Made by a program: the position numbers and the translations under genes. 64,000 bases of DNA from a virus. Positions 1 through 64,000 of this stretch are shown here, one piece after another (position 1 is the first letter of the stretch; every line of letters starts with the position of its first letter). The stretch is from the IMG/VR virus record IMGVR_UViG_3300020039_000026; one strand, given 5' to 3'. The notes beneath the pieces were generated by a model, which made no database searches, was not told the DNA's origin, and saw only the letters and a list, made by a program, of their open reading frames with translations.

Positions 1-347
1 AAGGACGGGACGCCCGCCCGGACAGCCCACACGGGACGCCCGGACAGCGTTACCCGGTACACCGCCGCTCTTAAGACGGAAGGACGGGACGCCCGCCCGT
101 GAAAACACGCCATAAAGCCCCAAATTCCGGGGTTTAATGGATACATAAGGCCATACATCCCACCTATCATGCAAATTGACCTGTATGAAGTCAGAGGTGA
201 GAAGCCTAAAGCACCACACTATCAGGGTGGTGGCTCAACGGCCGGAAGGGTTGAGTAAACAGAGCCTGATGGAGCAAAGAGTGAGAGCGGCTAAGGCTCT
301 TAGGCTGCCGCGTGAGAATAAACACGCCTAAAGCCCCATATTTCGCG
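1..347. repeat. 5-prime noncoding direct repeats: GGAAGGACGGGACGCCCGCCCG at 1-21 and 79-100; about 28-bp imperfect repeat AAACACGCC(A/T)AAAGCCCCA(A/T)AT(T)TC(C/G)GG at 101-130 and 319-347
   Basis: Read directly. No convincing ORF on either strand across 1-1147 (only short antisense-looking ORFs). Confidence 0.5.
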
Positions 348-1168
348 GACATCTAAAGCCGTGGAATGTGGACACTCTTTCAAGCGATAACGCCATGTTC
401 CTGCGAAATGCAGGTCGGTAACGTCCTGAAAAGGTGAATCCGTAAAATGTAGAACGTGGGTCGCTTGAGAAGGTGCCACATCCAAGCAATCAACTAAAGG
501 CGTGATTTCGTGGGGCTTCTATTAGAGTGCTTCGGGTTGGGTGGTGCCCTCCTTCACCGCCCTCCCTTTAATGCGGCCAGTTCACCCAAAAGGTGCTGAC
601 AGTGACAAGCCTGTATAACGCAGAGTCAAAGGGTTTCTGATGAGCAATAATCGACCGATGAGCGCTATTTGAGCGCCACGCTGCACATGGCTATATATGT
701 GCCGCCTGGTTCCCCTGATGGGGCGTCGTATCGGAGTAGACGTGCGGCGTGCCGGGGCGTAAGTACGGCAATGGCCCGGTCGTGAAGTCCTGAGCTGACC
801 GGTGAACCAATCGCGGCTTGCGTGATAGGCTAAGCATGAGAATTTCAGATTCAAAATGATTTTGATGCGCCCTCTCTTGAAGCCCGCTTGTACCGTGGTT
901 TCTCAACGAGGAATTACGATAGGGTGAATGGAGAAAAGCAAGGGGTGATCCTCCTTGGGGCTGTGCTGAAATCCCAACGGGATGGATGTACGGATGCGGA
1001 GAGTCGTGAAGGGTTTGAAATTTGAGTGATACCCAAAGTTTGCACAATTCACGCATGGCGTGAAGTCTATATATCAAGCGCCCCGGTCTTTGTCCTGTAA
1101 TGGGACAGCCGGGACGCTTTCATATGGGCTTCGGCCTATAAAATGAATTGATGAAAGGGGTTTGCACC

Positions 1169-2068
1169 ATGGTATCCGAAAAAAGCCTTGCGCAGATTGA
1201 ATCGGAAATCAATGGTTCCATTAAGGAATGGAACAATGCCTTCAAGAAACAGGATTTGAAAGGCATGACCGCCGCCGAAGCCGCCCTGAAGGCCAGTGAA
1301 GCGGAGTATCTGGAAGTCAAGCAACATGAGGTCTTTTGTGAACTCAAGAAGGCTGAAAAGCCCGTGATTGCCGCTGTGACGCGGTACAGTTTCCCGGTTT
1401 TGAAGCACAAAACCGTTCGTGAGGACGGTGTTGAGGTGGGTATTGAACTCACCGAAAAAGAACGCCAGATTGACCTGGTGAAGTTCTGTAAGTTCTGTGA
1501 GCTGGATACGCTCTGGGCGTATAAGGTCGAAAAGTTCGGCCAGCTTCTGTGCCTGCGTGCGGCGAAGGAATTGAACATGAGCGCCGCTGAAATCAAGCAA
1601 ATCGCGTCCACCTACTACATGAAGGAATTGGCCCGGAAAGAGAATCTGGGTGAAACTCCGACCAGCAATACCCAGATCGTGAAGGCTTTGCAAAAGGTTA
1701 TTGATGCCTTCATGTTTGAAGCCGGTGACAACGGTGCCAACATCTATAAGGTCAACAACCATGACGTGGCGTATCTCCTGATGTGCTACACGAAGCGCTC
1801 CAATCGGAAGGAATTGACTGTTCAGGTTTCCAAGACTGGTTTCGTTCATGCCCTCCTGATGGACATTTGCCACCGTATCGTGACCGGCGGGGTTTATGGT
1901 CTGGATTATCGGCAGGAAAAGGCCAAGCCCGCGCAGGGTTCTGAGCCCAAAAAGGAATCGAAGCCCGCCGCCAAGAAGTCCGATGTGAAGCCTGTTGAAC
2001 CCGAACAGGTTGAGGTTGTGAAGGTTCCTGTCCCCCAGAAGGCCAAAAAGAAGGGAGAAGCGGCGTAA
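1169..2068 (+). CDS. Hypothetical protein with Lys/Pro-rich C-terminal tail (KPAAKKSDVKPVEPEQVEVVKVPVPQKAKKKGEAA)
   Basis: Long ORF with a GC3-rich codon pattern like neighbouring genes. ATG at 1169 follows AAAGGGG. The antisense 406-aa ORF is judged spurious. Confidence 0.5.
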   Translation: MVSEKSLAQIESEINGSIKEWNNAFKKQDLKGMTAAEAALKASEAEYLEVKQHEVFCELKKAEKPVIAAVTRYSFPVLKHKTVREDGVEVGIELTEKERQIDLVKFCKFCELDTLWAYKVEKFGQLLCLRAAKELNMSAAEIKQIASTYYMKELARKENLGETPTSNTQIVKALQKVIDAFMFEAGDNGANIYKVNNHDVAYLLMCYTKRSNRKELTVQVSKTGFVHALLMDICHRIVTGGVYGLDYRQEKAKPAQGSEPKKESKPAAKKSDVKPVEPEQVEVVKVPVPQKAKKKGEAA

Positions 2069-2095
2069 AGCCGCCTCCCCTGGGTTCTGAGGTGA

Positions 2096-2311
2096 ATGAT
2101 GAATCAGGTTCTGAAGCGGGTTTCGATCTTGGTTTTGTCCCTGATCGTTCTGCTGCTCGTGTGGTTTACCGGTTACCGTAGCGGCATGGATCATGTTATC
2201 TATAATGCAGAGCTTTTCATCGTCGATCTCCCTGAAGTCGGTGATGATTGGTTTACCGTGTACGTCGAAATTGATGACCAAACTCATGAGTATGAAGGTT
2301 TCATCGGCTGA
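2096..2311 (+). CDS. Small protein with an N-terminal transmembrane helix
   Basis: 71-aa ORF with a hydrophobic N-terminus, placed right after the previous gene. Confidence 0.35.
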   Translation: MMNQVLKRVSILVLSLIVLLLVWFTGYRSGMDHVIYNAELFIVDLPEVGDDWFTVYVEIDDQTHEYEGFIG

Positions 2312-2779
2312 AATAAATCGCCTGAAGCCCTGTTGTACACCTTTTAACACAGTCAATGTGTTAAAAAGTTTCAGAACCCCAGGAAAATCAAGGGTTTCAG
2401 AGGTCTTTCCTTAAAGAATAATAAGACCTAAGTTACAAAAAGAGCTAAACATAAACCTGGCTCCGCCCAGGAGACTGGAAGGGCGAGGCTGCTCTGTTCT
2501 CTGACACATAGTTTTTAATGCTCCCTACTTTCCAGAAGGAAAGGTTCCTGATGGATTTTCAATCCCAGGTTAAAGCATGGCAATGTAGGATCGGTGGTGT
2601 TCAGATGTCTAAAGCCCACAGGAAATTCGTTGAAACAGTTTTTGAAATGGAAACCGATTTGAGGGGAACCATCATCAAAAGGCTGGGGTTTCATCTGTAT
2701 CTAATACAAACCGAAGCAGGTGAACAGATTCAGTTCAAATGCTGAGGATTTGAATTCAAAATTAAATAGAGGTGAGCGC

Positions 2780-3004
2780 ATGACCTACTTTGAATCCAAA
2801 GGCGTGGAGATCCAGGGTAATTGCCTGAACGAGTTTCAGGCCAGGAAACAATTCGAGCGGTCATGTGAATGTTGCTGTATGCGAGGTCTCAGAATCAATT
2901 GCGATTCGTGCGCAGTGAAAGCCGCCCATGAACAGGTTCTTGATGCTTTCGCATCCAGTAAGCTTTCCTCACGTATCGCTTCGATCCGGCATTGCCAAGC
3001 GTAA
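2780..3004 (+). CDS. Hypothetical Cys-rich small protein
   Basis: ATG at 2780 preceded by GAGGTGA RBS. Several Cys residues (CECCCM...CDSC). Confidence 0.35.
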   Translation: MTYFESKGVEIQGNCLNEFQARKQFERSCECCCMRGLRINCDSCAVKAAHEQVLDAFASSKLSSRIASIRHCQA

Positions 3005-3046
3005 CCGAATGTGGTATAATTCCCCTGAAAACTAAGGTTTAAGGGG

Positions 3047-3355
3047 GTGATGAAATTGCAAATGTTGGAAAGGAGTGAGGAACGGACCGTCGAGGCAATG
3101 GCTCGAATGGTAAAAAACTTTATCCCAAGGAAATGCAGCATTAACTATTCAAATCTCATGTATTGGCTTGGGGTTGAAGAGTTTTTGAAGGATGTTACTT
3201 TTCTTATGGATGAAGGTTCTATAGTCGACGATCAAACCCTATTGAACATAATGCAAAACATCTACGATTCAAAAGAAAAACAAGGTGATACAGGGTTTAG
3301 CCTTTCTAAGGCGAGGAGAGGGATCAATCAACTCAAACGCGCTCTGAACGCATAA
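3047..3355 (+). CDS. Hypothetical protein
   Basis: 102-aa ORF preceded by GGGGGTGA RBS. Confidence 0.4.
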   Translation: MMKLQMLERSEERTVEAMARMVKNFIPRKCSINYSNLMYWLGVEEFLKDVTFLMDEGSIVDDQTLLNIMQNIYDSKEKQGDTGFSLSKARRGINQLKRALNA

Positions 3356-3398
3356 TATAGGCAATATAGAGTGCACGCCGTAAGGCAGGAGGAATTTC

Positions 3399-3977
3399 AT
3401 GCTCAAGAATATCATTAAAGGTCGTAAAGCAAATTCCAATGTAGAAATCTTCAACAACCGTTCTGTGAACGATTTGATGCCCAGCCTGGTTCATCTCAGT
3501 GATGAAACCTGCCGCGATGCCTTGAAATCCGTATGCGGAAAGGATTTCGACTCCCAAAAGGTTCTCAGTACCAAGGATGTCTGCGAGGCTCTGAACATGA
3601 ACGAACTCACTGTTCGTGACGTGTTGTATGGTGATGCCAGCGAGATTCTCCGCCGTCATATGGTTCAGACCAAGAGCCGCGTTAATCTGTGGACTCCCAG
3701 GTCTGTGGTAATTCTGGCAACCATCCTGCATTATCGCAGCGAAGCCTGCCGCGGTATCTCCATGAAGGTTGCTTCTCACTGTGCAATCAAAGCTCCCAAA
3801 GCCGAAAAGCACCTGGATGCAGAGGTTCTTCCCGCTCCCGTGCTGGCAAAAATCGATGCCCAACCCGTACCTGCCGAGGCTCATGCAATTCCTGAGCCCG
3901 CCAAGGCTCCTAAACCCAATGAAATTTCCATGGTTATCCGTCCTGGAACGATTATGCGGGTGGTGGCAGCGTTCTAA
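3399..3977 (+). CDS. Hypothetical protein with Ala/Pro-rich C-terminus
   Basis: 192-aa ORF with AGGAGG RBS upstream. Confidence 0.5.
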   Translation: MLKNIIKGRKANSNVEIFNNRSVNDLMPSLVHLSDETCRDALKSVCGKDFDSQKVLSTKDVCEALNMNELTVRDVLYGDASEILRRHMVQTKSRVNLWTPRSVVILATILHYRSEACRGISMKVASHCAIKAPKAEKHLDAEVLPAPVLAKIDAQPVPAEAHAIPEPAKAPKPNEISMVIRPGTIMRVVAAF

Positions 3978-3980
3978 GAG

Positions 3981-4352
3981 GTGAATTCTTTGACAGACGC
4001 TGAATTCTTAACTAAACTTTCTGCCCTGTACAAGATTGTCCTGAGCTTCCGTAAGGATGATGATTATGAAATCAATCAGACACAGATGGATAAGCTTTGT
4101 AATCTGTACAGGTTCTTCCTGGATACTGCCGGAAAACTGGATGGCGAGGTTGAACCCTTCAAACTGGTTCCGAAGGAAGAACATGGCGGTGTCGTAGCAA
4201 AGTTCCTTGTATTCGATGTGTATGGCGAAAACGTAAAACGGTTTTCGGATGCAATCAGCGCATGTTCCGCAATCGGTGTCGAAGCCCTGGCTGATGGAAG
4301 GGTTTGCATCGACTGCACGGTACCCAATGTTTTCGTGGAGAAAGCCAACTAA
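3981..4352 (+). CDS. Hypothetical protein
   Basis: 123-aa ORF with GTG start and AGAGGTG RBS, tightly packed after the previous gene. Confidence 0.4.
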   Translation: MNSLTDAEFLTKLSALYKIVLSFRKDDDYEINQTQMDKLCNLYRFFLDTAGKLDGEVEPFKLVPKEEHGGVVAKFLVFDVYGENVKRFSDAISACSAIGVEALADGRVCIDCTVPNVFVEKAN

Positions 4353-4436
4353 AGTCAGGAGAGCGTTCAGAAATGGGCGCTCTCCTTTCCGGTTCTAAGG
4401 AGGGTTTCGGCCCATGAAGAAAAATCGAGGGGTCTT

Positions 4437-4754
4437 ATGAACGGAATGTTTCAGGTCGGAGATGCCGTTCGTGTAAAATCCTGGGACGAAATGGAACGTC
4501 AATATGGCTTTGATGGCCTGAATAGGATTTGCAACCCGGGCGACAATGTATGCTTCATTCATTCCATGAAAAGCCTGTGCGAGAAGGAAGCTGTAATCGA
4601 AAGCCTCGAGGAAGAATATGGTGGGGTTTCGTATCACCTGAATATTGACTCTGGTGGTGATTGGCGGTTCCGCGATTGGATGCTTGAGCCCGCAGAGATC
4701 CATGTTCCAGAAGAGTTTCAGACCGATAGTTTTCTCAATCTCATAATAAAATAA
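4437..4754 (+). CDS. Hypothetical protein
   Basis: 105-aa ORF. Confidence 0.4.
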   Translation: MNGMFQVGDAVRVKSWDEMERQYGFDGLNRICNPGDNVCFIHSMKSLCEKEAVIESLEEEYGGVSYHLNIDSGGDWRFRDWMLEPAEIHVPEEFQTDSFLNLIIK

Positions 4755-4948
4755 TGGTTTGTGATTCCAAAGGCGCTTGAAAGAGCGTCTTTTTTCATGC
4801 GAATTTTGAAAGGATGTGCCGTTATGATTCGCTTTCTGAAGGGGTTCCTGAATTGGTTGAGGGTTCTCATCATCTATGGTGATTTGTATCTTGACCCTGA
4901 ACAGCTTCGCGTCGAAAGTGAAGCTAAGTTCCTCCAGGCCGAGGTGAT

Positions 4949-5362
4949 TTGATGAAACTTACGATTCTGAGCGAGGAGGAAAATCTCGCAAAGCAGGAGG
5001 CGCTTGAAAAAGCGAAAGCTCAGGAAGCGGAAAAGTCCAAGGCCGAAACCAATTCCGCCGTTACAGTCCATGAAATTGATGCGGATTTTGAAACTGGTTT
5101 AACCGCAATTGATGTCGCCGAGCGCGAGGATGATCTGGAACAGATGACAGCCGAATATATCCTGAACCTGATCGACGCCGAAGATATCGACGCCGAGGAA
5201 CTTGGTCTGGATTCCAATGAGCTTTCGTCTATCATTGATGAATTCGAGCAAATTCTCGCTGTTCGCGGCATCCAGGTATACCGCCCGGCTTTTGTCGAGG
5301 ATGATGACGGCACGATTCATATCGCTTATAGCAGATTCGATCAAGAGCTGAATTATCTGTAG
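4949..5362 (+). CDS. Hypothetical acidic protein
   Basis: 137-aa ORF, strongly acidic with a coiled-coil-like N-terminus. Confidence 0.45.
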   Translation: MMKLTILSEEENLAKQEALEKAKAQEAEKSKAETNSAVTVHEIDADFETGLTAIDVAEREDDLEQMTAEYILNLIDAEDIDAEELGLDSNELSSIIDEFEQILAVRGIQVYRPAFVEDDDGTIHIAYSRFDQELNYL

Positions 5363-5375
5363 TGGAGGGTTTTAT

Positions 5376-6149
5376 ATGAAAATCGATCCATGGCCGGCTT
5401 TTGATCGTCTGGTAATGGGTGAAACCGCAAAGCTCAAGCCGTCCGAAATCAAAGCCCTCGAAGCGCAACTTGCTGAGGACAAAATCTTGTGTATGCCAGG
5501 TTTCGCTCCCGTTGCAAATCAACTTGCCATAGGTAATATTGATAAATTCCATGTTGGCGATAAATTATCGACCTCAACTGAAACAGGTCTTGATCTTGAC
5601 TGGATTATCATCGGGAAAAATCAGGACGGCGATAATACGCTGACGGTTCAAACCGAAAAGGCTTTCGGAAAAGTTCGATACTGTAAGCCGACCATCACAC
5701 ATCGTTATGGGTGGAATCACCCTTTGCATAACGATATGACTGGTTATCTGCAAACCGTTTTTGCGAAAACATTTTTTAAGCAAGATCTCGAATGCCTGAC
5801 GAATGTTCAGAAAAAGACGAGAACGTGCGATGAAGATGGGGGCGAAATCATATCTACAACAGATATGTTCTTTCTCCTCTCTGCAAGCGAAGCCGGTTTT
5901 GAAGTCGATGATGAATACGTTTACGACGAAGGTTCCGCATACCAGTTCTACGCTGATAATGATGATTTTAAGCGTATGAAGGTTGATTTTAACAACGATC
6001 GCCGTCTCTGGTGGTTGCGGAGTCCGTACCCGTCGTACGCGTACCACGTCCGTCTCGTCGGTACAGACGGCAGCTTGATCAGCCTTAGTGCGGACCTCGC
6101 GAGCAGCGCGGTGGCCCCAGCTTGTGTAATCAAAGCGAAGCGCATCTGA
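5376..6149 (+). CDS. Hypothetical protein with C-terminal RLWWLRSPYPSYAYHVRLV segment. Paralog of 10573-11334.
   Basis: 257-aa ORF. The two paralogs share a G..G...W.IIGKN..DG core and a C-terminal W(W/T)RS(P/G)...Y.Y(H/V) block. Confidence 0.5.
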   Translation: MKIDPWPAFDRLVMGETAKLKPSEIKALEAQLAEDKILCMPGFAPVANQLAIGNIDKFHVGDKLSTSTETGLDLDWIIIGKNQDGDNTLTVQTEKAFGKVRYCKPTITHRYGWNHPLHNDMTGYLQTVFAKTFFKQDLECLTNVQKKTRTCDEDGGEIISTTDMFFLLSASEAGFEVDDEYVYDEGSAYQFYADNDDFKRMKVDFNNDRRLWWLRSPYPSYAYHVRLVGTDGSLISLSADLASSAVAPACVIKAKRI

Positions 6150-6153
6150 AAAT

Positions 6154-6180
6154 CCGCACCGATAGGTGCGGTTAAAGTTT
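6154..6180 (+). terminator. Rho-independent terminator candidate
   Basis: Hairpin CCGCACC-GATA-GGTGCGG followed by TTAAAGTTT, immediately after the stop at 6149. Confidence 0.45.
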
Positions 6181-6775
6181 CATGGGAGACCTCCAATTAA
6201 CCCAAAGGGCAATGCGCAGGAACATTGCCCGCCCTAAAGCCGCCAAAGCCGGTTCAAAGCCCGGTTGGGAAAGGCTGATGAGGGTCTTGGCGTCGAATTG
6301 AGTTGCCTTGAGAAAGCGGTTCACTAACGTCACTATCCTGTCCGTACATCGCCGCCGAACATCCGGTGGCGCGCTTAGAATAGAGTGTACGGCAAAAGCG
6401 CAAATGATATGGCGCACTTACCAATCTCCGTCCGGATAAGGCAGCGGACGTAAAGAAGATTGATGCCCAGTCGTGCAGATGTCAGAGGGTACACGGCAGG
6501 AGTCAGGGTGGTTTGGAGGACGCTCCCGCCATCCGGTCCTAAAGCAGCCAATGACGGTCTCAAGCCCGTATGAAAAATGCCGAGAGGGGCGTTCCAAATT
6601 CCAATGTGAATTTTGGTTCGATTCGTCGCACCGCTACACCATCAGAACGCAAAGTGAGAAAGGATGAAGTGTGATGTACCATGCGAGGTCGCCCACTAAG
6701 TTTCTAGAAGTTCGCAGAGAAGTCTGAGTTTCAAAATCAATCCCAATCTACATAGAATTAAAGGAGATATGAATC

Positions 6776-7393
6776 ATGATTAACGTCACCATCGGCAACA
6801 ACCTGAAGCGTTCCAACATCATCGTGTCTGAAGCCACCACCATCCGCAAGGCTCTGGAAGACAATGGCATCGACTACACCCGTGGCACCACCTCCCTGGA
6901 CGGCGCTACCCTGGCTCCCGGCCAGATGGACAAGACCTTCGCCGAACTGGGCGTGACCGAAAAGTGCTACCTGCTGAACGTGGTCAAGGCCGATAACGCC
7001 GCCGTGATCAAGATCGTCGGCAACGCTGCCGTGGTTGAATCCGGCCACAGCCTGGAGGATCTGAAGAAGGTCGAAAAGTACCGTCCCGACAGCCTGCGCC
7101 TGTATGAAGGCGATGGCAACAGCAAGCATGTGGTTTTCGCCGTGGGTACCACCAAGGGCAACGGCACCATCAACAGCGTCGGCGCTGAATTCGGTGAAAC
7201 CACCACCGAAGACGGCAAGGCTACTATCTCCATGCTGATGCCCGAGGGCACCAAGGAACCCAAGAAGTGGGTCGAGGAACACATCGGCGTGGCTATCCTG
7301 AAGCTGAACAAGATCGAAGCCCAGTATGCTCCCGCCCTGGCCGACGTGGCTGAGGAGCAGGCCGCTGTGCAGGCCGCCATCACCGTGATGTAA
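6776..7393 (+). CDS. Hypothetical protein with highly-expressed-like codon usage, possibly structural or abundant
   Basis: 205-aa ORF with strongly biased codons (CTG/GGC/ACC/AAG, near-uniform G/C third positions), unlike most neighbours. GGAGATATG RBS. Preceded by a 620-bp noncoding region. Confidence 0.6.
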   Translation: MINVTIGNNLKRSNIIVSEATTIRKALEDNGIDYTRGTTSLDGATLAPGQMDKTFAELGVTEKCYLLNVVKADNAAVIKIVGNAAVVESGHSLEDLKKVEKYRPDSLRLYEGDGNSKHVVFAVGTTKGNGTINSVGAEFGETTTEDGKATISMLMPEGTKEPKKWVEEHIGVAILKLNKIEAQYAPALADVAEEQAAVQAAITVM

Positions 7394-7491
7394 TCCAGGC
7401 ATCCGGCCCGGTTTTGAAGCGCCCTGGGGTTTCGGCCCTGGGGCGCTTCCTCTCTCAAGCCCGCTGGTATACTCCTGAATAGAGGTGTCAT

Positions 7492-8958
7492 ATGTTCGGT
7501 AAAAATCTTGGCGCTGTTGCGCCATTCATCTCCGAAGTTGCAGACAATCTGTTTGCAAACATTAACGGGGAAAGCTTCAACGACGACTGGTCGTTTTTGG
7601 CAGCGCTTCGTGCCATTCTGTTTAGGCGTATGCCAGAGGGTAATACCATCAATCTGTCGATCTACCGTAAGGACTACGGCAAAGATACGATTCATCGTTA
7701 CGAAGAAAACCCGGCTCCGCTCCTGAACGATCTGTTCGGCGATTCTCGTGACGCCATTCGCGTTATTAATTATCGGGCAGATGATGAGACGATCGCCGCG
7801 CTTTTTAAGCTCCTTGACGACGAGGAAAAGGGTTACGCGAAGTATTCCGGTTCTGAAGAACAAAAGGATATTGATTATTTCGTCAAAAATTACGTCAATG
7901 TCAGGTTCTATACGAACCGCGAGAAGCGCTCCGCAGTAATCCTTGTTCAGAACATGGATCTCCGGAAGTATCATTTCATCCAATGCTTCATCCCCAGGGC
8001 TCTGCCGTGGTATTTTGACGGGGAAGAAAATACCCTGGACGAACAGGAAGCTAAGCTGATTCGTTCTTTCCGTGAGAAGTATGCTCCGGAATACGAGGCC
8101 GCTATCGCTGCGCTCGGCGAACGCTTTGATTTCCGGAATGCCGCTATCAAAATGGTTCTGGGCAACTTTGAGAGGTATGCCAAGGAAGCGGAGGTCGGAA
8201 CGACCAGAAATACAATCAATGATATTCGCCGCCAAATCGCTGACAACGAGCAGCGATATAAGAATCTTCTTCAGACGCTGTATGATGCCAATATCCGGCT
8301 GAACGGACTGTTGAAGATGGCCAGTGATTGCGGCGATGAGTCCGAGCTTATTGATTATTTCAACCATAACAAGGCCATTACGCCTATTTCGACGCAAGGC
8401 ACCGCCCTCACGTTCATCGTCAAGACCTTCATTGAATTGTGGGACGAAAACATGTATGAAAAATACGCCGAGAATGGAGTGTTTTACAGAAACATCGGCG
8501 GAATTACCAACCCGGCTTTCGTCGATGTTGAAAAACGCAAGCGTTTCGCCGAGGAGCTTTTCTCTGACGACCCGCAATTCCGCGTGAAGGTCTGCGGAAT
8601 CTATACAATTGACATGCGCGGCGATGTTAATAGCGTGCGCAATTATACCTACCCGGCCGACTGCGCGGATTATCTCCCGAATCCGCATCTTCAGATTTTT
8701 GCCTGCATCGGCACCAACAGGCCGCACATCAAAGAGCTTCTCCGAAATGGGGACCCGATCACCGCCATCGAGCAGTGTATTGCTTCTTCCAAGGGGCTAA
8801 ACCTGTCCGAGGTCGAACAAACGATTCAGCCTTTTATGAAGTGGATTTTCAACTCCACCAAGAATATCATCCGCTTAAATGACGGGAGCGATGTAACTCC
8901 GGCTGAGGCTCTTGAGTGGCTGGACGAGCAGAAGAAAAAGAAGGAGGAAGATAAGTAA
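7492..8958 (+). CDS. Hypothetical 488-aa protein, translationally coupled to the downstream JAB gene
   Basis: Long ORF. Its stop overlaps the next ATG (TAATG). A C-terminal YLPNPHLQIFACIG segment is weakly reminiscent of an E2 HPN...C loop (unproven). Confidence 0.55.
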   Translation: MFGKNLGAVAPFISEVADNLFANINGESFNDDWSFLAALRAILFRRMPEGNTINLSIYRKDYGKDTIHRYEENPAPLLNDLFGDSRDAIRVINYRADDETIAALFKLLDDEEKGYAKYSGSEEQKDIDYFVKNYVNVRFYTNREKRSAVILVQNMDLRKYHFIQCFIPRALPWYFDGEENTLDEQEAKLIRSFREKYAPEYEAAIAALGERFDFRNAAIKMVLGNFERYAKEAEVGTTRNTINDIRRQIADNEQRYKNLLQTLYDANIRLNGLLKMASDCGDESELIDYFNHNKAITPISTQGTALTFIVKTFIELWDENMYEKYAENGVFYRNIGGITNPAFVDVEKRKRFAEELFSDDPQFRVKVCGIYTIDMRGDVNSVRNYTYPADCADYLPNPHLQIFACIGTNRPHIKELLRNGDPITAIEQCIASSKGLNLSEVEQTIQPFMKWIFNSTKNIIRLNDGSDVTPAEALEWLDEQKKKKEEDK

Positions 8959-9872
8959 TGCGACGGCCGATCGTATTGACGGATGAAATCATCGAAAAAA
9001 TGTCCCAGGAATTCATGGCGGCTTTGAAGGCTGCGAAACTGACTGACGGCGGCGTAAAGTACGAAAAAAAGTTCGTATACCCGGAAGAAGCCGGGAAGGA
9101 CAAGGCGATTGTCCTGTATGAGCCGAAAGCCTGGATCAAGCAGAAGCTCCTCCTGTATGAGTTCAGCACAGAAGTTGCCTGGCACGCCGTAGTAGAGCGC
9201 CGCGACGAAATCACTTTCGTTATCAAGGACATTTTGGTCTATCCCCAGGAAGTTACGGGAGGCACGGTCAACACCGACCAGGAGCTTTATCAGAAATGGA
9301 TGATGGAGCTTCCTGACGATGTGTACAACAACCTTCGCGGGCAGATGCATTCCCATGCAATTTTCGCCACCACCCCCTCCAGTGTTGACCTCACCCACCA
9401 GGAACGAATCCTGGACATGATGGGCGGCGACGACTACTATATCTTCTTCATTTGGAACAAGAAAATGGAGAAGACCGTCAAGATCTACGACATGGAAAAC
9501 AATATTCTCTACGAGAACGACGATGTTCTGGTAGAGGTAATCGACGAAGGCAGCGAGATGAACGAGCTTATCAGCTTCATCGGCGATTCCAACAACCATG
9601 TCAAAGCGAAGTCGTACACACAAGCCGGTTATTATTCCGGTTCCGCATACGGCGGCTCTGGTTACGATACCACCGGTAAGAAAGCGAAAGAGCCGAAGGC
9701 TGGCAAAAAGAGCAAGGAAACCGGGAAGGTTGCTGCCCAGCAGACCGCCCTTGCCCCATATAACGCAGGGAATCCGAATGTCGGCTATCAGGGGCAGACA
9801 CCCGGTAGTATTCTCGACCGTCATGATTCCTGGTATCGCAACCTTGTCGGCGACGGCGACGACCTGGATTAA
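8958..9872 (+). CDS. JAB/MPN (JAMM) metalloprotease-domain protein with Gly/Tyr/Ser/Lys-rich low-complexity C-terminal tail
   Basis: Exact JAMM motif H-x-H-x7-S-x2-D (HSHAIFATTPSSVD) with upstream Glu (EVAWHAVVE). 304 aa. Confidence 0.6.
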   Translation: MRRPIVLTDEIIEKMSQEFMAALKAAKLTDGGVKYEKKFVYPEEAGKDKAIVLYEPKAWIKQKLLLYEFSTEVAWHAVVERRDEITFVIKDILVYPQEVTGGTVNTDQELYQKWMMELPDDVYNNLRGQMHSHAIFATTPSSVDLTHQERILDMMGGDDYYIFFIWNKKMEKTVKIYDMENNILYENDDVLVEVIDEGSEMNELISFIGDSNNHVKAKSYTQAGYYSGSAYGGSGYDTTGKKAKEPKAGKKSKETGKVAAQQTALAPYNAGNPNVGYQGQTPGSILDRHDSWYRNLVGDGDDLD

Positions 9873-9884
9873 GGAGGTATCCTT

Positions 9885-10556
9885 ATGGACCTGAGTAAAT
9901 CCTACGATTTTTTCAAACCTGAAATGTTACAGGGACGGGTTCATATCATCGGCTGTGGGGCGATCGGCTCCACAGTCGCTGAAAACCTGTGTCGCTTTGG
10001 TGTAACCAAAATGACCCTGTACGATTTCGACATTGTCGAACCTAAAAACATCGCAAACCAGATGTTTACGTCCGAGGATATTGGCAAGAAAAAGGTTCGT
10101 GCGGTTGCCGAGTATCTTCGGAAAATCAACCCTGAAATCGTTGATGACCTTCGCGTTTGTGAAAATGGTTATACCGATCAGCGGCTTTCTGGATATATCT
10201 TCCTGTGCGTCGATAACATTGATCTTCGCCGGAAGATCGCGGAGTCCTGCCGTGGAAATCCCTTTGTGAAGGGCATGTTCGATTTCCGGATGAGGCTCAC
10301 AGACGCGCAGCACTATGCGGCGGACTGGAGTGACGAGGGAATGATTCAGGCTTTCTTGAACAGCATGGCCTTTTCCCATGAGGAAGCCAAAGAGGAAACG
10401 CCCGTTTCTGCCTGCAATATCACCCTTAGTGTCTGTACCACGGTTCGTTCGGTTGTAGCGGCCGGTGTATCCAACTTCGTAAATTTCGTCAAGGGTCAGG
10501 GAATCAAAAAAATGATCCTTTGCGATTCCTTCTCGTTTGGCCTGGATGCTTTTTAA
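9885..10556 (+). CDS. Minimal E1-like ThiF/MoeB-family adenylyltransferase domain protein
   Basis: Rossmann motif HIIGCGAIGS, then LYDFDIVEPKNIANQ (E1/MoeB DxDxVExSNLNRQ-like), GKKKVRAVAEYLRKINPEI (MoeB INPxI motif) and LCVDNIDLRRKI (DCxDN-like). 223 aa with no CxxC zinc motif. AAGGAGG RBS. Confidence 0.65.
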   Translation: MDLSKSYDFFKPEMLQGRVHIIGCGAIGSTVAENLCRFGVTKMTLYDFDIVEPKNIANQMFTSEDIGKKKVRAVAEYLRKINPEIVDDLRVCENGYTDQRLSGYIFLCVDNIDLRRKIAESCRGNPFVKGMFDFRMRLTDAQHYAADWSDEGMIQAFLNSMAFSHEEAKEETPVSACNITLSVCTTVRSVVAAGVSNFVNFVKGQGIKKMILCDSFSFGLDAF

Positions 10557-10572
10557 TCGATGAGGTGAGTAT

Positions 10573-11334
10573 ATGAAACTGAAAGAACTGCCGGTTGGAA
10601 ATCAAGTAGTTTTCGGCAGCTATGCCATGGATGGAAGTCATACATCCAAGGAATTGATTTGGACGAAGGTCACAGAAGACGGAAAATGCGTGTTAAAGCC
10701 AGATCAATTGAGCGGAAAGTTCGATTATCCGGAGCGTGGCGACGTTAATCGTGACCGCAAGGCGCATGGTTATAATTACTTCCCGATGGCAAACGTATTT
10801 CAGTTCATAAACTCGCCTGAAACTCAGTGGTTTCATCCGATGCATGAAGGCGACCGCGCTGGATACGATGCCAATCGCTGGGGTTTCCTGGCCTCATTCA
10901 CATCGGATGAAATCCGGCAGCTTCTTCCGCACGAAATCGAAATTGGCGTACCGGAAGGCTCCAGGAAGCAGCATGGCCGAAAAAACAAGCTGAAGTGTCT
11001 GGTTTCGCTCCCGTCGGCATCTCAATACCAGGAGACGGTCGATGATTATCTCCAGTGTGAGGGGGAGGTCATTCCTCTCCTGCAAAGAGACGGTGTTTTC
11101 CGTGGCTGGACGAGGAGCGGTGTTCTCGATTCGTGCCATGCATATGTGGCCAAATACGGATGGCTGGATGCATATCATTGTGATAATTCATTCACTATTT
11201 GCCCCATGGTCGTAATCAATCCTGAAAGCGAATTGACCCTTGATCCGGAAACCGGGCGTTATTACGTGAACATTCAATCGCAAGAAGAAGCGAGAATCAT
11301 GACTGATGATTTTCTCAATATGATTTTGAAATAA
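10573..11334 (+). CDS. Hypothetical protein, paralog of 5376-6149
   Basis: 253-aa ORF with GAGGTGAG RBS. Shared motifs with the paralog (FRGWTRSG vs RLWWLRSP; AYHCDN vs YAYHVR). Confidence 0.5.
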   Translation: MKLKELPVGNQVVFGSYAMDGSHTSKELIWTKVTEDGKCVLKPDQLSGKFDYPERGDVNRDRKAHGYNYFPMANVFQFINSPETQWFHPMHEGDRAGYDANRWGFLASFTSDEIRQLLPHEIEIGVPEGSRKQHGRKNKLKCLVSLPSASQYQETVDDYLQCEGEVIPLLQRDGVFRGWTRSGVLDSCHAYVAKYGWLDAYHCDNSFTICPMVVINPESELTLDPETGRYYVNIQSQEEARIMTDDFLNMILK

Positions 11335-11336
11335 AA

Positions 11337-11696
11337 TACTGCAATGCATAACCCGTTCTTTGAACGTGTGCTTTGTGCGTTACGCCAAAGTATCAAGATG
11401 CTGGAAAGAAGGATGACCGACCGCACTGGCAGCCGAAAGCACACCCTGAAGGCGCCATCCCCGGCAGGGTCTAATACCCAACCGACAGCAAACGTCGATC
11501 CCGGGATCCTACCATGCAACGATTTCACATGTACAACCTGGCAGCCCAATACAGCCATACGGAACATGCGAAAATCGTAAAATAAAATGCAATCGTCCGA
11601 AGACCGGCGCGTCGCCTCCAGGACAACCCAGATGACGACATCTCTACGATCGGACTCCTCTTCAGCAAGATCACCACAGGTACTCAGATTGCAGTA
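11337..11696 (+). ncRNA. Candidate retron msr/msd noncoding RNA. A 360-nt region bounded by inverted repeats a1 TACTGCAAT (11337-11345) and a2 ATTGCAGTA (11688-11696), ending 17 nt before the RT start.
   Basis: Perfect 9-bp inverted repeat (12 bp with one bulge) flanks the whole intergenic region, which is the retron a1/a2 layout. The interior is A/C-rich with a GATCCCGGGATC palindrome. No credible ORF. Confidence 0.4.
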
Positions 11697-11713
11697 ATTG
11701 GAGATGAATCAAA

Positions 11714-12856
11714 ATGCCTTATATCACGGTAAGACAGCCTCCTCCCACACAACAGATTACATTCGATGATCTGTTTCTTTCGCCAAACGCCATTCCAAAT
11801 CTCCCGATGGCGGTAAAGCGGGATATGTCAGGTACGATCACGAGGTTCGTGAAGTGCCCTAAAAAGGAATTAGTCGAGAGAATCAACGTTCAGTCGCTTA
11901 TTGATGCTCTGGAAATTTTCAATACGAAATACGGTCAGCTTCATGCGGCAAAACGGCAGGATCTTTACCATACTTTCTATATCCCGAAGCACTCCGGCGG
12001 TTTAAGAAAAATCGACGAACCCAACGAAGAACTGATGTCTGCTCTCAGGGAGCTAAAGTCCATCTTTGAAAATAAAATGGGAGCTTTATATCATACGTCG
12101 GCGTTCGCCTATGTCCCTGGTCGTTCCACCGTGGACGCAATCAAGCGCCACCAAGCAAATGAGAGCAGGTGGTTCTTAAAAACGGATTTCTCCAATTTCT
12201 TCGGCTCTACAACCGAAGAATTTTTATTTGAGTCCACTTCTCTTATCTTTCCGTTCAGCGAAATGGTCAGGTACACGAATGGCCGGGTTCAGCTAAGGCT
12301 CGCCCTGTCCCTCTGCATGTTGAACGGCGGCTTGCCCCAGGGTACGCCCATTTCACCAATGCTCACCAATCTGATGATGATCCCGATTGATCACAGGATC
12401 TTCAACGAGCTTTCCAAGGAGGGTTTCGTATATACCAGGTACGCTGATGACATTCAGCTTTCCCATAAATTCGAGTTCGATTATAAAGGGAAGGTCGATT
12501 ACATCAATACCGTCGTCAAGAGCTTCAGAGGGCCGTTTGAAATAAAGCCTGAGAAAACGCGGTATGGTTCTTCCTCCGGACGAAACTGGAACTTGGGTTT
12601 GATGCTGAATAAGGACAACGATATAACTGTCGGATATCAGCGCAAGAAGCAATTCAAGGCCATGACGAATAACTTTATCGTGGATTATCTGAATCACACG
12701 CCATGGCCGAAGGAAGATGTCCAGCATTTGAACGGTCTCAAAAGCTACTACCTTATGGTCGAGCCTGAATACTTCAAGTATATGCTCAGCCATCTTGAAC
12801 AAAAGTACAGCATTGATTTTGAAACTATGATGAAAGCGGCCTTAAACGCGGAGTGA
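11714..12856 (+). CDS. Reverse transcriptase, retron-type by motifs
   Basis: RT motifs: FYIPKHSGGLRKI (motif 2), AYVPGRSTVDAIKRH, KTDFSNFFGS (motif A), LPQGTPISPMLTNLMM (motif B-prime), VYTRYADDIQLS (motif C, YADD). 380 aa, retron-sized. GGAGATG RBS. Confidence 0.75.
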   Translation: MPYITVRQPPPTQQITFDDLFLSPNAIPNLPMAVKRDMSGTITRFVKCPKKELVERINVQSLIDALEIFNTKYGQLHAAKRQDLYHTFYIPKHSGGLRKIDEPNEELMSALRELKSIFENKMGALYHTSAFAYVPGRSTVDAIKRHQANESRWFLKTDFSNFFGSTTEEFLFESTSLIFPFSEMVRYTNGRVQLRLALSLCMLNGGLPQGTPISPMLTNLMMIPIDHRIFNELSKEGFVYTRYADDIQLSHKFEFDYKGKVDYINTVVKSFRGPFEIKPEKTRYGSSSGRNWNLGLMLNKDNDITVGYQRKKQFKAMTNNFIVDYLNHTPWPKEDVQHLNGLKSYYLMVEPEYFKYMLSHLEQKYSIDFETMMKAALNAE

Positions 12857-12865
12857 GGTGATTTC

Positions 12866-12973
12866 ATGCGAAGCGGATATTATGTAGGTTACGGTTACAA
12901 GGGTCTCGTTCGCGGCGTTTGGATGCTGTTCGCAACGGAACAGGAGTATATCGAGTACCTCCAAAACGACTAA
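12866..12973 (+). CDS. Small Tyr/Gly-rich ORF (35 aa) immediately after the RT
   Basis: ATG preceded by GAGGTGA RBS. Short, so uncertain. Confidence 0.25.
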   Translation: MRSGYYVGYGYKGLVRGVWMLFATEQEYIEYLQND

Positions 12974-12991
12974 ATCGAAGGAGGCCGCATC

Positions 12992-13747
12992 ATGAAGCCG
13001 CATAAATACAAGCCGATCTGCAAGGCTGGAGCGATGCTGCTCACAGAAGCCATCCTTTGGCAAGCTGGCCTTGATTGGCGAGAAAGTGACAGAATCCTCC
13101 AGCACAAAAATCGAAAGGACTTGCTGAGGCTGAAAAAGAACGTGGAGAGATTTTTCCGTTCTCAGTGGTTCGAGGATTTAACAGGGCTGGATGGGCGGGC
13201 GGTATTCCGCGAGCTCAGCGGCGGAAAGGATTTTATGAGCAAACCGTTTTGCACAGGCATGTACGGCGGAAAGTTTATGCCCATGCATAAAGGGCATCTG
13301 TACTGTCTAAAACAGGCATCGCGGCTGTGCGATAAAGTATATCTTATTTGCACGACAGGCGGTACGGACGAAGAAAGAATTGCGGGTGAAATTGAGCGCG
13401 GAGACACGGAGATCGGGGAATATCTTACCCCGGAATTTCGGCTGGAGCAAATCAAGCGTGCGGCCGCTATGCTTGATAACGTCGTCCCGGTCATGGTAGA
13501 TTTATCTTCCTGCCGCGATGAAAATGGCAATGAGGATTGGGATATGGAAACGCCCATTATCCTTGAAGCCTGCGGCGAACCCTTCGATGCCGTTTTTGGC
13601 AGCGAAGAATCCTATGCTCCGTACTTCAACCGGGCATATCCCGGTGCAGAGTACGTTTTGATAGATTGCGACCGGGCAGAGGTTCCTATCAGCGCGACAA
13701 AAGTTCGCGCCATGTCCAAGGACGAAGCGAAAGGATGGATGGTGTAA
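12992..13747 (+). CDS. NadR-type nicotinamide-nucleotide adenylyltransferase (NMNAT domain only) with about 85-aa N-terminal extension
   Basis: GGKFMPMHKGHLYCLKQASRLCDKVYLI matches the E. coli NadR NMNAT segment [34 protein letters not shown] matches ISGAQIR. No ribosylnicotinamide kinase domain. GAAGGAGG RBS. Confidence 0.65.
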   Translation: MKPHKYKPICKAGAMLLTEAILWQAGLDWRESDRILQHKNRKDLLRLKKNVERFFRSQWFEDLTGLDGRAVFRELSGGKDFMSKPFCTGMYGGKFMPMHKGHLYCLKQASRLCDKVYLICTTGGTDEERIAGEIERGDTEIGEYLTPEFRLEQIKRAAAMLDNVVPVMVDLSSCRDENGNEDWDMETPIILEACGEPFDAVFGSEESYAPYFNRAYPGAEYVLIDCDRAEVPISATKVRAMSKDEAKGWMV

Positions 13748-14467
13748 GTGTTTCATCTGGATTTCAAAAGAAGTTTCAAAAGCCTGAAATGGTACGAATG
13801 GGTCATGGCGATCATTATGATTGCCATTGCAGCTTGGGCGATGGTCTCCGCGTTCATCCATCCCAGTCCCAACGGGAACCCCGCCTGGTTGACCGTAATC
13901 AACTTCGTTAGCGCAGTGTGCGGGGTGATCTGCATCTTCTTCTGCGCTAAGGCAAACATCGGCAACTACATATTCGGCATCATCAACACGGTCGTATATG
14001 CCATTTACCTGATGTACTGGAAGATATACGGCACTTTCTTCCTGGAGGTTCTGTACTACCTGCCCACCAATATTGCCGGATGGTATCTCTGGACATGCTA
14101 TCGCGATTCCGATGATAGGAATATTACCATGTCCAAAAAATTGACGCCGAAACAAAACGCAATCGTTGCATTGTTCGTTGCTGCGACAACGGTGTTATAC
14201 CATGCAATTCTCGTTGCTGTGGGCGGCAATGTTGCCTGGTTGGATGCGGCCACCGTTGCCATCGGCCTTGTAGCCACATTCCTGCAAATGAAGCGATACA
14301 GAGAACAGTATGTATGGTGGCTTATCACAGACGTGGTTGCTGTCGCCATGTATATTGTTCATTTCGATCCCGTGTATCTCACGAAGAAATCAATCTATCT
14401 GATTATGGCGATTATCGGCTTAATTAACTGGGTTAAACTCAGCCAGAAAAATGTCGCCAACGAATAA
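13748..14467 (+). CDS. pnuC: PnuC-family nicotinamide riboside transporter
   Basis: 239 aa, about 7 predicted TM helices, PnuC-like aromatic-rich pattern (WYLW, NxxxW). Classic pnuC-nadR adjacency. Confidence 0.6.
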   Translation: MFHLDFKRSFKSLKWYEWVMAIIMIAIAAWAMVSAFIHPSPNGNPAWLTVINFVSAVCGVICIFFCAKANIGNYIFGIINTVVYAIYLMYWKIYGTFFLEVLYYLPTNIAGWYLWTCYRDSDDRNITMSKKLTPKQNAIVALFVAATTVLYHAILVAVGGNVAWLDAATVAIGLVATFLQMKRYREQYVWWLITDVVAVAMYIVHFDPVYLTKKSIYLIMAIIGLINWVKLSQKNVANE

Positions 14468-14761
14468 AGGATGAGCAGAAATGAGTCGGCAAGAACAGCA
14501 ATTTCAGACAGGGGATAAAGTTCTTGTTACGGAACGTATCCGTCCATGCAATGAATGCTATGAGTTTCTTGTCGGAGAACTTATACAGTAAGCGGTGTCG
14601 TTTTGCATCACGATCGCTACTACTATAAATTCCGTGATAATCCCACAGGAAATCGATCATTTGCTATTCTGGAACACTGTCTTGAACTTGTCGATGAAAC
14701 GCCCGTACCCAGTGAGATTCTTGCCGACTCTTTCTGTGATTTGATCTTCGGAGGTGATTAA

Positions 14762-15079
14762 ATGGATTTTTGTGTTGGTGATCGCGTTCGCTTTAAGGAT
14801 CTTGAAACGATCAAAGATCTTGAGGCGCATGAGAAAATTCGCTATGGCTGGCATCCACGTATGAATCCTCTTTGCGGCATGGAGTTCACGATCAGCAAAA
14901 TAGATCAAGACGGTGAAATCCATTTTAAAGAAGACGCGCCAGAACTGCACTGTAATATTATTGCATGGAAAGACCACTGGAATATATCAGAAGATATGAT
15001 CGAATATGTCGATAAAAATCCAGGAGCGGCAGACGAAATCATTGCCGACAATCATTTCTTTGATATGTTGCTGGTATAA
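14762..15079 (+). CDS. Hypothetical protein
   Basis: 105-aa ORF with GGAGGTGA RBS. Confidence 0.45.
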   Translation: MDFCVGDRVRFKDLETIKDLEAHEKIRYGWHPRMNPLCGMEFTISKIDQDGEIHFKEDAPELHCNIIAWKDHWNISEDMIEYVDKNPGAADEIIADNHFFDMLLV

Positions 15080-15082
15080 CTT

Positions 15083-15159
15083 CTGGGTGTAGCGAAGCTT
15101 GGTATCGCGCTTGATTTGGGATCAAGAGATCGCGGGTTCAAGTCCCACCACCCAGACCA
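15083..15159 (+). tRNA. tRNA-Pro (anticodon TGG), CCA encoded
   Basis: Acceptor CTGGGTG/CACCCAG, D-stem GCGA/TCGC, anticodon stem CTTGA/TCAAG with loop TTTGGGA, T-arm GCGGG-TTCAAGT-CCCAC (one C-A mismatch), ACCA end. Confidence 0.7.
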
Positions 15160-15556
15160 TTGGAAAGCGCATCTTTCCAATCTGTATGAAAGACTACCGT
15201 GAGCGGAGGACGCAGCGGATAGGCACCATGATGTCACGTCTTTTGTATAGAAAACGAATCAAAATACGATATATGATAGGCGTAGGCTACTGCGGCTTTA
15301 TTAAGAAGAAACGGATGCTACCCTGATGCGCGGGGAGCGGCAGTGAAAAGTTCCGTGTCGCATGATGATTCCTGGTTACATATGTAGATTGGGTGGTACG
15401 CGAGATCATCCAGGGCGAAGAAGCTGAAGTTCGTTCCGGATAGAAGAAACTGAGCATACGAGGAGCGGTCCGGAGAGGGTATGGAGAACCTCTGATATAA
15501 GTTCTGCCATGCGTTGTAGTTTGCTTGGTTTCGCCAGGATTCATCATGCAATGTGA

Positions 15557-15629
15557 GGGGCCGTAGCTCAATCGGCAGAGCGCCTGCTTTGCAAGCAGGA
15601 GGTAAGGGGATCGTAACCCCTCGGCTCCA
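15557..15629 (+). tRNA. tRNA-Ala (anticodon TGC) with non-canonical T-loop ATCGTAA
   Basis: Acceptor GGGGCCG/CGGCTCC (G3-U70 pair typical of tRNA-Ala), D-stem GCTC/GAGC, anticodon loop TTTGCAA, T-arm AGGGG-ATCGTAA-CCCCT. No CCA encoded. Confidence 0.6.
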
Positions 15630-15659
15630 TTCCTATTTGACTGTTCCGGAGGTTTTCCC

Positions 15660-15833
15660 ATGGCTGAATCGCAAGAGTATACGATCGTGTTTACGCCGGA
15701 TTGCTTTCACCCGGATATCAAAATCACCATTGCAGTACCGGCCGACCATGACGCGGAAGAATACATCGACCAGTATCTGGAATCCATTCTAAATAATAAT
15801 ATCCTGTATAACTGCGAATGGTCGTTTGCTTAA
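15660..15833 (+). CDS. Small hypothetical protein (57 aa)
   Basis: ATG ORF below the ORF-track size cutoff. Plausible acidic small protein between tRNAs. Confidence 0.3.
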   Translation: MAESQEYTIVFTPDCFHPDIKITIAVPADHDAEEYIDQYLESILNNNILYNCEWSFA

Positions 15834-15919
15834 TTGACCGCTTCAACATTTTGGGATATCAAACGTAATAAACACGTTACCTGCTGGATGCCGCTTCCCG
15901 AACATCCGAAGGAGAAAAC

Positions 15920-16105
15920 ATGAAGTGCAAAGACTGTAAATACTGGCAGATGGAAGATGAACCACCCGGCATCTCAGAGTTTATGGAATGTACACGCATT
16001 GACGAAAACGACCCTGACTGGTGGAAGAAGTGGCATTTTCGCGGGCCGGAAGATTCATGCGAATACGGGGAAAAGAAAGGAAGTTGGCAATCGCCCTTTG
16101 GATAG
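15920..16105 (+). CDS. Small Cys-rich protein
   Basis: 61 aa with GGAGAAAACATG RBS. CKDCKYW...C...C pattern suggests a zinc-binding fold. Confidence 0.35.
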   Translation: MKCKDCKYWQMEDEPPGISEFMECTRIDENDPDWWKKWHFRGPEDSCEYGEKKGSWQSPFG

Positions 16106-16162
16106 AGCCCTGTGTGAAATCCTCCGCATAGTGCAGAATGCTTTTCAGTTACGCAGCTCTAT

Positions 16163-16247
16163 GTCCCTGTGGTGGAATTGGCAGACGCGGGGGAATTAAA
16201 ATCCCTCGTCTTCGGACGTGTGAGTTCAAATCTCACCAGGGACACCA
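16163..16247 (+). tRNA. tRNA-Leu (anticodon TAA), class II with long variable arm, CCA encoded
   Basis: Acceptor GTCCCTG/CAGGGAC, D-arm GTGGTGGAATTGGCAGACGC (Leu-like), anticodon loop ATTAAAA, variable hairpin CGTC-TTCG-GACG, T-arm GTGAG-TTCAAAT-CTCAC, ACCA. Confidence 0.7.
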
Positions 16248-16249
16248 AA

Positions 16250-16570
16250 GGAATAACTGAAAAACGGGTTGGGAGGAAACAAGCTTTATTCTCGCTGCCA
16301 CCCAAAGGCAGAGAAGCAGATGGCGTACTGCACCCGTCACATAGCGTAGGTTATTCCATCCTGATGTATCCCGGCGAACAGGCCAAAAGCCGGGTGGTGG
16401 AGTGGACCCAGAGGGACGACGCGTGGGGGTGGTATCCTACGCAAATAAACCGCCAGCACAACGACTCCCTGTAGCTGGTAAACCAAAAGGCAGGCGTTTT
16501 CGTGGAGGGATACCGTAGAAGCGGAACGCAGAAGGCCAATGGTATGGGATTTACATTCATGCGGTTTGCC
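16250..16570 (+). ncRNA. Structured noncoding region with a conserved hairpin motif (16362-16398) and nested inverted repeats
   Basis: No ORF. GGAATAAC (16251) pairs with GTTATTCC (16349). GCGTAGG (16342) pairs with CCTACGC (16439). Motif TGATGTATCCCGGCGAACAGGCCAAAAGCCGGGTGGT recurs at 16652 with compensatory stem changes. Confidence 0.35.
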
Positions 16571-16575
16571 CATAA

Positions 16576-16648
16576 GGCTCCTTAGCTCAATCTGCAGAGT
16601 ATCTGACGATTAATCAGTATGATGTTGGTTCAAATCCAGCAGGAGCCA
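16576..16648 (+). tRNA. tRNA-like gene with non-canonical anticodon loop CGATTAA (G at position 33, nominal anticodon ATT). Identity unassigned.
   Basis: Perfect 7-bp acceptor GGCTCCT/AGGAGCC, D-arm GCTC-AATCTGCA-GAGT, T-arm GTTGG-TTCAAAT-CCAGC, 73 nt. Anticodon stem TCTGA/TCAGT has a terminal T-T mismatch and the loop lacks U33. Confidence 0.4.
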
Positions 16649-16649
16649 G

Positions 16650-17010
16650 ATTGATGTATCCCGATGAACAATAAAAATCGGGTGGTATGCTGTGGCTACA
16701 GGCGGAGTAGCGCTCCGCAGGGCTCCCGTTCCTAACCCTGGCCATGAATGCCTGTGGGGCTCATGGCCAAAGAACGGCTTCTGTGCGGGTAGCCTGGCGG
16801 CGATGGGTTCGATTCCCATGACTCGCGCAAGTGGCCGGGTAGCGCCCGGCTGATGTGAGCGTCCGCGCAACACCTCACAAAGAATGACAATGGCCGCTGA
16901 AAACGTACTTCGGCACATGTCCGGTCGCATGACTTCCCTCGACCGTCAGGGTGCATGACACGATCCGTCAGCGAAGCACGATAATCTAAGCGGCAAGCGC
17001 CCATTTCAGT
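16650..17010 (+). ncRNA. GC-rich structured noncoding region starting with the second copy of the covarying hairpin motif (16651-16686) and containing a tRNA T-arm-like element ATGGG-TTCGATT-CCCAT (16808-16824)
   Basis: Only antisense-looking ORFs. Multiple local hairpins (GGCGGAGTAGCGCTCCGC, GGCCATGAATGCCTGTGGGGCTCATGGCC). The T-arm-like element is followed by GACTCGC, which could pair with GCGGGTA upstream as a minihelix. Confidence 0.3.
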
Positions 17011-17094
17011 AATTCATTTGAAAGGTGGTATACATATGGAAATCCTGTTAACCAAGAAATCCCCTATGTGTATGCACGCCAGTAAGGAGTCACT

Positions 17095-17499
17095 ATGAGC
17101 AATTGGACACATGTAGCGGCCATCGTCCGCCTGGACTGTATTCGTCCACTGTATGACAGGGATCCTAATATGGATGACCTGTTCGGAAAAGAATGTTTGT
17201 GGGATGCGCCGGGAGAAGTTCGGAGCGACGCGGAGAAGCATCCTGAAAACTACCTGCCAACCGGAAGCGAGGGAAGCCTGCATAAAAGCGTGTGGATTAA
17301 TCCGAACCGTCAGGAGATTCCCGCCTTTGTCATTTCCATTTTCGGTGATCTGCGCGATCATGATTCTTCCCAGGAAATCATTGAGTGGTTTAAGAAGAAA
17401 TGCGAAAAGGCGATGGAGTTCCATTGCTTTATTCGCAATGCTGTGATTACTGCGGAGAATGAATGCAATGGTTCCGCGCATTGGGAGTACGAAGAATAG
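17095..17499 (+). CDS. Hypothetical protein
   Basis: 134-aa ORF with AAGGAG RBS. Confidence 0.5.
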   Translation: MSNWTHVAAIVRLDCIRPLYDRDPNMDDLFGKECLWDAPGEVRSDAEKHPENYLPTGSEGSLHKSVWINPNRQEIPAFVISIFGDLRDHDSSQEIIEWFKKKCEKAMEFHCFIRNAVITAENECNGSAHWEYEE

Positions 17500-17574
17500 G
17501 CCGAATGATCCCGTACATCAAACGTTCCCGAATTACGGTGGTAAGCTGACCGGCGAAAGCCTACGCGCCGAAAA

Positions 17575-17596
17575 TCGGATTTATGCCCGCCCGGTT
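17575..17596 (+). terminator. Hairpin terminator candidate just upstream of tRNA-Gly
   Basis: GCCCGCC-CGGTT-GGCGGGC followed by TTTG. Confidence 0.4.
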
Positions 17597-17668
17597 GGCG
17601 GGCTTTGCAGCCGTAGTGTAATGGCAATCACACCGTCCTTCCAAGTCGGGTTTGCGGGTTCGAGTCCC
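17597..17668 (+). tRNA. tRNA-Gly (anticodon TCC)
   Basis: Acceptor GCAGCCG/CGGCTGC, anticodon stem CCGTC/GTCGG (one T-T mismatch), loop CTTCCAA, T-arm GCGGG-TTCGAGT-CCCGT. No CCA. Confidence 0.6.
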
Positions 17669-17673
17669 GTCGG

Positions 17674-17775
17674 CTGCTTTTATGGGAGAGTAACCAAGAG
17701 GTCAAAGGTGCGAGACCGTAAATCTCGCGTTCTGATATGCCGCGCTAAAACAGAACTTCGCTGGTTCAAATCCAG
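17674..17775 (+). tRNA. tRNA-Tyr-like (anticodon GTA) with unusually long 28-nt variable arm and C at position 33. About 102 nt, possibly aberrant.
   Basis: Acceptor GGGAGAG/CTCTCCC with one extra nt before it. Tyr-like D-arm AACCAAGAGGTCAAAGGT. Anticodon stem CGAGA/TCTCG with loop CCGTAAA. Variable arm GTTCTG-ATATGCCGCGCTAAAA-CAGAAC. T-arm GCTGG-TTCAAAT-CCAGT. Confidence 0.4.
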
Positions 17776-17783
17776 TCCTCTCC

Positions 17784-17872
17784 CATTTTCTTTGGAAGGT
17801 TGGCTGAGCCTGGCTGAAAGCACCGGTCTTGAAAACCGGCAGCCCCAAAAGGGGCTCGTGGGTTCAAATCCC
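17784..17872 (+). tRNA. tRNA-Ser (anticodon TGA), class II
   Basis: Acceptor GGAAGGT/ACCTTCC with G73 discriminator, anticodon stem CCGGT/ACCGG, loop CTTGAAA, variable hairpin AGCCCC-AAAA-GGGGCT, T-arm GTGGG-TTCAAAT-CCCAC. Confidence 0.7.
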
Positions 17873-17905
17873 ACACCTTCCGCTTTTTGATTGGAGGAAT
17901 AAATC

Positions 17906-18325
17906 ATGACGGAATATCAACGGCAGGCAGAAGATTTTTTAGCCCGCAGCGGGACGACCATGAAAATCACACGCGACGGCGATGTGCGCGGCTTCCCGTT
18001 TGACAAAAGCGATCATCATATGCATGAGAAGTATCTCATCTCCATGCGTCGCGGCTGTCGCTCCTATGAGTTTCCTTTTTATGACTGTGCGGCGAACTTC
18101 CACACAAACAAGCGGCCAACCGCATATGATGTTCTGTCTTGTCTGGAAAAGTACGAAGTACCATCGGATGATTGGGATTTTGCACATGAGTTCGGCTACG
18201 ACATCCACGATAAAGAAAGCTTCAATCGCGTGTCCAAAATCCGTAAGGCGTGTGAAGAGCAATATGCCGCCCTGTATCTTATGTTCGGGGATCAATGGAT
18301 GGAAGAACTTAGGCAAATCAACTAA
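17906..18325 (+). CDS. Hypothetical protein
   Basis: 139-aa ORF with GGAGGAATAAATCATG RBS. Confidence 0.5.
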   Translation: MTEYQRQAEDFLARSGTTMKITRDGDVRGFPFDKSDHHMHEKYLISMRRGCRSYEFPFYDCAANFHTNKRPTAYDVLSCLEKYEVPSDDWDFAHEFGYDIHDKESFNRVSKIRKACEEQYAALYLMFGDQWMEELRQIN

Positions 18326-18382
18326 CCTATTGTCTGTTCATGAAAAGGATTAAGAATAGATAATCCAAAGCAGGTACTCCTT

Positions 18383-18787
18383 TTGGTTGTAAATGGGGGA
18401 ATATCTTTGTATATCCGAAAAAGTATCCATTCCATTGAGTCCGTCTACGAAGCCGTTCATGATACGATGTTCAATCCGAAAACCACATACATCCTATTCG
18501 ATGGCGATGAAATCAAAAGCACAAGTCAGCGCTATCAGGTATTTTTTACAAAAGGGATTCGCTGCGTTTCGTGCGGCATCGAAGGGAAATATTTTGCCAA
18601 GGAAAAAGGGCATGGTTCATCACAAGATCGCTATCACCTTAATTTATACGCCATTGACGAAAATGGCAAGGAAGTCCTGATGACCAAAGACCATATCATC
18701 CCAAGATCAAAGGGTGGTTTGAATCGTCTGGAAAACTATCAAACGATGTGTCAAATCTGCAATAGCAAAAAGGGAAGCGAACATTGA
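18383..18787 (+). CDS. HNH endonuclease, free-standing
   Basis: C-terminal HNH motif HIIPRSKGGLNRLENYQTMCQICNSKKGSEH with CxxC zinc ligands. Confidence 0.6.
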   Translation: MVVNGGISLYIRKSIHSIESVYEAVHDTMFNPKTTYILFDGDEIKSTSQRYQVFFTKGIRCVSCGIEGKYFAKEKGHGSSQDRYHLNLYAIDENGKEVLMTKDHIIPRSKGGLNRLENYQTMCQICNSKKGSEH

Positions 18788-18794
18788 TAGGTCT

Positions 18795-19595
18795 ATGGAT
18801 AAAGCATGGGTACAAGAAAAGGAAGCACAAAGGGCTGAAGAAATACGGCTTACCAAAGAAACTATCCGCCGGAAAATCTTAGACGCAGGGCTTCAGGAAT
18901 ATGTCGATGTTCTCTTAGCTGGCGTAGATAAGAGCTTTGATCTTCACGTATCATTTTTGTGCGGTTCAATAGAAATACTTGACGCAATTAAGAAGAAAAC
19001 TACTGGCAACAAAGAGCTATTTGCTTCTATTATCGAAAAGTATTGCTTGTTTGAGCATAGCATCCGCGAAGAGTTGGAAAAACTTTTTCAGCTTAAATAC
19101 AGCTTCCAGCAATTTTCCGACTCAGATCTGGTCGAGTTTGATGGGGATATTATCATTACAGATCCTTGCTATGTCATGCGAGACGACGCCGAAGATGATT
19201 GGGAAAAGTGTTCTTGCGGCGAGAACATGGACGAACTCGGCATCCATCACTTCATGAGCCGCAGTACCATTATTGGCGACTGGAGCTGTACTGTCTACAA
19301 TACAGATAATCATAGGAAGATAGGTGAGTTCTGCGCCGATGCGGGAATGGTTTCTGTTCTCCTGCTAAATGAAGTCCTTCAATACAATCCGTCCTTCGAC
19401 TATCATATAAATAGGAAGTGGACGACGGCGCTGATAAAGAATTTCAAAGGAACCGTTCAGTTTGTTGTTCACGAGGTACACTTTGAGTACAATGGCGAAG
19501 ATCATGTGGGCTACGAGGTGGAAGTAGTTGGGCATGGTGTCAATAAGAAAACCGGCAAGCCTTTCAACTTTTCGTCAAGACAAACCGGGTTATAA
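18795..19595 (+). CDS. Hypothetical protein
   Basis: 266-aa ORF. Confidence 0.5.
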   Translation: MDKAWVQEKEAQRAEEIRLTKETIRRKILDAGLQEYVDVLLAGVDKSFDLHVSFLCGSIEILDAIKKKTTGNKELFASIIEKYCLFEHSIREELEKLFQLKYSFQQFSDSDLVEFDGDIIITDPCYVMRDDAEDDWEKCSCGENMDELGIHHFMSRSTIIGDWSCTVYNTDNHRKIGEFCADAGMVSVLLLNEVLQYNPSFDYHINRKWTTALIKNFKGTVQFVVHEVHFEYNGEDHVGYEVEVVGHGVNKKTGKPFNFSSRQTGL

Positions 19596-19631
19596 AATTA
19601 CGCTTTTATTAATCGATAAGGAGGTAAACCT

Positions 19632-20042
19632 GTGGCATTTTGGAATAAAAAGAAGAAAAAAGATGAAAAGCAGGAACTTCCTATTAAAATATTATCCCCT
19701 TGCGAGCGTGGTGAACACCGTTACAAGGATTTTGATTGGTATATCAAAACATATGTTGATCAGTCCTATTATAACAACCGATATGTCGTTACGGTGATCG
19801 AACCATATGTCTGCATCCATTGCGGGCACCGCGAAGATCAGGAACTCGGCAAATGGATTTTTGCAAAGAAAACGGATAAAACCGCATTCGTTGAGCATCT
19901 CAGCAAGAATCCAAACATCAAGCCAATCATCGAAGTGGAAGACGCCATTCACGATATGCAGCTTGTCGATCGAGAGTATCTTTCAATTTTTCAGCAGCTC
20001 CATCCAGATAAAAAGATTTTGGATGAAGCCAAGCCGGATTAA
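19632..20042 (+). CDS. Hypothetical protein with Cys/His pairs
   Basis: 136-aa ORF with AAGGAGG RBS. CERGEHRY...CIHCGH suggests a zinc-binding fold. Its 3-prime end overlaps the tRNA-Thr start. Confidence 0.5.
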   Translation: MAFWNKKKKKDEKQELPIKILSPCERGEHRYKDFDWYIKTYVDQSYYNNRYVVTVIEPYVCIHCGHREDQELGKWIFAKKTDKTAFVEHLSKNPNIKPIIEVEDAIHDMQLVDREYLSIFQQLHPDKKILDEAKPD

Positions 20043-20105
20043 CTCAATTGGCAGAGTGCCGCTTTTGTACTGCGGAAGCTGCGGGTTCAATTCCTGTATC
20101 CGGCT
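20033..20105 (+). tRNA. tRNA-Thr (anticodon TGT)
   Basis: Acceptor GCCGGAT/ATCCGGC, D-stem ACTC/GAGT, anticodon stem CCGCT/TGCGG (terminal T-T), loop TTTGTAC, T-arm GCGGG-TTCAATT-CCTGT. No CCA. Confidence 0.55.
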
Positions 20106-20107
20106 CT

Positions 20108-20181
20108 GCCCCTGTCGCCTAAATGGAATAAGGCACCGGTTTCGTACTCCGGAGATGCTGGATCGTACCCAGCCAGGGGCT
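20108..20181 (+). tRNA. tRNA-Thr (anticodon CGT) with non-canonical T-loop ATCGTAC
   Basis: Acceptor GCCCCTG/CAGGGGC, D-stem GCCT/AGGC, anticodon stem CCGGT/TCCGG (terminal T-T), loop TTCGTAC, T-arm GCTGG-ATCGTAC-CCAGC. No CCA. Confidence 0.5.
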
Positions 20182-20205
20182 TTTGATTTGTAATGAGGTG
20201 ATATT

Positions 20206-20994
20206 ATGCCAGACTCCCTCGGTGACCGAATGAAAGCATATGAGAATATTTCCAGAATCTATCTTACGAAACGCCTGCCGGTTATTATCCGAATCGACGG
20301 GCGTGCGTTTCATACTCTTACTCGCGGTTTTGACCGTCCGTTTGATACTGTGTTTTCACGCTCTATGTGGGATACGGCGGCAGAGCTATGTAAGGAAATT
20401 GGCGGTGCAAAATTAGCTTACACCCAAAGCGATGAAATTTCCATCCTCCTCACCAATGACGATAACCTCGAAACCCAGCCGTGGTTCGATAATAATCTGC
20501 AAAAGCTGGTCAGTGTCGCCGCTTCGACCGCCACCAAGGAATTCAATAATATCTTCGACTGGTATTGGATCAATAATGATCCTGATGGAGAATTGCGGCT
20601 TGCTTATTCCAGAGCCTCCGGCGAAGCTACATTTGACGCCAGGGCATTCGTTCTTCCTCATGACGAGGTATGCAATTATTTCATTTGGCGGCAGCAGGAT
20701 GCCGTCCGCAATTCTATCCAGATGGCGGCTCAAAGCGTCTATTCTCACAAGGAACTGCAAGGGAAAAATCAAAACGACCTTCAGGAAATGTTGTTTCAGA
20801 AAGGAATCAATTGGAATAATTATGGTCCGTGGCACAAGCGCGGCGTGTGCGTAATTAAAAAGTTTGCGGAAGAGCAGGCCACCGGCGAGGAACAGGCACG
20901 TCTGCACTGGGTAGTGGATATGAATATTCCTATCTTCACTCAGGATCGTGGCTATATCGAAAACGCTTTGAAAGGGAATCAGAATGACACTTGA
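20206..20994 (+). CDS. Thg1-like protein (tRNA-His guanylyltransferase family 3-prime-to-5-prime polymerase)
   Basis: N-terminal MKAYENISRIYLTKRLPVIIRIDGRAFHTLTRGF matches the Thg1/TLP signature (FEYV...P.VVRIDGR.FH.F). 262 aa. Immediately downstream of the tRNA array. Confidence 0.6.
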   Translation: MPDSLGDRMKAYENISRIYLTKRLPVIIRIDGRAFHTLTRGFDRPFDTVFSRSMWDTAAELCKEIGGAKLAYTQSDEISILLTNDDNLETQPWFDNNLQKLVSVAASTATKEFNNIFDWYWINNDPDGELRLAYSRASGEATFDARAFVLPHDEVCNYFIWRQQDAVRNSIQMAAQSVYSHKELQGKNQNDLQEMLFQKGINWNNYGPWHKRGVCVIKKFAEEQATGEEQARLHWVVDMNIPIFTQDRGYIENALKGNQNDT

Positions 20995-22006
20995 AGAAAT
21001 CAAATCCACAATCGCAGGAAGCTCGTATGATTTTCTTAGAAATGATGAGCATTTGGTCGGCAGGATTGCTTTCATATGTCTCGGTGGTTCTTATGCATAC
21101 GGTACGAATGTAGAAGGTTCTGACCTGGATATTCGCGGCTGTGCATTAAATAGCGCAAGCGAGCTGATCGGCTTTCATCGTTTCGAGCAGCTTGTCGATT
21201 CCAAAACCGACACGACGATTTACGCCTTCAACAAATTGATCCGTCTCCTCCATTGCTGCAATCCAAATGTAATAGAGATGCTCGGTTGCAAACCTGAGCA
21301 TTATTTTTTCATGTCGGATGTCGGCAGGCAAATGATCGAGAACAGAAAAATGTTCTTGTCGAAACGTGCCGCCTATACATTCGGTGGCTATGCGTTCTCA
21401 CAGCTTCGTCGCCTTGAGAACGCCATTGCCCGTGACAGGCTTGATCAAGGCAGGAAAGAAGTTCATATCCGAAACAGCATTGATAAGGTTGTCAAGAATT
21501 TTAATAACGAAGGAAGAGCCATCCCTGTTTCATACACGCTTGATTTAGGCGCAGCCGTCCATGATGACCTGGAAACCGAAACATATATCACCATGGATTT
21601 AGGATATTATCCCGTCAGGGATTTAAAGGCGCTGGTCAACGAAATCAATAATGTCATTAACGACTATCAGAACGATCTGCATGGAAGAAATAAAAAGAAA
21701 GATGATTTTCATCTGAATAAACACGCCATGCATTTAATTCGCCTGTATTTGATGGCCATCGATATTTTGGAAAAGGAAGAAGTCGTCACATATAGAGAGA
21801 AGGATCACGACCTTTTGATGAGCATTAGGAATGGAAAATTCCAGCACGAAGACGGTACGTTCGACAGCTCATTCTTCGATTTGGTGCACCATCTTTCTCA
21901 TCGCATGGAATACGCGAAGGAAAACACGTCTCTTCCAAACAGTCCAGATGCAGACAAGATTGAAAAATTTGTAATGGATGTTAATCGACGAGTTATTTGT
22001 GATTAG
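20984..22006 (+). CDS. Pol-beta-superfamily nucleotidyltransferase (GS...DxD), specific family unassigned
   Basis: ICLGGSYAYGTNVEGSDLDIRG is the minimal NTase G[SG]x9-13DxD motif, followed by a roughly 250-aa helical region. Start overlaps the Thg1-like gene. Confidence 0.5.
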   Translation: MTLEEIKSTIAGSSYDFLRNDEHLVGRIAFICLGGSYAYGTNVEGSDLDIRGCALNSASELIGFHRFEQLVDSKTDTTIYAFNKLIRLLHCCNPNVIEMLGCKPEHYFFMSDVGRQMIENRKMFLSKRAAYTFGGYAFSQLRRLENAIARDRLDQGRKEVHIRNSIDKVVKNFNNEGRAIPVSYTLDLGAAVHDDLETETYITMDLGYYPVRDLKALVNEINNVINDYQNDLHGRNKKKDDFHLNKHAMHLIRLYLMAIDILEKEEVVTYREKDHDLLMSIRNGKFQHEDGTFDSSFFDLVHHLSHRMEYAKENTSLPNSPDADKIEKFVMDVNRRVICD

Positions 22007-22014
22007 ATTGGAGG

Positions 22015-22386
22015 ATGAATTCAGTGCCGGTATGCCGTGATTGGTGCGTCGAAGCGCAAGTTATTTCCAAAAGAGAGGCGGACGCATTGTCTATCGCCCT
22101 CGGAAACTATCTTGATGAGCCCGGTAACTGGGATAACGGGTTTTATCAGGCATCATTCTTTTCGGAAGGGATTCGAGATGATGAAATAATCGAATCTGCC
22201 ATAAAGGAATTCTCTTTGCAGCATCCGACCCTGACTATTTCAGTCTATGTAAAGCAGGATCCTGACGATTGCCCCGATAAAATGAAATTCCGAAACGGCA
22301 CAGTCAGATACTACACAGGGATCGTCAAATACTACGAGTACGATCCTCAGACCGGGCAAACCTCTGAAATTCCGGATAAGGAGTAG
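22015..22386 (+). CDS. Hypothetical protein
   Basis: 123-aa ORF. Confidence 0.4.
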   Translation: MNSVPVCRDWCVEAQVISKREADALSIALGNYLDEPGNWDNGFYQASFFSEGIRDDEIIESAIKEFSLQHPTLTISVYVKQDPDDCPDKMKFRNGTVRYYTGIVKYYEYDPQTGQTSEIPDKE

Positions 22387-22421
22387 AAAGCGCCCTAATT
22401 GATCAAAGAAAGGATAACAGA

Positions 22422-23009
22422 ATGGCAATAAAGAATAAGGCTTTCCTTCACCTCAGAAAGATCATCCAGCATCGTAAATGGGTCCGCCATTACTGCTTTA
22501 TGATCGGTCTGTACCGAGAAGGGATCACGCATGACCTTTCCAAGTTTTCGCCAGCCGAATTCCTTGAGTCAGCCCGTTTCTACCAGGGGACAAGCTCGCC
22601 TATTGACGCTTGCAAGAAAAAGAATGGCGTGTCTGTCGCCTGGCTCCATCATCGCGGTCGAAACAAGCACCACTGGGAATACTGGGTGGATGATTTCCAA
22701 AAAGGGATGCGGCCCGTCTGTATGCCATACAGGAGCGCGGCCGAAATGCTCTGCGATTTTCTTGGAGCGGGCCGTGCTTACATGGGCGCTTTGTTCACTT
22801 ATGAAAATGAATACGCATGGTGGGAAGAAAAGCGCGAGGTGATCATCGTCCATCCTGCCATCCGGATGTTCCTCGATTGGTGCTTTGAGGGGCTCAGAGA
22901 ATACGGCGAGCGCTGGCTCACGAAAGAAAACATCACACAGGTTTATCTCAGCACTACTCAGATCAAGGGCGCGGATTGTGAATTTGAACCGCGCTTTCTT
23001 TATAATTAA
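22422..23009 (+). CDS. Hypothetical protein with His-rich motifs (possible HD-like metal site)
   Basis: 195-aa ORF containing ITHDLSKF and HHRGRNKHHWEYW. Confidence 0.4.
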   Translation: MAIKNKAFLHLRKIIQHRKWVRHYCFMIGLYREGITHDLSKFSPAEFLESARFYQGTSSPIDACKKKNGVSVAWLHHRGRNKHHWEYWVDDFQKGMRPVCMPYRSAAEMLCDFLGAGRAYMGALFTYENEYAWWEEKREVIIVHPAIRMFLDWCFEGLREYGERWLTKENITQVYLSTTQIKGADCEFEPRFLYN

Positions 23010-23026
23010 GGAAAGAAGGTTTGATA

Positions 23027-23274
23027 TGTCCAGGGCGCTTCAATTTCCGAATGGGTTCAAGGCAGAACTCAATTATAATGAAATCACTAAGTCCGATACG
23101 CTCAGGCTCTACTCCCCTGACGAAACGTTCCTGGCAAGTATCCCATGCGAAGAAAGAAATTTTCATGCGGCAGCCGAGGGGCTTCTCAACGGATACTTTG
23201 CTGGATGGCGGGACTGTAAGTATCGGCTGACAGACGCAATAACGAACGCTTGTAAAATCGACATCACAGGATAA
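23027..23274 (+). CDS. Hypothetical small protein
   Basis: ATG at 23027 within ORF-track entry 22885-23274. 82 aa. Confidence 0.3.
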
Positions 23275-24274
23275 AATAAGAATTTTTGATTTAGAAGATA
23301 TAAAAAACAATGGAAAACACCACGATTTCTCATACATTGTCACTCCCGCTATAATGCAAAGATCATAAAATACAAGTTTCAATTGCAATGAAAACTGCTC
23401 TTAGGTACATAGTGTATTTTGAGCGCTTCATGTGATACGCTGAAGTAACACATAGTCCGGAAAGGGAACGCGGGCCGCACGACGAAAAGCGCACGAGCTA
23501 ACCAGGCTAAGCATGTAATCCGAAAGCTCAGACACGGAACACAATCAATGAAAACAAGCCAAAAGAAAGCAAAGGCCTGAACAATATACAAAGAACCGAA
23601 ACATCAGAACCACAAACTACACCTGAACTCGCCCCTCCAGCGCCCACTCCGCCTTTCACACACACATATATTAGATTGCAATGAAACATTATTTGATATA
23701 CACGCTATGAAAATTTTCGATTGTTCCGCGTTTATTCATACATATAAGCAATCGAATCTTCCAGGTTTAATCGGGAGAGTGAACTTAATGTACTCATTCA
23801 CGAGTAAAAGCTTGGCCTTCATTTAAATAAAACATTATGCTCCCCTAATTCTCGGGCTGTGAGTAACACACCCACGAGAATTAGGGTCACATATTCTTTT
23901 ATTTAAATGTGGCAGCTATCAGATAGCGTTTATACACGTTTGCACCATGCAATTTTCGCCATGATTTCTGGCGAGCCTTTTTGGTTTAACCGGAAGGAGA
24001 AACGAAAGTTTCTATCTCGATCGCACTCTCGGCCCAATGTTAGTACGGCCGAGAGATACGCAGATGGTGCGGCATCACACACAATATCAGGAAAGGGGAT
24101 TTAAGCCATGCTCATGACGCCAGGAAGGAAGCTTTGGTGCTATGACCGTTACGGACTCACGAAATATGCAGTACGATTCGTCAAGGATCTTGGCAACGGA
24201 TATGCGTCTGTCCAGCGCAAGGGGTGTTCTAATGTAATCATGGTTCAGAAAAGCTCTCTGCGCAAGGTGCATTT

Positions 24275-24916
24275 TTGCGAAAGGAAGCTGTGGTCAACGT
24301 GGTAATGGAACACGTCCATATTTCTCATGGTATAACCAAGCTTGGAGCGGATATTCCGTCCGTAAGTTTCCCCGCTGGAATTACATGCGATCCAGACGCG
24401 CCTTGCTTCAAAAAGTGCTATGCGCGAAAGGGCAGATTCTCATTCCCGAATGTAAAGAATCTCCTCGCTTTGAATCTCATGATCTGGAAAGAGGCGCCTG
24501 AACAGTTTGAGACAGATATCAAAATCTCTGCGTTCCATTCAAGGTTCTTCCGCTACTTTTCATCCGGCGACATTCCGGACGCTTCGTTTTTCGATATGAT
24601 GGTCCGCGTAGCAAATGAACTGCCAAACACGCAATTCCTCGCTTTCACAAAGAAAGCATGGATCGTCAATACATATGTCAAACAGCACGGTGATATCCCC
24701 GGAAATCTGCGTGTGGTATTCAGCGCATGGGGAGATTGGGCTCCGGATAATCCGAACAATTTCCCTGTAGCTTATATACGCTTCAAGAACGGAGATAACA
24801 GCGGCATACCCGATTCCGCCTGGCAATGCCCAAAGTATTGCGGAGATTGCGTCATGACGGGCTGCTCCTGCTGGGATCTCCAGAAAGGAGAGTCCGTATG
24901 CTTTGCTGAGCACTGA
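24275..24916 (+). CDS. Hypothetical Cys-rich protein
   Basis: 213-aa ORF with Cys clusters (CDPDAPCFKKC ... CPKYCGDCVMTGCSC). Confidence 0.45.
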   Translation: MRKEAVVNVVMEHVHISHGITKLGADIPSVSFPAGITCDPDAPCFKKCYARKGRFSFPNVKNLLALNLMIWKEAPEQFETDIKISAFHSRFFRYFSSGDIPDASFFDMMVRVANELPNTQFLAFTKKAWIVNTYVKQHGDIPGNLRVVFSAWGDWAPDNPNNFPVAYIRFKNGDNSGIPDSAWQCPKYCGDCVMTGCSCWDLQKGESVCFAEH

Positions 24917-25331
24917 CCAGTTCTATGAAGATCGGAGACTACATTCAACAGCTTCAGGCCACATGCGACAAAACAATCGACAAGAAGGTCATCGTTGATA
25001 CAACGGACAGAGACGGGAAACTCATCGCGGCATTTCTATCGTCCAATTTTGGGCAGGATCAAATCCTTGCCTTGTCCAATGAGAGCGAAAAACGGGAGGG
25101 TAACAATGGACGATACTGATATAAAACACGCAGCCAAATGCTTTTGTGATGGCTCAGAAAAATGTTCTGATTGCCCAGCAAACAGCGACGCCGATCACTG
25201 CCTGATCCATGCCATTATCGAATCGCCTATGGACGCAGTGAGAACATTCCGATTCCTAATGAATTATGCCACCTGCAATCCTGTTGTGGCGCTCGCCGAA
25301 GGAACCGTTACATAATGAAAGGAAGATGCTT

Positions 25332-25970
25332 ATGAATCTCAAAGAGTCATTTCGTTATCATAACTACTTGAACCAGATGATGAACCAAACATCCGGCTAC
25401 CTGGGCATCAACAACAACGTTACCAGAACAGTTCAGGTTCATCAGCGTAAGAAAGCCAATCCTGACGCAGAAGATGAGAAATTGGACGCGACGGCTGAGC
25501 GCACGCTTGGGGATTACAAAGTTGATGAAATCGTGCGGTTTTTCCAGGCGCTGGTCAATGAAAAGGTTCGTCTGTGCCATGCTGTCGAAACAGCAAAGCG
25601 TGGTTACAAACCCGCGTGCTTTGACGCGGAAATGGAGGCGAACAAAATTCGCCAGGACGCTGCGAGGACGCTGCGCCGAATGGCCGCTATCAAGAATACG
25701 GAAGCCTTGATAAACGGTCGCGATTATAAGTTCAACGCCAATGGAGATCAAGTCCCCTATATCTACGAAATCAAGTCCGTTACCACGATTGACTTCGACC
25801 GCAACCTTGTCCGCAATCTCGCAAAGGGTTTTACCGATGAGGCGAACAAGATCTCTGAAATGCTTGATCACGCTATGCTGGATATCGAGGTTGTTATCGA
25901 CCCGGTATTCAATATGACTGAAAGCTTTGAAGAATCTGTTGAATCATTCTTAAGCGCGGAAACCGCCTGA
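25332..25970 (+). CDS. Hypothetical protein
   Basis: ATG at 25332 (MLMNLKESF) preceded by AAAGGAAG. 212 aa. Confidence 0.45.
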   Translation: MNLKESFRYHNYLNQMMNQTSGYLGINNNVTRTVQVHQRKKANPDAEDEKLDATAERTLGDYKVDEIVRFFQALVNEKVRLCHAVETAKRGYKPACFDAEMEANKIRQDAARTLRRMAAIKNTEALINGRDYKFNANGDQVPYIYEIKSVTTIDFDRNLVRNLAKGFTDEANKISEMLDHAMLDIEVVIDPVFNMTESFEESVESFLSAETA

Positions 25971-25994
25971 TTTTACAAGGCGCTTTCGTGCATT

Positions 25995-26438
25995 GCCCGC
26001 CCCTTTCAGGGCTGAAGATTATGCGAAGTGAACACCGCTTCAGCCGCAGATGAAGTATGATGCTGCGGAAAATAGGGATTCAACTCTTCCCGAATGGGAA
26101 AGGTTTTGTTCCGTCTTTCGCGTGGGAAGTCCTACGTTCCAGAAATGCAAATGTTTTAGTTGGGTTGATTTCCAACTACTGTATGTATTTATTATTAATG
26201 CAAGATAAAAAGCACTTCTTAAGCTTTTTAGAAGATAACAATATGCGTTTCGTCATACATCCAACGTTCGTTCACACATCGCAAATACTACATTACGAAA
26301 TCCGTTATTCACTCAAGCGTTTCGTTATTCGCCATTTTTAAAGCAGATATTGGCTGTATAACAGTCGCTATATTTTGAACAATTAACAATTTTCGGGTGT
26401 AAACTAAACATCTTCTTCAGTCCTGAAAGGGGCGGGGC
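25995..26438. repeat. AT-rich 440-bp noncoding segment bounded by 16-bp long-range inverted repeat GCCCGCCCCTTTCAGG / CCTGAAAGGGGCGGGGC. MITE-like or regulatory.
   Basis: Inverted-repeat arms at 25995-26010 and 26422-26438, read directly. Interior has no credible ORF and is more AT-rich than its flanks. Confidence 0.4.
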
Positions 26439-26466
26439 TTTTCTTATCTGAGCGAAAGGAGGCTTT

Positions 26467-26688
26467 ATGAGGTCACAATTGGTTTATAAAAAAATCGGCC
26501 ATGAATTGCTGGCGAATAATATGGATACACAGATGCTCGCAGAGGCGACCGGGATCCCATATTATACGCTAAGAAGCCGATTTCGAGGGGAGTCTTCTTT
26601 CACCCTGGATGACGCAATCAGGATACATAAAGTCATCGGTTCGCACATGTCTATTGAACAATTATTTGAGAGAGATGATGTCCATTGA
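26467..26688 (+). CDS. Small helix-turn-helix DNA-binding regulator candidate
   Basis: 73 aa. LAEATGIPYYTLRSRFRGESSFTLDDAIRI looks like an HTH recognition region. AAAGGAGG RBS. Confidence 0.4.
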   Translation: MRSQLVYKKIGHELLANNMDTQMLAEATGIPYYTLRSRFRGESSFTLDDAIRIHKVIGSHMSIEQLFERDDVH

Positions 26689-27833
26689 TCTATTTAGACA
26701 ACGCGGCTACCACGCCATGCTCAAGGCGTGTCGTCGAAGAAATGCTCCCTTATTTTGAAACCAACTTTGGAAATCCGGAAAGCCTTCATGAAGCAGGGAG
26801 CATTTTACATGATCCAATCTATCAGGCCAGGATGTATGTCTCCGGCCTGTTTGGCGATCATCAGTGGCCTCATGTTGTATTTACATCAGGCGGCACAGAA
26901 GCCAATAATTTGGCTATTCTCGGCGCATCCAGGCGTCTTCTGGCGTCCGGAAAGACGCACTTGATAACTTCTATGACCGAGCACAAATCCGTTCTGGAGG
27001 CGTTCAGAAGGCTTGAAAATCAAGGCTTCCAGGTGACTTACCTAAAGCCTATCGAGCATGGTCTTATTACCGCTGAGCAGGTAAAGAACGCTCTTCGTTC
27101 CAATACCGGTTTTGTGTCCATTATGTTTGTAAATAACGAAACAGGGTGTGTCAATCAGGTAGCTGCCATTGGCAGGCTCCTCGATAAAAGGAATGTTTTA
27201 TTCCATGTTGACTGCGTCCAGGCGGCCGGATGCTATGAGATCAACCATAGGAGTTTGTGCGCTGATTTTCTGACGGTTTCCGCTCATAAAATCAACGGGC
27301 CAAAGGGAATTGGAGCGCTTTGGGTCAGATCGGCTGACCTAATCAACCCCATTCTTTGCGGCGGAGAGCAGGAGATGTTCCTTCGTCCAGGCACGCAGAA
27401 CGTACCGGGTATTATCGGGTTCGGCGAGGCAGCCAAGGCCGTCACCTCATTGCAGTTTGAACGCGCCGTTCACATCAGGCAGCTTGAAGAGCATTTATTC
27501 CGCCTGCTCAAAAACGGCCTGGAAGGATTCTACAGGAATTTTTCTTCCACATTTACCTGCCCAAAGGTTGCCAGCTACTTTTTTGACGGCGTTGACGGGG
27601 AAACGCTCTCAGCAGCCCTGAGTCTTCGCGGTGTTTGCGTATCCACAGGCGCTGCCTGTAACTCTCAGTCATCGGAGCCGAGCTACGTTCTTCTGGCATC
27701 CGGGCTGACTCCACAGGAAGCCTCCCAAACAATCCGGGTGTCTTTTTCGGACCAAAATACAATGGAAGAAATGGAAGAAGCCGCCGATATTATTATCGAT
27801 ACGGTCAGTTTTTTAAGAAACAGAGCCGCTTAA
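26685..27833 (+). CDS. Cysteine desulfurase (NifS/IscS/DndA-type aminotransferase class V)
   Basis: IYLDNAATTP N-terminus, PLP-lysine motif SAHKINGPKGIGAL, C-terminal active-site-region Cys (TGAACNS). 382 aa. Confidence 0.75.
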   Translation: MIYLDNAATTPCSRRVVEEMLPYFETNFGNPESLHEAGSILHDPIYQARMYVSGLFGDHQWPHVVFTSGGTEANNLAILGASRRLLASGKTHLITSMTEHKSVLEAFRRLENQGFQVTYLKPIEHGLITAEQVKNALRSNTGFVSIMFVNNETGCVNQVAAIGRLLDKRNVLFHVDCVQAAGCYEINHRSLCADFLTVSAHKINGPKGIGALWVRSADLINPILCGGEQEMFLRPGTQNVPGIIGFGEAAKAVTSLQFERAVHIRQLEEHLFRLLKNGLEGFYRNFSSTFTCPKVASYFFDGVDGETLSAALSLRGVCVSTGAACNSQSSEPSYVLLASGLTPQEASQTIRVSFSDQNTMEEMEEAADIIIDTVSFLRNRAA

Positions 27834-27847
27834 GGAGGTGAAGACGA

Positions 27848-28306
27848 TTGACCAAAGATCAGTGCAAGCTCGAAACGATCAAGCATATTGAGAATGTGCG
27901 AAGATATATCCGCATGTTCACGGACAGGCTTACACAGCGCGGCGTAGATCATGACAAACCGAAGCTGGAGCCGCCTGAGCTCGATATTTTCACTCAGTAT
28001 ACGCCTATGCTGGCGGAGCTGCAGTATGGGTCCGAAGAATATCAGGACTGCATCAAAAATATGAATGTCGCTCTTGAGCACCACTATGCCAATTGCCGTC
28101 ATCATCCTGAGCACTTTGCCAACGGCATCAATGATATGGACTTGATTGATATCGTTGAGATGTTCTGCGATTGGAAGGCCGCGACGCTCAGGCAGAACAA
28201 CGGAAATCTGCTCAAGAGTATCGACATTAACGCCGAAAGGTTTGGCTATGATGAACAGCTCAAGCAGATTTTCATCAATACGGCCAGAATTTTCGACGAC
28301 ATATAA
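27848..28306 (+). CDS. Hypothetical His-rich protein
   Basis: 152 aa containing HHYANCRHHPEHF. GGAGGTGAAGACGATTG upstream (TTG start per ORF track). Confidence 0.4.
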   Translation: MTKDQCKLETIKHIENVRRYIRMFTDRLTQRGVDHDKPKLEPPELDIFTQYTPMLAELQYGSEEYQDCIKNMNVALEHHYANCRHHPEHFANGINDMDLIDIVEMFCDWKAATLRQNNGNLLKSIDINAERFGYDEQLKQIFINTARIFDDI

Positions 28307-28317
28307 GAATTAAAGGA

Positions 28318-29253
28318 GTGGTTAGCTTGGGATTTTTCATTATTGGTATCATTATCATTTTAGCGGGTATCGTTGGATGCGTATACGGAGCGATCGAGCA
28401 TGAGGGAGGCCCGAAGGCCGTCGGAGCGATCGCAGCGATCGTCGGCGTTGTCGTGTTTGCCATCAGCTTTTTCGGTCATGTGCCGACGGGGTATACGGGC
28501 ATCGTCACAACATTCGGCAAGGTTCACGATACCACACTGGATGCCGGTATCCATACAAAATCTCCGTTTGATACCGTCGTGACGATGGATAACCGGGAAC
28601 AGCGGCTGCCATTTGAGCTTCAGGCGTTCTCGTCCGATATTCAGGAAGTTTCCGTCAAGGGGTCTGTCACGCTGAATATCGATAAATCAACTGCTATGAC
28701 TCTGTACCGGGATGTTGGCACAGGGTATCTTGATATTCTTGTCAGACCGCGCATCGAAGAAGACGTAAAATCTATCTTTTCCAAATACACCGCAGAGGGT
28801 CTGATCTCCAACCGAAACGATTTGTCGGCATCAATCCTCTCTTTGATGCGCGGAGACCTTTCCGGCCGTGGGCTCAATATCATTTCCGTCGCCATCGAGA
28901 ATATTGACTTTACCGACGCCTTTACCAACGCTGTAGAAGCAAAGCAGGTTGCCAGCCAGGAACTTCAGAAGGCTAAAACGCAGCAGGAGCAGCAAACAAT
29001 GGAGGCGCAGCAGACTGCGGAACGGCAGAAGATCAAAGCCCAGGCCGACGCAGACGTAGCAAAAATCAACGCGGACGCGGACGCCTATGCTATTCGCACA
29101 AAGGCAGAAGCGGAAGCAGACGCAAATGAAAAGATTGCTAAATCCATCACGAATGACCTGATTGAGTACAACAAGTCCCTGCAATGGGATGGAAAGCTGC
29201 CAAGTGTTTATGGCGGAGGCGGGCTTCTTCCAATTCTGACCGGCGATGATTAA
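28318..29253 (+). CDS. SPFH/band-7 (stomatin/prohibitin/YqiK-like) membrane protein
   Basis: N-terminal TM helix, SPFH-like core (GYTGIVTTFGKVHDTTLDAGIHTKSPFDTV...), then an Ala/Gln/Glu-rich coiled coil. Confidence 0.65.
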   Translation: MVSLGFFIIGIIIILAGIVGCVYGAIEHEGGPKAVGAIAAIVGVVVFAISFFGHVPTGYTGIVTTFGKVHDTTLDAGIHTKSPFDTVVTMDNREQRLPFELQAFSSDIQEVSVKGSVTLNIDKSTAMTLYRDVGTGYLDILVRPRIEEDVKSIFSKYTAEGLISNRNDLSASILSLMRGDLSGRGLNIISVAIENIDFTDAFTNAVEAKQVASQELQKAKTQQEQQTMEAQQTAERQKIKAQADADVAKINADADAYAIRTKAEAEADANEKIAKSITNDLIEYNKSLQWDGKLPSVYGGGGLLPILTGDD

Positions 29254-29334
29254 TCAATAATCGCATAAATCCATAGGAATGGTAGTTGACTTTCATGAGC
29301 TGATCGAATACAATGAAAGTGGTGTTCACATTGA

Positions 29335-29565
29335 ATGAATAGTAAAAGGCGGGAGAAATTGCAAGCAGCTGTCGATCATCTCGGTCAGGCGGTATCTATC
29401 GTCGAAAGCGTTCGCGAAGAAGAAAAGGATTGCCTTGATAATATGCCGGAAAATCTACAGAATTCAGAACGTTACGAAGCGATGGAAGAAGCCGTTGACG
29501 CTTTGGAGGAAGCCATAGAAAGCATTAACGAAGCGAACGAGTCAATTGAACAGGCTTGCAAGTAA
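29335..29565 (+). CDS. Small acidic helical protein
   Basis: 76-aa ORF. Confidence 0.35.
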   Translation: MNSKRREKLQAAVDHLGQAVSIVESVREEEKDCLDNMPENLQNSERYEAMEEAVDALEEAIESINEANESIEQACK

Positions 29566-30413
29566 GCAAAATGGATTTTTTATGGGTTGTTGGAACCATT
29601 ATTCTGATTGGTTGGAAGATACACAAACGGTATCCTTGCGTAGTATCCTATATTCTTATCTATTTGGCGCTCACGGTTGGTCCGGTGGTGATTTGGGGGC
29701 ATAGCAACGAAATACTTGCAGGGATTCTTTCTGCTACGGGGATATGTTTGACGTATCCGTATATACAGCTTTTTTTGCACTGCATGGAGTTTCATCCGCA
29801 AGTAATAAAGGAAAGGATTGAAAAAATTGTAAAAGACAAGAAATGGGATATCGAACAATCCGTCCCCTCAGATCAGGAAATCTATGAGATCGTCAGCGAC
29901 GATGAATATTTCCACAAATACTATGACCAATTTTTCCACCATTCAATCCAGGATCATAATCTTCTTATCGATCCAGAAAGCTCATTTTACTATTTGAAAG
30001 ACAATATTGTTAAACAAAGAGCGACCTGGTTCTGGAGACAAAAGAAAATAGAAGAGATCGATAAATCTCTGGATCAAATCGAGGCAGAATACAGACGAGA
30101 GCTTGACTCGAAACGATGGTTTAAAAGGAAGCATAAGCAAACGGCTCCGCTCAAGGAATCAAAATTCTTTTCAGACGAGGTTCGCGAAAGAGTACAAAAG
30201 ATTGCCCCAACCAATAAACAGCTTGCTCATTTCATGTCCAAGCGTTATGTGCAGAATCGCAACGGTGCAATGAAAATGCATTCTCAGCAAGAATGGATAG
30301 AAATTTTTTCGTCCGACAGCCAAGCGTATCAGATTGCGCTCTCCTTATGGAGAGAGGAGTGCGCCAGAAGGATCATTGCGTCTGGCGAATGGCCTAATGG
30401 TTTTCACGAATAA
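29556..30413 (+). CDS. Hypothetical membrane-anchored protein
   Basis: 285 aa with two N-terminal TM helices. Lower GC than the core genes. Confidence 0.45.
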   Translation: MQVSKMDFLWVVGTIILIGWKIHKRYPCVVSYILIYLALTVGPVVIWGHSNEILAGILSATGICLTYPYIQLFLHCMEFHPQVIKERIEKIVKDKKWDIEQSVPSDQEIYEIVSDDEYFHKYYDQFFHHSIQDHNLLIDPESSFYYLKDNIVKQRATWFWRQKKIEEIDKSLDQIEAEYRRELDSKRWFKRKHKQTAPLKESKFFSDEVRERVQKIAPTNKQLAHFMSKRYVQNRNGAMKMHSQQEWIEIFSSDSQAYQIALSLWREECARRIIASGEWPNGFHE

Positions 30414-30437
30414 CTGAAAGGAATTAGTGCAGCAACG

Positions 30438-31103
30438 ATGGAACTTGTAGCCGGTGTGTTTTGGATCGCGTTAGGGATTTTTATCATTATTAAGAAGGGG
30501 GTTGCCGATGAAAGCAGATCCTCTTTGCTCGGTGCTGCCTGCGCGATATGGGCTTTCCTGAGTTTCTTCGTTTGCGGTAAAATCCTTGAGTTCACAGAAG
30601 GTTCTGTTATCTGCTTTTTCTTTGCGTCGCTGTCATGCGTATTCGCGCTTGTGTACGTGGCTTCAAATGACAAGCAGGGCGTTATGCGCCTGTTTCTCCG
30701 GCTGTTTGGATTCATTTTCACACCGATTGGTTTCATTGTCGAGTGTCTGAAATTCTTCACCGATCACACGTTCAATCCGTTTTCACTGGCGATATATGTG
30801 TTCTTCGCCTGCTATGATATCTATTGGTTCATAAAGAAAAAAGAATCAGAGTCCAAAGAGCAGGATAAGTTTTGCGAAGAAACAAAGAAAGAACATGGGG
30901 AATCAAATGATCGGCCTGCGGAATGTGATACCTGCGACCATTCTGAAAGAATTTGGATGAATGGCAGATTTGTAGAATCGGCGCAAGAAGAGGAGCACGG
31001 CGCTATGAATGAGCAGATCGCGAATAATAGCGACGAATATATATCCGACTATACTTCTTGTTATTCATCCTATCCGTTTAACGGAGACTCTCAAGATCCG
31101 TGA
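30438..31103 (+). CDS. Hypothetical multi-pass membrane protein with acidic C-terminal tail
   Basis: 221 aa with about 4 TM helices. Confidence 0.45.
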   Translation: MELVAGVFWIALGIFIIIKKGVADESRSSLLGAACAIWAFLSFFVCGKILEFTEGSVICFFFASLSCVFALVYVASNDKQGVMRLFLRLFGFIFTPIGFIVECLKFFTDHTFNPFSLAIYVFFACYDIYWFIKKKESESKEQDKFCEETKKEHGESNDRPAECDTCDHSERIWMNGRFVESAQEEEHGAMNEQIANNSDEYISDYTSCYSSYPFNGDSQDP

Positions 31104-31282
31104 TTTACGATTTTCGTAAATAATATACAATATTGCAACATTTTGTAGTGATTGTTCATGAAATTTACTCAAAACGCATATTATATCCAAATGAGCATCG
31201 AAATATATGATTCCTGAATTTTGGGTTTTAGGTGGCCCGTGGTATACTCAGCCCGTAATCAAGAACGAGCGAGGTATTCACT

Positions 31283-31714
31283 ATGGCTATCTATCCAAAC
31301 GACACAATCAGGAATCCCAAGATCGGCGATATCTATATGATGTCATTCGACGGGGAGGGCAGCGAGCAGGGCGGTTTGCGGCCTGGCATCGTTTTCCAAA
31401 ATAATATCGGCAACGCCCACAGCCCAAATCTGATTGCTCTCCCCCTTACATCCGCAATCAAAAAGATCAATCTTCCGACCCACGTTTATCTTCCGGCGAA
31501 AGATACAGGGCTTAGGCGGGACAGTATCGCGCTTTGTGAAAATCCGCAGCGCATGTCAAAAGCCCGCCTCGGCCGTTATATTACCCATTTGCCGGATTCC
31601 TATATGAAGCAAATCGCCGTAGCCAATCTCGTGGCTACATCCGCTATTTCTTTCATTGATTTCGATACCCTGGTCAAAACATGGGAGACCAGTGTTCGGT
31701 ACAACGCATCGTAA
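31283..31714 (+). CDS. MazF/PemK/Kid-family (CcdB/MazF fold) endoribonuclease toxin-like protein
   Basis: GDIYMMSFDGEGSEQGGLRPGIVFQNNIGNAHSPNLIALPLTS matches the PemK/MazF N-terminal signature (GD...RP.LVV..N...VIV.P.TS). 143 aa. Extended -10 TGGTATACT at 31241. Confidence 0.6.
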   Translation: MAIYPNDTIRNPKIGDIYMMSFDGEGSEQGGLRPGIVFQNNIGNAHSPNLIALPLTSAIKKINLPTHVYLPAKDTGLRRDSIALCENPQRMSKARLGRYITHLPDSYMKQIAVANLVATSAISFIDFDTLVKTWETSVRYNAS

Positions 31715-31981
31715 TCATTTATTCTTTATCCAGACAGCCGTTCCTGGCTGTCTTTTTTCGTACAGAAAAATAAACTGGAGGTATTGCTGTGTTCTATTTT
31801 CTACCATGGCAGCTTGCCGCTCTCGCTCTGTTTCTTCTTGTCGTCGGTATGCTGATATGGCGCGGTATTCATCTGTCCTGTGTCCATCGGCGCCTGCGCA
31901 GTGAGGCCAGATACCGCAGGCAGCGAACCCATAGCTTAAATAATTGGCAGCGTGGCTATTATCAGCAAAGGAGCTATTGAT

Positions 31982-32422
31982 ATGCAATCGCCGGTAATGC
32001 TTCACCGTGAGGCGGAGTTTGATACGTGCCATCCGGAGGATCACCTCTGCAAGTTCCTCGAATTCTGTTCTAACGTAGTCAGCCGTTACGAAGGAAATCT
32101 CAGAGAATGCGACGAGATGGAAAATACGCTGCAGGATCTTCTTCATTATGTTGAAATGACGGACGATGATGATCCAAATATTTGCCTTGCTATCAGAAAC
32201 GCACGCAGGCAGCGCAGGCTTTGCAAGAATGAAAACGATCTGCTCCAGCCCTTCTATGAATTCATCAGCGATAAAACGCTTGTCAATAAGCTGTCTCAGA
32301 TCCTTGGCAAGGTTCGCGCAGCTGATGAGCGTGTTACAAAAAGAACCTACATCGCCAGAACTGACGCATTGGAAAAGATCATCGACCGGGAAGAAAAGAC
32401 TGAGGCTGACGAGACGACTTAA
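31982..32422 (+). CDS. Hypothetical protein
   Basis: ATG at 31982 within ORF-track entry 31952-32422. Confidence 0.4.
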   Translation: MQSPVMLHREAEFDTCHPEDHLCKFLEFCSNVVSRYEGNLRECDEMENTLQDLLHYVEMTDDDDPNICLAIRNARRQRRLCKNENDLLQPFYEFISDKTLVNKLSQILGKVRAADERVTKRTYIARTDALEKIIDREEKTEADETT

Positions 32423-32436
32423 ATGGAGGATATGAA

Positions 32437-32973
32437 TTGACTACCAAAAAATATCTTGTTGTTATCGACATGCAGAATGATTTTATCGACGGTTCTCTTG
32501 GCACCAAAGAAGCTCAGGCTATTGTCCCGCGTGTCGTTGATCGAATCAAGGAATGTATCAATGAAGGTTACGAGGTATTCGCCACGCAGGACACACACGG
32601 CAACGATTACCTTGATACGACGGAGGGTAAATACCTTCCCGTGCGACACTGCATTGACGGAAGTCCGGGGCATGAAATCCCGCAGGAGATTCTGGAACTC
32701 ATTCCGCAAAACAATATCATCATCAAGAATACATTTGGCTCCATCCCGCTCGGATATACCCTTCAATGGCGACCGGCGGCCTGCGAAAATGTCATTATTG
32801 AATTGGTTGGCCTGTGCACGGATATCTGCGTTGTCACCAACGCGCTGCTTCTTAAAACGTTCCTTCCAAACGCAATCATTCGGGTCAACGCGGCTTGCTG
32901 TGCTGGCGTAACGCCAGAATTGCACGAAGCCGCGCTTAAAACAATGAAATCGTGCCAGATTGAAATCATTTAA
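32437..32973 (+). CDS. pncA: Nicotinamidase / isochorismatase-family cysteine hydrolase
   Basis: LVVIDMQNDF (Asp), IIKNTFGS (Lys) and GLCTDICV (Cys) form the isochorismatase/PncA catalytic triad. 178 aa. Confidence 0.7.
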   Translation: MTTKKYLVVIDMQNDFIDGSLGTKEAQAIVPRVVDRIKECINEGYEVFATQDTHGNDYLDTTEGKYLPVRHCIDGSPGHEIPQEILELIPQNNIIIKNTFGSIPLGYTLQWRPAACENVIIELVGLCTDICVVTNALLLKTFLPNAIIRVNAACCAGVTPELHEAALKTMKSCQIEII

Positions 32974-32984
32974 TCGGAGGTTTT

Positions 32985-33770
32985 ATGACTTATCGTTTTG
33001 ATCCAGTTCGTGTGCGGGATGAGCTTGTCTCTCAAATCAGAGAATACATGAACGGCCAGGGGATTGAAAGGGTTGTTGTCGGAATTTCTGGTGGTAAAGA
33101 CTCCACCGTCACTGCCGCCCTGTGCGTAAGAGCCCTCGGAAAAGAAAATGTATTCGGCGTTATGCTTCCCGATAAGGTTCAGTTGGATATATCCGATAGC
33201 TTAAAGGTATGCCGTGTGCTGGAAATTCCTCATACAGAAATCAACATTGGGGCTGCGCACATAGAGCTGCTCAGGGCAATTGACTTGGCGAATGATCGCA
33301 GTGAGCATGAATATTTCGATGTCCTCTTCTCTCCCGAAAGCGACATCAATATCGGTCCCAGGCTGCGTATGACAGCGCTCCGGTATATTACACAGGCACT
33401 CGGAGCACGGCTTGCCGGGACAGGGAATTTGTCCGAAATTACCGTCGGTTATTGCACGAAGGACGGAGATACTTCATGCGACCTCTCCGTTCTTGGGAAC
33501 TTGACCAGCGAGGAGGTCGTGCAGGTTGGCCTAACCATGGAAGAGCTTCCGCGTGAACTGGTCGTGAAGACTCCGTCCGACGGTCTCTCTGGTATGTGCG
33601 ACGAAGAGAAGCTCGGTATCCTCTATTCAGATATTCATCAATATATCCGTTTTGGAACAAGCGGAAACAGCGAGATTGATCTGAAAATATACCAAAAGCA
33701 TTGTGCGAATCTCCACAAGTTTATGAAGCCATATACGCTGATCCCGCCCGTATGGAGTGATGAATATTGA
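32985..33770 (+). CDS. nadE: NH3-dependent NAD+ synthetase
   Basis: PP-loop VVVGISGGKDSTVTAAL. Size and overall pattern match NadE. 261 aa. Confidence 0.8.
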   Translation: MTYRFDPVRVRDELVSQIREYMNGQGIERVVVGISGGKDSTVTAALCVRALGKENVFGVMLPDKVQLDISDSLKVCRVLEIPHTEINIGAAHIELLRAIDLANDRSEHEYFDVLFSPESDINIGPRLRMTALRYITQALGARLAGTGNLSEITVGYCTKDGDTSCDLSVLGNLTSEEVVQVGLTMEELPRELVVKTPSDGLSGMCDEEKLGILYSDIHQYIRFGTSGNSEIDLKIYQKHCANLHKFMKPYTLIPPVWSDEY

Positions 33771-34387
33771 AAAGAATACTTGCCTTCTTTGGCGCGTTTA
33801 ATCCCCCAACAAAAGCCCATATCGAATTGGCAGAACTCGCCATGAAGAAAACCTGCAGCGAAGAGGTTATCTTTATTCCATCGCAAAGTGAATATATTAC
33901 CGAGATTCAAAAGAAGAATTTCGCTTTTGAAGATGGCGAACGCATATATATGTTAGATAGCCTCATACAAAACCATCCTTGGCTTAACGTTTGCAATCAT
34001 GATATCGTAGCCGATATGCAGCCAAGGACATATGAGACGCTATGCTGGCTTCGGGATAGGTTCGGCATCAAGCCAAAGCTGCTAATTGGCGAGGATCAAT
34101 TTCTACAAATGGAAACTGCTTGGAAAAATGTGCCCGAGATAGCCAAAGAATTCGGCATTGTCGTTATGTCTCGGCCGTTTTCTTTCGCAAACTCATACAT
34201 CAAAAACACTCCGTTCTATCAAAGTATCGCGCAATATGTCACAGAAATAGAAGCGCCGTCCGCATACAAAGGAATGTCGTCAACAGACGTAAGAGAGCAT
34301 ATTCAACAGGCAAAGGCACATATTGATTCAATTAAGCGTATCGTGCCGGAGGAAGTCCTCCGCTATATCAAGGAGAATTACCTATGA
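33767..34387 (+). CDS. nadD: Nicotinate-nucleotide adenylyltransferase-like cytidylyltransferase
   Basis: FGAFNPPTKAHIEL (HxGH-type), MSSTDVRE (ISSTxIR-like) and VLRYIKENYL C-terminus are typical of NadD. 206 aa. Translationally coupled to both neighbours. Confidence 0.7.
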   Translation: MKRILAFFGAFNPPTKAHIELAELAMKKTCSEEVIFIPSQSEYITEIQKKNFAFEDGERIYMLDSLIQNHPWLNVCNHDIVADMQPRTYETLCWLRDRFGIKPKLLIGEDQFLQMETAWKNVPEIAKEFGIVVMSRPFSFANSYIKNTPFYQSIAQYVTEIEAPSAYKGMSSTDVREHIQQAKAHIDSIKRIVPEEVLRYIKENYL

Positions 34388-35586
34388 AACTTGAACCAAT
34401 TATCCAATCTCTGCTTGACACCGACTTGTATAAGTTCAATATGAACCAGGTCATGTTCCATTTTCATTCGGATTTATGGGGAGAATATGATTTCAAATGC
34501 AGAAACCAAGGCGTGGTTTTTACGGAAGAAATGCTGCAGGAAATCTACGAGCAGATCAAGCACCTTTGTGCCCTCCGGTTCACCGACGACGAACTGAATT
34601 ATCTGCGTTCCATCCGCTTTATTAAACCGGATTACGTCGAATTCCTCCGTCTTTGGCATCCTATCGAAAAGTATGTTTCGATTGGCCTGTATGACAGCGG
34701 AGAATTGTCTGTCAGGGTTTCCGGCCCTCTGTTTTCCGCAATGCAATTCGAGATCTACCTGCTGGAAATTATCAATGAAGTGTATTTTCGTATGCATCCG
34801 GAATACTCTTACAACGCGCTGGTAGGAAGCGCGAGAGGTCTTTTGCACGATAAGATCTTGAATTTCAAAAATGGCAATTATACATTCAACTTTGCCGAGT
34901 TCGGCTGCCGCCGTCGTTTATCCCGCGAATGGGAGGACGAAATGATTCAGATGTTCGTCGATAACAACATCAGAAACATGGTTGGCACTTCCAATGTGTA
35001 CTTGGCCAAGAAATACGGTCTTACTCCAATCGGCACATTCGCCCATGAGTTCGTCCAAATGTACCAGGGAATTCCAAAAATCCCGCTGGCTTATACGAAT
35101 TATTACGCACTTAAGGATTGGTATAACGAATACAAAGGGGATAACGGCACAGCGCTTACGGACACGATCACTACCGATTTATTCCTTCTGGATTTCGACC
35201 GTAGCATGTGCAACAACTTTACCGGCGTCCGCCATGATTCCGGCGATCCATATGTATGGGGCGATAAGATGATTGCTCATTACCAGAAGTATGGCATCGA
35301 CCCAAAAACCAAAACACTTCTGTTCTCCGACAGCCTGAATTTCAAAAAAGCACAGGCGCTGTACGATTATTTTAAAGATCGCGCCAAGGTTTCCTTTGGT
35401 ATCGGCACATTTGTTTCCAACGATACCATAGCCACTCCTCTCAATATCGTTATCAAGCTCCAGTCCGTTAATGGGAACCCGGTTGCCAAGCTCTCAGATT
35501 CTGAAGGGAAAACCATGTGCCGCGATCCACAGTACATTGATTACTTAAAGAACGCGGTTCGGTTCAGGTTAAACCGTGACAGCTAA
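34384..35586 (+). CDS. pncB: Nicotinate phosphoribosyltransferase
   Basis: N-terminus IIQSLLDTDLYKFNMNQVMFHFH matches E. coli PncB ([22 protein letters not shown]). 400 aa. Confidence 0.8.
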   Translation: MKLEPIIQSLLDTDLYKFNMNQVMFHFHSDLWGEYDFKCRNQGVVFTEEMLQEIYEQIKHLCALRFTDDELNYLRSIRFIKPDYVEFLRLWHPIEKYVSIGLYDSGELSVRVSGPLFSAMQFEIYLLEIINEVYFRMHPEYSYNALVGSARGLLHDKILNFKNGNYTFNFAEFGCRRRLSREWEDEMIQMFVDNNIRNMVGTSNVYLAKKYGLTPIGTFAHEFVQMYQGIPKIPLAYTNYYALKDWYNEYKGDNGTALTDTITTDLFLLDFDRSMCNNFTGVRHDSGDPYVWGDKMIAHYQKYGIDPKTKTLLFSDSLNFKKAQALYDYFKDRAKVSFGIGTFVSNDTIATPLNIVIKLQSVNGNPVAKLSDSEGKTMCRDPQYIDYLKNAVRFRLNRDS

Positions 35587-35986
35587 AAAGAGTGATTTCG
35601 ACATTTTGCTGGAAATGCTCGATAGATCAATGTACAGAAACCACTATGAAGTGTTTGAGTTTGATAACAGATGCAGAGGAATTACGATTCATGACGCGGC
35701 GGACAGCATCGATTTGCTTTTCAACAAAGCCGGGAAGATAGAATAATGAAAAAAGGAGCGGTTCCATGTGTAAGACTCATTTGCTTAAATGCCCAACCGA
35801 CGAGGATGACGATCCGGATATGAATGGCGAAATGAATTGCCAGGACTGTGACTTTGCTGGTTGTGGTGTTTGCAACCATCCGGACGCTGTGTATGTAGAT
35901 GGAGACGGTAGATATACGTGATTTTGTAAAACGGACCGTTCTGTGTCTGAAACGCCGTTGTTTTCGCATCACAAGAGAGGTGTAGC

Positions 35987-36280
35987 ATGAAGACCAATGA
36001 AGAAAATCTTTTGGAATTGACTAAAAAGGGAGATGAATCGAAGTGTCCTTCTGATTTTCGAGAATGGGTGCATGGAGATTTGTCAGAATTATTCTGGCAT
36101 CACCTCGGCACATACAGCCATAATCCAACTGAACATTCTTTAAAAATCATGGAGCGAGCTTTCTTGTGGGCTGCCCATGATAATTACGGCCTTGCCAATT
36201 CTTTTCTCCATGCGTTTAAGTGGGTAACCGGTGGTAACGATTTCTATGATGAGGCCGTAAAACATGGATGGGAACAATAG
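35987..36280 (+). CDS. Hypothetical protein
   Basis: 97-aa ORF. Confidence 0.4.
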   Translation: MKTNEENLLELTKKGDESKCPSDFREWVHGDLSELFWHHLGTYSHNPTEHSLKIMERAFLWAAHDNYGLANSFLHAFKWVTGGNDFYDEAVKHGWEQ

Positions 36281-36305
36281 AAGCTATAATACGAGGAGAG
36301 TAGAA

Positions 36306-36797
36306 ATGCCGAAAATCAATATTCCAATTGAAATCAGCAATGATATTTTTGATGAAGCATCCATCCAGCTGCTGAAGTCCAAAGTTCGCAGTATCGCCGC
36401 AGCGGAAATTGATGGGAGGGTCCGCGAGCTGATCGACGAAGCAGTGAAAAAACAAATTGATAGAGTCGTTGACGAATTGAGCCGCTCCTACAATTACTAT
36501 GGAGCAAAGGAACTTCGCGAAAAGATGCGTGCAAAAATTGTTGATATTGCCGCTGAAAAATACGTCGATGAAAGGATCCTCATGAAATCGATTGATGATT
36601 TCCTCAAACCCATCAAAGACTACGCAAATCAAAAAACAAAAGAACTCGCGTCACAGGCGAGCTGGCTGGATACTCGGATTTCTGAGGAAATCAAATCACG
36701 GGTAGACAGTCTTTTTAATTCCAATCTTGTTGCGGCGTTGGCGAGCGTCGTTTTGAGTAAAACTGAAGGAAATGGTAAAAATGTCGGAAACGCATGA
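36306..36797 (+). CDS. Hypothetical coiled-coil protein
   Basis: ATG at 36306 (MPKINIP) preceded by GAGGAGAG. Confidence 0.4.
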   Translation: MPKINIPIEISNDIFDEASIQLLKSKVRSIAAAEIDGRVRELIDEAVKKQIDRVVDELSRSYNYYGAKELREKMRAKIVDIAAEKYVDERILMKSIDDFLKPIKDYANQKTKELASQASWLDTRISEEIKSRVDSLFNSNLVAALASVVLSKTEGNGKNVGNA

Positions 36798-37077
36798 TGA
36801 GAAATCGCGGGAAACTCCACAAGTTGAAATGAATAAAATTGACCTTTTATGCTGTACTGTTTCCAAGATGACTGATAAAGACTTTGAAGAAATGGAAGAG
36901 CTCATCAAAGACCAGCGCGAATGGAATATCCCTCTTCTTCCCAAAACAACAGCGTGGCAGCACGAGCTCGCTGAGTTTAACGCCCGCGTTCTTCTAAAAG
37001 TTCGCGAACTCAAAGAGCTTATCGCAGAGGGCGATTCCATCGTTCAGCCGGTTGAAACGCCGGAGTTTTTCTCATGA
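36772..37077 (+). CDS. Hypothetical protein
   Basis: 101-aa ORF. Confidence 0.4.
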   Translation: MVKMSETHDEKSRETPQVEMNKIDLLCCTVSKMTDKDFEEMEELIKDQREWNIPLLPKTTAWQHELAEFNARVLLKVRELKELIAEGDSIVQPVETPEFFS

Positions 37078-37203
37078 TTATTATATGCGCAATTATCTGC
37101 GGCATACTTAATTTCAGTGATTTGGCTGCTATTGGCGTTGCAATCTGTTTATTGGCAGATGTAATTTTGTTGAAAGATTTTGAAATAAAGGTGAAAATAA
37201 AAG

Positions 37204-38295
37204 ATGAGAAAATTGGCAAGCATTAAAACGATTGCCTCTATCTCCCCTATCGAAGGCAAGGACCGTATTGGTCTTGCCACGGTGGATGGATGGCAGGTCA
37301 TCGTTCAAAAAAGTGAGTTTTCTCCGGGGGATCGATGTGTTTATGTCGAAATCGATTCTGTTATGCCGGAGAAGCCGGAGTTTGAATTTCTGCGCAAGAA
37401 GGATTTTCGTATTCGCACCATGAAGATGGCTGGCGTTATCAGCCAGGGAATCTGTTTCCCGCTCTCCATTCTGCCTCCGAAGGAAAACGGAGAATACGAA
37501 TTGGAGGAAGACGTTACCGAAATCCTCGGCATCACCCAATACGAGCCAACTATGGACGCCGACCCAGAACCGGATGAAACCGGTAAGAGCAAGGTGCGAA
37601 AGTACCCTGCTTTTTTGATGCGTTTTAAATGGTTTAGAAGCCTTGTCCTGCCAAAGAAAAGGAACAAGGGCTTCCCGACCTTCGTCAGCAAAACCGATGA
37701 AATACGAATCCAGAATATTCCGAACATCGTTCATGATAAACGGGAATGGATCGCCACGGAAAAAGTGGATGGCCAGTCTGGAACATTCGCGCTGGTTCGT
37801 CACAAGAGCCGTATACCATTTAAAAAAGATACGTTTGAGTATATCGTCTGCTCCAGGAACTTGCGGCTATTGAAGCCGGATCGCACCCCCTATTGGCGGG
37901 TTTCCGATCGGTATCAGATCGAAAATGCGCTAAGAAATATGATCGGCGATCGCGATTGGATCGCCATCCAGGGAGAATGCGTCGCTCCCAATGTGCAGGG
38001 TAATAAATACAAGGTCAAGGAGCCAGATCTCTATGTATTTAATCTCATTTATCCAACGGGGAGAGTCGATTCCATTCGCGCAAAATCCATCATCGAGCAG
38101 CACGGCATGAAGTTCGTGCCTATCATTGGCACGGGTTACGTCCTGCCAGATTCCGTCGAAGAAGTTTTGGCTTATGCCACAGGTCAGAGCACACTGGCAG
38201 ATACGCTCAGAGAGGGAATTGTATTCCGGAGCAACGACGGGAAACATTCGTTCAAGGCTGTTTCGCCGGAATTCCTGCTGGCTTATAACGAATAA
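37204..38295 (+). CDS. ATP-dependent RNA ligase, Rnl5-like architecture (N-terminal domain plus nucleotidyltransferase domain, no C-terminal OB)
   Basis: Ligase motif I KxDG (WIATEKVDGQSGTF) about 190 aa into the protein. Motif IV/V-like LREGIVFRS...FKAVSPEF. 363 aa, matching the size and layout of DraRnl/NgrRnl-type ligases. Confidence 0.55.
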   Translation: MRKLASIKTIASISPIEGKDRIGLATVDGWQVIVQKSEFSPGDRCVYVEIDSVMPEKPEFEFLRKKDFRIRTMKMAGVISQGICFPLSILPPKENGEYELEEDVTEILGITQYEPTMDADPEPDETGKSKVRKYPAFLMRFKWFRSLVLPKKRNKGFPTFVSKTDEIRIQNIPNIVHDKREWIATEKVDGQSGTFALVRHKSRIPFKKDTFEYIVCSRNLRLLKPDRTPYWRVSDRYQIENALRNMIGDRDWIAIQGECVAPNVQGNKYKVKEPDLYVFNLIYPTGRVDSIRAKSIIEQHGMKFVPIIGTGYVLPDSVEEVLAYATGQSTLADTLREGIVFRSNDGKHSFKAVSPEFLLAYNE

Positions 38296-38303
38296 AGGAA
38301 AGG

Positions 38304-39041
38304 GTGTTGTATTTGCCTGTAAAAACAGAAGCGGCAGAGGGGCTCAACCTCCTCCAGAAGCTTGCTAAAATCCGCAAAGTAGTAGAGGTTCTGCAAAAGG
38401 ATAAACAGGGCTACGGCTACAAATACGTTACCGAAGAACAAATCCTGTCAAAGATCACCGGTCTCATGGATAGGCTTGGAGTTTCTTTGCTCCCTGGCAT
38501 CGTCCCCGGAACAACCGTTATGGAGCCTTATCATTACGAAAAAACGAAGGCGACAAAAGACGGAAAAGTATATCAGGAGCAAGTCAATGAAATTCTGATC
38601 AAAGCCGACACCACCTGGACATGGGTGGATAATGCAAATCCGGAAGATCGGATTTCGATTCCGTGGAGCCTCGTCGGCCAGCAGTCAGACGCCAGCCAGG
38701 CTTTCGGCTCTGGGTTATCCTATTCCAGCAGGTACTTCCTGCTTAAATATTTCAACGTTTCCACCACCGAGGATGATCCGGATAACTGGCGCACAAAACA
38801 GAAGGAAGCGGAAGACGCGGAGCAGCACGAAATCGCCAAGGGTATCGTGGAGCAAATCAAGGCGAAGCTCAGCCGATACATAGCCAAGCATCCGGAGGCC
38901 GAAAAGGACGTGATTGCCGTTATTAAACAGCACGTTTTTGAACGCGGCAAGCCAAGCACGAATTACCTGACGATCAAGGATCCAATCATTGCCACGAAAC
39001 TGATGGATGATCTGAATGATAAATTCTCGGAGGAAGAATAA
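38304..39041 (+). CDS. ERF-family single-strand annealing protein candidate
   Basis: KQGYGYKYVTEEQIL and GSGLSYSSRYFLLKYFNV resemble conserved ERF blocks. Sits beside a RecB/Cas4-like exonuclease, the usual recombination pairing. Confidence 0.5.
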   Translation: MLYLPVKTEAAEGLNLLQKLAKIRKVVEVLQKDKQGYGYKYVTEEQILSKITGLMDRLGVSLLPGIVPGTTVMEPYHYEKTKATKDGKVYQEQVNEILIKADTTWTWVDNANPEDRISIPWSLVGQQSDASQAFGSGLSYSSRYFLLKYFNVSTTEDDPDNWRTKQKEAEDAEQHEIAKGIVEQIKAKLSRYIAKHPEAEKDVIAVIKQHVFERGKPSTNYLTIKDPIIATKLMDDLNDKFSEEE

Positions 39042-39058
39042 CTGAATGAGGTGAGTTT

Positions 39059-39409
39059 ATGTCCGAAGAAGTCATTGCGCCTTATCGAAAGAAGAAAGAT
39101 TCAAGCACCAGCAAGTCGTCAAAGAAATCCGATCATAAGCACATTTGGGATGATTGTTTTATCCATGCCACGCTGCCGGAAAAATACTGCTGGGTTCAGG
39201 ATCCGATCAAGAAGAAGGAATTTCTTGACGCGCTCAGTCCGGGTTCGCGCTGTATCCTGTGCGGACGTCTAAAATTGAATTACCAAACAGAGCTTCGGTA
39301 TGCTCGCGAGGGCGGGTTTCTTCGGCGGCTCACGAATAATGAAATGCTTCGCCTTCACCCGAACTGGACAATTTACGAAGTACCGGGAGAAGACTGGTAT
39401 AAACTATAA
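39059..39409 (+). CDS. Hypothetical protein
   Basis: 116-aa ORF with GAGGTGAG RBS. Confidence 0.4.
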   Translation: MSEEVIAPYRKKKDSSTSKSSKKSDHKHIWDDCFIHATLPEKYCWVQDPIKKKEFLDALSPGSRCILCGRLKLNYQTELRYAREGGFLRRLTNNEMLRLHPNWTIYEVPGEDWYKL

Positions 39410-39805
39410 TTGGAGGAAAAACAAATGGGTTTTAGAACCGGTGCATACGGCACCGTATTTGGCGTAGAGCCCGGCAAGGGCAATTTTACAAAGGTTCGTC
39501 TCAGCATCTCCAGAAAAAATAAGGATACCGGCGCTTTCGAGCAGGATTTTTCTGGCTTCTGCACATTTATCGGCAATGCTCACGCACTGGCATCTCGTCT
39601 GAAAGAACGGGACCGCATCAAGCTCGGCGATGTTGATGTCAGCAATTCTTACGATAAGGAATCAAAGAAGGAATATGTCAATTACAAGGTATTTTCCTTT
39701 GAAATCGTAAACGGGACAGGCGGACAGGCCACGAAAACGGAAGCCGCGCAGCAGGAAGACAATCCTGCGGAAGGCGAAAACGATCCTGATAAAATCCCAT
39801 TCTGA
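39410..39805 (+). CDS. Possible SSB-like OB-fold protein
   Basis: 131 aa with a beta-strand-rich N-terminus and acidic C-terminal tail. Weak resemblance only. Confidence 0.35.
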   Translation: MEEKQMGFRTGAYGTVFGVEPGKGNFTKVRLSISRKNKDTGAFEQDFSGFCTFIGNAHALASRLKERDRIKLGDVDVSNSYDKESKKEYVNYKVFSFEIVNGTGGQATKTEAAQQEDNPAEGENDPDKIPF

Positions 39806-39813
39806 TATAACGC

Positions 39814-40575
39814 ATGTATTCCATCATCACTTCGCAGATGACCTGGAGCTATTCCAGGTTGTCTGCGTTTGAGACATGCCCTTATCGGTTTTATTTGAAA
39901 TATCTCCATGGGTGCGAGGAAAAGCCAAAGTTTTTTTCGCAGTACGGAGAGTTTGTTCATCAAATTCACCAGCTCGTCTTCAATTCCGAACTACCTAAAA
40001 AGTACGCTGCTCAATACTATGTCCGCCATTTCATGGAGCGCGTGACCGAAAAAGCACCGACTCAACAAGTTTTCTTATCCTATTTTCGTGGCGGGCTTTC
40101 CTATTTTGAAGACATGCCAGAGTTTGAAGGTTCTCCTCTCGGCATTGAAAAAGAATTCCGTTTTGAAATAGATGGCTTCCCTTTTATCGGATACGCGGAT
40201 TATCTCACAAAAAGTGACGGAATCATCTTATACGACCATAAGGCAAGAGCGTTAAAGCCGCGTAGCAACAGAAAGAAACCAACCCTGTCAGACAAAGAAC
40301 TCGACCAATATTTCAGACAGTTATACCTTTATTCAATTCCTATCAAAGAACTGTACGGCGAGTATCCAAGGGAACTGGTTTTCAATTGCTATCGCACAAA
40401 ATGTTTCATCAGGGAACCTTTTGATATAGAGAAATTGGATGCGGCGAAAGACTGGGCGGTTGGCTCTATTCGTAAAATTATTTCAACAGAAGACTGGCCA
40501 CCGTCCATCGAAGCGTTTCGTTGCAGAAATCTTTGCGGGATAGAAGACGACTGTTGTTATTATGATTTTCTATAA
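39814..40575 (+). CDS. PD-(D/E)xK nuclease of the RecB/Cas4 exonuclease family
   Basis: N-terminal YSRLSAFETCPYRFYLKYL with Cys, the IGYADYL...ILYDHK nuclease core, and C-terminal Cys cluster CRNLCGIEDDCC (Cas4-like Fe-S ligands). Confidence 0.6.
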   Translation: MYSIITSQMTWSYSRLSAFETCPYRFYLKYLHGCEEKPKFFSQYGEFVHQIHQLVFNSELPKKYAAQYYVRHFMERVTEKAPTQQVFLSYFRGGLSYFEDMPEFEGSPLGIEKEFRFEIDGFPFIGYADYLTKSDGIILYDHKARALKPRSNRKKPTLSDKELDQYFRQLYLYSIPIKELYGEYPRELVFNCYRTKCFIREPFDIEKLDAAKDWAVGSIRKIISTEDWPPSIEAFRCRNLCGIEDDCCYYDFL

Positions 40576-40578
40576 GAG

Positions 40579-41016
40579 GTGCGTATGTATTACCACGAAG
40601 AACAAATGAATCTTCTCAGCGTTCCACAAGGTTATATGCTTGCACATTGTATCAGCGGAGACTACGCCTTGGGTGCCGGGATTGCCAAACAAATCGATCA
40701 GGCATTCGGCATGAAGGACATGTTGAAAACTCGCTGGCGCTTTATCGATTACGATTCATGCGGGCCAATTTGCCTCACATGCGCAAATGTGTATAATCTC
40801 GTCACAAAACCAAAGTTTTGGAATAAGCCAACGCTTGGTACGCTGCGTGAGGCGCTTTTATCAATGAGGCGGAACGCGGAAACAGACGGAGTCAAGAAGA
40901 TCGCCATGCCGAAAATCGGCTGTGGGCTTGACAGACTTAATTGGGAAGATGTCAAAAAGATCATTATGGAAATCTTTGATGATATGGACGTGGAAATTCT
41001 CGTATGCTACCTATAA
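40579..41016 (+). CDS. Macro-domain (ADP-ribose binding/processing) protein candidate
   Basis: LAHCISGDYALGAGIAKQI and IAMPKIGCGLDRLNWEDVKKII resemble the macro-domain Gly-rich loop and the IAFPxISTGxYGxP block. 145 aa. Confidence 0.45.
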   Translation: MRMYYHEEQMNLLSVPQGYMLAHCISGDYALGAGIAKQIDQAFGMKDMLKTRWRFIDYDSCGPICLTCANVYNLVTKPKFWNKPTLGTLREALLSMRRNAETDGVKKIAMPKIGCGLDRLNWEDVKKIIMEIFDDMDVEILVCYL

Positions 41017-41031
41017 TCTGGTGGTGATTAT

Positions 41032-42378
41032 TTGATCGAGGGCTCAAGCGCGAGCGACATTAAGAATATCGAGGCAGAGGCTGGCGTCATCGCCTCGATC
41101 TTAATGAATCCAGAACTCACTTTTTACTCGGAACAACTTAAACCAAATCATTTCACAGACACGCAAAACGCATACGTTTATTGGGCGGTTCGTGAGCTTG
41201 CAAAAAAAGGTATCGATAAGGTTGACGCTTACAATATCAGAAACATGATTTCTGCGCGGCGCGGAACGGAAAAGGCTGCGGAAATCATTACCATCCAATC
41301 GTTGAACGATCTGATTGATGTCGCAAAAAATATTGCCAGGGGTTCGCCGGAAGATTATAAAGCCATCGTCGACCATGTTCTTGACGCTGCTTTCAGGCGG
41401 GATACATATTTAAAGCTTATCGAGTGCGAGCGCCTTTGCTTTAACAGCACGGAGACGGGGATCGAGCACAAGATTTATGAAACGCTCGATAACGTTATGA
41501 TGGAGTTTTCAACCGCAAACGAGGTACCTCAATACAAGGACGTTGTAGAACAATATTGGCAGGAAATCGAGGAACGCCAGTCGCCCGAAAACAATGGCGC
41601 TATACCGTTTAAATTCCAAAATCTTAATTCCTACGTCATGATTGAACGTGGGGAATTAGTTATTTTTGGAGCTGAACAAAAGATGGGAAAGTCCATGCTT
41701 TTGCTGAACTGCGCAGTTGATCTGCTCAGGCGCGGGCTTCGCGTCCTGTATCTGGACAGTGAATTGAATTCAAGGTTATTTACCTGCAGAATGATTTCCC
41801 ATTTGACAGGCATTGAGTTTCGCCGTGTTCGTTCCGGCCAGTACAACGAAGAAGAACATAAGCGAATCGAAGATGCCGTTGCGTGGCTAAAAACACGGGC
41901 ATTTACCCATCTGTATATGCCGGTATTCGATGAACAAAATATTTACACAGTCGTCAAAAAGGTTTATCACCAGCAAGGTATCGACGTTCTGATTATCGAC
42001 TATTTCAAGGGCGGTGATAACGAGGATGCATTTGCCACCTACCAAAGCCTCGGCGGCCTTACAGACTTGGTCAAGAATGAAATCTGCGGCAATATGAACA
42101 TCGCCGGTATCGGCGCGGCTCAGGCAACCGCCACAGGTAAGCTGGCAGACAGCGCGAAGATCGCCAGAAACGCCTCCACTATTATCATGGTACAGAGCAA
42201 AACACCAGAAGAAATAGAAGCTGACGGAGACGAGTGCGGAACAAAGAAGCTCTTTGTCAGGTTCAATCGCAACGGCCCGCAAATGACGGACGGAGAGTAT
42301 ATCGATATGGTGTTTAACGGCGATAGAATTTTGTACGAAGAAGCGCCAAAGCAACATATCCCAGATACCCCATACTGA
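41032..42378 (+). CDS. dnaB: DnaB-like replicative DNA helicase
   Basis: DnaB N-terminal-like region (EAEAGVIASILMNPE), Walker A FGAEQKMGKSMLLLN and RecA-like core. 448 aa. Confidence 0.7.
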   Translation: MIEGSSASDIKNIEAEAGVIASILMNPELTFYSEQLKPNHFTDTQNAYVYWAVRELAKKGIDKVDAYNIRNMISARRGTEKAAEIITIQSLNDLIDVAKNIARGSPEDYKAIVDHVLDAAFRRDTYLKLIECERLCFNSTETGIEHKIYETLDNVMMEFSTANEVPQYKDVVEQYWQEIEERQSPENNGAIPFKFQNLNSYVMIERGELVIFGAEQKMGKSMLLLNCAVDLLRRGLRVLYLDSELNSRLFTCRMISHLTGIEFRRVRSGQYNEEEHKRIEDAVAWLKTRAFTHLYMPVFDEQNIYTVVKKVYHQQGIDVLIIDYFKGGDNEDAFATYQSLGGLTDLVKNEICGNMNIAGIGAAQATATGKLADSAKIARNASTIIMVQSKTPEEIEADGDECGTKKLFVRFNRNGPQMTDGEYIDMVFNGDRILYEEAPKQHIPDTPY

Positions 42379-42387
42379 GGAGCATAT

Positions 42388-42744
42388 ATGTACGTTAAGG
42401 TTATAAGAGGAAACAGAACTGATGTGCCATATCCGGAAAACACACTAATTCCTCCTGCTATCATACATCACGGGGGTAGACCTGATGATTACAAGGAAAT
42501 AATTAACCAGGCAAGAATAAAGCTCCATTTGCGAAAACAAAATTATAATCTGCTGAAGTATTACGCCGACAGCGCATCAGGGTTTACGCCTTCACTTGCC
42601 TTGATACAAAGAGAAACAGGAATACACGCAAAAGAAGTTAGCGCCGTCAGAAAACGTCTCGTCGATAAGGGTCTCATTCTTTATGATAGGAAAATCCATA
42701 TGGTATGTATTTTATGGAATGCTATAAAGGCATTAGCAAATTAA
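42388..42744 (+). CDS. Hypothetical protein with winged-helix-like region
   Basis: 118-aa ORF (IQRETGIHAKEVSAVRKRLVDKGLILYD). Confidence 0.4.
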   Translation: MYVKVIRGNRTDVPYPENTLIPPAIIHHGGRPDDYKEIINQARIKLHLRKQNYNLLKYYADSASGFTPSLALIQRETGIHAKEVSAVRKRLVDKGLILYDRKIHMVCILWNAIKALAN

Positions 42745-43233
42745 GTGCAGACAGAGGAGGAATATATGAGAGTTATCTTTCTCGATATTGACGGTGTCCT
42801 GAATGAAGCCTATTCGCATTCCAGAGCGCCAAATGGGTGTATCGGCGTCGATGATGATAAGGTGCAAAGGCTACGGCAAATTGTTGATGCCACCGGGGCA
42901 AAAATCGTCCTGTGCTCCACCTGGAAATCTGGTTGGAGCCGCGATCCGGAGCTTTGCGACCACGACGCGGAGTATTTAAACAAAAAGCTCAGCCGTGAAC
43001 ACCTTCGCATCCTTGATAAAACGCAGGATCAGATTATAGATCGTGGCGCTGGTATTCTCCGCTGGCTTGAAAAAAGAAGCGACAAGCCAGCATGGATCGT
43101 TCTGGATGACGATATCTTCAAGGATTATGAAGAATGTGGTGTCATGTCGCATTTGGTCAAAACGTCTTTCTATAAAGGCGGATTGCAGGACGAGCATGTG
43201 AAAAGGGCGATCGACCTGCTGATGGAGGGGTGA
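42745..43233 (+). CDS. HAD-superfamily phosphatase (DxDG motif I), Pnkp-phosphatase-like
   Basis: VIFLDIDGVLN is HAD motif I. Motif II/III candidates LCSTWK and WIVLDDD. 162 aa. Confidence 0.5.
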   Translation: MQTEEEYMRVIFLDIDGVLNEAYSHSRAPNGCIGVDDDKVQRLRQIVDATGAKIVLCSTWKSGWSRDPELCDHDAEYLNKKLSREHLRILDKTQDQIIDRGAGILRWLEKRSDKPAWIVLDDDIFKDYEECGVMSHLVKTSFYKGGLQDEHVKRAIDLLMEG

Positions 43234-44240
43234 TGCCTTTGGAGGTTTCCGATATTCTTGATGCCGTAGATATGGCTGAGTATATTTCTCAGTATACAGA
43301 TCTAAAAGAAGAAAACGGTGAGCTTTGGGGGCTTAGTCCCTTCAAGGATGAAAAGACGCCATCCTTTTCTGTTCGCCCTGAAACAGGATATTTTTATGAT
43401 TTCTCCGCAGGGTTCGGCGGGAATCTGCTTGATTTCATCATGCGGTATGACAATATTTCCCTTATCCCAGCGATCAATAAGCTGAAGGCATACGCCCATA
43501 TCACGGACGCTCCTGCCGGAGACATTGCTTCAGGGAGAATGACGGCTACCAAAATTGCCAAGAAATATAGGCAATCCGCAAAACCACAAACAAAATGTAC
43601 TGCAAAAATCCTTCCGCCTTCTTATATGAATCAGTTTGAGTTCAGAAAAGATAAGCTGATGCCGTGGTATGAAGAGGGAATCCCGTGGGAGGTCATGTGG
43701 GAATACGGCGTCCGTTACGACGCCCTTGACAACCGCATCGTCTATCCAATTAAGGATCTGCAGGGCAATATTTTCTGCGTTTCCGGCAGAACGTGTGATC
43801 CTGATTGGAAGCAAAAGAAAATACGGAAATATACATATACAAGTTCAATCGGCGCATTGCCAACCATCTATGGTTTTTCAGACCATCTTCAGTACATCCG
43901 AGAAAGCAAGGAGATCATCCTTTTTGAAGGATGCAAGAGTGTTCTTAAGATGGTCGGGTGGGGAAAGAAAAATGCTGGAGCACTGCTCACTTCCCATTTG
44001 TCTCCGGCGCAATTTGATTTTTTGGTAAAGCTCGCGTCTTTCGACGGGGTGCGGATCGTGTTCGCATTAGATTCAGACGTAGATCTTACCAAGGACGACA
44101 ACGTGAAGCGGCTTTGCTCCTATGCAAGAGTGGAGTGGGTCCGTAATATAGATGGCTTATTGAACGATAAGGACTCCCCTGTTGACAAAGGGAAAGAAGT
44201 TTTTGAGAAGTTGTATAAAGAAAGGAGGCGGCTTAACTGA
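43230..44240 (+). CDS. dnaG: DnaG-like DNA primase (zinc-less N-terminal domain plus TOPRIM)
   Basis: GLSPFKDEKTPSFSV...YFYDFSAGFGGNLLDF parallels the CPFHxEKTPSF...CFGCGxGG primase block without the Cys ligands. TOPRIM-like ILFEGCKSVLKMVGWG...ALDSDVD. Confidence 0.6.
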   Translation: MMPLEVSDILDAVDMAEYISQYTDLKEENGELWGLSPFKDEKTPSFSVRPETGYFYDFSAGFGGNLLDFIMRYDNISLIPAINKLKAYAHITDAPAGDIASGRMTATKIAKKYRQSAKPQTKCTAKILPPSYMNQFEFRKDKLMPWYEEGIPWEVMWEYGVRYDALDNRIVYPIKDLQGNIFCVSGRTCDPDWKQKKIRKYTYTSSIGALPTIYGFSDHLQYIRESKEIILFEGCKSVLKMVGWGKKNAGALLTSHLSPAQFDFLVKLASFDGVRIVFALDSDVDLTKDDNVKRLCSYARVEWVRNIDGLLNDKDSPVDKGKEVFEKLYKERRRLN

Positions 44241-44284
44241 GCGAAAGGAATTATGTTGCCATTCACGTTCACAGCGACTACAGC

Positions 44285-46424
44285 TTGCTGGACAGCTGTA
44301 CGGACTTTAAAGAATATGTCGATCTCGCCAAGAAATACGGCCAGAAAGCCATCGCCACAACCGAACACGGTATGCACAAGGGCTATATTGCCAAGAAGCT
44401 CTACTGCAATGAGGTCGGCATGAAGCTTCTCATTGGCGTAGAGGTTTACTTAACTGAGCAGCTTGAGCCAAAGGTCAGGGATAACTACCACACTATCCTG
44501 ATCGCTAAGAACGAAGAGGGCTTAAAGGAAATTCATCGGCTGATCCGCATGTCCACCCAGGACGATCACTTCTATTATAACAACCGGATCTCATTTGATG
44601 AGTTCCTGAATATTTCCGATAACATTATCAGCACCAGCGCCTGCCTCGCTTCCCCTTTAAATAAGCTTCCGGACGATCATCCGTATTATATGCGGCTGGC
44701 GAGAAAGTATAATTATTTAGAGGTTCAGCCCCACAACCACCCGGAACAAATCGCGTTCAATAAAAGGCTGCTTTTATTATCACAGAAAATCGGCACACCG
44801 CTGATCGTTGGCACAGACACGCATAGCTCCACGCCTTATATGGCAGAATGCCGCGCCGTACTGCTTGCCGCCAAAGGCAAAAAGTACCACGACGACGAAT
44901 TCGATCTTACATATAAAACCTACGATCAGCTTGTTGAAATGTTTCGTATCCAGGGCGCTCTTCCGGAAGAGGTTTACCTTGAGGCGCTTGAAAATACCAA
45001 CGTACTTTCAGACAGCGTCGAAGATATTCCTCTGGATACCTCCATTAAGTATCCTATTCTGTACGGCTCCCGCGAAGCGGATGACCAGAAGTTTGCCGAA
45101 ACAGTAGAAAGCAAGTTCCGTGAAAAATTGGAATCCGGCATCATTCCTCAAGAGCAGGAAGCAGCCTTCCGTTCGGCAATTGATGAAGAAATGCGCGTGT
45201 TCAGAAAGCTGAAAATGACGGGCTTCATGCTCTCCATGTCTGAGCTTATCAGCTGGTGCCGCAATAACAATATCGCTATCGGCACGGCTCGCGGTTCCGT
45301 CGGCGGTTCGCGCATCGCATATGTCACCGATATTATCGACCTGAACCCAGAGCAATGGCATACGGTCTTCTCGCGGTTTTGCAACGAGGACCGGGTTGAA
45401 ATCGGGGATATCGATATCGACTGCATTGAAACAGACCGCCCGCGCATCTTCGAGCATATCATTTCCAGATTCGGCGCGGATAAATGCGCCCGCGTGGCTT
45501 CTTACGGCACTATCCAGGATAAGAAGGTCGTCGATGAAGTTGGCCGCTATCTCGCGGATCAATGGAAAATAAAGCATCCTGATGGCGGCGACAATCCATA
45601 TTCCATCAAGCAGCTCATGAAGATCAAACAGGAGTTCGAGAGCAATCCAGAAAAAACAAAGGAAAAGTATCCGGAAATTTTCTACTATTTCGATGGCTTG
45701 ATGAATACGAAGATCAGCCAGAGCGTTCACCCTGCCGGTATGGTTATCAGTCCGATTGTGCTAAGTGAAAATTATGGCACTTTCATGAAAGACGGCGAAT
45801 GGTGCCTGATGCTTGATATGGAGGAGGTTCACGACGGCTGCGGGCTTGCCAAATACGATTTTTTGATTCTGAAAACGGTCCAGGTAATTCGCGATACATG
45901 CCGTCTGATTGGCGTGCCGTACCCAAGAACACACGAAATCAACTGGAACGATGAAGCGGTCTGGGCAGATATGCGAAAAAATCAAACGGCGATTTTCCAG
46001 TTTGAAAGTGTATTTGCAGCAGATTGCTTCAAAAAATTCAAAACAGACAGCATCGAAGATATGTCTCTGGTTACTGCCTGTATCCGCCCGTCCGGCTCCT
46101 CCTACCGTGATGAACTACTGGCAAGAAAGGTTCATAAGAATCCGTCCGCCATCATCGACGAGCTGTTAAAAGACAACCTGGGCTGGCTTGTATATCAAGA
46201 GGACACCATCAAGTTCCTCCAGCAGATTTGCGGGCTGTCAGGAAGCGAGGCCGATAATATCCGCCGTGCCATCGGCCGTAAGCAAAAGGATCGTCTGGAT
46301 AAGGCTATGCCATCCATTTTGGAAGGATATTGCAATAAGTCTGATAAGCCAAGAAAGGAGGCGGAGGCCGAAGCAAAAGAATTTTTGCAGGTTATCGAAG
46401 ACAGCGCCAGCTACCAGTTTGGGT
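44285..46424 (+). CDS. dnaE: DNA polymerase III alpha subunit, exon 1 (PHP domain and polymerase core). Ends ...SYQFG plus one nucleotide before the intron.
   Basis: PHP motifs IHVHSDYSLLDS and ATTEHGMHKGY, plus the DnaE palm/fingers region. The ORF stops at TAA 46424-46426, just inside the proposed intron. Confidence 0.75.
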
Positions 46425-47255
46425 AAATGATTTGCCCTTTGCAGCAGAGATGTTGTATTATAACGATGTGAACACATATCAAAGTGGTGTATCAGCAACG
46501 AAAGTAACTGCAGGAAATGGCAGTGTATGCTGATGCTAACAGGGAAACCTTCTCGTAATTTACGAAAGGCAATCCTGTGCCAAGCTGAGTTCTAAGAAAG
46601 GAGGATGTGTTTATGTGGAAGTCTATTAAAGGATATGAAGGTTACTATGAAGTTAGTGACGATGGCCGCGTTAGGAGTCTCGATAGAATAGTCAAAAACT
46701 TTGGTGATTACCAACGTCATCTCAAAGGGAAAGAGATGAAATTAACTATGGCGAACAACGGATATTATGTTGTCAATCTTCGCAAAAAAAGATCAGCTAA
46801 GGTTTTTACCGTTCATACTCTTGTGGCGCAAGCATTTATAGATAATCCAAATAATTACCCGACCGTAAACCACAAAGACGGGAATAAGCTAAACAACAGA
46901 GTCGATAATCTCGAATGGGTTTCTTACGGCGAAAACAATGTTCATGCTATTGTGCATAATCTTCGTAGACCACGAGGAGTATCAGTCTCGCAGTTCGATC
47001 TCTTCGGAAATATAATTGCCGTATTTCGTTCTGTCACAGAAGCCTCAAGGCAAACCGGTGTTTCGAGAGAAAGCATTTCTTTGTGTGTAAACCACTATAC
47101 ACATTCAGCCGGAGGATATATCTGGAAAAGGGACTCAGAAGGTCAAACGACTATCTCGAAAGAGAGTACACCGGAGACTGATGCCGGTGGAAGCGCATCG
47201 CATCCGTAATGGATGAAGATATAGTCTATACCATCAGAAATGATGGAATAATATG
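46425..47255 (+). other. Group I intron candidate interrupting dnaE, carrying an HNH homing endonuclease ORF
   Basis: Exon 1 ends in U (46424) and the intron ends in G (47255). Joining 46424 to 47256 gives a seamless frame ...SYQFG-Y-NHSIAYCLLGYL... that aligns with E. coli DnaE [19 protein letters not shown]. Candidate internal guide GCCC (46435) pairs with exon GGGU, giving a U-G wobble at the splice site. Confidence 0.55.
46607..47209 (+). CDS. HNH homing endonuclease (NUMOD4 plus HNH plus C-terminal DNA-binding module), intron-encoded
   Basis: GYEGYYEVSDDGRVRSL (NUMOD4), VNHKDGNKLNNRVDNLEW (HNH), ASRQTGVSRESISLCVNH (IENR/NUMOD1-like). Confidence 0.7.
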   Translation: MFMWKSIKGYEGYYEVSDDGRVRSLDRIVKNFGDYQRHLKGKEMKLTMANNGYYVVNLRKKRSAKVFTVHTLVAQAFIDNPNNYPTVNHKDGNKLNNRVDNLEWVSYGENNVHAIVHNLRRPRGVSVSQFDLFGNIIAVFRSVTEASRQTGVSRESISLCVNHYTHSAGGYIWKRDSEGQTTISKESTPETDAGGSASHP

Positions 47256-48235
47256 ATAATCATTCAATCGCTTACTGCCTGCTTGGTTATCTGTGCGGAT
47301 ATTACAGGCACTATTACCCAGGCGAGTTTATCACAGCCTTTTTGAATAACGCCGCCAACGACGACGACATCAGCAACGGCACATTACTTGCCAGGGTCTA
47401 TGGTATCAAGGTCACGCCGCCAAAATTCGGCGCATCGCAGAGCGAATATTCCTATAACCCAGAAACTAAAGAAATCGCAAAAGGTCTTTCGTCCATTAAG
47501 TTCATCGGGGAAAAGCTTGCAATCTCTCTGTATGAAATGTCCAGGCAACATGAGTATACATATTTTTCAGATGTGCTTGCCGACGCCCATACATACTGCG
47601 GAATCGACGCCAGACAATTGGATATTCTTATCCGAATCGACTTTTTCAGCAAGTTCGGCAACCAAAGGGAACTGAAACGCATTGTCGATCTATATGATAT
47701 GTTTTCTGGTGCAAGCCAAATTAAAAAAAAGAAAATCGAAGGATCCTATTTTGAAGAAATCGTCGCCAAGTACGCGAACGGCCTTACAAAAACAGGAAAG
47801 GAAGCGGCCTCCTGGACGATAATCGATAACGCAGCTATCATCCATGACTGTGAAAAAAAGATATTAAGTCTTGATCTTCCTGATATGAACATCGTTTCCA
47901 AGGTAAGGAGTTTCGCTGAAGCTATGGGATACGCGGGGTACATTTCCGGCAGCGACGAGGACAGAGCAAAGCTGTATATCAGAAAGGTTTTCCCCGTAAA
48001 AAGGAAAAAGGACGGGAAGCAATTCGGCTACAGCATCCTCACGCAGTCGATTGGATCTGGGAAGGAAAGCAGATTTACGATTTTCAATCCAGTTTTTGAC
48101 GCCGACCCTATTAAAGAAGGCGATGTAATTCTTTGTAAAGGATGGCGTCGCGACAACGGTGGTTACTTTACTATGACTGCCTACAAAATTTTGCGCGGTG
48201 ATGACATGGACGAAATTGAGGAGGAAACAGCGTGA
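47256..48235 (+). CDS. dnaE: DNA polymerase III alpha subunit, exon 2 (C-terminal region). ORF track shows it as 47342-48235.
   Basis: The frame is open from 47252. IAYCLLGYLCGYYRHYYPGEFITAFLNNAANDDD aligns with DnaE [37 protein letters not shown]. No independent RBS and ATG at the junction. Confidence 0.65.
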
Positions 48236-48927
48236 TCTACGTTACTGGCGATACGCACAGAGACTTTTCGCGTATCAGCGCGTTCTGCATGGAACACGGC
48301 ACAAATCAAAACGACGATGTTATGATCGTCCTTGGAGACGCTGGCATCAATTACTTTGGAGACCAACGGGATGATGAGTTCAAGCGGTACCTGAAAAAGA
48401 TCCCCATCACGTTTTTCTGCATCCATGGCAACCACGAGATGCGTCCATGGCACTTTCAAGAAATGATTATAGACGACTGGCACGGAGACTTGGCTTATCA
48501 TCAATATCAGTACCCCAATATTTTCTACGCAAGAGATGCCAGCGTTTACAATTTCGCCGGGTATCACTGTCTCGCCGTCGGCGGGGCGTACAGCGTAGAT
48601 AAGTATTATCGCCTGCGGCGCGGGTGGCGATGGTTTTCTGACGAACAGCCTACAGATCAAATCAAAAAGCAGGTCGATCAATCCATCGCGAAGCATCCAG
48701 AAATATCAGTCGTCCTTTCCCATACCTGCCCTTATCGGTATATCCCAAGAGAAGCGTTCTTGTCAAGTATCGACCAATCAACGGTAGATGACAGCACGGA
48801 GCGTTATCTTGATACCGTCGAAGAACGTGTGAATTACCAAAAATGGTACTGCGGCCATTGGCATATCAACAAATCCATCGATAAATTGCATTTCCTATTT
48901 GACGACATCAGGGAAATCGGAGGGTGA
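48232..48927 (+). CDS. Calcineurin-like metallophosphoesterase
   Basis: Motifs YVTGDTHRD, VLGDAG, FCIHGNHEM. 231 aa. Confidence 0.65.
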   Translation: MIYVTGDTHRDFSRISAFCMEHGTNQNDDVMIVLGDAGINYFGDQRDDEFKRYLKKIPITFFCIHGNHEMRPWHFQEMIIDDWHGDLAYHQYQYPNIFYARDASVYNFAGYHCLAVGGAYSVDKYYRLRRGWRWFSDEQPTDQIKKQVDQSIAKHPEISVVLSHTCPYRYIPREAFLSSIDQSTVDDSTERYLDTVEERVNYQKWYCGHWHINKSIDKLHFLFDDIREIGG

Positions 48928-49166
48928 TACATATGGCAAAACTGTGTAATAGGTGCGGAAAAGAATTTGACGTGTGGGACGACCAGGAGGATTTCGGCAT
49001 CGACCATTACTTTGGTTACGGCTCTAAGCATGATATGGAACATATCAACGCGCATTTCTGCTGTAAGTGCTTTGATGATATCCTGGATCAAATTATTCCT
49101 CAGTTGAATATTCCTATGGATGTTGAGGAGTATACGTTCATAAATGACGTGGTCCCGGAAGAATAA
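48924..49166 (+). CDS. Hypothetical Cys/His-containing small protein
   Basis: 80-aa ORF (CNRCGKEFD...HFCCKCFDD). Confidence 0.4.
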   Translation: MIHMAKLCNRCGKEFDVWDDQEDFGIDHYFGYGSKHDMEHINAHFCCKCFDDILDQIIPQLNIPMDVEEYTFINDVVPEE

Positions 49167-49186
49167 TACATAATAATGAAAGAGGT

Positions 49187-49462
49187 GTGCGCATGGCAAG
49201 GAAAAAGGCTCCTAAGCACAATGATGAGTTGTTTAGGAAAACATTTGAAGAGGGATTTCGCAAACAGTTCCAAAACGGGCTGCTCCAAGGCTCCCGCGCA
49301 ATTTGCAAGGTTGTTTTCGATAAAGCGTCCGATGAGAAGAAAACCATCCAGGAGCGGATCGACGACATTAAGAAGTTCTGTGGAATCCTCACCGGCCTCC
49401 CCATTAAGGAGGAAGAAGCTACGAATGAAGCAGGCGAAACAGAAGACAACCAGTCTGAATGA
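49187..49462 (+). CDS. Hypothetical protein
   Basis: 91-aa ORF with AAAGAGGTGTG RBS. Confidence 0.4.
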   Translation: MRMARKKAPKHNDELFRKTFEEGFRKQFQNGLLQGSRAICKVVFDKASDEKKTIQERIDDIKKFCGILTGLPIKEEEATNEAGETEDNQSE

Positions 49463-49604
49463 TATTCTTGTAGCGATTCGGAAAAAGTGCCTTGACTGCT
49501 GCGGCAATCAAAGCAAGTACGTCAAAGCCTGCCGTTCAAAGGATTGCCCGCTTTATCCGTTTCGCTGCGTCGAAGAGTTAGAAAAGCTTGCAATCAAAGC
49601 ATAA
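49444..49604 (+). CDS. Small Cys-rich protein (53 aa)
   Basis: ATG at 49444. CLDCCGNQSKYVKACRSKDCPLYPFRC suggests a zinc-ribbon. Confidence 0.3.
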
Positions 49605-49610
49605 CGCGGT

Positions 49611-50351
49611 TTGCCGCGTTTTTTGATTGCGGAAAGGTGTGAGGTACATGAAGAAATTATGAAATTTGAAAACACGGAAGTCATGAATTTTCGTGCCGCA
49701 TTACGCGGCATGAGAAACCCAAAAAACAGTTGGGCAAAATCCGATAGTTTTGATTTGCCAATCGATGATCCGGATTTCGCAAAGCTCGGCGAATATTATA
49801 TTGGGCCGAACGATATGAAGCTGGCACAGACGCTTATCCGTTCCGGCAGCGAACATCGCAAGTTTCTTCGTCAAATCTTTGTGTCTGTTGATATTACAGC
49901 GCCACTGTATTGGTGGAAGGAATTTGATACATACAAGGTCGGCACAGTAGCAAATTCGTGCTCAACCATGCACAAGATCCATTCTGCCCCCATCACTATG
50001 GATAGCTTTGAGCTCGGAGATTATCACCCGGACGTTAAGCTGATTGACGGAAGAACGTTAGGGGATGTCATGAACGCCATCGCAGACACCATGGAGGTCG
50101 TCAGGCAAACATACCTGAAAACGAAGGATAAGTCATGCTGGAAAGAGCTGATCCGCTGGCTGCCAGAAGGCTGGCTCCAGAAGCGCACCGTGACGATGAA
50201 TTATGAAAATCTTCTTGGCATCTGCTCAAAATCACAGCGGAGGTTCCATAAGCTGGACGAATGGAGCCAAGACTTTATTGCGTGGGCTCGCTCTCTCCCT
50301 TACGCACAAGAATTTATTTTTATTGACGAATTGGAGGGAGAAGATGAGTAA
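49611..50351 (+). CDS. ThyX (Thy1)-fold protein lacking the canonical RHR...S..RY dUMP-binding motif
   Basis: Alignable by eye to T. maritima ThyX in two blocks ([25 protein letters not shown] vs [47 protein letters not shown] vs [22 protein letters not shown]). Where ThyX has RHRIASYNELSGRY this protein has [16 protein letters not shown]. Confidence 0.5.
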   Translation: [246 protein letters not shown]

Positions 50352-50559
50352 CGCGGTAGACCTTCCTTCCCACTATAACCGTGGGAAAATTGAAGTGATC
50401 GATTTTATCGAAGATCAGAATCTGAACTTTAACCTGGGCAGTTCCATTAAATATATCTGCCGGGCTGGATTCAAGGATGACATGATTCAAGATTTGCGGA
50501 AAGCCGCCTGGTATATCAACAGGGAAATCGAAAGGCTTTCCAAAGGAGGAGAAGAATGA
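50347..50559 (+). CDS. Small hypothetical protein
   Basis: ATG at 50347 (MSNAVDLPSHYNRGKIEVIDFI), 70 aa. Overlaps the previous stop. Confidence 0.35.
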   Translation, partial: SNAVDLPSHYNRGKIEVIDFIEDQNLNFNLGSSIKYICRAGFKDDMIQDLRKAAWYINREIERLSKGGEE

Positions 50560-50768
50560 TCGTTCTTTACACTATCGGATGCCCCAAATGCAACGTGCTC
50601 AAAAACAAGCTCGACAGTAAGGGCATCCATTATATCACCTGTACAAGCATTGATGAAATGAAGCGGCTTGGTATTGACGACAAGCCCTTTCCAATGCTCC
50701 GCGTAGGAGAAAACATTCTGAACTTCCATGATGCGAACGAATGGGTAAATCAATGGAAGGAAGAGTGA
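50556..50768 (+). CDS. Glutaredoxin/NrdH-like redoxin
   Basis: CPKC active-site motif near the N-terminus (VLYTIGCPKCNVLK). 70 aa. Immediately upstream of nrdD. Confidence 0.55.
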   Translation: MIVLYTIGCPKCNVLKNKLDSKGIHYITCTSIDEMKRLGIDDKPFPMLRVGENILNFHDANEWVNQWKEE

Positions 50769-50772
50769 CAAT

Positions 50773-52737
50773 ATGAATATCCCAATCAAAACCGATAAAG
50801 ACTTTGAAAAGCACATGCACCTACTCAGCGAAAAGTATGGCGAGGATTTTGATATGCTGAACGGCTTCCACGAATCACAGCTTAACTTTTCCGATTTTAT
50901 CGATGGGTTCGTCGATAAAAATGTGGCGGATGTTACCATTGACGCTAACGCGAACGCGAGCAATAAGGACATCCGGAGCATGATAAATGAAAAGGGAAAG
51001 CCATTGGATAAGCTGTTCGCTTTCAGCAAAATTTTCTATGAAACCAAGAAAATGTACAATCTTCGCACGGCTAAGGAATGGCTGGAGCAGGAGTACAGCG
51101 GCGGTTTTTACCTCCATGACGCCCCCTCATCTACATATATTCCGTACTGCTACGCATACGACCTGACACGCCTCGCAATGGAAGGCTTGTTCTTTCTCAA
51201 AAACTATAATAATAAAGCGCCAAATCACCTTACCACCTTCCTGGATGATGTAATTGAATACATCAGCTACATGAGCAACCGATCCAGCGGTGCCGTCGGC
51301 ATTCCCAACGTCCTGATCTGGACGTATTATTTCTGGAAAAAGGACTGTGAGAACGGCTATTATATCAAGAATCCAGACTACTATATCCGTCAATCCTTCC
51401 AGAAGCTCATCTACCGCCTGAACCAGCCGTTTATGCGCATTGATCAAACAGCCTTTGTAAATGTTTCTATTTTCGATCGAAACTACATTGAATCTTTGTT
51501 CGGCGGCGTCCAATATCCGGATGGTTCTTATGTTATCGATAACATTGAGGAGCTCATCCGCCACCAGAAAATCTTTATGGAAGTCGTATCGGATATTCGC
51601 AGCGAAAATATGTTTACATTCCCCGTATTAACATACTCTTTACTCAAACGCGGCGATATTACATACGACGAGGCGCAGGAAATGATGCGCACCCATAATT
51701 ACCATGTATTTGTTGACGAAGAATTTGCCCGCTGGTGTTCCGACCACAACTGCCTGTGGAATGACAGCAACTTCTTTATGAGCGACGATGTCACGACGCT
51801 CAGCAATTGCTGCCGTCTGCTATCCGACACGACGAAGCTCAGCGGGTTTATCAATTCTATCGGCGGCACGGCACTATCTATTGGCTCCGTAAAGGTCAAT
51901 ACGATCAATCTCATGCGTATTGCCCTCGAAACGGAATGCAAGGAAGAAGATTATCTGAGGCTCCTTCGCAGGCGGGCAATCCTTTGCTGCAGAACGCTGG
52001 ATGTCGTGCGGCATATTATTAAGCGAAACGTTGAGAAGGGTTTGCTGCCAAACTACCAGGACGGCGCGGTGGAAATGGACAAGCAGTATTGCACCATTGG
52101 TATCCTCGGTCTGTTTGAAGTGATCGAGGCTTTCGGCTACACCAGACAGGATGAGTTTGGCAATATCTACTACACGGACGATGGCATCCGTTTTGCCAGC
52201 AAAATTTTCGAGGTTCTCAATGATGTGAAGGATAATTTCACCAAGGAATATTCTTTCAATATTGAGTCAGTCCCCGCAGAGCGTGCCGCCGTTATTCTTT
52301 GCCAAAAAGATAATAAGCTGTACGATCTGAACGAGAAGTTTATCTATTCCAACCAGTGGATCCCGCTGTCCGCAAAATGCACCATTCAGGAAAAGCTGAG
52401 GCTCAGTGCCATCCTGGACGCCAAGTGCTCAGGAGGTTCTATTGCCCATATCAATCTGGAATCCAATTTCCCTAATACGGACACCGCCTGGGAAATGCTG
52501 AACCAGATCGCCCTCCAGGATGTGATTTACTTCGCGTTCAATACACGCATCAATGAGTGTAAAAATCACCACGGTTTTGTAGGTCAGGATCATTGCCCTG
52601 TCTGCGGAGAACCGGTAAGCGATACATATCAGCGAATCGTAGGCTATTTGGTTCCCACAAGAAGTTATTCAAAGGACCGTTTCCGGGAATTCAATACCCG
52701 CAAATGGTATGAATACGCGGAGATGATGCGCGAGTGA
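50773..52737 (+). CDS. nrdD: Anaerobic ribonucleoside-triphosphate reductase (class III)
   Basis: 654 aa with C-terminal glycyl-radical motif RIVGYLVP and Zn-ribbon Cys (CPVCGE). Confidence 0.85.
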   Translation: MNIPIKTDKDFEKHMHLLSEKYGEDFDMLNGFHESQLNFSDFIDGFVDKNVADVTIDANANASNKDIRSMINEKGKPLDKLFAFSKIFYETKKMYNLRTAKEWLEQEYSGGFYLHDAPSSTYIPYCYAYDLTRLAMEGLFFLKNYNNKAPNHLTTFLDDVIEYISYMSNRSSGAVGIPNVLIWTYYFWKKDCENGYYIKNPDYYIRQSFQKLIYRLNQPFMRIDQTAFVNVSIFDRNYIESLFGGVQYPDGSYVIDNIEELIRHQKIFMEVVSDIRSENMFTFPVLTYSLLKRGDITYDEAQEMMRTHNYHVFVDEEFARWCSDHNCLWNDSNFFMSDDVTTLSNCCRLLSDTTKLSGFINSIGGTALSIGSVKVNTINLMRIALETECKEEDYLRLLRRRAILCCRTLDVVRHIIKRNVEKGLLPNYQDGAVEMDKQYCTIGILGLFEVIEAFGYTRQDEFGNIYYTDDGIRFASKIFEVLNDVKDNFTKEYSFNIESVPAERAAVILCQKDNKLYDLNEKFIYSNQWIPLSAKCTIQEKLRLSAILDAKCSGGSIAHINLESNFPNTDTAWEMLNQIALQDVIYFAFNTRINECKNHHGFVGQDHCPVCGEPVSDTYQRIVGYLVPTRSYSKDRFREFNTRKWYEYAEMMRE

Positions 52738-53216
52738 GAGTCAAAGCAATCGTCGATGAAGATTTTGTCAACTACAAGAAAGCGTCCATGTTCATCGGCA
52801 CTTGCTTTTGTGATTGGAAATGCTGTACGGAAAGCGGGTTCGGCAAAGAAATTTGTCAGAACTCGCCAACCGCACAGCAACCGAATATAGAGATAACAAA
52901 TGAACAAATCTATAATCGGTATATTTCAAACCCAATTACAAGCGCAATCGTCGTCGGTGGCCTCGAACCATTCCTGCAGTTTTCAGAACTGCTTAGCTTA
53001 GTTATTTATTTCAGATCACACGGATGCCAGGATGATTTTGTTATCTACACTGGATATAGGTTTGAGGAAATAACGACATTCGTTTTGTATCTCGCAAAAC
53101 AAAAGAATATCATCATTAAGTACGGGCGTTACGTTCCTGGCGATACGCCACATTTCGACGATGTCCTCGGGGTAAACTTGGCAAACAAAGAACAATATGC
53201 GAGGAAAATTTCATGA
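52734..53216 (+). CDS. nrdG: Anaerobic RNR activating protein (radical SAM)
   Basis: Overlaps the nrdD stop. Cys cluster GTCFCDWKCC (non-standard spacing). SAM-binding GGEP-like AIVVGGLEPF. Confidence 0.65.
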   Translation: MRVKAIVDEDFVNYKKASMFIGTCFCDWKCCTESGFGKEICQNSPTAQQPNIEITNEQIYNRYISNPITSAIVVGGLEPFLQFSELLSLVIYFRSHGCQDDFVIYTGYRFEEITTFVLYLAKQKNIIIKYGRYVPGDTPHFDDVLGVNLANKEQYARKIS

Positions 53217-53467
53217 ACGAAGAAAAACATGGCGGGATCCCCGGTACATACAAAGGCCGGGAAATCCGCGTCACCTTTTCGGATGATAAAGAGTTCAACG
53301 ACATTATCCGCAGCTCTCTCAAAAAAAACGACGGCTACTGTCCATGCAGAGCCGTCAAAACAAAAGACACAAAATGTATGTGTAAAGCTTTCCGCGATCA
53401 AATCGAAGCCGGTATTCCGGGCCCGTGTCATTGCGGACTCTATGTAATAACAATCACGGAGGATTAA
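53213..53467 (+). CDS. Hypothetical Cys-rich small protein
   Basis: 84-aa ORF (CPCRAVKTKDTKCMCKAF...CHCG). Confidence 0.35.
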   Translation: MNEEKHGGIPGTYKGREIRVTFSDDKEFNDIIRSSLKKNDGYCPCRAVKTKDTKCMCKAFRDQIEAGIPGPCHCGLYVITITED

Positions 53468-53667
53468 TTTATGTCGCATTCATACGATGTTCGATATGAA
53501 AAAGATAACTACGGAGAAAAACCAAATTACACCATCAGCGTAGAAACATCGAATTTCAGCTGCTATTCGGAATTGAAGGATCTCGTAACGACCACTGTCG
53601 CCCAGTATGAGCTTAAAGAGTCCGCAGCGGAAGATAATAAGTCTGAATAAAATCAGGGTTTTAAGAG

Positions 53668-54999
53668 GTGAAAATGTTCATCAATAAGCTTAGATGGCAG
53701 GTAAAAACCATCAAGGACGCCTTGGAGAAGATCGCCAGCGCCAAGGGAAAGGCAGAAAAGGAAGCTGCCATTTCCGAGTGCCTTCAAAACGAAGTGGCCG
53801 CCAAAGGGCTTCGTTATCTTCTTGACCCTGGCATTGTCTTTCATTGCGGAGAAAAAACTTTCGGGAAGGACGTTGGCTTCGCCGGTACCATTTACGAAGA
53901 TTTCTTTGAGATGCTGGATGAATTGAACTCCATGCCAGCGCTTTCTTACGCGACGATCTCAAAAGTCAAGTCCACGCTTAACGTCCTGAATGGGAACGAT
54001 TGGTATGATGAGGGGCTTATGGGATTTGCCTATAATTATCTTTGCAAATCATTGAAAATCGGCGTCACGGCGAAGACGGTCAACAAGATCTGCTACACTG
54101 AATTTATACCAGAGTTTCGGTGTATGCTTGCTAATAAGTATTTCGACCATTCCGATAAAGTTGAAGGCAAGCATTTCTATCTGACGGAAAAGCTGGACGG
54201 CATCCGGTGCGTGGCGCTCGTCACCCCGGATTCCGCAAAGCTGTTTACCAGACAGGGTCAGCGCATTGAGGGGCTGCTGGATGTGGAAGCAGAGCTTATT
54301 GAAGAAGCGTATAACCTAAATGAGTCATTCGTGCTCGACGGCGAACTGCTGATTGCCAACCGAACAGGCATCCCTTCCAAGGATCAATATAAAGTGACTA
54401 CCATGATCGTCCGAAGAGACGGCACAAAAACAGGTATTACCTACAATGCCTTTGACATTCTTGACTACAATGACTTTACGGCCCGGAAATGCGAGGTTCC
54501 TTATGTGGAAAGGCGCGGCAGACTAAACAGCTTGTTTAAAACATCCAAGTATGTTAGGGTTCTGCCCGTTCTATATCGCGGCAGCGATACAGCAAAGATC
54601 ACTGAGTTTCTGAATGCCCAGCGCAGGCTCGGCCATGAGGGAGTTATGATTAACATCTCCGAAGCGCCATATCAATTCACGCGAACAAACGCGCTTTTGA
54701 AAGTGAAGGTCATGCAGGATGCGGATCTTCTTGTGACGGATGTTCAGGAGGGCGCTGGCAAGTATAAAGGAACGCTTGGAGCCTTGATCGTTGATTATAA
54801 GGGAAGCCCCGTAGGTGTAGGCTCCGGCCTGGATGACGATACGCGATTCGAGGTTTGGCAGCATAAGGACAAGTATATCGGGCGCGTAGCAAAAATCCAA
54901 TATTTCGAGGAAACGCACGGGGAGGACGGCCTGCCGTCCATTCGGTTCCCTGTGTTTTTGGAATTCAGAGAAATTGGGAAAGAGGTTTCATACAACTAA
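53668..54999 (+). CDS. ATP-dependent DNA ligase
   Basis: Motif I KLDGIRCVALV (KxDGxR), motif IV/V LGHEGVMIN...LLKVK. 443 aa. Confidence 0.8.
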   Translation: MKMFINKLRWQVKTIKDALEKIASAKGKAEKEAAISECLQNEVAAKGLRYLLDPGIVFHCGEKTFGKDVGFAGTIYEDFFEMLDELNSMPALSYATISKVKSTLNVLNGNDWYDEGLMGFAYNYLCKSLKIGVTAKTVNKICYTEFIPEFRCMLANKYFDHSDKVEGKHFYLTEKLDGIRCVALVTPDSAKLFTRQGQRIEGLLDVEAELIEEAYNLNESFVLDGELLIANRTGIPSKDQYKVTTMIVRRDGTKTGITYNAFDILDYNDFTARKCEVPYVERRGRLNSLFKTSKYVRVLPVLYRGSDTAKITEFLNAQRRLGHEGVMINISEAPYQFTRTNALLKVKVMQDADLLVTDVQEGAGKYKGTLGALIVDYKGSPVGVGSGLDDDTRFEVWQHKDKYIGRVAKIQYFEETHGEDGLPSIRFPVFLEFREIGKEVSYN

Positions 55000-55229
55000 T
55001 GAAAGAAAAATTCACCATCTACCGTGAGGATGGCTTTGACGAAGAAAGCCAGAAAACAAAGTATGCCGTTTTAAAAACCATGAAGCGAGAGCCAGACGCT
55101 GTCGCATACATAAATGATCTCAAGAACATCCGGGAATATGGGTATCTCAGGCTGGAAAAGCGCGGAGAGGACGGCAGCAGCTACCTCTGGAACGAGTACC
55201 CCGAAGGGTGGGAATTGATTCATGATTAA
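54999..55229 (+). CDS. Hypothetical protein
   Basis: 76-aa ORF, translationally coupled to both neighbours. Confidence 0.4.
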   Translation: MKEKFTIYREDGFDEESQKTKYAVLKTMKREPDAVAYINDLKNIREYGYLRLEKRGEDGSSYLWNEYPEGWELIHD

Positions 55230-56070
55230 ACTCGGAACGGACTATATCGGTTATAAGTATTTATTCGACGACGATCCAATCCTGCCAAACCTTTATGCGG
55301 ACAAGACCACAAATTGGTGTGACCTTCTGGAAAACGAATACCTGCTTGTCGTAACGCGCGACGGCTGTGTGGTTGACCGCTTCAAATGGCAGGACGGGAA
55401 GCACAAGCAGGTTTACAGGAAGCCTGTTGAAAGTTCAATGCTCGGTAAAATCAAGGCAAAGAACCCTGAGCAGGAATTTGCAATCGATTTGCTGATGGAT
55501 GATTCCGTTACCGTGAAGCTCATTACTGGATCATTTGGATCGGGTAAAACCTTCTTGGCTTGCTGCACTGCGTTCCAAATGCTGCAGGAGAATCGCTATG
55601 AAAAGATCGTTTGGGTTCGCAACAACATCGAAGTAAAGGACAGCAACCCAATTGGAGCACTCCCTGGCGATTACGCCGCAAAAATGAATATTTGGGCAAT
55701 GCCGCTTGCCGACCATCTTGGAGGCCGCGACGCTCTGGATATGCAAATTCAGCGCGGCAAAATCGAAGTTGAGCACTTGGGTTTTATGCGTGGCCGTGAC
55801 ATCAAAAACAGTATTATCTTTGTGTCGGAGGCAGAGCATCTTACCAGAGAACATGTTCAGCTTCTGCTGGGTCGTGTCGCGGAAGGCAGTGTTATTATCT
55901 TTGAAGGCGACTGCCGACAAATTGATAAGAAGGCTTTTGAAAACAGCAACGGTCTTGTTGCGGCCATTGACCGTCTCAAGGGGAACCGCTTGTTTTCATA
56001 CGTCCATCTGCGGGAATCCGTCCGCAGCGAAACGGCGAAGCTCGCCGATCTTTTAGACCAGGAGGATTAA
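55222..56070 (+). CDS. phoH: PhoH-like ATPase
   Basis: Walker A ITGSFGSGKTFLA and PhoH-like core. 282 aa. Confidence 0.75.
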   Translation: MIKLGTDYIGYKYLFDDDPILPNLYADKTTNWCDLLENEYLLVVTRDGCVVDRFKWQDGKHKQVYRKPVESSMLGKIKAKNPEQEFAIDLLMDDSVTVKLITGSFGSGKTFLACCTAFQMLQENRYEKIVWVRNNIEVKDSNPIGALPGDYAAKMNIWAMPLADHLGGRDALDMQIQRGKIEVEHLGFMRGRDIKNSIIFVSEAEHLTREHVQLLLGRVAEGSVIIFEGDCRQIDKKAFENSNGLVAAIDRLKGNRLFSYVHLRESVRSETAKLADLLDQED

Positions 56071-56073
56071 CCT

Positions 56074-56712
56074 ATGTCAGAAATCTTCGATCTGCCGCTT
56101 TCCGTCTTCGGAGAGAACGGCGAACTGCAAGGGCAGGTATTGCCGCTCCCTGACGACATCAGCTACTATGTTCTGGAGAAGGAGCGAAAAATCTATTTGG
56201 ACTACGATGTTTCCCCGGACATCATGGCTCTCCAACGAATGATTCTTCGATGGAATATTGAGGACTCAATTGATGGCGTGCCTATTGGCGAAAGGAAACC
56301 AATCCGTATTTATATCATGAGCTACGGCGGCGATATGGACTACATGTGGAGCATGGTCGATGCAATTGAAACGTCCGTCACTCCTGTATACACCATCAAT
56401 ATGGGAACAGCGGGGTCGGCGGCCGCTCTGATTTTTATGGCGGGCCATAAGCGGTTCTCCATGCCTCGTTCCCGTGTCGTTATCCACGAAGGCAGCGCGT
56501 CAATGTCTGGGGACTCCACGAAGGTGCTCAATGCGTCTGACAGTTATCGCAAAGCAATCAAGCGCATGAAGCAGTTTATCCTGTCCAAAACGCAAATCCC
56601 CCCGGCCACCCTCAATAAAAAGCGTAATGACGATTGGGAGCTTGATGCTGAAACATGCGCTAAATATCATATCTGTGATTCGATCGTTTACTCGATGAAC
56701 GAAATCATCTGA
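56074..56712 (+). CDS. ClpP-family (S14) serine protease-like protein
   Basis: IYIMSYGGDM, GTAGSAAALIF (Ser region) and RVVIHEGSA (His region) parallel the ClpP blocks IYINSPGG / GQAASMG / RxMIHQP. Confidence 0.65.
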   Translation: MSEIFDLPLSVFGENGELQGQVLPLPDDISYYVLEKERKIYLDYDVSPDIMALQRMILRWNIEDSIDGVPIGERKPIRIYIMSYGGDMDYMWSMVDAIETSVTPVYTINMGTAGSAAALIFMAGHKRFSMPRSRVVIHEGSASMSGDSTKVLNASDSYRKAIKRMKQFILSKTQIPPATLNKKRNDDWELDAETCAKYHICDSIVYSMNEII

Positions 56713-57047
56713 TACATATTGCGGGTAGCCAAGCACTAATAGGCGAGAAGAAAATATAGCTCATACGGTGGGACACCAGCGGAGAGGACCGCGTCACCAA
56801 CATCCGTGCAACCCAACCTGAGACGCGCGTGATTGCGCATATACAGAGGACGGAACAGGCAGCCGTCGCCATAAATAAATAGGAGATATGGAAGTGTCGC
56901 TCCATCTGTATATGCAACTGCACGCCCCGCAGAGAAAACGAGAGCGGCACACCGGCATCGTGTTACTGTACTACCTCGCAGTAACCATAGCGGTAACTTT
57001 GACCTTTCGGTGCGCCCTCTTATTCATAATAAACAAAGAAACCACAC

Positions 57048-57959
57048 ATGTTAATGTATGGAAAGGAAATATTGACTATGGCTACCATTATGGACTGCAA
57101 AGCACTGGCAGAAGAAATCTATGACGATTTAAGGGCCCGTGTTCAAAAACTAAATAGTAATAAAAGGTCTGTCGGCCTCGCCGCCATTCTCGTCGGTGAC
57201 GATCCGGCCAGTCAGATCTATGTCAATAACAAAGAAAAAGCCTGTCGTGAAATCGGTATTATTTCCGAAACCCATCACCTTCCGGCATCCGCAAAACAAA
57301 GAGAGCTGGAAGCGCTTATTGATAACGTCAGGCATGACAAACGAATGAATGGCATTATCGTTCAACTTCCTCTGCCAGACGGGCTGGACGCCGACAAAGC
57401 GCTTGCCAGGCTCACACCAGAAGTGGACGTGGACGGTTTGCACGCCGCCAACATCGGTCGCTTATCAAAAGGTCTGGACGGTTTTATGGCCTGCACACCC
57501 AAAGGTATCATCAGAGTCCTTGAAGAGTACGAGATTCCATTGGAGGGAAAGCACGCTGTCGTCGTAGGCAGAAGCAATATCGTTGGTAAGCCTATCGCAA
57601 TGGCGCTCCTGAATAAGGACTGCACAGTCACTATCTGCCATTCCAAAACGCAGAACCTCGCCGATATTACCAGCCAGGCGGATATTCTTGTCGTAGCCGT
57701 CGGTCAACCCAAGTTCGTCACCGCCGATATGGTAAAGGAAGGCGCTGTTGTTATTGATGTTGGCATTAACCGTACAGACGATGGCATTGTAGGCGATGTA
57801 GACTTCGACGAAGTCGAGCCCGTCGCGGGTTATATCACGCAGGTCCCTGGCGGAATCGGTAAAATGACCGTCGCTATGCTGATGGAGAATACAGTAGAAG
57901 CTGCAGAAAACATGCACGCTGAAGCTTATAGCGGTAATATTTATGAGTATTATCAGTAA
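57048..57959 (+). CDS. folD: Bifunctional methylenetetrahydrofolate dehydrogenase/cyclohydrolase
   Basis: Full-length match to FolD pattern (ILVGDDPASQIYVNNKEKAC, IVQLPLP, VVVGRSNIVGKPIAMALL, VIDVGINR). 303 aa. Confidence 0.85.
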   Translation: MLMYGKEILTMATIMDCKALAEEIYDDLRARVQKLNSNKRSVGLAAILVGDDPASQIYVNNKEKACREIGIISETHHLPASAKQRELEALIDNVRHDKRMNGIIVQLPLPDGLDADKALARLTPEVDVDGLHAANIGRLSKGLDGFMACTPKGIIRVLEEYEIPLEGKHAVVVGRSNIVGKPIAMALLNKDCTVTICHSKTQNLADITSQADILVVAVGQPKFVTADMVKEGAVVIDVGINRTDDGIVGDVDFDEVEPVAGYITQVPGGIGKMTVAMLMENTVEAAENMHAEAYSGNIYEYYQ

Positions 57960-57976
57960 TTCACGGAGGAAGAAAA

Positions 57977-58405
57977 ATGGAAATCAGAATTAAGTACCAC
58001 GACGACGAAATTGCAAAAATGGGCTTGGAACAGCATGGTGACTGGATCGATCTTCGCGCAGCAGAGGATGCTGAGATTGCGCCTGGCGGATTTAAGATCA
58101 TCTCGCTGGGCGTATCCATGAAACTGCCAGCAGGCTATGAGGCGCACCTCGCTCCGCGTTCCTCTACATATAAAAAGTGGGGCATCCTGCAAACCAATTC
58201 TGTAGGCGTTATTGATGAACTTTACTGCGGAGAAGACGATGTTTGGGGCTTCCCGGCTTATTCTCCAAACGGTTCCGTTATCCATAAGGGAGATCGCATT
58301 GCTCAGTTCCGCCTCGTCGAAAAGATGGATATGGTTGACTTCGTGCGCGTAGATCACCTGGATGATACCTCTCGAGGCGGATTTGGTTCTTCGGGGGCGA
58401 ACTAA
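57977..58405 (+). CDS. dut: dUTP diphosphatase
   Basis: dUTPase motifs APRSS, GVIDELYCGE and C-terminal RGGFGSSG. 142 aa. Confidence 0.8.
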   Translation: MEIRIKYHDDEIAKMGLEQHGDWIDLRAAEDAEIAPGGFKIISLGVSMKLPAGYEAHLAPRSSTYKKWGILQTNSVGVIDELYCGEDDVWGFPAYSPNGSVIHKGDRIAQFRLVEKMDMVDFVRVDHLDDTSRGGFGSSGAN

Positions 58406-58578
58406 TGACTTCTGATATTTACATTGGCACTCTGTCGCTGGTTTGTATGTTCTTATCGCTGGTGTCAGCAGAAAATGAGAGGGCGTTTTACTATCGCAAC
58501 CGCGCCAATATCATCCTAAACTGCCTGGCGGCCTTATGTGCCGTCATTGCCATTGCTGCTTTTACGGGGGCATTACGA

Positions 58579-58958
58579 TGAACGACAATCGTTGTGTGTG
58601 CTGTGGAGAAATCATACCGGAGGGCAGGATTGTCTGCCCCATTTGCGCTGGTGATGTGGAAAAGGGAGAACCATATCCTATTCCCAGCGTTAATCGTTTG
58701 GAAGAAGTATCAACCATTCTCAAATCATGGGCGAATTATTTCAGACACTCACACAAAAACAGGGCTTATGATCCGGCCTTTACAAAATTCAATAAGCTAT
58801 TCCCAGTGCTCGCGAGCAGAATGGCGGATGTCATCGACTCAGCCCTGCTCGACGGTGAACAGATTTCTATGGCTGACCAAAGGCGAAGTTGTCACTCATT
58901 TGGCACCGCTTCCGATCATGGAACAGGACAAAGGGAAGCATCTGTGGAACGCACAGAA
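58579..58958 (+). CDS. Hypothetical protein with N-terminal zinc-ribbon
   Basis: ATG at 58579 (MNDNRCVCCGEIIPEGRIVCPICAG). Confidence 0.4.
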
Positions 58959-59186
58959 CTAACAATTTAATGGCTAATTAGGGCGTGACAAGCTACAGGC
59001 GGTATACCGCACAGCGTACTATGTCATGATGGAGGGATACTATCCAACCCAACCTGAACAGGGGGTAGGGGTTCAGGGTTTGTTCCATAAAAAAGTATTG
59101 ACTTTTATAATGCAAAGCTATATAATTAAAGTGTGGAAACCCAAATGGTTGCCCGAGTAAACAACAGCAGCAATGAGGTCAAAACC

Positions 59187-59313
59187 TCAACCCTGTGAGT
59201 CGTCTGCCGCGAACAGACGGCTCACTTTCTTTAATAACGTAACAGTGCCTTTGCGGATCGCATAAGCGAACATAACAAGAGTGGCAATATCAGCCATAAC
59301 AGAAAGTGTCATG
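59187..59313 (-). CDS. Small hydrophobic protein (42 aa) on minus strand, divergent from xis/int
   Basis: Minus-strand ATG preceded by GGAGGA RBS. MTLSVMADIATLVMFAYAIRKG is a single predicted TM helix. Confidence 0.3.
59196..59235. terminator. Hairpin terminator candidate (12-bp stem) with T-tract on the plus strand
   Basis: GTGAGTCGTCTG-CCGCGAA-CAGACGGCTCAC followed by TTTCTTTAAT. Confidence 0.4.
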
Positions 59314-59579
59314 CATCGTCCTCCTATGGGGTTATTCCAGTTCTCCGGTATATCCCACGAGGGCGGCACAATCGCCTCCTTACCCGCACCTCGCGGGAGT
59401 CCGAAGGCAACCGTCTTTTTAACCTCCACCAGAAGAACAGAAAAGAAGGTGTGGTGGTGAGTTTCCACGGATTTATTATATGGCCTATGTCGAAAGAAGT
59501 CAATAAGAGAAAAAAGAACGGCTTGGATTTTGAGTCCAGGCCGTTATTTATTTATCTAACCAAGAAAGGAGATTTCAAA

Positions 59580-59918
59580 ATGTCAAAACAATTTGACAGT
59601 AGCATCCAGATTCTATATAATCAAGAATTGGAGCAGTTCATAGAAAGAGCCGTTGAAAAGGCGGTGTCTCATGTGTTGTCTGCTCTCATGAATCTTGACA
59701 ATGGAACAGATGTACACGACCCGCCGTTGTGCGTTAAGCCTACCTTAACCGTGGATGAAGCGGCAAGGCTTATCGGCATCTCGAAGCCAAAGATGTATGA
59801 GCTCACGAAATCGCCGGATTTCCCGGTCATACATATCGGCAGAAAGATCCTGATAAACCGCCAGTCGCTCCTCCGATGGATGAAAGGAGAAATCAATCAT
59901 GGCAAAAAGACGCGCTAA
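59580..59918 (+). CDS. xis: Excisionase/HTH DNA-binding protein
   Basis: LTVDEAARLIGISKPKMYELTKSPDFPVIHIGRKILINRQSLLRWM is a typical excisionase-family HTH. Start overlaps the integrase. Confidence 0.55.
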   Translation: MSKQFDSSIQILYNQELEQFIERAVEKAVSHVLSALMNLDNGTDVHDPPLCVKPTLTVDEAARLIGISKPKMYELTKSPDFPVIHIGRKILINRQSLLRWMKGEINHGKKTR

Positions 59919-61035
59919 CGGCGAAGGGACATTAAGGAAAAGGAATAATGGCGTGTGGGAAGGCCGCTTCTCCGCAAACGGTGAGCAGCACTCTGTATAC
60001 AGCAAGTCGCAATCCGTTGTCAGGAAGAAGATGGTAGAAGCGTTTTCAGACATTGAGAATGATGAGTTTCTTGTTGAAAGCAACCAATCGCTGGAAGCAT
60101 GGCTGATGTTCTGGCAAGACACTTTCCTCGACGATGTAAAGCAGTCCTCTGCCGATCGGTATAGATCCTGCATCAAAACCCATATCATCCCTGCTCTCGG
60201 GAAAATCTGCATCGCTGATTTGAGGCCGTCTGTCATTCAAAGGTTCCTGAACAACTGTAAGACGCAGAAGGAGCTTTCCAGAAAGAGCGTGCAGAACATC
60301 CGGCTTGTTCTCAGCAAGGCTCTCGATAAGGCAGTCGATGATGAACTTATCAAGAAGAATCCCTGTCTGAAAACTAAGCTTCCAGCCTATAATAACCCGC
60401 AAAAAGAAATGCGCCCTATAACCGGAAGCGAAATATCTCAATTTCTCGAAGCAATCAGCGGAACGGAATACGAACAAATGTTTTACATTGGCCTTTTTAC
60501 CGGAATGAGGGAGAGCGAACTTATTGGATTATCTTGGGACTGCATCGACTTTAAAAAGGGAACGATTCACCTTTACAGGCAGCTAAAACGAGCGCGTGGA
60601 GGAGATAACTGTTACGCTTTTTCTTCTTTGAAGACGAAGCAGAGCAGGACATTCTCTGTCCCCAAAAACGTGCTGGATGTCCTGAAAAAAGTGAGGACGC
60701 GCCAAGCGGAACAAAGGCTGTGCGCCGGAAGCTCATGGGCTAACAAAGATAATCTTGTCTTCACAAATGCGTTAGGTGAGCACGTCCACACCAAAACGCT
60801 TTACAGAAGGTTTAAGAAAGTCGCGTCAGACATAGGAATACCAGAGCTTCGTTTCCACGATTTGAGGCACTCCTACGCCACACTGGCGCTCGAAAACGGG
60901 GTAGACCCTAAGACCGTATCGACAAATTTAGGACACGCCACAGTGGCCTTTACGCTCGATAAATACGGTCACGTCAGCCAGGCAATGATGGACGACTCCG
61001 CCTCCAAGATGCAGAGGTTCATAGAGTCCCTCTGA
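59899..61035 (+). CDS. int: Tyrosine-type site-specific integrase
   Basis: N-terminal ANGEGTLRKRNNGVWEGRFS (Firmicutes phage/ICE integrase type). C-terminal catalytic block RFHDLRHSYATLALENGVDPKTVSTNLGHATVAFTLDKYGHV (R..H..R..H..Y). Confidence 0.85.
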   Translation: MAKRRANGEGTLRKRNNGVWEGRFSANGEQHSVYSKSQSVVRKKMVEAFSDIENDEFLVESNQSLEAWLMFWQDTFLDDVKQSSADRYRSCIKTHIIPALGKICIADLRPSVIQRFLNNCKTQKELSRKSVQNIRLVLSKALDKAVDDELIKKNPCLKTKLPAYNNPQKEMRPITGSEISQFLEAISGTEYEQMFYIGLFTGMRESELIGLSWDCIDFKKGTIHLYRQLKRARGGDNCYAFSSLKTKQSRTFSVPKNVLDVLKKVRTRQAEQRLCAGSSWANKDNLVFTNALGEHVHTKTLYRRFKKVASDIGIPELRFHDLRHSYATLALENGVDPKTVSTNLGHATVAFTLDKYGHVSQAMMDDSASKMQRFIESL

Positions 61036-61262
61036 TTCCAATTAGGGTACTAATTAGGGTACTAAGCCTCCAAAAATGGAAAGAAGCCTTGATTTACAAG
61101 GCTTCCAGATGGTCTGGGTGGAGAGATTTGAACTCGCTGGTTCTCGTACAACTTGGTATAATACCGTGTAATATCGTACCATATTGTACATAAATCTATG
61201 GTTCCAGACAACAGAAAACAATCTCGATAAATGCTGGTTAGGGTACTAATTAGGGTACTACG
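61036..61262. promoter_or_regulatory. attP-like attachment region. A tRNA-Pro 3-prime fragment (minus strand, 61110-61150) is flanked by two perfect 23-bp direct repeats TTAGGGTACTAATTAGGGTACTA (61042-61064 and 61238-61260), candidate arm-type sites.
   Basis: The reverse complement of 61110-61137 is GCGAG-TTCAAAT-CTCTC-CACCCAG-A-CCA, which is a T-arm, acceptor 3-prime strand and CCA ending in the same CCACCCAGACCA as the phage tRNA-Pro. No anticodon arm upstream. Repeats read directly. Begins 7 bp after the int stop. Confidence 0.5.
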
Positions 61263-61432
61263 GCGGGCGTGTACTGTTCCATAGAAGCAGGTTTCTACCA
61301 AAGCACCATAAAGGTGATGTTTTGTTAGGAATCTCAGAAATACGCCAAATGGGCCCTTCGACCCCATACGCTTGTTTGTGAAGGATTAACGCTAAACGCT
61401 TTTTGAAAAATGTATTGATCTTACCAGAGTCA

Positions 61433-61711
61433 TTACTCTAACCTAAGCTTCTTTCTCCAAAGCGACTTTAATCTTTTTTCTGCTTTTAGTCGAGGTTCAA
61501 CAACCATAAAATCATATTCATCGTCGTAAATAACTGGTTGTGACGAATTATCATGTGTATCTGTAATTTGCTGTATGTGCACAGGGTTATACTGTTCTTC
61601 AACACAAACAACTCGAAAAACGATATTTGATCTTTTTCTCAGATCCCTGTAATTTTTTGATGGTACTCTTTGCTTATCAATCATTATAACTACCCCCAAA
61701 TTCCATTTCAC
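61433..61711 (-). CDS. Hypothetical protein, AT-rich cargo gene
   Basis: 92-aa minus-strand ORF in a markedly AT-rich block. Confidence 0.45.
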   Translation of the reverse strand: MKWNLGVVIMIDKQRVPSKNYRDLRKRSNIVFRVVCVEEQYNPVHIQQITDTHDNSSQPVIYDDEYDFMVVEPRLKAEKRLKSLWRKKLRLE

Positions 61712-61751
61712 TTTCTAATATATCAAAGGTGGTTCTGTTCTATTCTTGATT

Positions 61752-62708
61752 TCAAGAAATAGGCGACGGTGGTAAAGCTATTGCAGCTTTTTCAGCCTTG
61801 TGTAAAAGTACAATAATAGATGAGTAGATTCTTAGCAGTTTTTGTATATTCTGCATTTCATATTCATTTTCGGCAATACGGCTCCCGGCGGCTACAAGGA
61901 TTTCTATAAGACCTATCATGTTTTGCTTATCACAAGATACAGGAATGAATAAAAACTGTTCTATTCTGCCTGATTCTTTTTCTCGGTCATCGTAATAGAA
62001 CACCTTATCTACTTCATCAGCCGTTAGACGATATTCCGCGTGGATTTTTTTCATCGCAAACATTTGAATGTCGAAATATGTATCTTTGGCATCTACAACA
62101 TCTCTTTCGACTCCATTTATCTTTGGTGCATCACCAAACTGATTTGAACAACCAACCATTTTTATCCTTGTTCCTACATCATTAATTGTTCTAACATAAT
62201 AAACATTTATAGATGTCTTAGTATAATCTTCGATAAATCGGGCAATCGATTCGCATACTTCATCGATGGCCGGATTAACAAAAGCCCATCTGTTTTCTGA
62301 TACAATTCCATTCGTCGTAATATCTTTTGCTATGTGATTTAGCCCTTTTGCTTGTTTAAACAAAAGGGGCGGAAGGTATTGGAAATACTTTTGATAAATC
62401 TTTATCTTTCGTTCCATTTCATCAACGGTTAATTCTCTGAGCTTGTCTATATTGGTACAGCGAAGAGAGAAAATAACCTGTAAAATAATAAAAATAACTG
62501 CGAAAACAATAACGAATACTTTCAATGTATCATCCATAGGTACTGATATCAATCCACAGAGAATTGCTGGAATACAAGTAAATGCTATAGTAAGAATTGC
62601 GCGTGGTACTTTTTTATCAAACCAAAGAATTCTATGCGATTCCGCATTTTTCTTTTTCAAGGCCATAAAATCTTTCGCTCTCTTTCTGTTGTACAAATAA
62701 ATGTTCAA
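61752..62708 (-). CDS. Hypothetical membrane-anchored protein (2 N-terminal TM helices plus about 230-aa cytoplasmic domain), AT-rich cargo gene
   Basis: 318-aa minus-strand ORF, opposite in orientation and about 33% GC against about 50% for the phage core genes. Confidence 0.5.
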   Translation of the reverse strand: MNIYLYNRKRAKDFMALKKKNAESHRILWFDKKVPRAILTIAFTCIPAILCGLISVPMDDTLKVFVIVFAVIFIILQVIFSLRCTNIDKLRELTVDEMERKIKIYQKYFQYLPPLLFKQAKGLNHIAKDITTNGIVSENRWAFVNPAIDEVCESIARFIEDYTKTSINVYYVRTINDVGTRIKMVGCSNQFGDAPKINGVERDVVDAKDTYFDIQMFAMKKIHAEYRLTADEVDKVFYYDDREKESGRIEQFLFIPVSCDKQNMIGLIEILVAAGSRIAENEYEMQNIQKLLRIYSSIIVLLHKAEKAAIALPPSPIS

Positions 62709-62993
62709 TTATTCTAATCATCTAAAAACTAATACCAATACGCTTATTTTCCATCCTCTGCGGGTTCTACTTCTACCTGCTGTCTCTGGAGTTCTGTGGA
62801 ACACTCGCTCCACCGTGTTATTATAGCATAGGCATTAAATAATTGTCAACATTTTTCCCACATAAAACATTGACAAATGGCGAGGAAAACACTATACTTT
62901 CTAATTATCTGAAAAATCACGGGACAGCATCGTGAACTGCACCCCATTTGTTAGACAAGTATGGTATACTACTAACAAATGGGGTGATTTATT

Positions 62994-63344
62994 ATGCCGA
63001 GAGGGAAGCCAAACAAGAAGTACACGCCGGAATTCAAACAAACGGTAGTGGAAACAATGCAGAGGGAGAAGCTGAGTTACAAAGAAGCAGCACGAGAATT
63101 TCAAGTAAATGGTCACAGTCGCATACAAGAATGGGAGCGCATTTATTTGGAAGAAGGGCCAGAAGGTTTCCAGATAGAGCGGCGAGGACGGAAAAGCACA
63201 GGACGTCCGCCCAAAAAGCTAAAGCCAAAGGTTGAGGAGGATCTCATAGCAGAGGTTCAAAGGCTGAGAGCGGAGATAGCGTACCTAAAAAAATTGAATG
63301 CCTTGGTTTTAGAAGAGGAACGCCAAAGCAAAAGGCGCAAGTGA
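62994..63344 (+). CDS. IS3-family transposase OrfA (HTH)
   Basis: MPRGKPNKKYTPEFKQTVVETMQREKLSYKEAAREFQV is the canonical IS3 OrfA N-terminus. Leucine-zipper-like C-terminus. Confidence 0.8.
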   Translation: MPRGKPNKKYTPEFKQTVVETMQREKLSYKEAAREFQVNGHSRIQEWERIYLEEGPEGFQIERRGRKSTGRPPKKLKPKVEEDLIAEVQRLRAEIAYLKKLNALVLEEERQSKRRK

Positions 63345-64000
63345 TCTGGGAACTGAGGCATGAATACAAGGTAGCGCTGTTGCTGGATGTAGCGAAGCTG
63401 GCCCGGTCAACGTATTACTACTATGCGAAGCACCGCCAGGAGCCGGACAAGTACAGCGAGATCAAAGAACAGATCACGAACATCTTTCATGAGAACCGGG
63501 GCAGATATGGCTATCGTCGGATCACAATGGAAATGAAGAACCGGGGCTATTGTATCAACCACAAGACTGTGCAGCGGCTTATGAAGGAATTGAAACTGGA
63601 ATGCAAGGTCCGGATGAAGAAATATCGTTCCTATAAAGGTGAAGTAGGAAAGATCGCTCCTAACCTGCTGGAAAGAGATTTCAGTACTACAGCTCCCAAT
63701 CAGAAATGGGTGACAGATGTCACGGAATTTGCGCTGTTTGGGCAGAAGATTTACCTCTCGCCAATCCTTGATCTTCATTCCAGTGACTTGGTCAGCTACG
63801 TGATCTCCGACAGACCTGTACTGTCCATGGTTACGGATATGGTGAAGAAGGCACTTCCTGTCCTGCCAAAGAAAGCATCACCAATCCTTCATTCAGATCA
63901 GGGCTGGCAGTATCAGCATAAACATTACCAGAAGTTGCTGAGAGATAACGGCATCCAGCAAAGCATGAGCCGAAAGGGTAACTGTCTTGACAACGCTGTG
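63290..64000 (+). CDS. IS3-family transposase OrfB (DDE integrase core), partial. Expressed by -1 frameshift from orfA.
   Basis: Frame translation includes YGYRRITMEMKNRGYCINHKTVQRLMKEL, NQKWVTDVTEF (first D), HSDQGWQY (second D) and GNCLDNAV. No stop before the window end. Confidence 0.7.

What the first reader, a model, noticed from the sequence alone, without database searches (positions are those of the whole stretch)
16250..17010. Two copies of a hairpin motif with compensatory base changes, inside about 700 nt of ORF-free structured sequence between tRNA genes
TGATGTAT-CCCGGC-gaacaggccaaaa-GCCGGG-TGGT (16362-16398) recurs as TGATGTAT-CCCGAT-gaacaataaaa-ATCGGG-TGGT (16652-16686). The GC to AT and GC to TA swaps preserve pairing, which is the signature of a selected RNA structure. 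The first copy sits in a domain closed by GGAATAAC/GTTATTCC (16251/16349) and GCGTAGG/CCTACGC (16342/16439) pairings. The second opens a 360-nt GC-rich region containing a tRNA T-arm-like element ATGGG-TTCGATT-CCCAT (16808-16824), whose flanks could form an acceptor-like minihelix (GCGGGTA at 16786 pairing with GACTCGC at 16825, 6 of 7). I could not match it to tmRNA (no tag ORF ending ALAA, no 3-prime CCA), RNase P RNA (no GGAAAGTCCGGGCTCC) or a group I intron. Candidates include a tRNA-like decoy, a processing or regulatory element of the tRNA operon, or a novel phage ncRNA.
Basis: seen in the sequence. Interest (0 to 1): 0.6.

Follow-up and report, generated by a model that had tools for sequence, protein, structure and literature searches.

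The report
Conserved structured RNA in phage tRNA array
The flagged stretch is non-coding RNA inside a phage tRNA gene cluster, and its last 170 bases are one copy of a widespread, pseudoknotted phage RNA family that is absent from Rfam, almost always abuts tRNA genes, and has no known function.

Summary
The repeated hairpin is real (16362-16398 and 16652-16686; two stem pairs swapped with pairing kept) and recurs once in another phage tRNA array. It is the weakest-supported feature here.

The important feature is window 16833-17006. This is a ~170-nt RNA with two 5' hairpins, a long-range helix, a variable central domain and a pseudoknot. I found 29 distinct copies in uncultivated phage contigs, with strong covariation. 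In most copies a tRNA ends 2-4 nt upstream or starts about 10 nt downstream.

No Rfam family matches. It is not tmRNA, RNase P RNA, GOLLD or ROOL.

The domain at 16250-16357 is also conserved, with compensatory changes, in three other phage arrays.

Best reading: stable non-coding RNAs co-transcribed with tRNAs and cut out by tRNA-processing enzymes. This is the arrangement of phage T4 species 1 and 2 RNAs, and T4 species 2 shares the family's first hairpin. Function is unknown.

Verdict: a new member of a known kind, of moderate to high interest.

The parts
16163..16247 (+). tRNA-Leu(UAA) with encoded CCA. Upstream boundary of the non-coding stretch.
   Evidence: ARAGORN; Rfam tRNA, 48.4 bits.
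16250..16357 (+). Domain A1: stem-closed structured domain (GGAAUAAC...GUUAUUCC). Conserved motifs are UGAAAAACGGnnUGGGAGGAAACA and CCGUCACAYAGYGUAG.
   Evidence: Homologs in IMG/VR loci L121, L129 and L130, each shortly upstream of a tRNA. Compensatory changes occur in the closing stem (AAC/GUU vs AGG/CCU) and in the ACGGR/YCCGU helix. Only two independent lineages are represented.
16362..16398 (+).
   Evidence: In the minimum-energy fold of the whole spacer, its 5' part instead pairs with GGGAUAC at 16510-16516.
16399..16575 (+). Unassigned GC-rich spacer (A3).
   Evidence: No homolog was found. Resemblances to a core variable domain and to 5S rRNA were not above shuffles.
16576..16648 (+). 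tRNA with an unusual anticodon loop, CGAUUAA (called Asn-AUU). No encoded CCA.
   Evidence: ARAGORN; Rfam tRNA, 53.1 bits, with alignment.
16652..16686 (+). It starts 3 nt after the tRNA.
   Evidence: There is a 32/34-identical copy in L121 14072-14105, in the spacer between tRNA-Pro and tRNA-Asp.
16702..16718 (+). Hairpin GCGGAG-UAGCG-CUCCGC. It has the same pentaloop as P1 of the 3' element.
   Evidence: Read from the sequence. Not tested by comparison with other phages.
16739..16769 (+). Hairpin with loop AUGCCUGUGGGGC.
   Evidence: Fold z-score -3.25. The same loop sits on different stems upstream of the core in L032 and inside the core's variable domain in the L006 family.
16785..16827 (+). 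tRNA-like minihelix: acceptor-like stem (16785-16791 with 16820-16826), an 11-nt linker, the T-arm at 16803-16819, then G + CAA.
   Evidence: Minimum-energy structure holds 84% of the ensemble. The Rfam tmRNA model matches only the T-loop (13.3 bits). ARAGORN and the Rfam tRNA model report no tRNA here. Relatives have a tRNA or tRNA-like element ending ...CCGCACAAGU at the same position.
16833..17006 (+). Conserved pseudoknotted RNA, the 'core'.
- P1: 16834-16839 with 16845-16850, loop UAGCG.
- P2: 16855-16859 with 16874-16878.
- Pseudoknot: GCGC 16865-16868 with GCGC 16997-17000.
- P3: 16893-16898 with 16989-16994.
- Variable domain P4: 16905-16979.
- Conserved joints: AGAAUGACAAUG, GAAAAC and GAUAAUCUA.
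   Evidence: Covariance model R1 scores 137.8 bits, E=6e-35, and finds a single copy in the window. There are 29 distinct homologs. Pair counts: 89.5% paired against 34-39% with partners slid; 12 pairs changed on both sides; 0/500 shuffles reach the score.

Best explanation
Window 16250-17006 is the non-tRNA part of a phage tRNA operon. It holds several structured non-coding RNA modules, punctuated by one tRNA and one tRNA-like minihelix.

**The module that matters.** The last one (16833-17006) is a member of a previously uncatalogued family of 113-190-nt phage RNAs. Each has:
- a 5' hairpin P1 with a U(A/C)GCN loop;
- a second hairpin P2 whose loop pairs with the 3' tail to form a pseudoknot;
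- a long-range helix P3;
- an asymmetric, almost invariant internal loop;
- a lineage-specific central domain P4.

**Proposed mechanism.**
1. The RNA is made as part of the polycistronic tRNA precursor.
2. RNase P, cutting at the 5' end of the next tRNA, defines its 3' end.
3. 3'-end processing of the preceding tRNA defines its 5' end. In this window that role is taken by the acceptor/T-arm minihelix at 16785-16827.
4. The released compact pseudoknotted RNA then acts in trans, most likely by binding a protein or RNA partner through its invariant joints.

**Shown versus inferred.** Shown: conservation, covariation, the fold, the tight abutment to tRNAs, restriction to phage contigs, and the absence from Rfam. 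Inferred: the processing route, stability, trans action and any function.

I read these as further, less widespread modules of the same kind of spacer RNA.
For: - **Homologs.** Exact-motif scans gave copies in IMG/VR and metagenome contigs and in GenBank MT836871. Model R1 finds 29 distinct copies at 102-163 bits.
- **Structure.** RNAalifold on its own chose P1, P3, P4 and the pseudoknot. On 29 sequences, 89.5% of cells are paired against 34-39% when partners are slid. Twelve pairs changed on both sides, and 0/500 shuffles reach the covariation score. The pseudoknot switches GCGC/GCGC to CGGC/GCCG in 7 sequences.
- **RNA rather than DNA.** G-U pairs are used in P2, P3 and P4, and the orientation is always that of the flanking tRNAs.
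- **Abutment to tRNAs.** A downstream tRNA starts 9-13 nt after GCGGCAA in 20 of 28 distinct copies, and 18 nt after it in one more. An upstream tRNA ends 2-4 nt before P1 in 11 of 28. In several phages the element fills the whole 148-190-nt gap between two tRNAs.
- **One copy with its own promoter.** In L072 a TTGAAT-17-TATAAT promoter-like site ends 2 nt before the model match.
- **Transcription context here.** No promoter-like or terminator-like site lies on the + strand between 15300 and 18000.
- **No coding signal**.
- **Precedent.** T4 encodes rnaD (119 nt) and rnaC (139 nt) directly after tRNA-Arg. They are expressed RNAs of unknown function (PMC9697503).
Against: - There are no expression or end-mapping data for any family member.
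- In this window the core is not followed by a tRNA. An ORF starts about 90 nt downstream, so its 3' end here is undefined.
- Seventeen of 28 copies have no ARAGORN-detectable tRNA directly upstream.
- Single-sequence folding energy of the core is not unusual (z = -0.6).
- No conserved partner protein was found in the flanks held, so trans action is a guess.
- The two public contigs that carry this window are identical to it over the 12.4 kb held for each, so this phage lineage gives no variation.
- The hairpin motif and A1 rest on very few lineages.
Confidence: 0.7

Rival explanations
1. Array debris. The stretch, or at least region A, the two hairpins and the minihelix, is decayed tRNA genes and duplicated fragments left by array turnover, with no function of its own.
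For: - The minihelix is a tRNA top half without D and anticodon arms.
- In L121, the sequence after the hairpin motif looks like a tRNA 5' half without a T-arm.
- The hairpin motif is absent from the equivalent spacer in L129.
- Folding z-scores are weak.
Against: - The core is conserved with covariation across many unrelated contigs.
- A1 keeps its helices through compensatory changes.
- The flanks of the hairpin motif (UGAUGUAU, UGGU) are identical in three copies while the stem and loop vary.
Confidence: 0.3
2. Cis-acting spacer. The structures do not act in trans. They serve the operon itself by positioning RNase P/Z/E cleavage, blocking exonucleases, or insulating the folding of neighbouring tRNAs.
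For: - Tight and constant spacing to the flanking tRNAs.
- The P1-type hairpin lies a few nt after a tRNA 3' end both in this family and in T4 rnaD.
- The identity of the downstream tRNA is not conserved.
Against: - There is only one copy per array while most tRNA junctions lack it.
- Near-invariant unpaired nucleotides and a pseudoknot are more than a spacer needs.
- In L072 it heads a transcript behind its own promoter-like site.
- In this window no tRNA follows it.
Confidence: 0.2
3. Reverse-transcriptase template. The core is the ncRNA partner of the phage reverse transcriptase at 11714-12856, by analogy with UG27 or retron ncRNAs, and the variable central hairpin is copied into cDNA.
For: - Architecture resembles UG27 units: about 150 nt, a pseudoknot, and a variable central hairpin bracketed by a conserved asymmetric loop (bioRxiv 10.64898/2026.09.22.753630).
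- A 380-aa RT lies 4 kb upstream.
Against: - No RT homolog (phmmer, E<=1) occurs in any other locus carrying the core.
- The UG27 motif AUCN7UANAG is absent from the region.
- The element is single-copy, not arrayed.
- The window's RT has YADD and scores best as a retron RT.
- That RT has its own 380-nt non-coding leader.
Confidence: 0.05
4. DNA-level element, such as an integration (att) site or replication element next to tRNA genes, rather than an RNA.
For: tRNA genes are common integration targets (general knowledge).
Against: - Helices are maintained by compensatory and G-U changes that only make sense on the tRNA-sense strand.
- The central domain varies freely in sequence and length.
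- Among 185,579 species genomes only one truncated relic was found.
Confidence: 0.03

Closest known systems
Phage T4 species 2 RNA (rnaD) and species 1 RNA (rnaC)
   Same: - Small stable RNAs (119 and 139 nt) encoded directly after a tRNA in a phage tRNA cluster. Function is still unknown.
- rnaD begins with ACCGG-GUCGCUA-CCGGU. This is 14/17 identical to P1 of one subfamily, and the one end pair that differs is compensatory.
- The P1 pattern occurs in the 161 held loci only in core copies and in rnaD.
- T-even rnaD has invariant 5' and 3' parts around a freely varying central hairpin and ends ...CGGCGCAC, like the core's ...AGCGGCAAGCGCAC.
- rnaC ends in a T-arm minihelix like window 16785-16827.
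   Different: - Covariance models hit each other's family only at P1: 5.7 bits (R1 on T4) and 7-17 bits (R2 on cores).
- rnaD has no P2 hairpin and none of the GACAAU joints.
- Homology is therefore unproven. It may be shared design or one shared module.
GOLLD and ROOL large RNAs
   Same: - Phage or prophage RNAs of unknown function, often next to tRNA islands.
- GOLLD has a conserved 3' part and a variable 5' part, and sometimes an embedded tRNA (PMC12286853).
- The window shows the same layout over about 760 nt.
   Different: - No match to either Rfam model even at E<=10.
- The conserved unit here is only 113-190 nt and occurs alone between two tRNAs.
UG27 reverse-transcriptase ncRNA units
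   Same: Units of about 150-167 nt with a pseudoknot, a basal hairpin and a variable central hairpin bracketed by a conserved asymmetric internal loop, found in gut phages.
   Different: - Not arrayed, and not next to a UG27 RT or its accessory genes.
- The diagnostic motifs AUCN7UANAG and UUYA are absent.
tRNA-spacer-derived and tRNA-punctuated RNAs (E. coli 3'ETS-leuZ; MALAT1/mascRNA). Cited from my own knowledge, not checked here.
   Same: A functional RNA is released from a precursor by tRNA-processing enzymes acting on an adjacent tRNA or tRNA-like structure.
   Different: - Those RNAs are unrelated in sequence and fold.
- 3'ETS-leuZ acts by base-pairing as a sponge. No target is known here.
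tmRNA
   Same: A T-arm plus acceptor-like stem. The Rfam tmRNA model matches the T-loop (13.3 bits).
   Different: No tag reading frame, no pseudoknot series, not found by ARAGORN, and far below the gathering score.

Membership tests
tRNA-array pseudoknotted RNA (family defined here, model R1) | P1 hairpin CCGGK-UMGCN-MCCGG a few nt after the upstream element. | tested here: met
   Window 16835-16849. It is the only match in 64 kb.
tRNA-array pseudoknotted RNA (family defined here, model R1) | P2, P3, P4 and the P2-loop/3'-tail pseudoknot, with conserved joints AAUGACAAUGG, GAAAAC and GAYAAUYUAAGCGGCAAGC. | tested here: met
   Full-length match at 137.8 bits. All helices are intact in the window sequence.
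tRNA-array pseudoknotted RNA (family defined here, model R1) | A tRNA about 10 nt downstream, and a tRNA or tRNA-like 3' end directly upstream. | tested here: inconclusive
   Upstream is a tRNA-like minihelix, not a full tRNA. No tRNA lies downstream; the next one is at 17607.
T4 species 2 RNA (rnaD) | Full-length similarity to the T-even rnaD model. | tested here: not met
   On core-bearing loci, model R2 matches only P1, at 7-17 bits. R1 on T4 gives 5.7 bits, also on P1.
T4 species 2 RNA (rnaD) | 5' hairpin ACCGG-GUCGCUA-CCGGU just after a tRNA, a variable central hairpin, and a 3' end ...GGCGCAC. | tested here: met
   Searches compared. The comparison of the 3' ends was made by eye.
GOLLD / ROOL | Match to Rfam RF01998 or RF03087. 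| tested here: not met
   No hit at gathering score or at E<=10. None in 20 related loci either.
GOLLD / ROOL | Phage location next to tRNA islands. | tested here: met
   description in PMC12286853.
tmRNA | tRNA-like domain plus tag reading frame, detectable by ARAGORN or Rfam RF00023. | tested here: not met
   ARAGORN finds none. Only 17 nt of T-loop match, 13.3 bits against a gathering score of 47.
RNase P RNA / group I intron | Match to the Rfam models. | tested here: not met
   No hit at E<=10.
UG27 ncRNA unit | Tandem array beside a UG27 RT (YSDD) and its two accessory genes. | tested here: not met
   Single copy. The window's RT has YADD and is retron-like. No RT lies near the other copies.
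UG27 ncRNA unit | Motifs AUCN7UANAG and UUYA bracketing the central hairpin. | tested here: not met
   There is no AUCN7UANAG match in 16250-17010. UUYA was not scanned for; no match was seen by eye at the 5' side of the central hairpin (GCUGAAAAC).
canonical tRNA (for 16785-16827) | Cloverleaf with D, anticodon and T arms. | tested here: not met
   Only an acceptor-like stem and a T-arm are present.

The most novel reading that the evidence does not exclude
The core family and T4 species 2 RNA are remote relatives. Together they would form one ancient, pan-phage class of tRNA-cluster RNA: a shared post-tRNA hairpin, a closing helix, a conserved internal loop and a variable payload hairpin. 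Their function would be tied to phage tRNA supply, repair or protection from host tRNA-targeting defences. In this window the class would sit in a modular ~760-nt RNA with an embedded tRNA, laid out like GOLLD. If true, a 50-year-old orphan RNA of T4 becomes a tractable model for a family widespread in gut phages.
Probability: 0.2. Interest if true: 0.8.

Novelty: new member of a known kind. Interest (0 to 1): 0.6.

Why it matters
Phage tRNA clusters are now seen as tools against host tRNA-cleaving defences and for codon supply. Yet the non-tRNA RNAs inside them (T4 species 1 and 2, GOLLD, ROOL) have no assigned function.

This family adds a compact example. It is strongly conserved and pseudoknotted, and its ends are predicted to be set by tRNA-processing enzymes. 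It occurs in many uncultivated phages from human gut and other metagenomes.

Its small size (113 nt in the shortest copy) and near-invariant joints make it suitable for structure determination, partner pull-downs and genetics. The shared first hairpin with T4 rnaD offers a cultured system in which to test what such RNAs do.

Tried and rejected
- **Known RNA families.** Rfam at gathering score and at E<=10 on the window and on 20 related loci gave only tRNAs, a skipping-rope RNA elsewhere in the window, and a 17-nt tmRNA T-loop match.
- **Chance motif hits.** An exact scan for the hairpin's 5' half in IMG/VR gave only chance hits in coding sequence. Most metagenome and genome hits to the 3' motif were chance hits with no upstream core motifs, many of them one recurring sequence.
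- **Synteny.** Relatives of the flanking 134-aa protein have no tRNA array nearby.
- **Link to a reverse transcriptase.** Rejected: no RT near other copies, no UG27 motif, and the window's RT is retron-like with its own leader.
- **Conserved partner protein.** None found. One small HExxH protein occurs in three lineages.
- **Long-insert tRNA.** A 5' acceptor strand that would turn the T-arm into a tRNA with a long insert was not found convincingly. The only full complement lies inside tRNA-Leu.
- **5S rRNA resemblance** (AGAAG..AAUGGUA) scored 26 against a shuffle maximum of 27. Rejected.
- **Shared 'CCGUAGAAGGCGGAA' module** between 16513-16526 and another phage's variable domain: not above shuffles.
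- **Apparent core fragment in L121** (CAATGGCCGCTGAA): it lies in a coding region.
- **Literature.** A sequence search for the conserved motifs gave only unrelated hits. The supplement of the viral structured-RNA catalogue is not held.
- **Cultured phages.** Only MT836871, an unannotated faecal contig, carries the element in GenBank phages.
Full report
**1. The observation**

The window between 14.5 and 20.5 kb is a phage tRNA island on the + strand. ARAGORN finds eight tRNAs and Rfam adds a ninth.

The flagged stretch runs from the CCA end of tRNA-Leu(UAA) at 16247 to about 17006. A tRNA at 16576-16648 interrupts it.

The repeated hairpin is present exactly as described, at 16362-16398 and 16652-16686. 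Its 19-nt 5' pattern has no other match in 64 kb even with three mismatches (expected 0.14; 0/100 shuffles gave two). Two of the six stem pairs are swapped with pairing kept.

The T-arm is at 16803-16819, GCGGGTA at 16785, GACTCGC at 16820, GGAATAAC at 16250 and GTTATTCC at 16350.

Mechanical ORFs exist, but they hit no protein family. Gene callers on the two identical public contigs left the region essentially empty.

Single-sequence folding energies are ordinary, so any claim of structure needs comparative evidence.

**2. What is known does not explain it**

Rfam 15 gives nothing for 16248-16575 or 16649-17036, either at gathering score or at E<=10. The one exception is a 17-nt match of the tmRNA model to the T-loop. 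The region is therefore not tmRNA, RNase P RNA, a group I intron, GOLLD or ROOL.

**3. The 3' 170 nt is a member of a widespread family**

A blastn search of GenBank phages found one partial match (16830-16904), in an unannotated faecal phage contig, MT836871. There it also lies between tRNAs.

I took two shared strings (ATGACAATGGCCGCTGAAAA and AATCTAAGCGGCAAGC) and used them to scan IMG/VR and the metagenome collection. This gave many more copies.

Their common plan is:
- hairpin P1 (GCCGGG-UAGCG-CCCGGC);
- UGAU;
- hairpin P2 (GUGAG...CUCAC);
- AGAGAAUGACAAUG;
- the P3 5' strand, GCCGCU;
- GAAAAC;
- a variable domain P4, ranging from a short hairpin to about 100 nt;
- GUGACAAUCUA;
- the P3 3' strand, AGCGGC;
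- AA, then GCGC, then ACAAAU.

RNAalifold, unprompted, paired the GCGC in the P2 loop with the GCGC of the 3' tail. In the MT836871-like subfamily both sides change together, CGGC with GCCG.

A covariance model (R1) finds one copy in the window (16826-17006, 137.8 bits, E=6e-35) and 29 distinct copies overall.

On that alignment 89.5% of cells are paired, against 34-39% when partners are slid by 1-3 columns. Twelve of 27 pairs show changes on both sides, and no shuffle in 500 reaches the covariation score. P3 never changes on both sides; it varies only through G-U. The use of G-U pairs and the constant orientation argue for an RNA rather than a DNA element.

The shortest copy is 113 nt (L033).

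**4. Relation to tRNAs**

Across 28 distinct copies:
- a tRNA begins 9-13 nt after GCGGCAA in 20, and 18 nt after it in one more;
- a tRNA ends 2-4 nt before P1 in 11;
- in five lineages the element is the entire 148-190-nt gap between two tRNAs.

The identity of the neighbouring tRNAs is not conserved.

Where ARAGORN finds no upstream tRNA, the preceding sequence still often ends like one. Examples are ...GGUUCAAGUCCCGCCAUCCGCACAAGU in L050, which scores as a weak tRNA in Rfam although a GAAA tetraloop replaces the anticodon loop, and stem-plus-ACCA ends in L006 and L033.

In the window this position is held by GCGGGUA-(11 nt)-AUGGGUUCGAUUCCCAU-GACUCGC-G-CAAGU. This is an acceptor/T-arm minihelix and it dominates the folding ensemble (84%).

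One copy (L072) instead sits 2 nt behind a TTGAAT-17-TATAAT promoter-like site.

In the window no promoter-like or terminator-like site lies on the + strand between 15300 and 18000. That is consistent with one long precursor.

From this I infer, but have not shown, that RNase P and the tRNA 3'-end machinery release the core as a discrete RNA.

**5. Distribution**

- Copies come from uncultivated phage contigs of about 20-85 kb and from this phage of over 100 kb.
- Record names identify human gut and faecal sources for several. I did not look up the sources of the other metagenomes.
- GenBank phages hold only MT836871.
- Among one genome for each of 185,579 species, the 3' motif found only a truncated relic, in a Pseudoflavonifractor MAG.
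- No protein family, and no reverse transcriptase, recurs in the flanks.

**6. The rest of the stretch**

*Domain A1 (16250-16357).* It shares UGAAAAACGGnnUGGGAGGAAACA and CCGUCACAYAGYGUAG with three IMG/VR arrays (L121, L129, L130), each time shortly before a tRNA. Only two independent lineages are available, however.

*The hairpin motif.* It has one further copy, in L121 (32/34 identical to copy 2; the stem is the same and the loop differs), in a tRNA-Pro/tRNA-Asp spacer. It is missing from the equivalent spacer of L129 and from all other loci. It is a real, probably selected small hairpin, but the evidence is thin.

*The hairpin at 16739-16769.* It carries a 13-14-nt loop (AUGCYUGYGGGGCU) that reappears on different stems upstream of the core in L032 and inside the variable domain in the MT836871 subfamily. 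This suggests shuffling of modules.

*Spacer 16399-16575.* No homolog was found.

**7. Comparison with known systems**

*T4 rnaD and rnaC.* The arrangement is that of T4. rnaD (species 2, 119 nt) and rnaC (species 1, 139 nt) follow tRNA-Arg directly and are still of unknown function (PMC9697503).
- rnaD begins with a hairpin almost identical to P1. The pattern CCGGKTMGCNMCCGG occurs in the 161 held loci only in core copies and in rnaD. I estimate the chance of a match in the 6-kb T4 locus at about 4e-4.
- T-even rnaD homologs have invariant 5' and 3' parts around a freely varying central hairpin, closed by a long-range helix. This is the same design as the core.
- rnaC ends in a T-arm minihelix.
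- However, each family's covariance model recognises only P1 in the other. Homology is therefore not established.

*GOLLD and ROOL.* They share the context: phage, tRNA islands, and in GOLLD a conserved 3' part with a variable 5' part and an embedded tRNA. They do not match by model.

*UG27 ncRNA units.* They share the architecture. Their motifs, array form and RT linkage are absent here.

**8. Verdict**

The finding is real but mis-centred. The key object is an uncatalogued, strongly supported, pseudoknotted RNA family embedded in phage tRNA arrays. The window also carries less widespread modules, namely A1, the duplicated hairpin and a tRNA-derived minihelix.

The mechanism I commit to is co-transcription with tRNAs, release by tRNA-processing enzymes, and action in trans through the invariant joints. 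I hold the first two steps at about 0.6-0.7. The third is a guess. Function is unknown.

Noticed in passing
window 11335-12856: A 380-aa reverse transcriptase (YADD) scores best against retron RT models (RT_II-A, 163.8 bits). It is preceded by a 380-nt stretch with no called gene, which could be its msr/msd-type ncRNA. A retron-type RT in a >100-kb phage is unusual.
   Followed up: partly
window 56839-56913: A skipping-rope RNA (RF02924) at 57.6 bits, above its gathering score. This is another orphan structured RNA in the same phage.
   Followed up: no
window 17685-17784: A 100-nt tRNA-like sequence found by Rfam (34 bits) but not by ARAGORN, sitting between tRNA-Gly and tRNA-Ser. It may be a tRNA with a long insertion.
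   Followed up: no
window 16576-16648: This tRNA has the anticodon loop CGAUUAA (G at position 33). ARAGORN calls it Asn with an AUU anticodon, which is atypical, so its decoding identity is unclear.
   Followed up: no
window 18383-22006: The tRNA island also encodes an HNH endonuclease, a Thg1-like tRNA 5'-end repair enzyme and an RlaP RNA-repair nucleotidyltransferase. Together these look like a tRNA supply-and-repair module.
   Followed up: partly
L050 (- strand, upstream of the core at 1387-1555); also L073 and L059: Upstream of the core, these phages share another conserved module, CAGCGGAAACCGYMUGACAGCNSGGAAAGACSG (present twice in L050). They also share a tRNA-like element with acceptor GCGGAUG/CAUCCGC whose anticodon arm is replaced.
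   Followed up: no
L006 4740-4995; also L035 and L012: Two further stem-closed modules, each ending in ACCA like a tRNA 3' end, precede the core in the MT836871-type phages. ARAGORN and Rfam recognise neither as a tRNA.
   Followed up: no
L086 1877-1949, 4851-4935 and 5071-5148: This array carries two tRNAs with a UCA anticodon (called SeC; possible UGA suppressors) and one with a four-base anticodon. This hints at stop-codon recoding in that phage.
   Followed up: no
L121 13622-13909 and L129 445-928: Long spacers between tRNAs share blocks such as CUGCGGAACACACGAAUUCUCACUAA and GGCUUAGCAGCAGACUAUAAUAAAAAGACAGGCGAAGUAAGUG. This may be yet another conserved non-tRNA RNA in these arrays.
   Followed up: no

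What the first reader, a model, noticed from the sequence alone, without database searches (positions are those of the whole stretch)
16576..16648. tRNA-like gene with intact cloverleaf but non-canonical anticodon loop CGAUUAA (G33, nominal anticodon AUU)
The acceptor stem (7/7), D-arm, T-arm (GTTGG-TTCAAAT-CCAGC) and overall 73-nt length are tRNA-like. The anticodon stem TCTGA/TCAGT has a terminal T-T pair, as in three other tRNAs of this array. The loop lacks the universal U33, and positions 34-36 read ATT, which is not a normal anticodon. It could be a tRNA-Ile(GAT)-like gene with a shifted loop, a suppressor or recoding tRNA, a decoy substrate for an anticodon nuclease, or a regulatory tRNA-like RNA. 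The second copy of the covarying hairpin motif starts 2 nt after it.
Basis: seen in the sequence. Interest (0 to 1): 0.55.

Follow-up and report, generated by a model that had tools for sequence, protein, structure and literature searches.

The report
Phage tRNA with G33 and AUU anticodon
This is a real, intact phage tRNA gene whose anticodon loop breaks the near-universal U33 rule; the G33 is inherited from sister phages and the same odd loop recurs in about twenty other viral tRNA genes, so it is probably a working variant rather than a broken gene, though which amino acid it carries is unknown.

Summary
ARAGORN and Rfam both call a 73-nt tRNA at 16576-16648 (+) with the loop CGAUUAA: G33 and anticodon AUU.

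It is not Ile-like. Its stems give no sign of pseudogene decay. Sister phages carry the ortholog at the same place in the tRNA array. There the loop is CGCUUAA, with G33 kept, anticodon CUU (Lys) and discriminator A or U. Every stem substitution keeps pairing, so the window phage differs by one wobble base (C34 to A34).

The resulting loop CGAUUAA recurs in 15 other distinct tRNA genes of uncultivated phages and in a few bacterial assemblies. In these 16 genes G73, the Asn identity base, is absent (0/16) and CCA is never encoded (0/16). That holds even in arrays where every other tRNA encodes CCA. A separate U33-AUU class mostly keeps G73.

My best reading is an AAN-box tRNA whose positions 33-34 were remodelled to escape enzymes that need Y33 plus G34 or U34. 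Colicin E5 is the tested example: published G34A, U33A and U33G changes abolish its cleavage. Whether the tRNA still decodes AAU, acts as a decoy, or is a recently disabled tRNA-Lys(CUU) is unresolved.

Verdict: new variant of a known kind, of moderate to high interest.

The parts
16576..16648 (+). Non-canonical tRNA gene, 73 nt including discriminator A73, with no encoded CCA
   Evidence: ARAGORN; Rfam tRNA 53.1 bits. Orthologs are L264:6067-6139 and L271/L272.
16607..16613 (+). Anticodon loop C32 G33 A34 U35 U36 A37 A38
   Evidence: Read from the sequence. The same 7-mer loop occurs in 15 other distinct IMG/VR tRNA genes and in several tRNAs of GTDB assemblies.
16608..16608 (+). G33 in place of the near-universal U33; conserved in all three orthologous lineages
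   Evidence: Alignment A2.
16609..16611 (+). Nominal anticodon AUU. Position 34 is A here and C in the orthologs
15083..20181 (+). The tRNA array that holds it: Pro(UGG), Ala(UGC), Leu(UAA), this gene, Gly(UCC), a Tyr-like tRNA with C33, Ser(UGA), Thr(UGU), Thr(CGU). Conserved non-coding RNA-like stretches lie between the genes
   Evidence: A syntenic array is present in L264.
20206..22006 (+). Thg1-like tRNA 5'-end nucleotidyltransferase and RlaP-family RNA-repair nucleotidyltransferase, immediately after the array. They are context, showing that this phage invests in tRNA maintenance
   Evidence: Pfam PF04446/PF14413 and PF10127; phrog_4717 and phrog_388.

Best explanation
What it is (shown). 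It is a structurally intact phage tRNA gene of the AAN (Lys/Asn) codon box. It is the positional and sequence ortholog of a tRNA in sister phages whose loop is CGCUUAA: G33, anticodon CUU, discriminator A or U. G33 is therefore an inherited and retained feature. The window phage differs by a single wobble change, C34 to A34. That change gives CGAUUAA, a loop that recurs in many unrelated phage tRNA genes.

How it most likely works (inferred). Positions 33-34 have been remodelled so that proteins needing a pyrimidine at 33 next to G34 or U34 can no longer act on it. Candidates are colicin-E5-type nucleases that recognise Y33-G34-U35, PrrC-type nucleases that cut 3' of U33, and the queuosine-inserting enzyme TGT, which needs U33-G34-U35. 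The rest of the ANN-type loop is kept: C32, U35, U36 and the 36-UAA-38 determinant of t6A37. With A34 the RNA pairs by Watson-Crick rules with AAU, which means Asn in this phage's own genes.

Its acceptor marks (A73, U35, U36, descent from a CUU tRNA) look like Lys rather than Asn. So the attached amino acid, and how well it decodes, are open. I commit to a nuclease-insensitive AAN-box tRNA variant that is still made and folded as a tRNA. I treat whether it decodes or acts as a decoy as the main unresolved step.
For: - It is a real gene with a full cloverleaf.
- Orthology: it is 83.6% identical over all 73 nt to L264:6067-6139, in a syntenic array with conserved flanks. Further orthologs are in L271/L272.
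- Across the three lineages G33, U35-A38 and even the U27.U43 mismatch are invariant. All four stem substitutions keep pairing, including two double changes in the T stem.
- The loop CGAUUAA occurs in 15 other distinct IMG/VR tRNA genes with different acceptor, anticodon and T stems, and in tRNAs of bacterial assemblies.
- In one cluster found through a neighbouring protein, so unbiased with respect to the loop, acceptor and T stems change by compensation while AUUAA is kept.
- In L230 the variant is a 94% paralog of the adjacent canonical tRNA-Asn(GUU). The differences fall on 33, 34, 73, the 27-43 pair and the CCA.
- G33 also occurs with C34, G34 and U34 in phage NUU tRNAs.
- Published experiments: colicin E5 requires Y33-G34-U35, and G34A, U33A and U33G abolish cleavage (PMC1635277). 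Bacterial t6A needs 36-UAA-38 and not U33 (PMC13276492). Phage tRNAs with anticodon-loop changes are proposed or shown to escape tRNA nucleases (PMC10264068, PMC12409363, PMC11555353).
- AAU encodes conserved Asn in the window: 9 of 9 conserved Asn columns of Thg1.
- The phage carries tRNA-repair-type enzymes next to the array.
Against: - No nuclease, host or expression data exist. Resistance is inferred from one enzyme family studied in E. coli.
- Colicin E5 does not cut tRNA-Lys, and the immediate ancestor here looks like a G33 tRNA(CUU).
- G33 removes the U-turn uridine needed for efficient ribosome binding. One quarter of the class lacks G18G19 (12/16 keep it, against 514/526 canonical tRNAs; p = 7e-4).
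- None of the 16 encodes CCA (canonical 347/526; p = 5e-8) and none has G73 (canonical Asn 20/20). These features fit a non-decoding RNA as well or better.
- The PARIS AriB site U36-A-A-U-C|A41 is intact (PMC12409363), so the RNA is not protected from every known nuclease.
- The A34 allele is known from one phage genotype only. L081 and L082 are 100% identical to the window.
- An unmodified A34 in a split codon box would be expected to misread.
Confidence: 0.4

Rival explanations
1. Decoy or mimic. The RNA is a tRNA-Asn/Lys look-alike that is made and folded but is not aminoacylated and not used on the ribosome. It binds a tRNA-targeting immune nuclease, or another tRNA-binding host factor, without being productively cut, and so protects the real tRNAs.
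For: - The class lacks G73 (0/16) and never encodes CCA (0/16). This holds even in arrays where all other tRNAs encode CCA: L230 (3/3) and L255 (10/10).
- The discriminator varies freely (A, C or U), and G18G19 is lost in 4 of 16.
- Position 34 changes between orthologs (C or A) although this changes the cognate codon.
- A 6-nt loop UAUUAA replaces CGAUUAA in sister lineages while the body evolves by compensation.
- Many members are the only tRNA in their locus.
- The AriB recognition string UAAUCA is retained (PMC12409363).
Against: - My search of the held literature found no precedent for a phage tRNA decoy.
- A catalytic nuclease is not easily titrated by a substrate mimic.
- Two members in bacterial assemblies do encode CCA.
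- No partner gene is conserved next to these tRNAs.
- Retention of 36-UAA-38 and of a perfect acceptor stem is equally expected for a working tRNA.
Confidence: 0.25
2. Recent loss or drift. The gene is a G33 tRNA-Lys(CUU), as in the sister phages, that suffered a C34-to-A substitution in this lineage. It is now useless or mildly harmful and has not yet decayed further.
For: - Two of three orthologous lineages have C34, and the lineage closest to the window (L271/L272) has C34, so A34 is the derived state by parsimony.
- A34 is seen in one genotype only.
- A single substitution is enough to produce the loop.
- The phage uses AAG heavily (662 codons), so it would lose a useful decoder.
- The D loop lacks G18G19.
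Against: - The rest of the gene is intact.
- The identical loop is found in 15 other distinct phage tRNAs. These include a paralog pair with changes targeted to particular positions, and an orthologous cluster under compensatory evolution.
- By a rough comparison of targeted-scan counts, G33 is much commoner beside A34 than beside G34 or U34. There are 15 G33-AUU genes against about 20 U33-AUU genes, while G33 with G34 or U34 gave 3 and 1 genes in the single-gap scan, although canonical Asn(GUU) and Lys(UUU) far outnumber AUU tRNAs in the loci fetched for other reasons.
Confidence: 0.2
3. Deliberate mistranslator. LysRS charges it (U35, U36, A73) and it inserts Lys at AAU (Asn) codons at a low level. 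G33 damps its decoding, as in Candida tRNA-Ser(CAG). This would be analogous to Streptomyces tRNA-ProN.
For: - Its identity marks are Lys-like, and bacterial Asn and Lys identities differ mainly at position 34 and at 73 (PMC9976931).
- Natural mistranslating tRNAs carry a purine at 33 and A34. tRNA-ProN has A33, A34 and anticodon AUU (PMC10404621, PMC11415595).
- The L230 variant changed G73 to A73 relative to its Asn paralog.
Against: - AAU sits at strictly conserved Asn positions of the phage's own proteins, so efficient Lys insertion would hurt the phage.
- Discriminators C and U are common in the class: A73 in only 9/16, against 28/29 in canonical Lys tRNAs.
- No dedicated synthetase gene was seen among the neighbours scanned.
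Confidence: 0.08
4. Shifted-register or recoding tRNA. This covers Ile(GAU) read from 33-35, an ochre suppressor read from 35-37 (UUA), or a frameshift-promoting tRNA.
For: - The string GAU is present at 33-35 and UUA at 35-37.
- Position 34 varies among orthologs while 35-38 are invariant, as expected if 34 were not part of the anticodon.
- Some relatives of the Thg1 locus carry CUA suppressor tRNAs.
Against: - The loop is 7 nt on a normal 5-bp frame, so the geometry puts 34-36 at the anticodon.
- The -1 register would give Ile in the window and Ser in the orthologs.
- The standard code explains the coding density (81% of the + strand is covered by stop-to-stop ORFs of at least 100 aa), and TAA is the main stop codon (53 of 94).
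Confidence: 0.03

Closest known systems
tRNA-ProX family of Streptomyces/Kitasatospora, in particular tRNA-ProN (PMC10404621; review PMC11415595)
   Same: Natural tRNA with anticodon AUU, unmodified-type A34, a purine instead of U33, and without the Asn identity elements. Annotated as tRNA-Asn by software.
   Different: ProN has A33, not G33. It also has C1:G72, A15:A48 and G21, and sits next to a special ProRS gene. The window gene has G1:C72, no such synthetase among the neighbours I scanned, is phage-encoded, and descends from a CUU/Asn-like tRNA.
Phage tRNAs with anticodon stem-loop substitutions that escape tRNA-targeting defences (hypothesis of van den Berg et al., PMC10264068; T5 tRNA-Lys/Thr/Asn versus PARIS AriB, PMC12409363 and PMC11464382; T5 tRNA-Tyr versus retron effector, PMC11555353)
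   Same: A phage-encoded copy of a commonly targeted tRNA type (Lys/Asn box), with changes at positions that published assays show to be nuclease determinants.
   Different: The known cases keep U33, a standard anticodon and normal identity, and act as replacements. Here U33 itself and the wobble base are changed, the Asn identity base is gone, and the AriB site is intact.
Candida CUG-clade tRNA-Ser(CAG) with G33 (as summarised in PMC11415595)
   Same: G33 next to the anticodon in a natural tRNA of ambiguous identity. There G33 is thought to lower decoding efficiency.
   Different: It is eukaryotic, has a different anticodon, and its function in reassigning CUG is proven.
Phage tRNA-Asn(AUU) with normal U33 (loop CUAUUAA), seen here in IMG/VR
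   Same: Same anticodon and the same kind of genomes. It shows that A34 in the Asn box is used by phages.
   Different: This class mostly keeps G73 (11/17) and often CCA (6/17). It can be the only Asn-type tRNA ARAGORN finds in the fetched part of a large array, so it looks like a true Asn acceptor. The G33 class has G73 in 0/16 and CCA in 0/16 (p = 9e-5 for G73).

Membership tests
tRNA (Rfam RF00005, canonical elongator tRNA) | Cloverleaf that scores above the curated threshold | tested here: met
   53.1 bits against a gathering score of 29, over the full model. ARAGORN also calls it.
tRNA (Rfam RF00005, canonical elongator tRNA) | U33 (U-turn) and G18G19 in the D loop | tested here: not met
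   Position 33 is G. The D loop AAUCUGCA has a single G.
Bacterial tRNA-Asn | Anticodon G34 U35 U36 | tested here: not met
   A34 U35 U36. Identity rules are from PMC9976931.
Bacterial tRNA-Asn | Discriminator G73 | tested here: not met
   A73 in the window. G73 is found in 0/16 of the G33-AUU class and in 20/20 canonical phage tRNA-Asn.
Bacterial tRNA-Lys | U35, U36 and discriminator A73 | tested here: met
   Read from the sequence. The orthologs carry the CUU anticodon.
Bacterial tRNA-Lys | U or C at position 34; lysylation | tested here: not met
   Position 34 is A. Aminoacylation itself cannot be tested with these tools.
tRNA-Ile(GAU) | G34 A35 U36 with A37 A38 | tested here: not met
   GAU occupies 33-35, not 34-36. 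The orthologs have GCU there.
Suppressor / recoding tRNA | Anticodon complementary to a stop codon, and a genome that needs read-through | tested here: not met
   The anticodon is AUU. The standard code fits and TAA is the commonest stop.
tRNA-ProX mistranslating tRNAs | A33, A34, C1:G72, A15:A48, adjacent ProRSx gene | tested here: not met
   Only A34 is shared. The window has G33 and G1:C72, and no synthetase among the ten neighbouring ORFs scanned.
Nuclease-insensitive phage tRNAs | Substitutions at positions that a tRNA nuclease requires | tested here: met
   U33G and G34A relative to tRNA-Asn. Both classes of change abolish colicin E5 cleavage in published assays (PMC1635277).
Nuclease-insensitive phage tRNAs | Demonstrated resistance, and rescue of translation during infection | not testable with these tools
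   Needs biochemistry and genetics. The host is unknown.
tRNA pseudogene | Indels or unpaired stems relative to orthologs | tested here: not met
   No indels. 95% of cells are paired, and all stem changes preserve pairing.

The most novel reading that the evidence does not exclude
G33-A34 (loop CGAUUAA) tRNAs are a distinct, convergently evolved class of virus-encoded tRNA-Asn/Lys mimics. They have been stripped of synthetase identity (no G73, no encoded CCA). They act as uncharged decoys or inhibitors of tRNA-targeting immune nucleases, or of another tRNA-binding host factor. That would be a new type of RNA-based anti-defence.
Probability: 0.25. Interest if true: 0.85.

Novelty: new variant of a known kind. 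Interest (0 to 1): 0.6.

Why it matters
U33 is one of the most conserved nucleotides in biology, and A34 is normally excluded from split codon boxes. This gene shows that phages repeatedly build tRNAs that break both rules in the same way, and keep them under structural selection.

If these RNAs are nuclease-proof decoders, they extend the idea that phage tRNAs evade tRNA-cleaving immunity to changes inside the U-turn and the anticodon itself. That is a case previously thought to be closed to phages, which were said simply to avoid encoding such tRNAs.

If they are uncharged mimics, they would be a new kind of anti-defence RNA.

Either way they give a concrete and easily synthesised test object for the specificity of anticodon nucleases, TGT, LysRS/AsnRS and the ribosome. 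They also show that annotation pipelines label them misleadingly as tRNA-Asn.

Tried and rejected
- GenBank phages hold no close relative: megablast found nothing and blastn found only generic tRNA matches.
- Exact-pattern scans of IMG/VR for the T arm plus acceptor and for the D arm plus T loop found nothing.
- Thg1 relatives from IMG/VR (57% identity or less) and from the big protein database (69% or less) have no orthologous tRNA. L083-L095 carry no tRNA within 10 kb.
- L081 and L082 turned out to be the same genome as the window, so they are not independent evidence.
- Nearest-neighbour typing of the tRNA body is inconclusive for the window (Met, Lys and Asn all at 0.72-0.74). It is clear only for L230.
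- No gene is conserved next to the CGAUUAA tRNAs, and PHROGs annotation of their neighbours is uninformative.
- BLAST of class members against GenBank phages returned only canonical tRNA-Asn, Lys and Ile genes, so no cultured phage with this loop was found. The phi92-type 'tRNA-OTHER' is an unrelated odd tRNA(UCU).
- The idea that AAU is recoded to Lys was rejected, as was stop-codon recoding.
- A link to the nearby reverse transcriptase was considered and dropped, because my all-against-all comparison of ORFs next to the other class members found no shared neighbour gene.
- Literature searches found no description of phage G33 tRNAs or of tRNA decoys.
- Correction to an earlier notebook remark that no bacterial-assembly hit has G73: L432 does, with a weak anticodon stem.

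Full report
**1. The observation.**
ARAGORN reports eight tRNA genes in the window. One is 'tRNA-Asn (att)' at 16576-16648 on the + strand. Rfam's tRNA model matches the same 73 bases end to end at 53.1 bits (gathering score 29).

The sequence gives:
- a 7/7 acceptor stem (GGCUCCU/AGGAGCC);
- a 4-bp D stem;
- a D loop AAUCUGCA without the usual G18G19;
- an anticodon stem UCUGA/UCAGU with a U27.U43 mismatch;
- the loop C32-G33-A34-U35-U36-A37-A38;
- a normal T arm;
- discriminator A73 and no encoded CCA.

Folding recovers the acceptor, D and T arms (z = -2.6). It does not recover the weak anticodon stem.

**2. Context.**
The window is phage-like. Genes lie almost all on the + strand, GC is 46-47%, and the standard genetic code fits. 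It is identical to two metagenome contigs of 106 and 114 kb. It has no close relative among GenBank phages.

Genes and features around the tRNA:
- Upstream are a reverse transcriptase, NMN adenylyltransferase and PnuC.
- Downstream are an HNH endonuclease, a Thg1-like tRNA 5'-end nucleotidyltransferase and an RlaP-family RNA-repair nucleotidyltransferase.
- The array also holds a second tRNA without U33 at 17685-17784. It is a type-II, Tyr-like gene with loop CCGUAAA, found by Rfam but not by ARAGORN.

**3. Orthologs.**
Relatives found through Thg1 were too distant and carry no tRNAs nearby. A homolog of the small protein at 17906-18325 led to a syntenic relative, L264. Its gene order runs ThiF, RT, tRNA array, HNH, Thg1, DUF5662, GP88, aminotransferase, Band_7.

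The L264 array reads Pro, Ala, Leu, X, Ile, Ser ... Thr, Thr. X (L264:6067-6139) aligns with the window gene over all 73 nt at 83.6% identity, between conserved flanks. A pattern that left the loop free retrieved the same gene from two further metagenome contigs, L271 and L272, again after tRNA-Leu.

In all these relatives the loop is CGCUUAA: G33 with anticodon CUU (Lys). The discriminator is A in L264 and U in L271/L272.

In the three-way alignment G33, U35-A38 and the U27.U43 mismatch are invariant. There are no indels. All four substitutions in stems keep pairing, two of them as double changes in the T stem. The only loop difference is C34 against A34.

By parsimony A34 is derived in the window lineage, because the closest relative (L271/L272) and the more distant L264 both have C34. 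So G33 is an inherited, retained feature.

**4. The loop recurs elsewhere.**

G33-AUU genes (loop CGAUUAA):
- Scanning IMG/VR for the anticodon arm, and then for A31-CGAUUAA-U39 followed by a T loop, gave 15 further distinct tRNA cloverleafs.
- Their acceptor, anticodon and T stems all differ from one another.
- Most sit in AT-rich contigs where AAU is 70-90% of Asn codons. Many are the only tRNA in the fetched locus.
- A scan of one genome per bacterial species found at least five more well-formed examples, in Saccharibacteria, Rhizobiales, Lachnospiraceae, Reinekea and Eubacteriales assemblies.

G33 with other bases at 34:
- With the T-loop spacing fixed at 13 nt, G33 is also found with C34 (4 distinct genes), G34 (3) and U34 (1).
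- The comparable count for A34 at that spacing is 5, with 9 more at a spacing of 12.

U33-AUU genes (loop CUAUUAA):
- The normal-U33 version of the AUU anticodon exists too, in about 20 distinct phage tRNAs.

**5. What distinguishes the G33-AUU class.**
I parsed acceptor stems consistently.

| Class | Discriminator | CCA encoded | GG in D loop |
|---|---|---|---|
| G33-AUU (n = 16) | A 9, C 5, U 2, G 0 | 0/16 | 12/16 |
| U33-AUU (n = 17) | G 11, A 4, U 2 | 6/17 | 16/17 |
| Canonical Asn(GUU) | G 20/20 | – | – |
| Canonical Lys | A 28/29 | – | – |
| All canonical phage tRNAs fetched | – | 347/526 | 514/526 |

- G73 in G33-AUU against U33-AUU: p = 9e-5.
- Encoded CCA in G33-AUU against canonical tRNAs: p = 5e-8.
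- GG in the D loop in G33-AUU against canonical tRNAs: p = 7e-4.
- One bacterial-assembly hit (L432) does have G73, and two others encode CCA.

Three further observations:
- In the two arrays where every other tRNA encodes CCA (L230, 3/3; L255, 10/10), the G33-AUU gene is the only exception.
- In L230 the variant is a 94% paralog of the adjacent canonical tRNA-Asn(GUU), with identical acceptor and D arms. The differences are CUGUUAA to CGAUUAA, G73 to A73, loss of CCA, a repaired 27-43 pair and two minor changes. BLAST of several members against GenBank phages also returns canonical tRNA-Asn as the nearest body.
- In one cluster retrieved through the neighbouring protein, so unbiased for the loop, three lineages have CGAUUAA and two have a 6-nt loop UAUUAA. 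Acceptor and T stems change there by compensation.

**6. What it is not.**
- Not Ile(GAU) with a shifted loop. The orthologs would then read GCU (Ser), and the loop is a regular 7-mer on a 5-bp frame.
- Not a suppressor. The standard code gives 81% coverage of the + strand by stop-to-stop ORFs of at least 100 aa, and TAA is the commonest stop codon (53 of 94).
- Not evidence that AAU is recoded. In the Thg1 alignment with 119 homologs, all nine conserved Asn columns are AAU in the window, and conserved Lys columns are AAA or AAG.
- Not a member of the tRNA-ProX family. It has G33 rather than A33, G1:C72 rather than C1:G72, and no ProRSx among the neighbours scanned.
- Not a normal tRNA-Asn. 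Bacterial Asn identity rests on the anticodon plus G73, and Lys identity on the anticodon (especially U35) plus A73 (PMC9976931).

**7. How it most likely works.**
Published experiments show that colicin E5 needs Y33-G34-U35. G34A abolishes cleavage, U33C is tolerated, and U33A or U33G cause a drastic loss (PMC1635277). Bacterial t6A37 formation needs 36-UAA-38 and is indifferent to U33 and N34 (PMC13276492).

The loop CGAUUAA thus removes exactly the 33-34 determinants used by anticodon-loop enzymes of this kind. It keeps the remainder of an ANN-type loop.

This matches the general idea that phage tRNAs carry anticodon stem-loop changes to escape tRNA-targeting defences (PMC10264068, PMC12409363, PMC11555353). 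The phage also encodes tRNA-end repair-type enzymes.

I therefore favour a nuclease-insensitive AAN-box tRNA variant (confidence 0.4). Shown: the gene, its fold, its orthology, retention of G33, recurrence of the loop, and loss of Asn identity marks. Inferred: expression, insensitivity to nucleases, the amino acid carried, and decoding.

**8. Rivals.**
- Decoy (0.25). It explains best the missing G73 and CCA, the free discriminator, the C/A change at 34 between orthologs, the 6-nt loop variant and the solitary genes. It has no precedent that I could find.
- Recently disabled G33 tRNA-Lys(CUU) (0.2). It fits the parsimony argument and the single known genotype. It does not explain the recurrence of the identical loop in other phages.
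- Lys-inserting mistranslator (0.08). It parallels tRNA-ProN (A33, A34, AUU; PMC10404621) and Candida G33 (PMC11415595). It would damage the phage's own conserved Asn positions.
- Shifted-register readings (0.03). These are unlikely.

**9. Novelty and interest.**
I found no description of phage tRNAs with G33, or of the CGAUUAA class. The concept it extends, non-canonical anticodon loops in phage tRNAs, is known. So are natural purine-33/A34 tRNAs. I therefore rate it a new variant of a known kind.

The surprise lies in the repeated, structurally constrained loss of U33 together with A34 in a split codon box, and in the systematic loss of synthetase identity marks. Interest 0.6.

Noticed in passing
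window 17685-17784 (+): A second tRNA without U33. It is type II (30-nt variable arm) and Tyr-like, with loop CCGUAAA (C33, GUA). Rfam scores it 34 bits and ARAGORN misses it. Its counterpart in L271 (953-854, minus strand) has the normal CUGUAAA, so C33 appears derived in the window phage.
   Followed up: partly
window 16719-16898 (+): A non-coding stretch about 90% identical to L264:6247-6442 (97% in its 3' half), far above the roughly 70% of neighbouring coding DNA. The consensus fold has 65 pairs, 7 of them with compensatory changes between only two sequences. It includes a 9-bp stem enclosing a T-arm-like hairpin AUGGG-UUCGAUU-CCCAU. There is no Rfam or ARAGORN match. It is a candidate new structured, tRNA-like RNA.
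   Followed up: partly
window 16362-16398 and 16652-16686 (+): Two copies of a hairpin motif, TGATGTATCCC(GGC/GAT)...(GCC/ATC)GGGTGGT, with compensatory stem changes. No further copy is in the window (only chance-level matches). The motif has no U-run, so it is not an intrinsic terminator.
   Followed up: partly
window 11714-12856 (+); L264:2739-3878; L267:381-1508: A reverse transcriptase (RVT_1, phrog_2825) is conserved upstream of the tRNA array in this phage group. L267 has an Rfam RT-2 RNA directly upstream of its RT. The window has no Rfam match at E <= 1 in 10500-14600.
   Followed up: partly
IMG/VR loci L333-L405 (e.g. L340, L373, L380): About 20 phage tRNAs have normal U33 and anticodon AUU (loop CUAUUAA). 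11 of 17 have G73 and 6 have CCA. Several are the only Asn-type tRNA that ARAGORN finds in the fetched part of a large array. This implies that A34 tRNA-Asn is really used by some phages, although A34 is normally avoided in split codon boxes.
   Followed up: partly
L004, L016, L022-L024, L035, L052 (IMG/VR relatives of the Thg1 locus): CUA (amber suppressor) tRNAs sit within a few kb of the Thg1-like gene in several large phages. This suggests TAG recoding in those genomes.
   Followed up: no
window 20206-22006 (+): A Thg1-like plus RlaP nucleotidyltransferase gene pair. More than 7,700 homologs of the Thg1-like protein score E <= 1e-40 in the protein database. In relatives the pair sits next to an RNA/DNA ligase, PhoH, Macro and PARP-like genes, which looks like a phage RNA-repair and anti-defence neighbourhood.
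   Followed up: partly
window 56839-56913 (+) and 20107-20181 (+): A skipping-rope RNA (RF02924) at 57.6 bits. A sub-threshold skipping-rope match (23.9 bits) overlaps tRNA-Thr(CGU).
   Followed up: no
L264:5179-5287: A drum RNA (RF02958, 86 bits) lies between tRNA-Pro and tRNA-Ala in the sister phage. No match reaches E <= 1 at the corresponding place in the window.
   Followed up: no
L271 848-754 (minus strand): A tRNA-like gene that Rfam aligns with a 28-nt insertion in the anticodon loop. ARAGORN reads it instead as a type-II tRNA with loop CCAUACA (C33, A34, anticodon AUA). It is another non-U33/A34 candidate, next to a Tyr-like tRNA with the normal CUGUAAA loop (Rfam match at L271 953-854).
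   Followed up: no
window 39811-43230 (+): Five consecutive stop-to-stop reading frames, all in the same frame, each separated from the next by a single stop codon (TAA, TAA, TGA, TAA). This is probably chance in tightly packed genes. I did not examine it further.
   Followed up: no
L329 (Escherichia phage Antha, phi92-like) 2463-2541 and 4726-4801: A gene annotated 'tRNA-OTHER' that appears to lack a D arm and carries anticodon UCU. The same array has a tRNA-Ile(GAU) with C33 (loop CCGAUAA). So loops without U33 also occur in cultured coliphages.
   Followed up: no

Follow-up and report, generated by a model that had tools for sequence, protein, structure and literature searches.

Described routes to NAD+

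In Escherichia coli, Salmonella and Bacillus subtilis the genes of the classical nicotinamide salvage (pncA, pncB, nadD and nadE) are scattered or paired, and nicotinamide is also the product of the TIR, SIR2 and SEFIR-type NADases of bacterial defence. Among phages, NARP1, NARP2 and NARP3 are the only NAD+ pathways that have been tested experimentally. NARP1 (Adps and Namat) reuses ADP-ribose via ADPR-PP; NARP2 (Nampt/NadV and Nmnat/NatV; Osterman et al., 2024; Vibrio phage KVP40) is a two-step amidated route via NMN; and NARP3, the third to be tested, joins a PnuC-like transporter to a bifunctional NadR-like NMNAT-RNK (Yan et al., Sci Adv 2026, PMC13464706). Moreover, gut jumbo phages were predicted in silico to carry a pncB-nadD-nadE Preiss-Handler cluster (Li et al., Microbiome 2024, PMC11662467), and pncA, pncB and nadE were counted as viral auxiliary metabolic genes in a virome survey (PMC12647753).

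The window (i.e., the whole stretch of 64,000 nucleotides that was analyzed) carries pncA-nadE-nadD-pncB at 32437-35586. From sequence comparison, these genes probably constitute a functional deamidating nicotinamide/niacin salvage operon, captured from rumen Clostridia and kept as a movable phage cassette. Chemistry and enzyme families are identical to those of the classical bacterial salvage, whose genes are here all gathered in one compact virus-borne operon. With NARP2 the locus shares the conversion of nicotinamide, PRPP and ATP into NAD+ and the nature of a phage accessory module, but its route is deamidated and runs in four steps via nicotinate, NaMN and NaAD, and its phosphoribosyltransferase is a NAPRTase (TIGR01514) instead of a NAMPT. 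NARP1 likewise rebuilds NAD+ from NAD+ breakdown products, nonetheless its reuse of ADP-ribose sets it apart, and the scanned window ORFs included no gene resembling PRPS or Namat. The four-gene operon has no component in common with NARP3. The jumbo phages (e.g., Kuafu_71, compared by description; PMC11662467) resemble the window in their clustered genes from nicotinate to NAD+, their origin from animal gut metagenomes and the purely bioinformatic evidence. However, they exceed 200 kb, their cluster has three genes and the predicted hosts of the Kuafu clade are Bacteroidota, whereas the window belongs to a contig of ~106-114 kb with an integrase and its nearest cellular homologues are from Clostridia. 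Since pncA is part of the operon, unlike in the jumbo phage cluster, the entry substrate would be nicotinamide. The first-pass annotation had considered the pathway distinct from two described ones; the locus does differ from NARP1 and NARP2, while the implied novelty is reduced by the jumbo phage cluster and by NARP3.

Organization of the operon

The features of the operon and its borders are:

31732-31753, + strand: intrinsic-terminator-like hairpin with a 9-bp stem and a T-run, closing the upstream MazF-like gene
31982-32422, + strand: ORF146, with an AAAGGAG Shine-Dalgarno sequence and a weak phrog_2717 match, stopping 14 nt 5' of pncA
32437-32973, + strand: pncA, 178 aa, TTG start, GGAGGA in front
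32985-33770, + strand: nadE, 261 aa, single-domain NH3-dependent NAD+ synthetase
33767-34387, + strand: nadD, 206 aa, TTG start overlapping the nadE stop (TTGA)
34384-35586, + strand: pncB, 400 aa, ATG overlapping the nadD stop (ATGA)
35576-35746, + strand: 56-aa ORF, GTG start, overlapping the pncB end by 11 nt

All four NAD genes lie where they had been annotated at first, and on matching public contigs two gene callers predicted identical ORFs. A GGAG-type Shine-Dalgarno sequence precedes each of the four genes, two of which (pncA and nadD) start with TTG. The earlier description of all four genes as translationally coupled holds in the strict sense for three, because 11 nt separate pncA from nadE, which do not overlap.

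The hairpin (AGACAGCC-GTTC-CTGGCTGTCT, then TTTTTC) likely represents the 5' boundary of the transcription unit holding the NAD genes. ORF146, which had no Pfam or NCBIfam match, is probably co-transcribed with pncA given the short distance between them; its presence in the NAD module varies, the homologues in the related loci L003 and L008 sitting away from pncA and none being found in L063 and L007. The 56-aa ORF had no homologue in related loci, and only on the JGI contig was it predicted as a gene. No terminator was found 3' of pncB, and transcription therefore probably continues into small ORFs and the RNA ligase gene. Upstream of the operon no promoter was detected (13 promoter-like sites vs. 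12.8 expected in shuffled sequence), so that expression in the prophage state is possible.

Identity of the enzymes

The expected ORFs matched the Pfam profiles Isochorismatase, NAD_synthase, CTP_transf_like and NAPRTase, and the initial assignments as PncA, NadE, NadD and PncB are borne out by curated-profile matches and by the catalytic motifs on which they had been based (the D/K/C triad, SGGKDS and those of NadD and PncB), all present in the ORFs. Across up to 38 homologues per gene, phage and chromosomal copies included, these motifs were invariant, except for the PP-loop of NadE (see below). PncA matched Isochorismatase with 6e-22, its best solved relatives are the nicotinamidases of P. 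horikoshii (1ILW) and M. tuberculosis (3PL1), and its triad (D11/K97/C131) and metal ligands (D52/H54/H71) were invariant in 35 homologues. As its score against the E. coli-type PncA equivalog is far below the cut-off (31 vs. 174 bits), the assignment as nicotinamidase rests on the active and metal sites, the nearest structures and the gene context. NadE was recognized by NAD_synthase (1e-42) and TIGR00552 (141.8 bits, cut-off 63.65); its best PDB matches are NH3-dependent enzymes such as 2E18, no CN_hydrolase domain was found in it, and the PP-loop SGGKDS (residues 35-40) is kept in 33 of 35 homologues. PncB matched NAPRTase_N and NAPRTase, TIGR01514 (437.9 bits, cut-off 269.55), PRK05321 (492 bits, cut-off 379) and P. 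aeruginosa PncB 1YIR (299 bits), and its H221 falls within the conserved motif GTFAHEF, corresponding to GT(F/Y)AHE(F/Y) in homologues. The possibility raised beforehand that pncB could encode a NAMPT only did not hold, given the TIGR01514 match and the lack of a match to any NAMPT/NadV model.

NadD exceeded the TIGR00482 NadD/NMNAT cut-off marginally, by 1.6 bits (114.1 vs. 112.45). Besides matching CTP_transf_like, it keeps the motifs GAFNPPTKAH and SSTDVR (GxFNPxTxxH and SS(T/S)xxR in homologues), its best PDB matches include the NadD of S. aureus (2H29) and B. subtilis (1KAM), and in about 25 chromosomal operons its gene has nadE on one side and pncB on the other. The enzymes might nevertheless work with a different flux, NadD acting mainly on NMN, PncA acting on another amide, or niacin being the compound mainly served. 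The T-x-x-H of NadD resembles indeed that of eukaryotic dual-specificity NMNATs (GSFNPITNMH), human NMNAT3 was its second-best PDB match, TIGR00482 spans nicotinate and nicotinamide nucleotide adenylyltransferases, and several of the chromosomal operons, like some of the viral loci, have no adjacent pncA. However, NadE would have no substrate in the absence of NaAD, yet the genes nadE and nadD stand side by side in all Clostridia-type operons, and PncA retains the metal site specific to nicotinamidases and has nicotinamidases as nearest solved relatives, hence we regard such a diversion of the flux as improbable.

The four assignments support the complete deamidating chemistry first proposed, in which PncA would hydrolyze nicotinamide to nicotinate and NH3, PncB would condense nicotinate with PRPP to NaMN, NadD would adenylylate NaMN to NaAD, and NadE would form NAD+ from NaAD, ATP and NH3. 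As NadE is NH3-dependent, the NH3 freed by PncA would match in amount the NH3 that NadE uses.

The phage and its neighboring genes

The DNA around the operon belongs to a genuine temperate phage of rumen Clostridia, ~106-114 kb in size, represented by near-identical contigs of 106 kb and 114 kb in two assemblies and by relatives in other samples and in IMG/VR. Around the operon it encodes an integrase, an Xis-like HTH protein, ERF, a PD-(D/E)XK nuclease, DnaB, a primase, a split DnaE, NrdDG, dUTPase, 8-9 tRNAs and GP88, and just past the window the same contig continues with an endolysin gene, next to the integrase, and a second RT/DUF6273 pair. The operon takes its place in the + strand early/middle array, between the terminator at 31732-31753 and the RNA-ligase, recombination and replication genes, and presumably is, given this position, expressed during lytic growth. 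Further metabolic genes comprise FolD, a cysteine desulfurase-like protein and ThiF; the DNA ligase of the phage is ATP-dependent. A tRNA repair set, apparently counter-defence equipment, is encoded as well.

An origin other than phage (a chromosomal segment, a chimera made in assembly or an integrative element other than a phage) is very improbable. No capsid or terminase gene occurs in the window, the structural arm being outside the sequence examined, few window proteins were recognized by PHROGs, and public records can be mislabeled, as with the chromosomal GenBank entry 'Acinetobacter phage MD-2021a' and with a phage contig binned in a Ruminococcus MAG. On the other hand, both flanks share genes with IMG/VR viral contigs and with contigs of 100-160 kb from other samples, the endolysin gene lies just beyond the integrase, composition is uniform, with GC and GC3 of the operon equal to those of the rest of the phage, and the phage operons form a clade of their own. 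The block is thus phage cargo, as the first-pass annotation held, and not recent chromosomal DNA.

One neighbor is related to ADP-ribose metabolism:

40579-41016, + strand: OARD1/TARG1-type macrodomain of the ADP-ribose/O-acetyl-ADP-ribose hydrolase family

It aligned over its full length with PDB 4J5R (5e-22), with a weak match to the DarG model, and is located 5 kb 3' of the operon; in the related phage L003 its homologue is found within the NAD operon.

Origin and age of the probable capture

The order (pncA)-nadE-nadD-pncB recurs in about 25 MAG loci (within L027-L053) from rumen Clostridia, Christensenellales and Parasporobacterium, with the same NH3-dependent NadE, T-x-x-H NadD, E. coli-type PncB and catalytic motifs. 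The NAD genes are the only ones common to MAG loci and phages, plus one dUTPase-like match in L052, and the flanks of four annotated MAG loci are ordinary chromosomal (GH3, amylase, arabinofuranosidase, MatE, HflX, SfsA, DinB-like, SbcD). Since this is the order of an ordinary chromosomal operon, the phage would have captured a ready-made host operon: the gene comparison indicates a chromosomal standard of rumen Clostridia taken over whole, and not a phage invention. Capture as a unit from a host chromosome probably occurred in an ancestor of the ~100-160 kb temperate phage lineage.

Phage copies differ from the chromosomal ones in sitting among phage genes and in their divergence (39-76% identity; NadE 60-76%, NadD 39-47%, PncB 69-73% and PncA 52-57% with respect to the window). 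In a concatenated NadE+NadD+PncB tree, five phage operons separated from 19 chromosomal operons as a long-branched clade in 200/200 bootstraps; because the tree had no outgroup, the direction from host to phage is deduced from the distribution. The phage clade was recovered with PncB alone (98/100) and weakly in the other single-gene trees (NadE 45, NadD 65, PncA 21). Synonymous sites were saturated and dN was well below dS where computable (omega 0.04-0.5). The clade split, the saturated sites and the phage-like composition indicate that the capture is old, and the substitution pattern that the operon is retained under purifying selection.

Variation among related phages and possible roles

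A survey of related phages, suggested at the outset, revealed the module in L003-L005, L063, L064 and L065. L063 has the identical four-gene order, adjoining dUTPase and integrase genes, the module is rearranged in L064 and L065, and L003-L005 have the order pncA-macro-nadE-nadD-orf66-pncB. In the backbone relatives L073/L074, NAD genes are absent between the MazF and RNA ligase genes. Some relatives carry PnuC, a CinA/PncC-like protein and an ECF S component with the module. Identity between window and L003 is 85% for PncB and 58-65% for PncA, NadE and NadD, with flanking genes at 85-95%, and recombination inside the operon is likely. A module shuffled, moved or missing in relatives is an accessory cassette, unlike the chromosomal operons.

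The captured salvage operon would raise the capacity of the infected cell for NAD+ resynthesis from nicotinamide or niacin, either keeping NAD+ up against NADase defences or the shut-off of host synthesis, or adding to the NAD+ available for a large replication programme. We infer the enzyme activities, the preference of NadD for NaMN, the timing of expression and the selective benefit from sequence, which does not separate counter-defence from metabolic augmentation; the strong counter-defence suggested in the first-pass annotation goes beyond this.

It is plausible, if tentative, that the operon acts as a dedicated counter-defence (a "fourth NARP"), rebuilding NAD+ from the nicotinamide freed by TIR, SIR2 and SEFIR-type NADases and thereby escaping abortive infection; this would narrow the best explanation and not exclude it. 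Nicotinamide is what these NADases release, NARP2 applies this principle through two enzymes, and NARP1-3 establish NAD+ rebuilding as a real phage strategy; the variable accessory nature of the cassette, the macrodomain inside the L003 operon with its homologue 5 kb away in the window, and the tRNA repair set and PnuC/NMNAT pair of the same phage point in the same direction. However, the cost amounts to PRPP, about three ATP and four enzymes, nicotinamide removal would also lift product inhibition of sirtuin-type enzymes, and the module-linked transporters (PnuC, ECF S component) point to external vitamin uptake, unspecific to NADase products. E. coli and B. subtilis, with their native pncA/pncB/nadD/nadE, are still depleted of NAD+ by Thoeris, DSR and SIR2-HerA, so that possession of the pathway alone is insufficient against NADases.

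About equally likely, and possible in its own right, is general NAD+ boosting independent of NADases, the operon being an auxiliary metabolic set or a lysogenic conversion trait that would double or complement the niacin salvage of the host and so supply more NAD+ for replication, or salvage vitamin B3 for rumen lysogens. The operon copies one that the hosts themselves possess, the phage is temperate (integrase, Xis-like HTH protein) and rich in other metabolic genes (see above), genes for precursor uptake and NMN recycling accompany the module in relatives (PnuC, CinA/PncC-like, ECF S component), and phage and host NAD+ pathways were described as complementary (Li et al. 2024, PMC11662467). 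Conversely, the DNA ligase uses ATP and the window revealed no phage enzyme that consumes NAD+, the operon has an upstream terminator only and not a moron-like promoter/terminator bracket, and patchy presence in close relatives suits conflict-driven genes at least as well.

A separate PnuC/NadR-type locus

The PnuC/NMNAT pair reported in the first-pass annotation is present at 12992-14467:

12992-13747, + strand: NadR-type NMN adenylyltransferase domain (aa 88-240; TIGR01526 positions 3-144 of 325)
13748-14467, + strand: PnuC-type nicotinamide riboside transporter, directly after the NMNAT gene

The transporter matched Pfam NMN_transporter (3e-38) and TIGR01528 (120.2 bits, cut-off 42.45). As in NARP3 (PMC13464706), PnuC is adjacent, and the best PDB match of the NMNAT product is the NARP3 enzyme Bas30_86 (9X6F/9X6H), over residues 9-153 of 357. 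The ribosylnicotinamide kinase domain (residues 167-351 of Bas30_86) is absent from this product by both TIGR01526 and the PDB alignment; the NMNAT is therefore NadR-type without the kinase half, and the locus is not a complete NARP3. The homologue orf179 of L065 aligns from about nt 13235, thus the true start of the NMNAT gene may be internal.

Gene content and predicted enzymes

The four genes that a first-pass annotation had read as a complete route from nicotinamide to NAD+ are present on the + strand of the window as claimed, and independent gene callers placed the same ORFs in matching public contigs.

32437-32973, + strand: pncA; PF00857 Isochorismatase, 78.9 bits (cut-off 27), residues 7-177, 6e-22
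32985-33770, + strand: nadE; NAD_synthase; TIGR00552, 141.8 bits (cut-off 63.65)
33767-34387, + strand: nadD; CTP_transf_like; TIGR00482 NadD/NMNAT, 114.1 bits (cut-off 112.45, a marginal pass)
34384-35586, + strand: pncB; PF17767 NAPRTase_N and PF04095 NAPRTase; TIGR01514, 437.9 bits (cut-off 269.55); PRK05321, 492 bits (cut-off 379)

Profile searches (Isochorismatase, NAD_synthase, CTP_transf_like, NAPRTase) matched all four ORFs, and neither reassignment that the annotation had considered took place: 33767-34387 falls within the NadD/NMNAT family and not with an unrelated nucleotidyltransferase, and curated models class the phosphoribosyltransferase at 34384-35586 as a NAPRTase, not as a NAMPT. 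The translational coupling proposed for the block was seen in the overlaps TTGA (nadE/nadD) and ATGA (nadD/pncB) but did not extend to pncA and nadE, which are separated by an 11-nt spacer; a Shine-Dalgarno sequence precedes each of the four genes. Across phage and chromosomal homologues, up to 38 for each gene, the motifs of all four proteins varied little or not at all.

The catalytic triad of PncA (D11/K97/C131), invariant in 35 homologues, aligns with D10/K94/C133 of 1ILW, where the Lys column is off by one residue, and with D8/K96/C138 of 3PL1, the numbering of the published residues being ours. D52/H54/H71, likewise invariant in 35 homologues, match exactly the Zn ligands D52/H54/H71 of Pyrococcus horikoshii PncA, and the Asp-His-His metal site separating nicotinamidases from other isochorismatase-like enzymes is thus present. 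The closest solved structures are the P. horikoshii and Mycobacterium tuberculosis nicotinamidases. The protein scored under the curated E. coli-type equivalog NF008623 (31.4 bits vs. 174), matching only in its N-terminal 55 residues; that model describes the 213-aa enterobacterial PncA, and the window protein is of the short type of about 180 aa. By these residues, its closest solved structures and its gene context, the product of 32437-32973 is predicted to be a PncA nicotinamidase.

NadE (261 aa) consists of the NAD_synthase domain alone, the profile search giving no CN_hydrolase (glutaminase) domain, and its best PDB relatives are single-domain NH3-dependent enzymes. Its PP-loop SGGKDS at residues 35-40, an SGGxDS ATP pyrophosphatase motif, is kept in 33/35 homologues, and the whole-protein equivalogs, PRK13980 and others, stayed under their own cut-offs. 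NadD also scored under the cut-off of every organism-specific NadD equivalog; its nucleotidyltransferase motifs (H/T)xxH and SxTxxR, found as GAFNPPTKAH (T15...H18) and SSTDVR (171-176), are kept in 38 homologues, and the solved structures nearest to it are the NadD enzymes of Staphylococcus aureus and Bacillus subtilis. A preference for NaMN over NMN is presumed from gene context, nadD always lying beside nadE and pncB. PncB matched the PncB structure 1YIR with 299 bits, and H221 in its GTFAHEF motif, which aligns with GTMAHEW of 1YIR, is kept in all 38 sequences; the GTxAHE histidine is the site of ATP-dependent phosphorylation in enterobacterial PncB.

Enzyme identities and intact active sites, as read from the protein sequences, point to the classical deamidating salvage route. 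PncA would convert nicotinamide to nicotinate and NH3, PncB would combine nicotinate with PRPP to form NaMN, NadD would turn NaMN into NaAD with ATP, and NadE would use ATP and NH3 to complete NAD+, the PncA step yielding as much NH3 as the NadE step uses. The four enzyme activities and the timing of expression are presumed.

A strong terminator at 31732-31753, after a MazF-like gene, is followed by a small ORF (ORF146, 31982-32422) and then by the four NAD genes. No terminator was found after pncB, and the early/middle transcription unit to which the operon belongs therefore probably extends beyond it. Consensus promoter scans of the upstream region gave sites no more often than shuffled sequence did, the interval from the terminator to ORF146 being free of them; no riboswitch or known RNA was detected at gathering thresholds in the whole window, nor at E <= 1 in 31650-32500. 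ORF146 was considered as a fifth member of the module and rejected, as its homologues lie away from pncA in the related phage loci L003 and L008 and none was found in the related loci L063 and L007; it is a backbone gene. Within 31283-31753, a MazF/PemK-like toxin gene that has no recognisable adjoining antitoxin gene is followed by the terminator hairpin, the strongest of the region.

Phage context and variation of the operon

The window evidently belongs to the genome of a large temperate phage sampled from ruminant gut. Its genes lie nearly all on the + strand, and it encodes ERF, a PD-(D/E)XK nuclease, DnaB, primase, NrdD/G, an ATP-dependent DNA ligase, PhoH, a ClpP-like protease, FolD, a dUTPase, an SPFH protein and an Xis-like HTH protein with a tyrosine integrase, together with a cluster of eight tRNAs and a ninth, weak Rfam match at 17685-17784. 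Past the window, an IS3 transposase comes next on the same contig, and beyond it the genes lie on the minus strand, among them an endolysin (Phage_lysozyme2 + CHAP + SH3). The window sequence is matched by contigs of 114 kb (JGI) and 106 kb (ENA), and the backbone is common to the window, related 142-159 kb contigs and several IMG/VR viral contigs. PHROGs gave almost no matches for ten unannotated window ORFs and was therefore of no help in showing structural genes.

Among the related phages surveyed, L063 carries the same four-gene block, adjoining dUTPase and integrase, and others carry variants of it. In L003 an OARD1/TARG1-type macrodomain (5945-6367) is inserted between pncA and nadE, and the window encodes a homologue 5 kb downstream of the operon (40579-41016), a full-length OARD1/TARG1-type protein (PDB 4J5R, 5e-22; weakly DarG-like). 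L065 has the order pncA-pncB-nadD-nadE-NMNAT-PnuC-CinA (9472-14283), its CinA bearing a PncC-like NMN deamidase domain, and L064 has pncA-pncB, an ECF-transporter S component and, further on, nadE (9460-13011). CinA/PncC-like and ECF S-component genes are absent from the window, where no further NAD or ADPr genes were found among the mid-size ORFs. In the backbone relatives L073 and L074, the stretch from MazF to RNA ligase is free of NAD genes. Between the window and L003, the flanking genes are 85-95% identical and PncB 85%, but PncA, NadE and NadD only 58-65%, which indicates recombination within the operon. By these comparisons, the operon behaves as an accessory cassette.

Searched at the nucleotide level, 50,697 deposited phages gave essentially no match to the operon. 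At the protein level, PncB was found in only 13 records, all below 45% identity, two of which proved to be mislabelled chromosome, and NadD-like matches reached at most 31% identity, mostly in unannotated fragments. Atu_ph07 carries pncB alone, and a distant pncB-nadE...nadD-like set occurs among deposited phages only in MT835470, an unverified record. In the protein database, about 94 of the 120 closest PncB clusters had a phage-type reference as their nearest, a rough nearest-reference measure in which many margins are small. Database labels are unreliable for such records: 'Acinetobacter phage MD-2021a' (CAKLQH020000008.1) is a bacterial chromosome, with nusB, ribH, thiL and serB around pncB, and a 110-kb contig in the 'Ruminococcus sp. 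RUG14314' MAG (CADBUP010000171.1) is a mis-binned phage, 100% identical to L063.

Chromosomal counterparts and origin

One genome per prokaryotic species, searched with aligned phage NadD proteins, yielded 34 loci, one of them (L026) being the mis-binned phage contig in the Ruminococcus MAG and about 25 of which, in MAGs of rumen Clostridia, Christensenellales and Parasporobacterium, have nadE-nadD-pncB in the order of the window, usually with pncA first. This shared order suggests that the phage operon is a host-type operon taken over whole. The roughly 25 loci share the NAD genes with the phages and, besides these, only one dUTPase-like match (in L052); the four loci with annotated flanks have ordinary chromosomal neighbours there, namely GH3, amylase, arabinofuranosidase, MatE, HflX, SfsA, a DinB-type polymerase and SbcD. 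Other chromosomal arrangements exist. In Erysipelotrichaceae such as Lactimicrobium massiliense the coupled genes run pncA-pncB-nadD-nadE and the NadE is glutamine-dependent, in Lactimicrobium a 649-aa CN_hydrolase + NAD_synthase protein unlike the single-domain NadE of the window. A type without nadD, pncA-nadE-pncB, lies on a 985-kb contig (L006). Starting 9 nt after the latter operon, a gene at 9210-11333 of L006 encodes a 707-aa TIR_2 + leucine-rich-repeat protein, possibly an NADase encoded beside NAD+ salvage genes; a TIR_2 gene beside the NAD operon was not seen at the other chromosomal loci.

Single-gene bootstraps supported a phage clade for PncB (98/100) but weakly for NadE (45), NadD (65) and PncA (21), and we therefore relied on concatenated NadE+NadD+PncB, in which the five phage operons that share this order (the window, L003, L063, L007 and L008) split from 19 chromosomal operons in 200/200 bootstraps. 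Operon GC and GC3 equal those of the rest of the phage. Synonymous sites are saturated among the phage copies, and dN is far below dS where computable; as most pairs are saturated, purifying selection is stated only qualitatively. The phage backbone on either side, the separate clade, the saturated synonymous sites and the phage-like GC and GC3 argue that the operon is phage cargo, as the first-pass annotation had read it, and not recent host DNA. The broad chromosomal distribution suggests that transfer went from host to phage.

Comparison with known phage NAD+ pathways

The route had been described as distinct from two phage NAD+ reconstitution pathways, and this was borne out: NARP1 combines Adps, a PRPS-like ADPR pyrophosphokinase, with Namat, and NARP2 combines Nampt with Nmnat. 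Pfam gave no Adps or Namat domains in about 60 window ORFs, among them part of those below 100 aa. In place of the NMN-making Nampt/NadV of NARP2, its sole phosphoribosyltransferase is the NAPRTase, with no NAMPT match among the scanned ORFs. NARP3, which pairs PnuC with a NadR-like enzyme, also differs from the four-gene route. The PnuC/NMNAT pair that had been noted apart from the operon is present at 12992-14467, with a PnuC-type nicotinamide riboside transporter at 13748-14467 (TIGR01528, 120.2 bits vs. 42.45), but it makes an incomplete NARP3, as 12992-13747 encodes the NMNAT half only (residues 9-153 of 357 of Bas30_86, the NARP3 NadR-like enzyme; positions 3-144 of 325 in TIGR01526) and not the ribosylnicotinamide kinase domain. 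This adenylyltransferase may start internally near 13235, since its L065 homologue aligns only from there.

A Preiss-Handler cluster in a phage is not unprecedented. Clusters of pncB-nadD-nadE have been predicted in gut jumbo phages, with mention of a phage pncA (Li et al., 2024; PMC11662467), and the window resembles these phages in having the three genes clustered; their genomes exceed 200 kb, and the contigs with the present operon, of 106 and 114 kb, and their relatives of 142-159 kb may all be partial. A virome survey (PMC12647753) lists pncA, pncB and nadE among viral auxiliary genes. For viral NAD+-ADPr systems, a 2022 survey is confined to NadV with NadM/NadR. No 'NARP4' was found in the searchable literature.

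Possible benefit to the phage

The observation of a complete operon is confirmed, and its interpretation finds partial support. New here are an operon that leads all the way from nicotinamide to NAD+, pncA included, in temperate Clostridia phages of about 100-160 kb that form a diverse and apparently common lineage, its host-operon origin and its modular variants.

It is plausible that the operon rebuilds NAD+ against NADase immunity. Nicotinamide is the NADase product, NARP1-3 provide a precedent, and the module varies among phages and is linked to a macrodomain. However, Thoeris, DSR and SIR2-HerA deplete NAD+ even in E. coli and B. subtilis, to which all four genes are native; protection would therefore need a flux much higher than that of the host operon. 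General NAD+ augmentation or lysogenic conversion is also plausible: the module copies a pathway that the host itself has, the phage is temperate and carries many other metabolic genes, and relatives have added uptake genes. We advance only tentatively, and with more doubt than confidence, that the deamidating PncA-PncB-NadD-NadE route adds to the phage NAD+ reconstitution pathways a fourth, with a mechanism of its own, which would be widespread among the large temperate phages that infect rumen Clostridia and would overcome TIR/SIR2 NADase immunity, with PncA ammonia feeding the NH3-dependent NadE and the sometimes embedded TARG1-type macrodomain cooperating.

Few outcomes of bacterial anti-phage immunity are commoner than NAD+ depletion, and the three phage pathways demonstrated so far to rebuild NAD+ all follow the amidated route or recycle ADP-ribose. 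The present operon is a compact, clonable candidate (3.15 kb) for the deamidated route from the same nicotinamide, with natural variants at hand (with or without nadD; with an inserted macrodomain; with PnuC, CinA or an ECF transporter component) and matching host operons for comparison. Its interest lies chiefly in that it could show whether over-supply of the host's own salvage pathway beats NADase defences, with bearing on the robustness of NADase immunity and on engineered phages for Firmicutes. It also documents large rumen phages, abundant and uncultured, whose heavy investment in NAD+ supply is relevant to the vitamin B3/NAD+ economy of the rumen microbiome.

Other features of the phage genome

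The tRNA cluster, in which the tRNA at 16576-16648 has the unusual anticodon ATT and was assigned to Asn, resembles a tRNA repair kit when the accompanying Thg1-like enzyme, RlaP nucleotidyltransferase and RNA ligase are taken into account (15083-22006, 37204-38295). A reverse transcriptase with a nearby DUF6273 protein (5376-6149, 11714-12856) looks like a diversity-generating retroelement, and a second such pair lies on the minus strand just past the window (18631-21137 of L071, the continuation of the contig). A ThiF-family adenylyltransferase and a class-V, cysteine-desulfurase-like aminotransferase (9885-10556, 26685-27833) may form a sulfur-relay/thiolation function. DnaE is split into a PHP + pol3-alpha + finger piece (44285-46426) and an HHH_6 C-terminal piece (47342-48235), with an HNH/NUMOD homing endonuclease (46607-47209) between them; the DNA polymerase III alpha of L063 is split at another point. 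An IS3-family transposase (HTH orfA + rve orfB; 62994-64000, L071 13096-14285) lies between the integrase and the lysis genes, and a 'skipping-rope' RNA motif (RF02924, 57.6 bits vs. gathering 36.7) occupies 56839-56913, directly upstream of folD (57048-57959).
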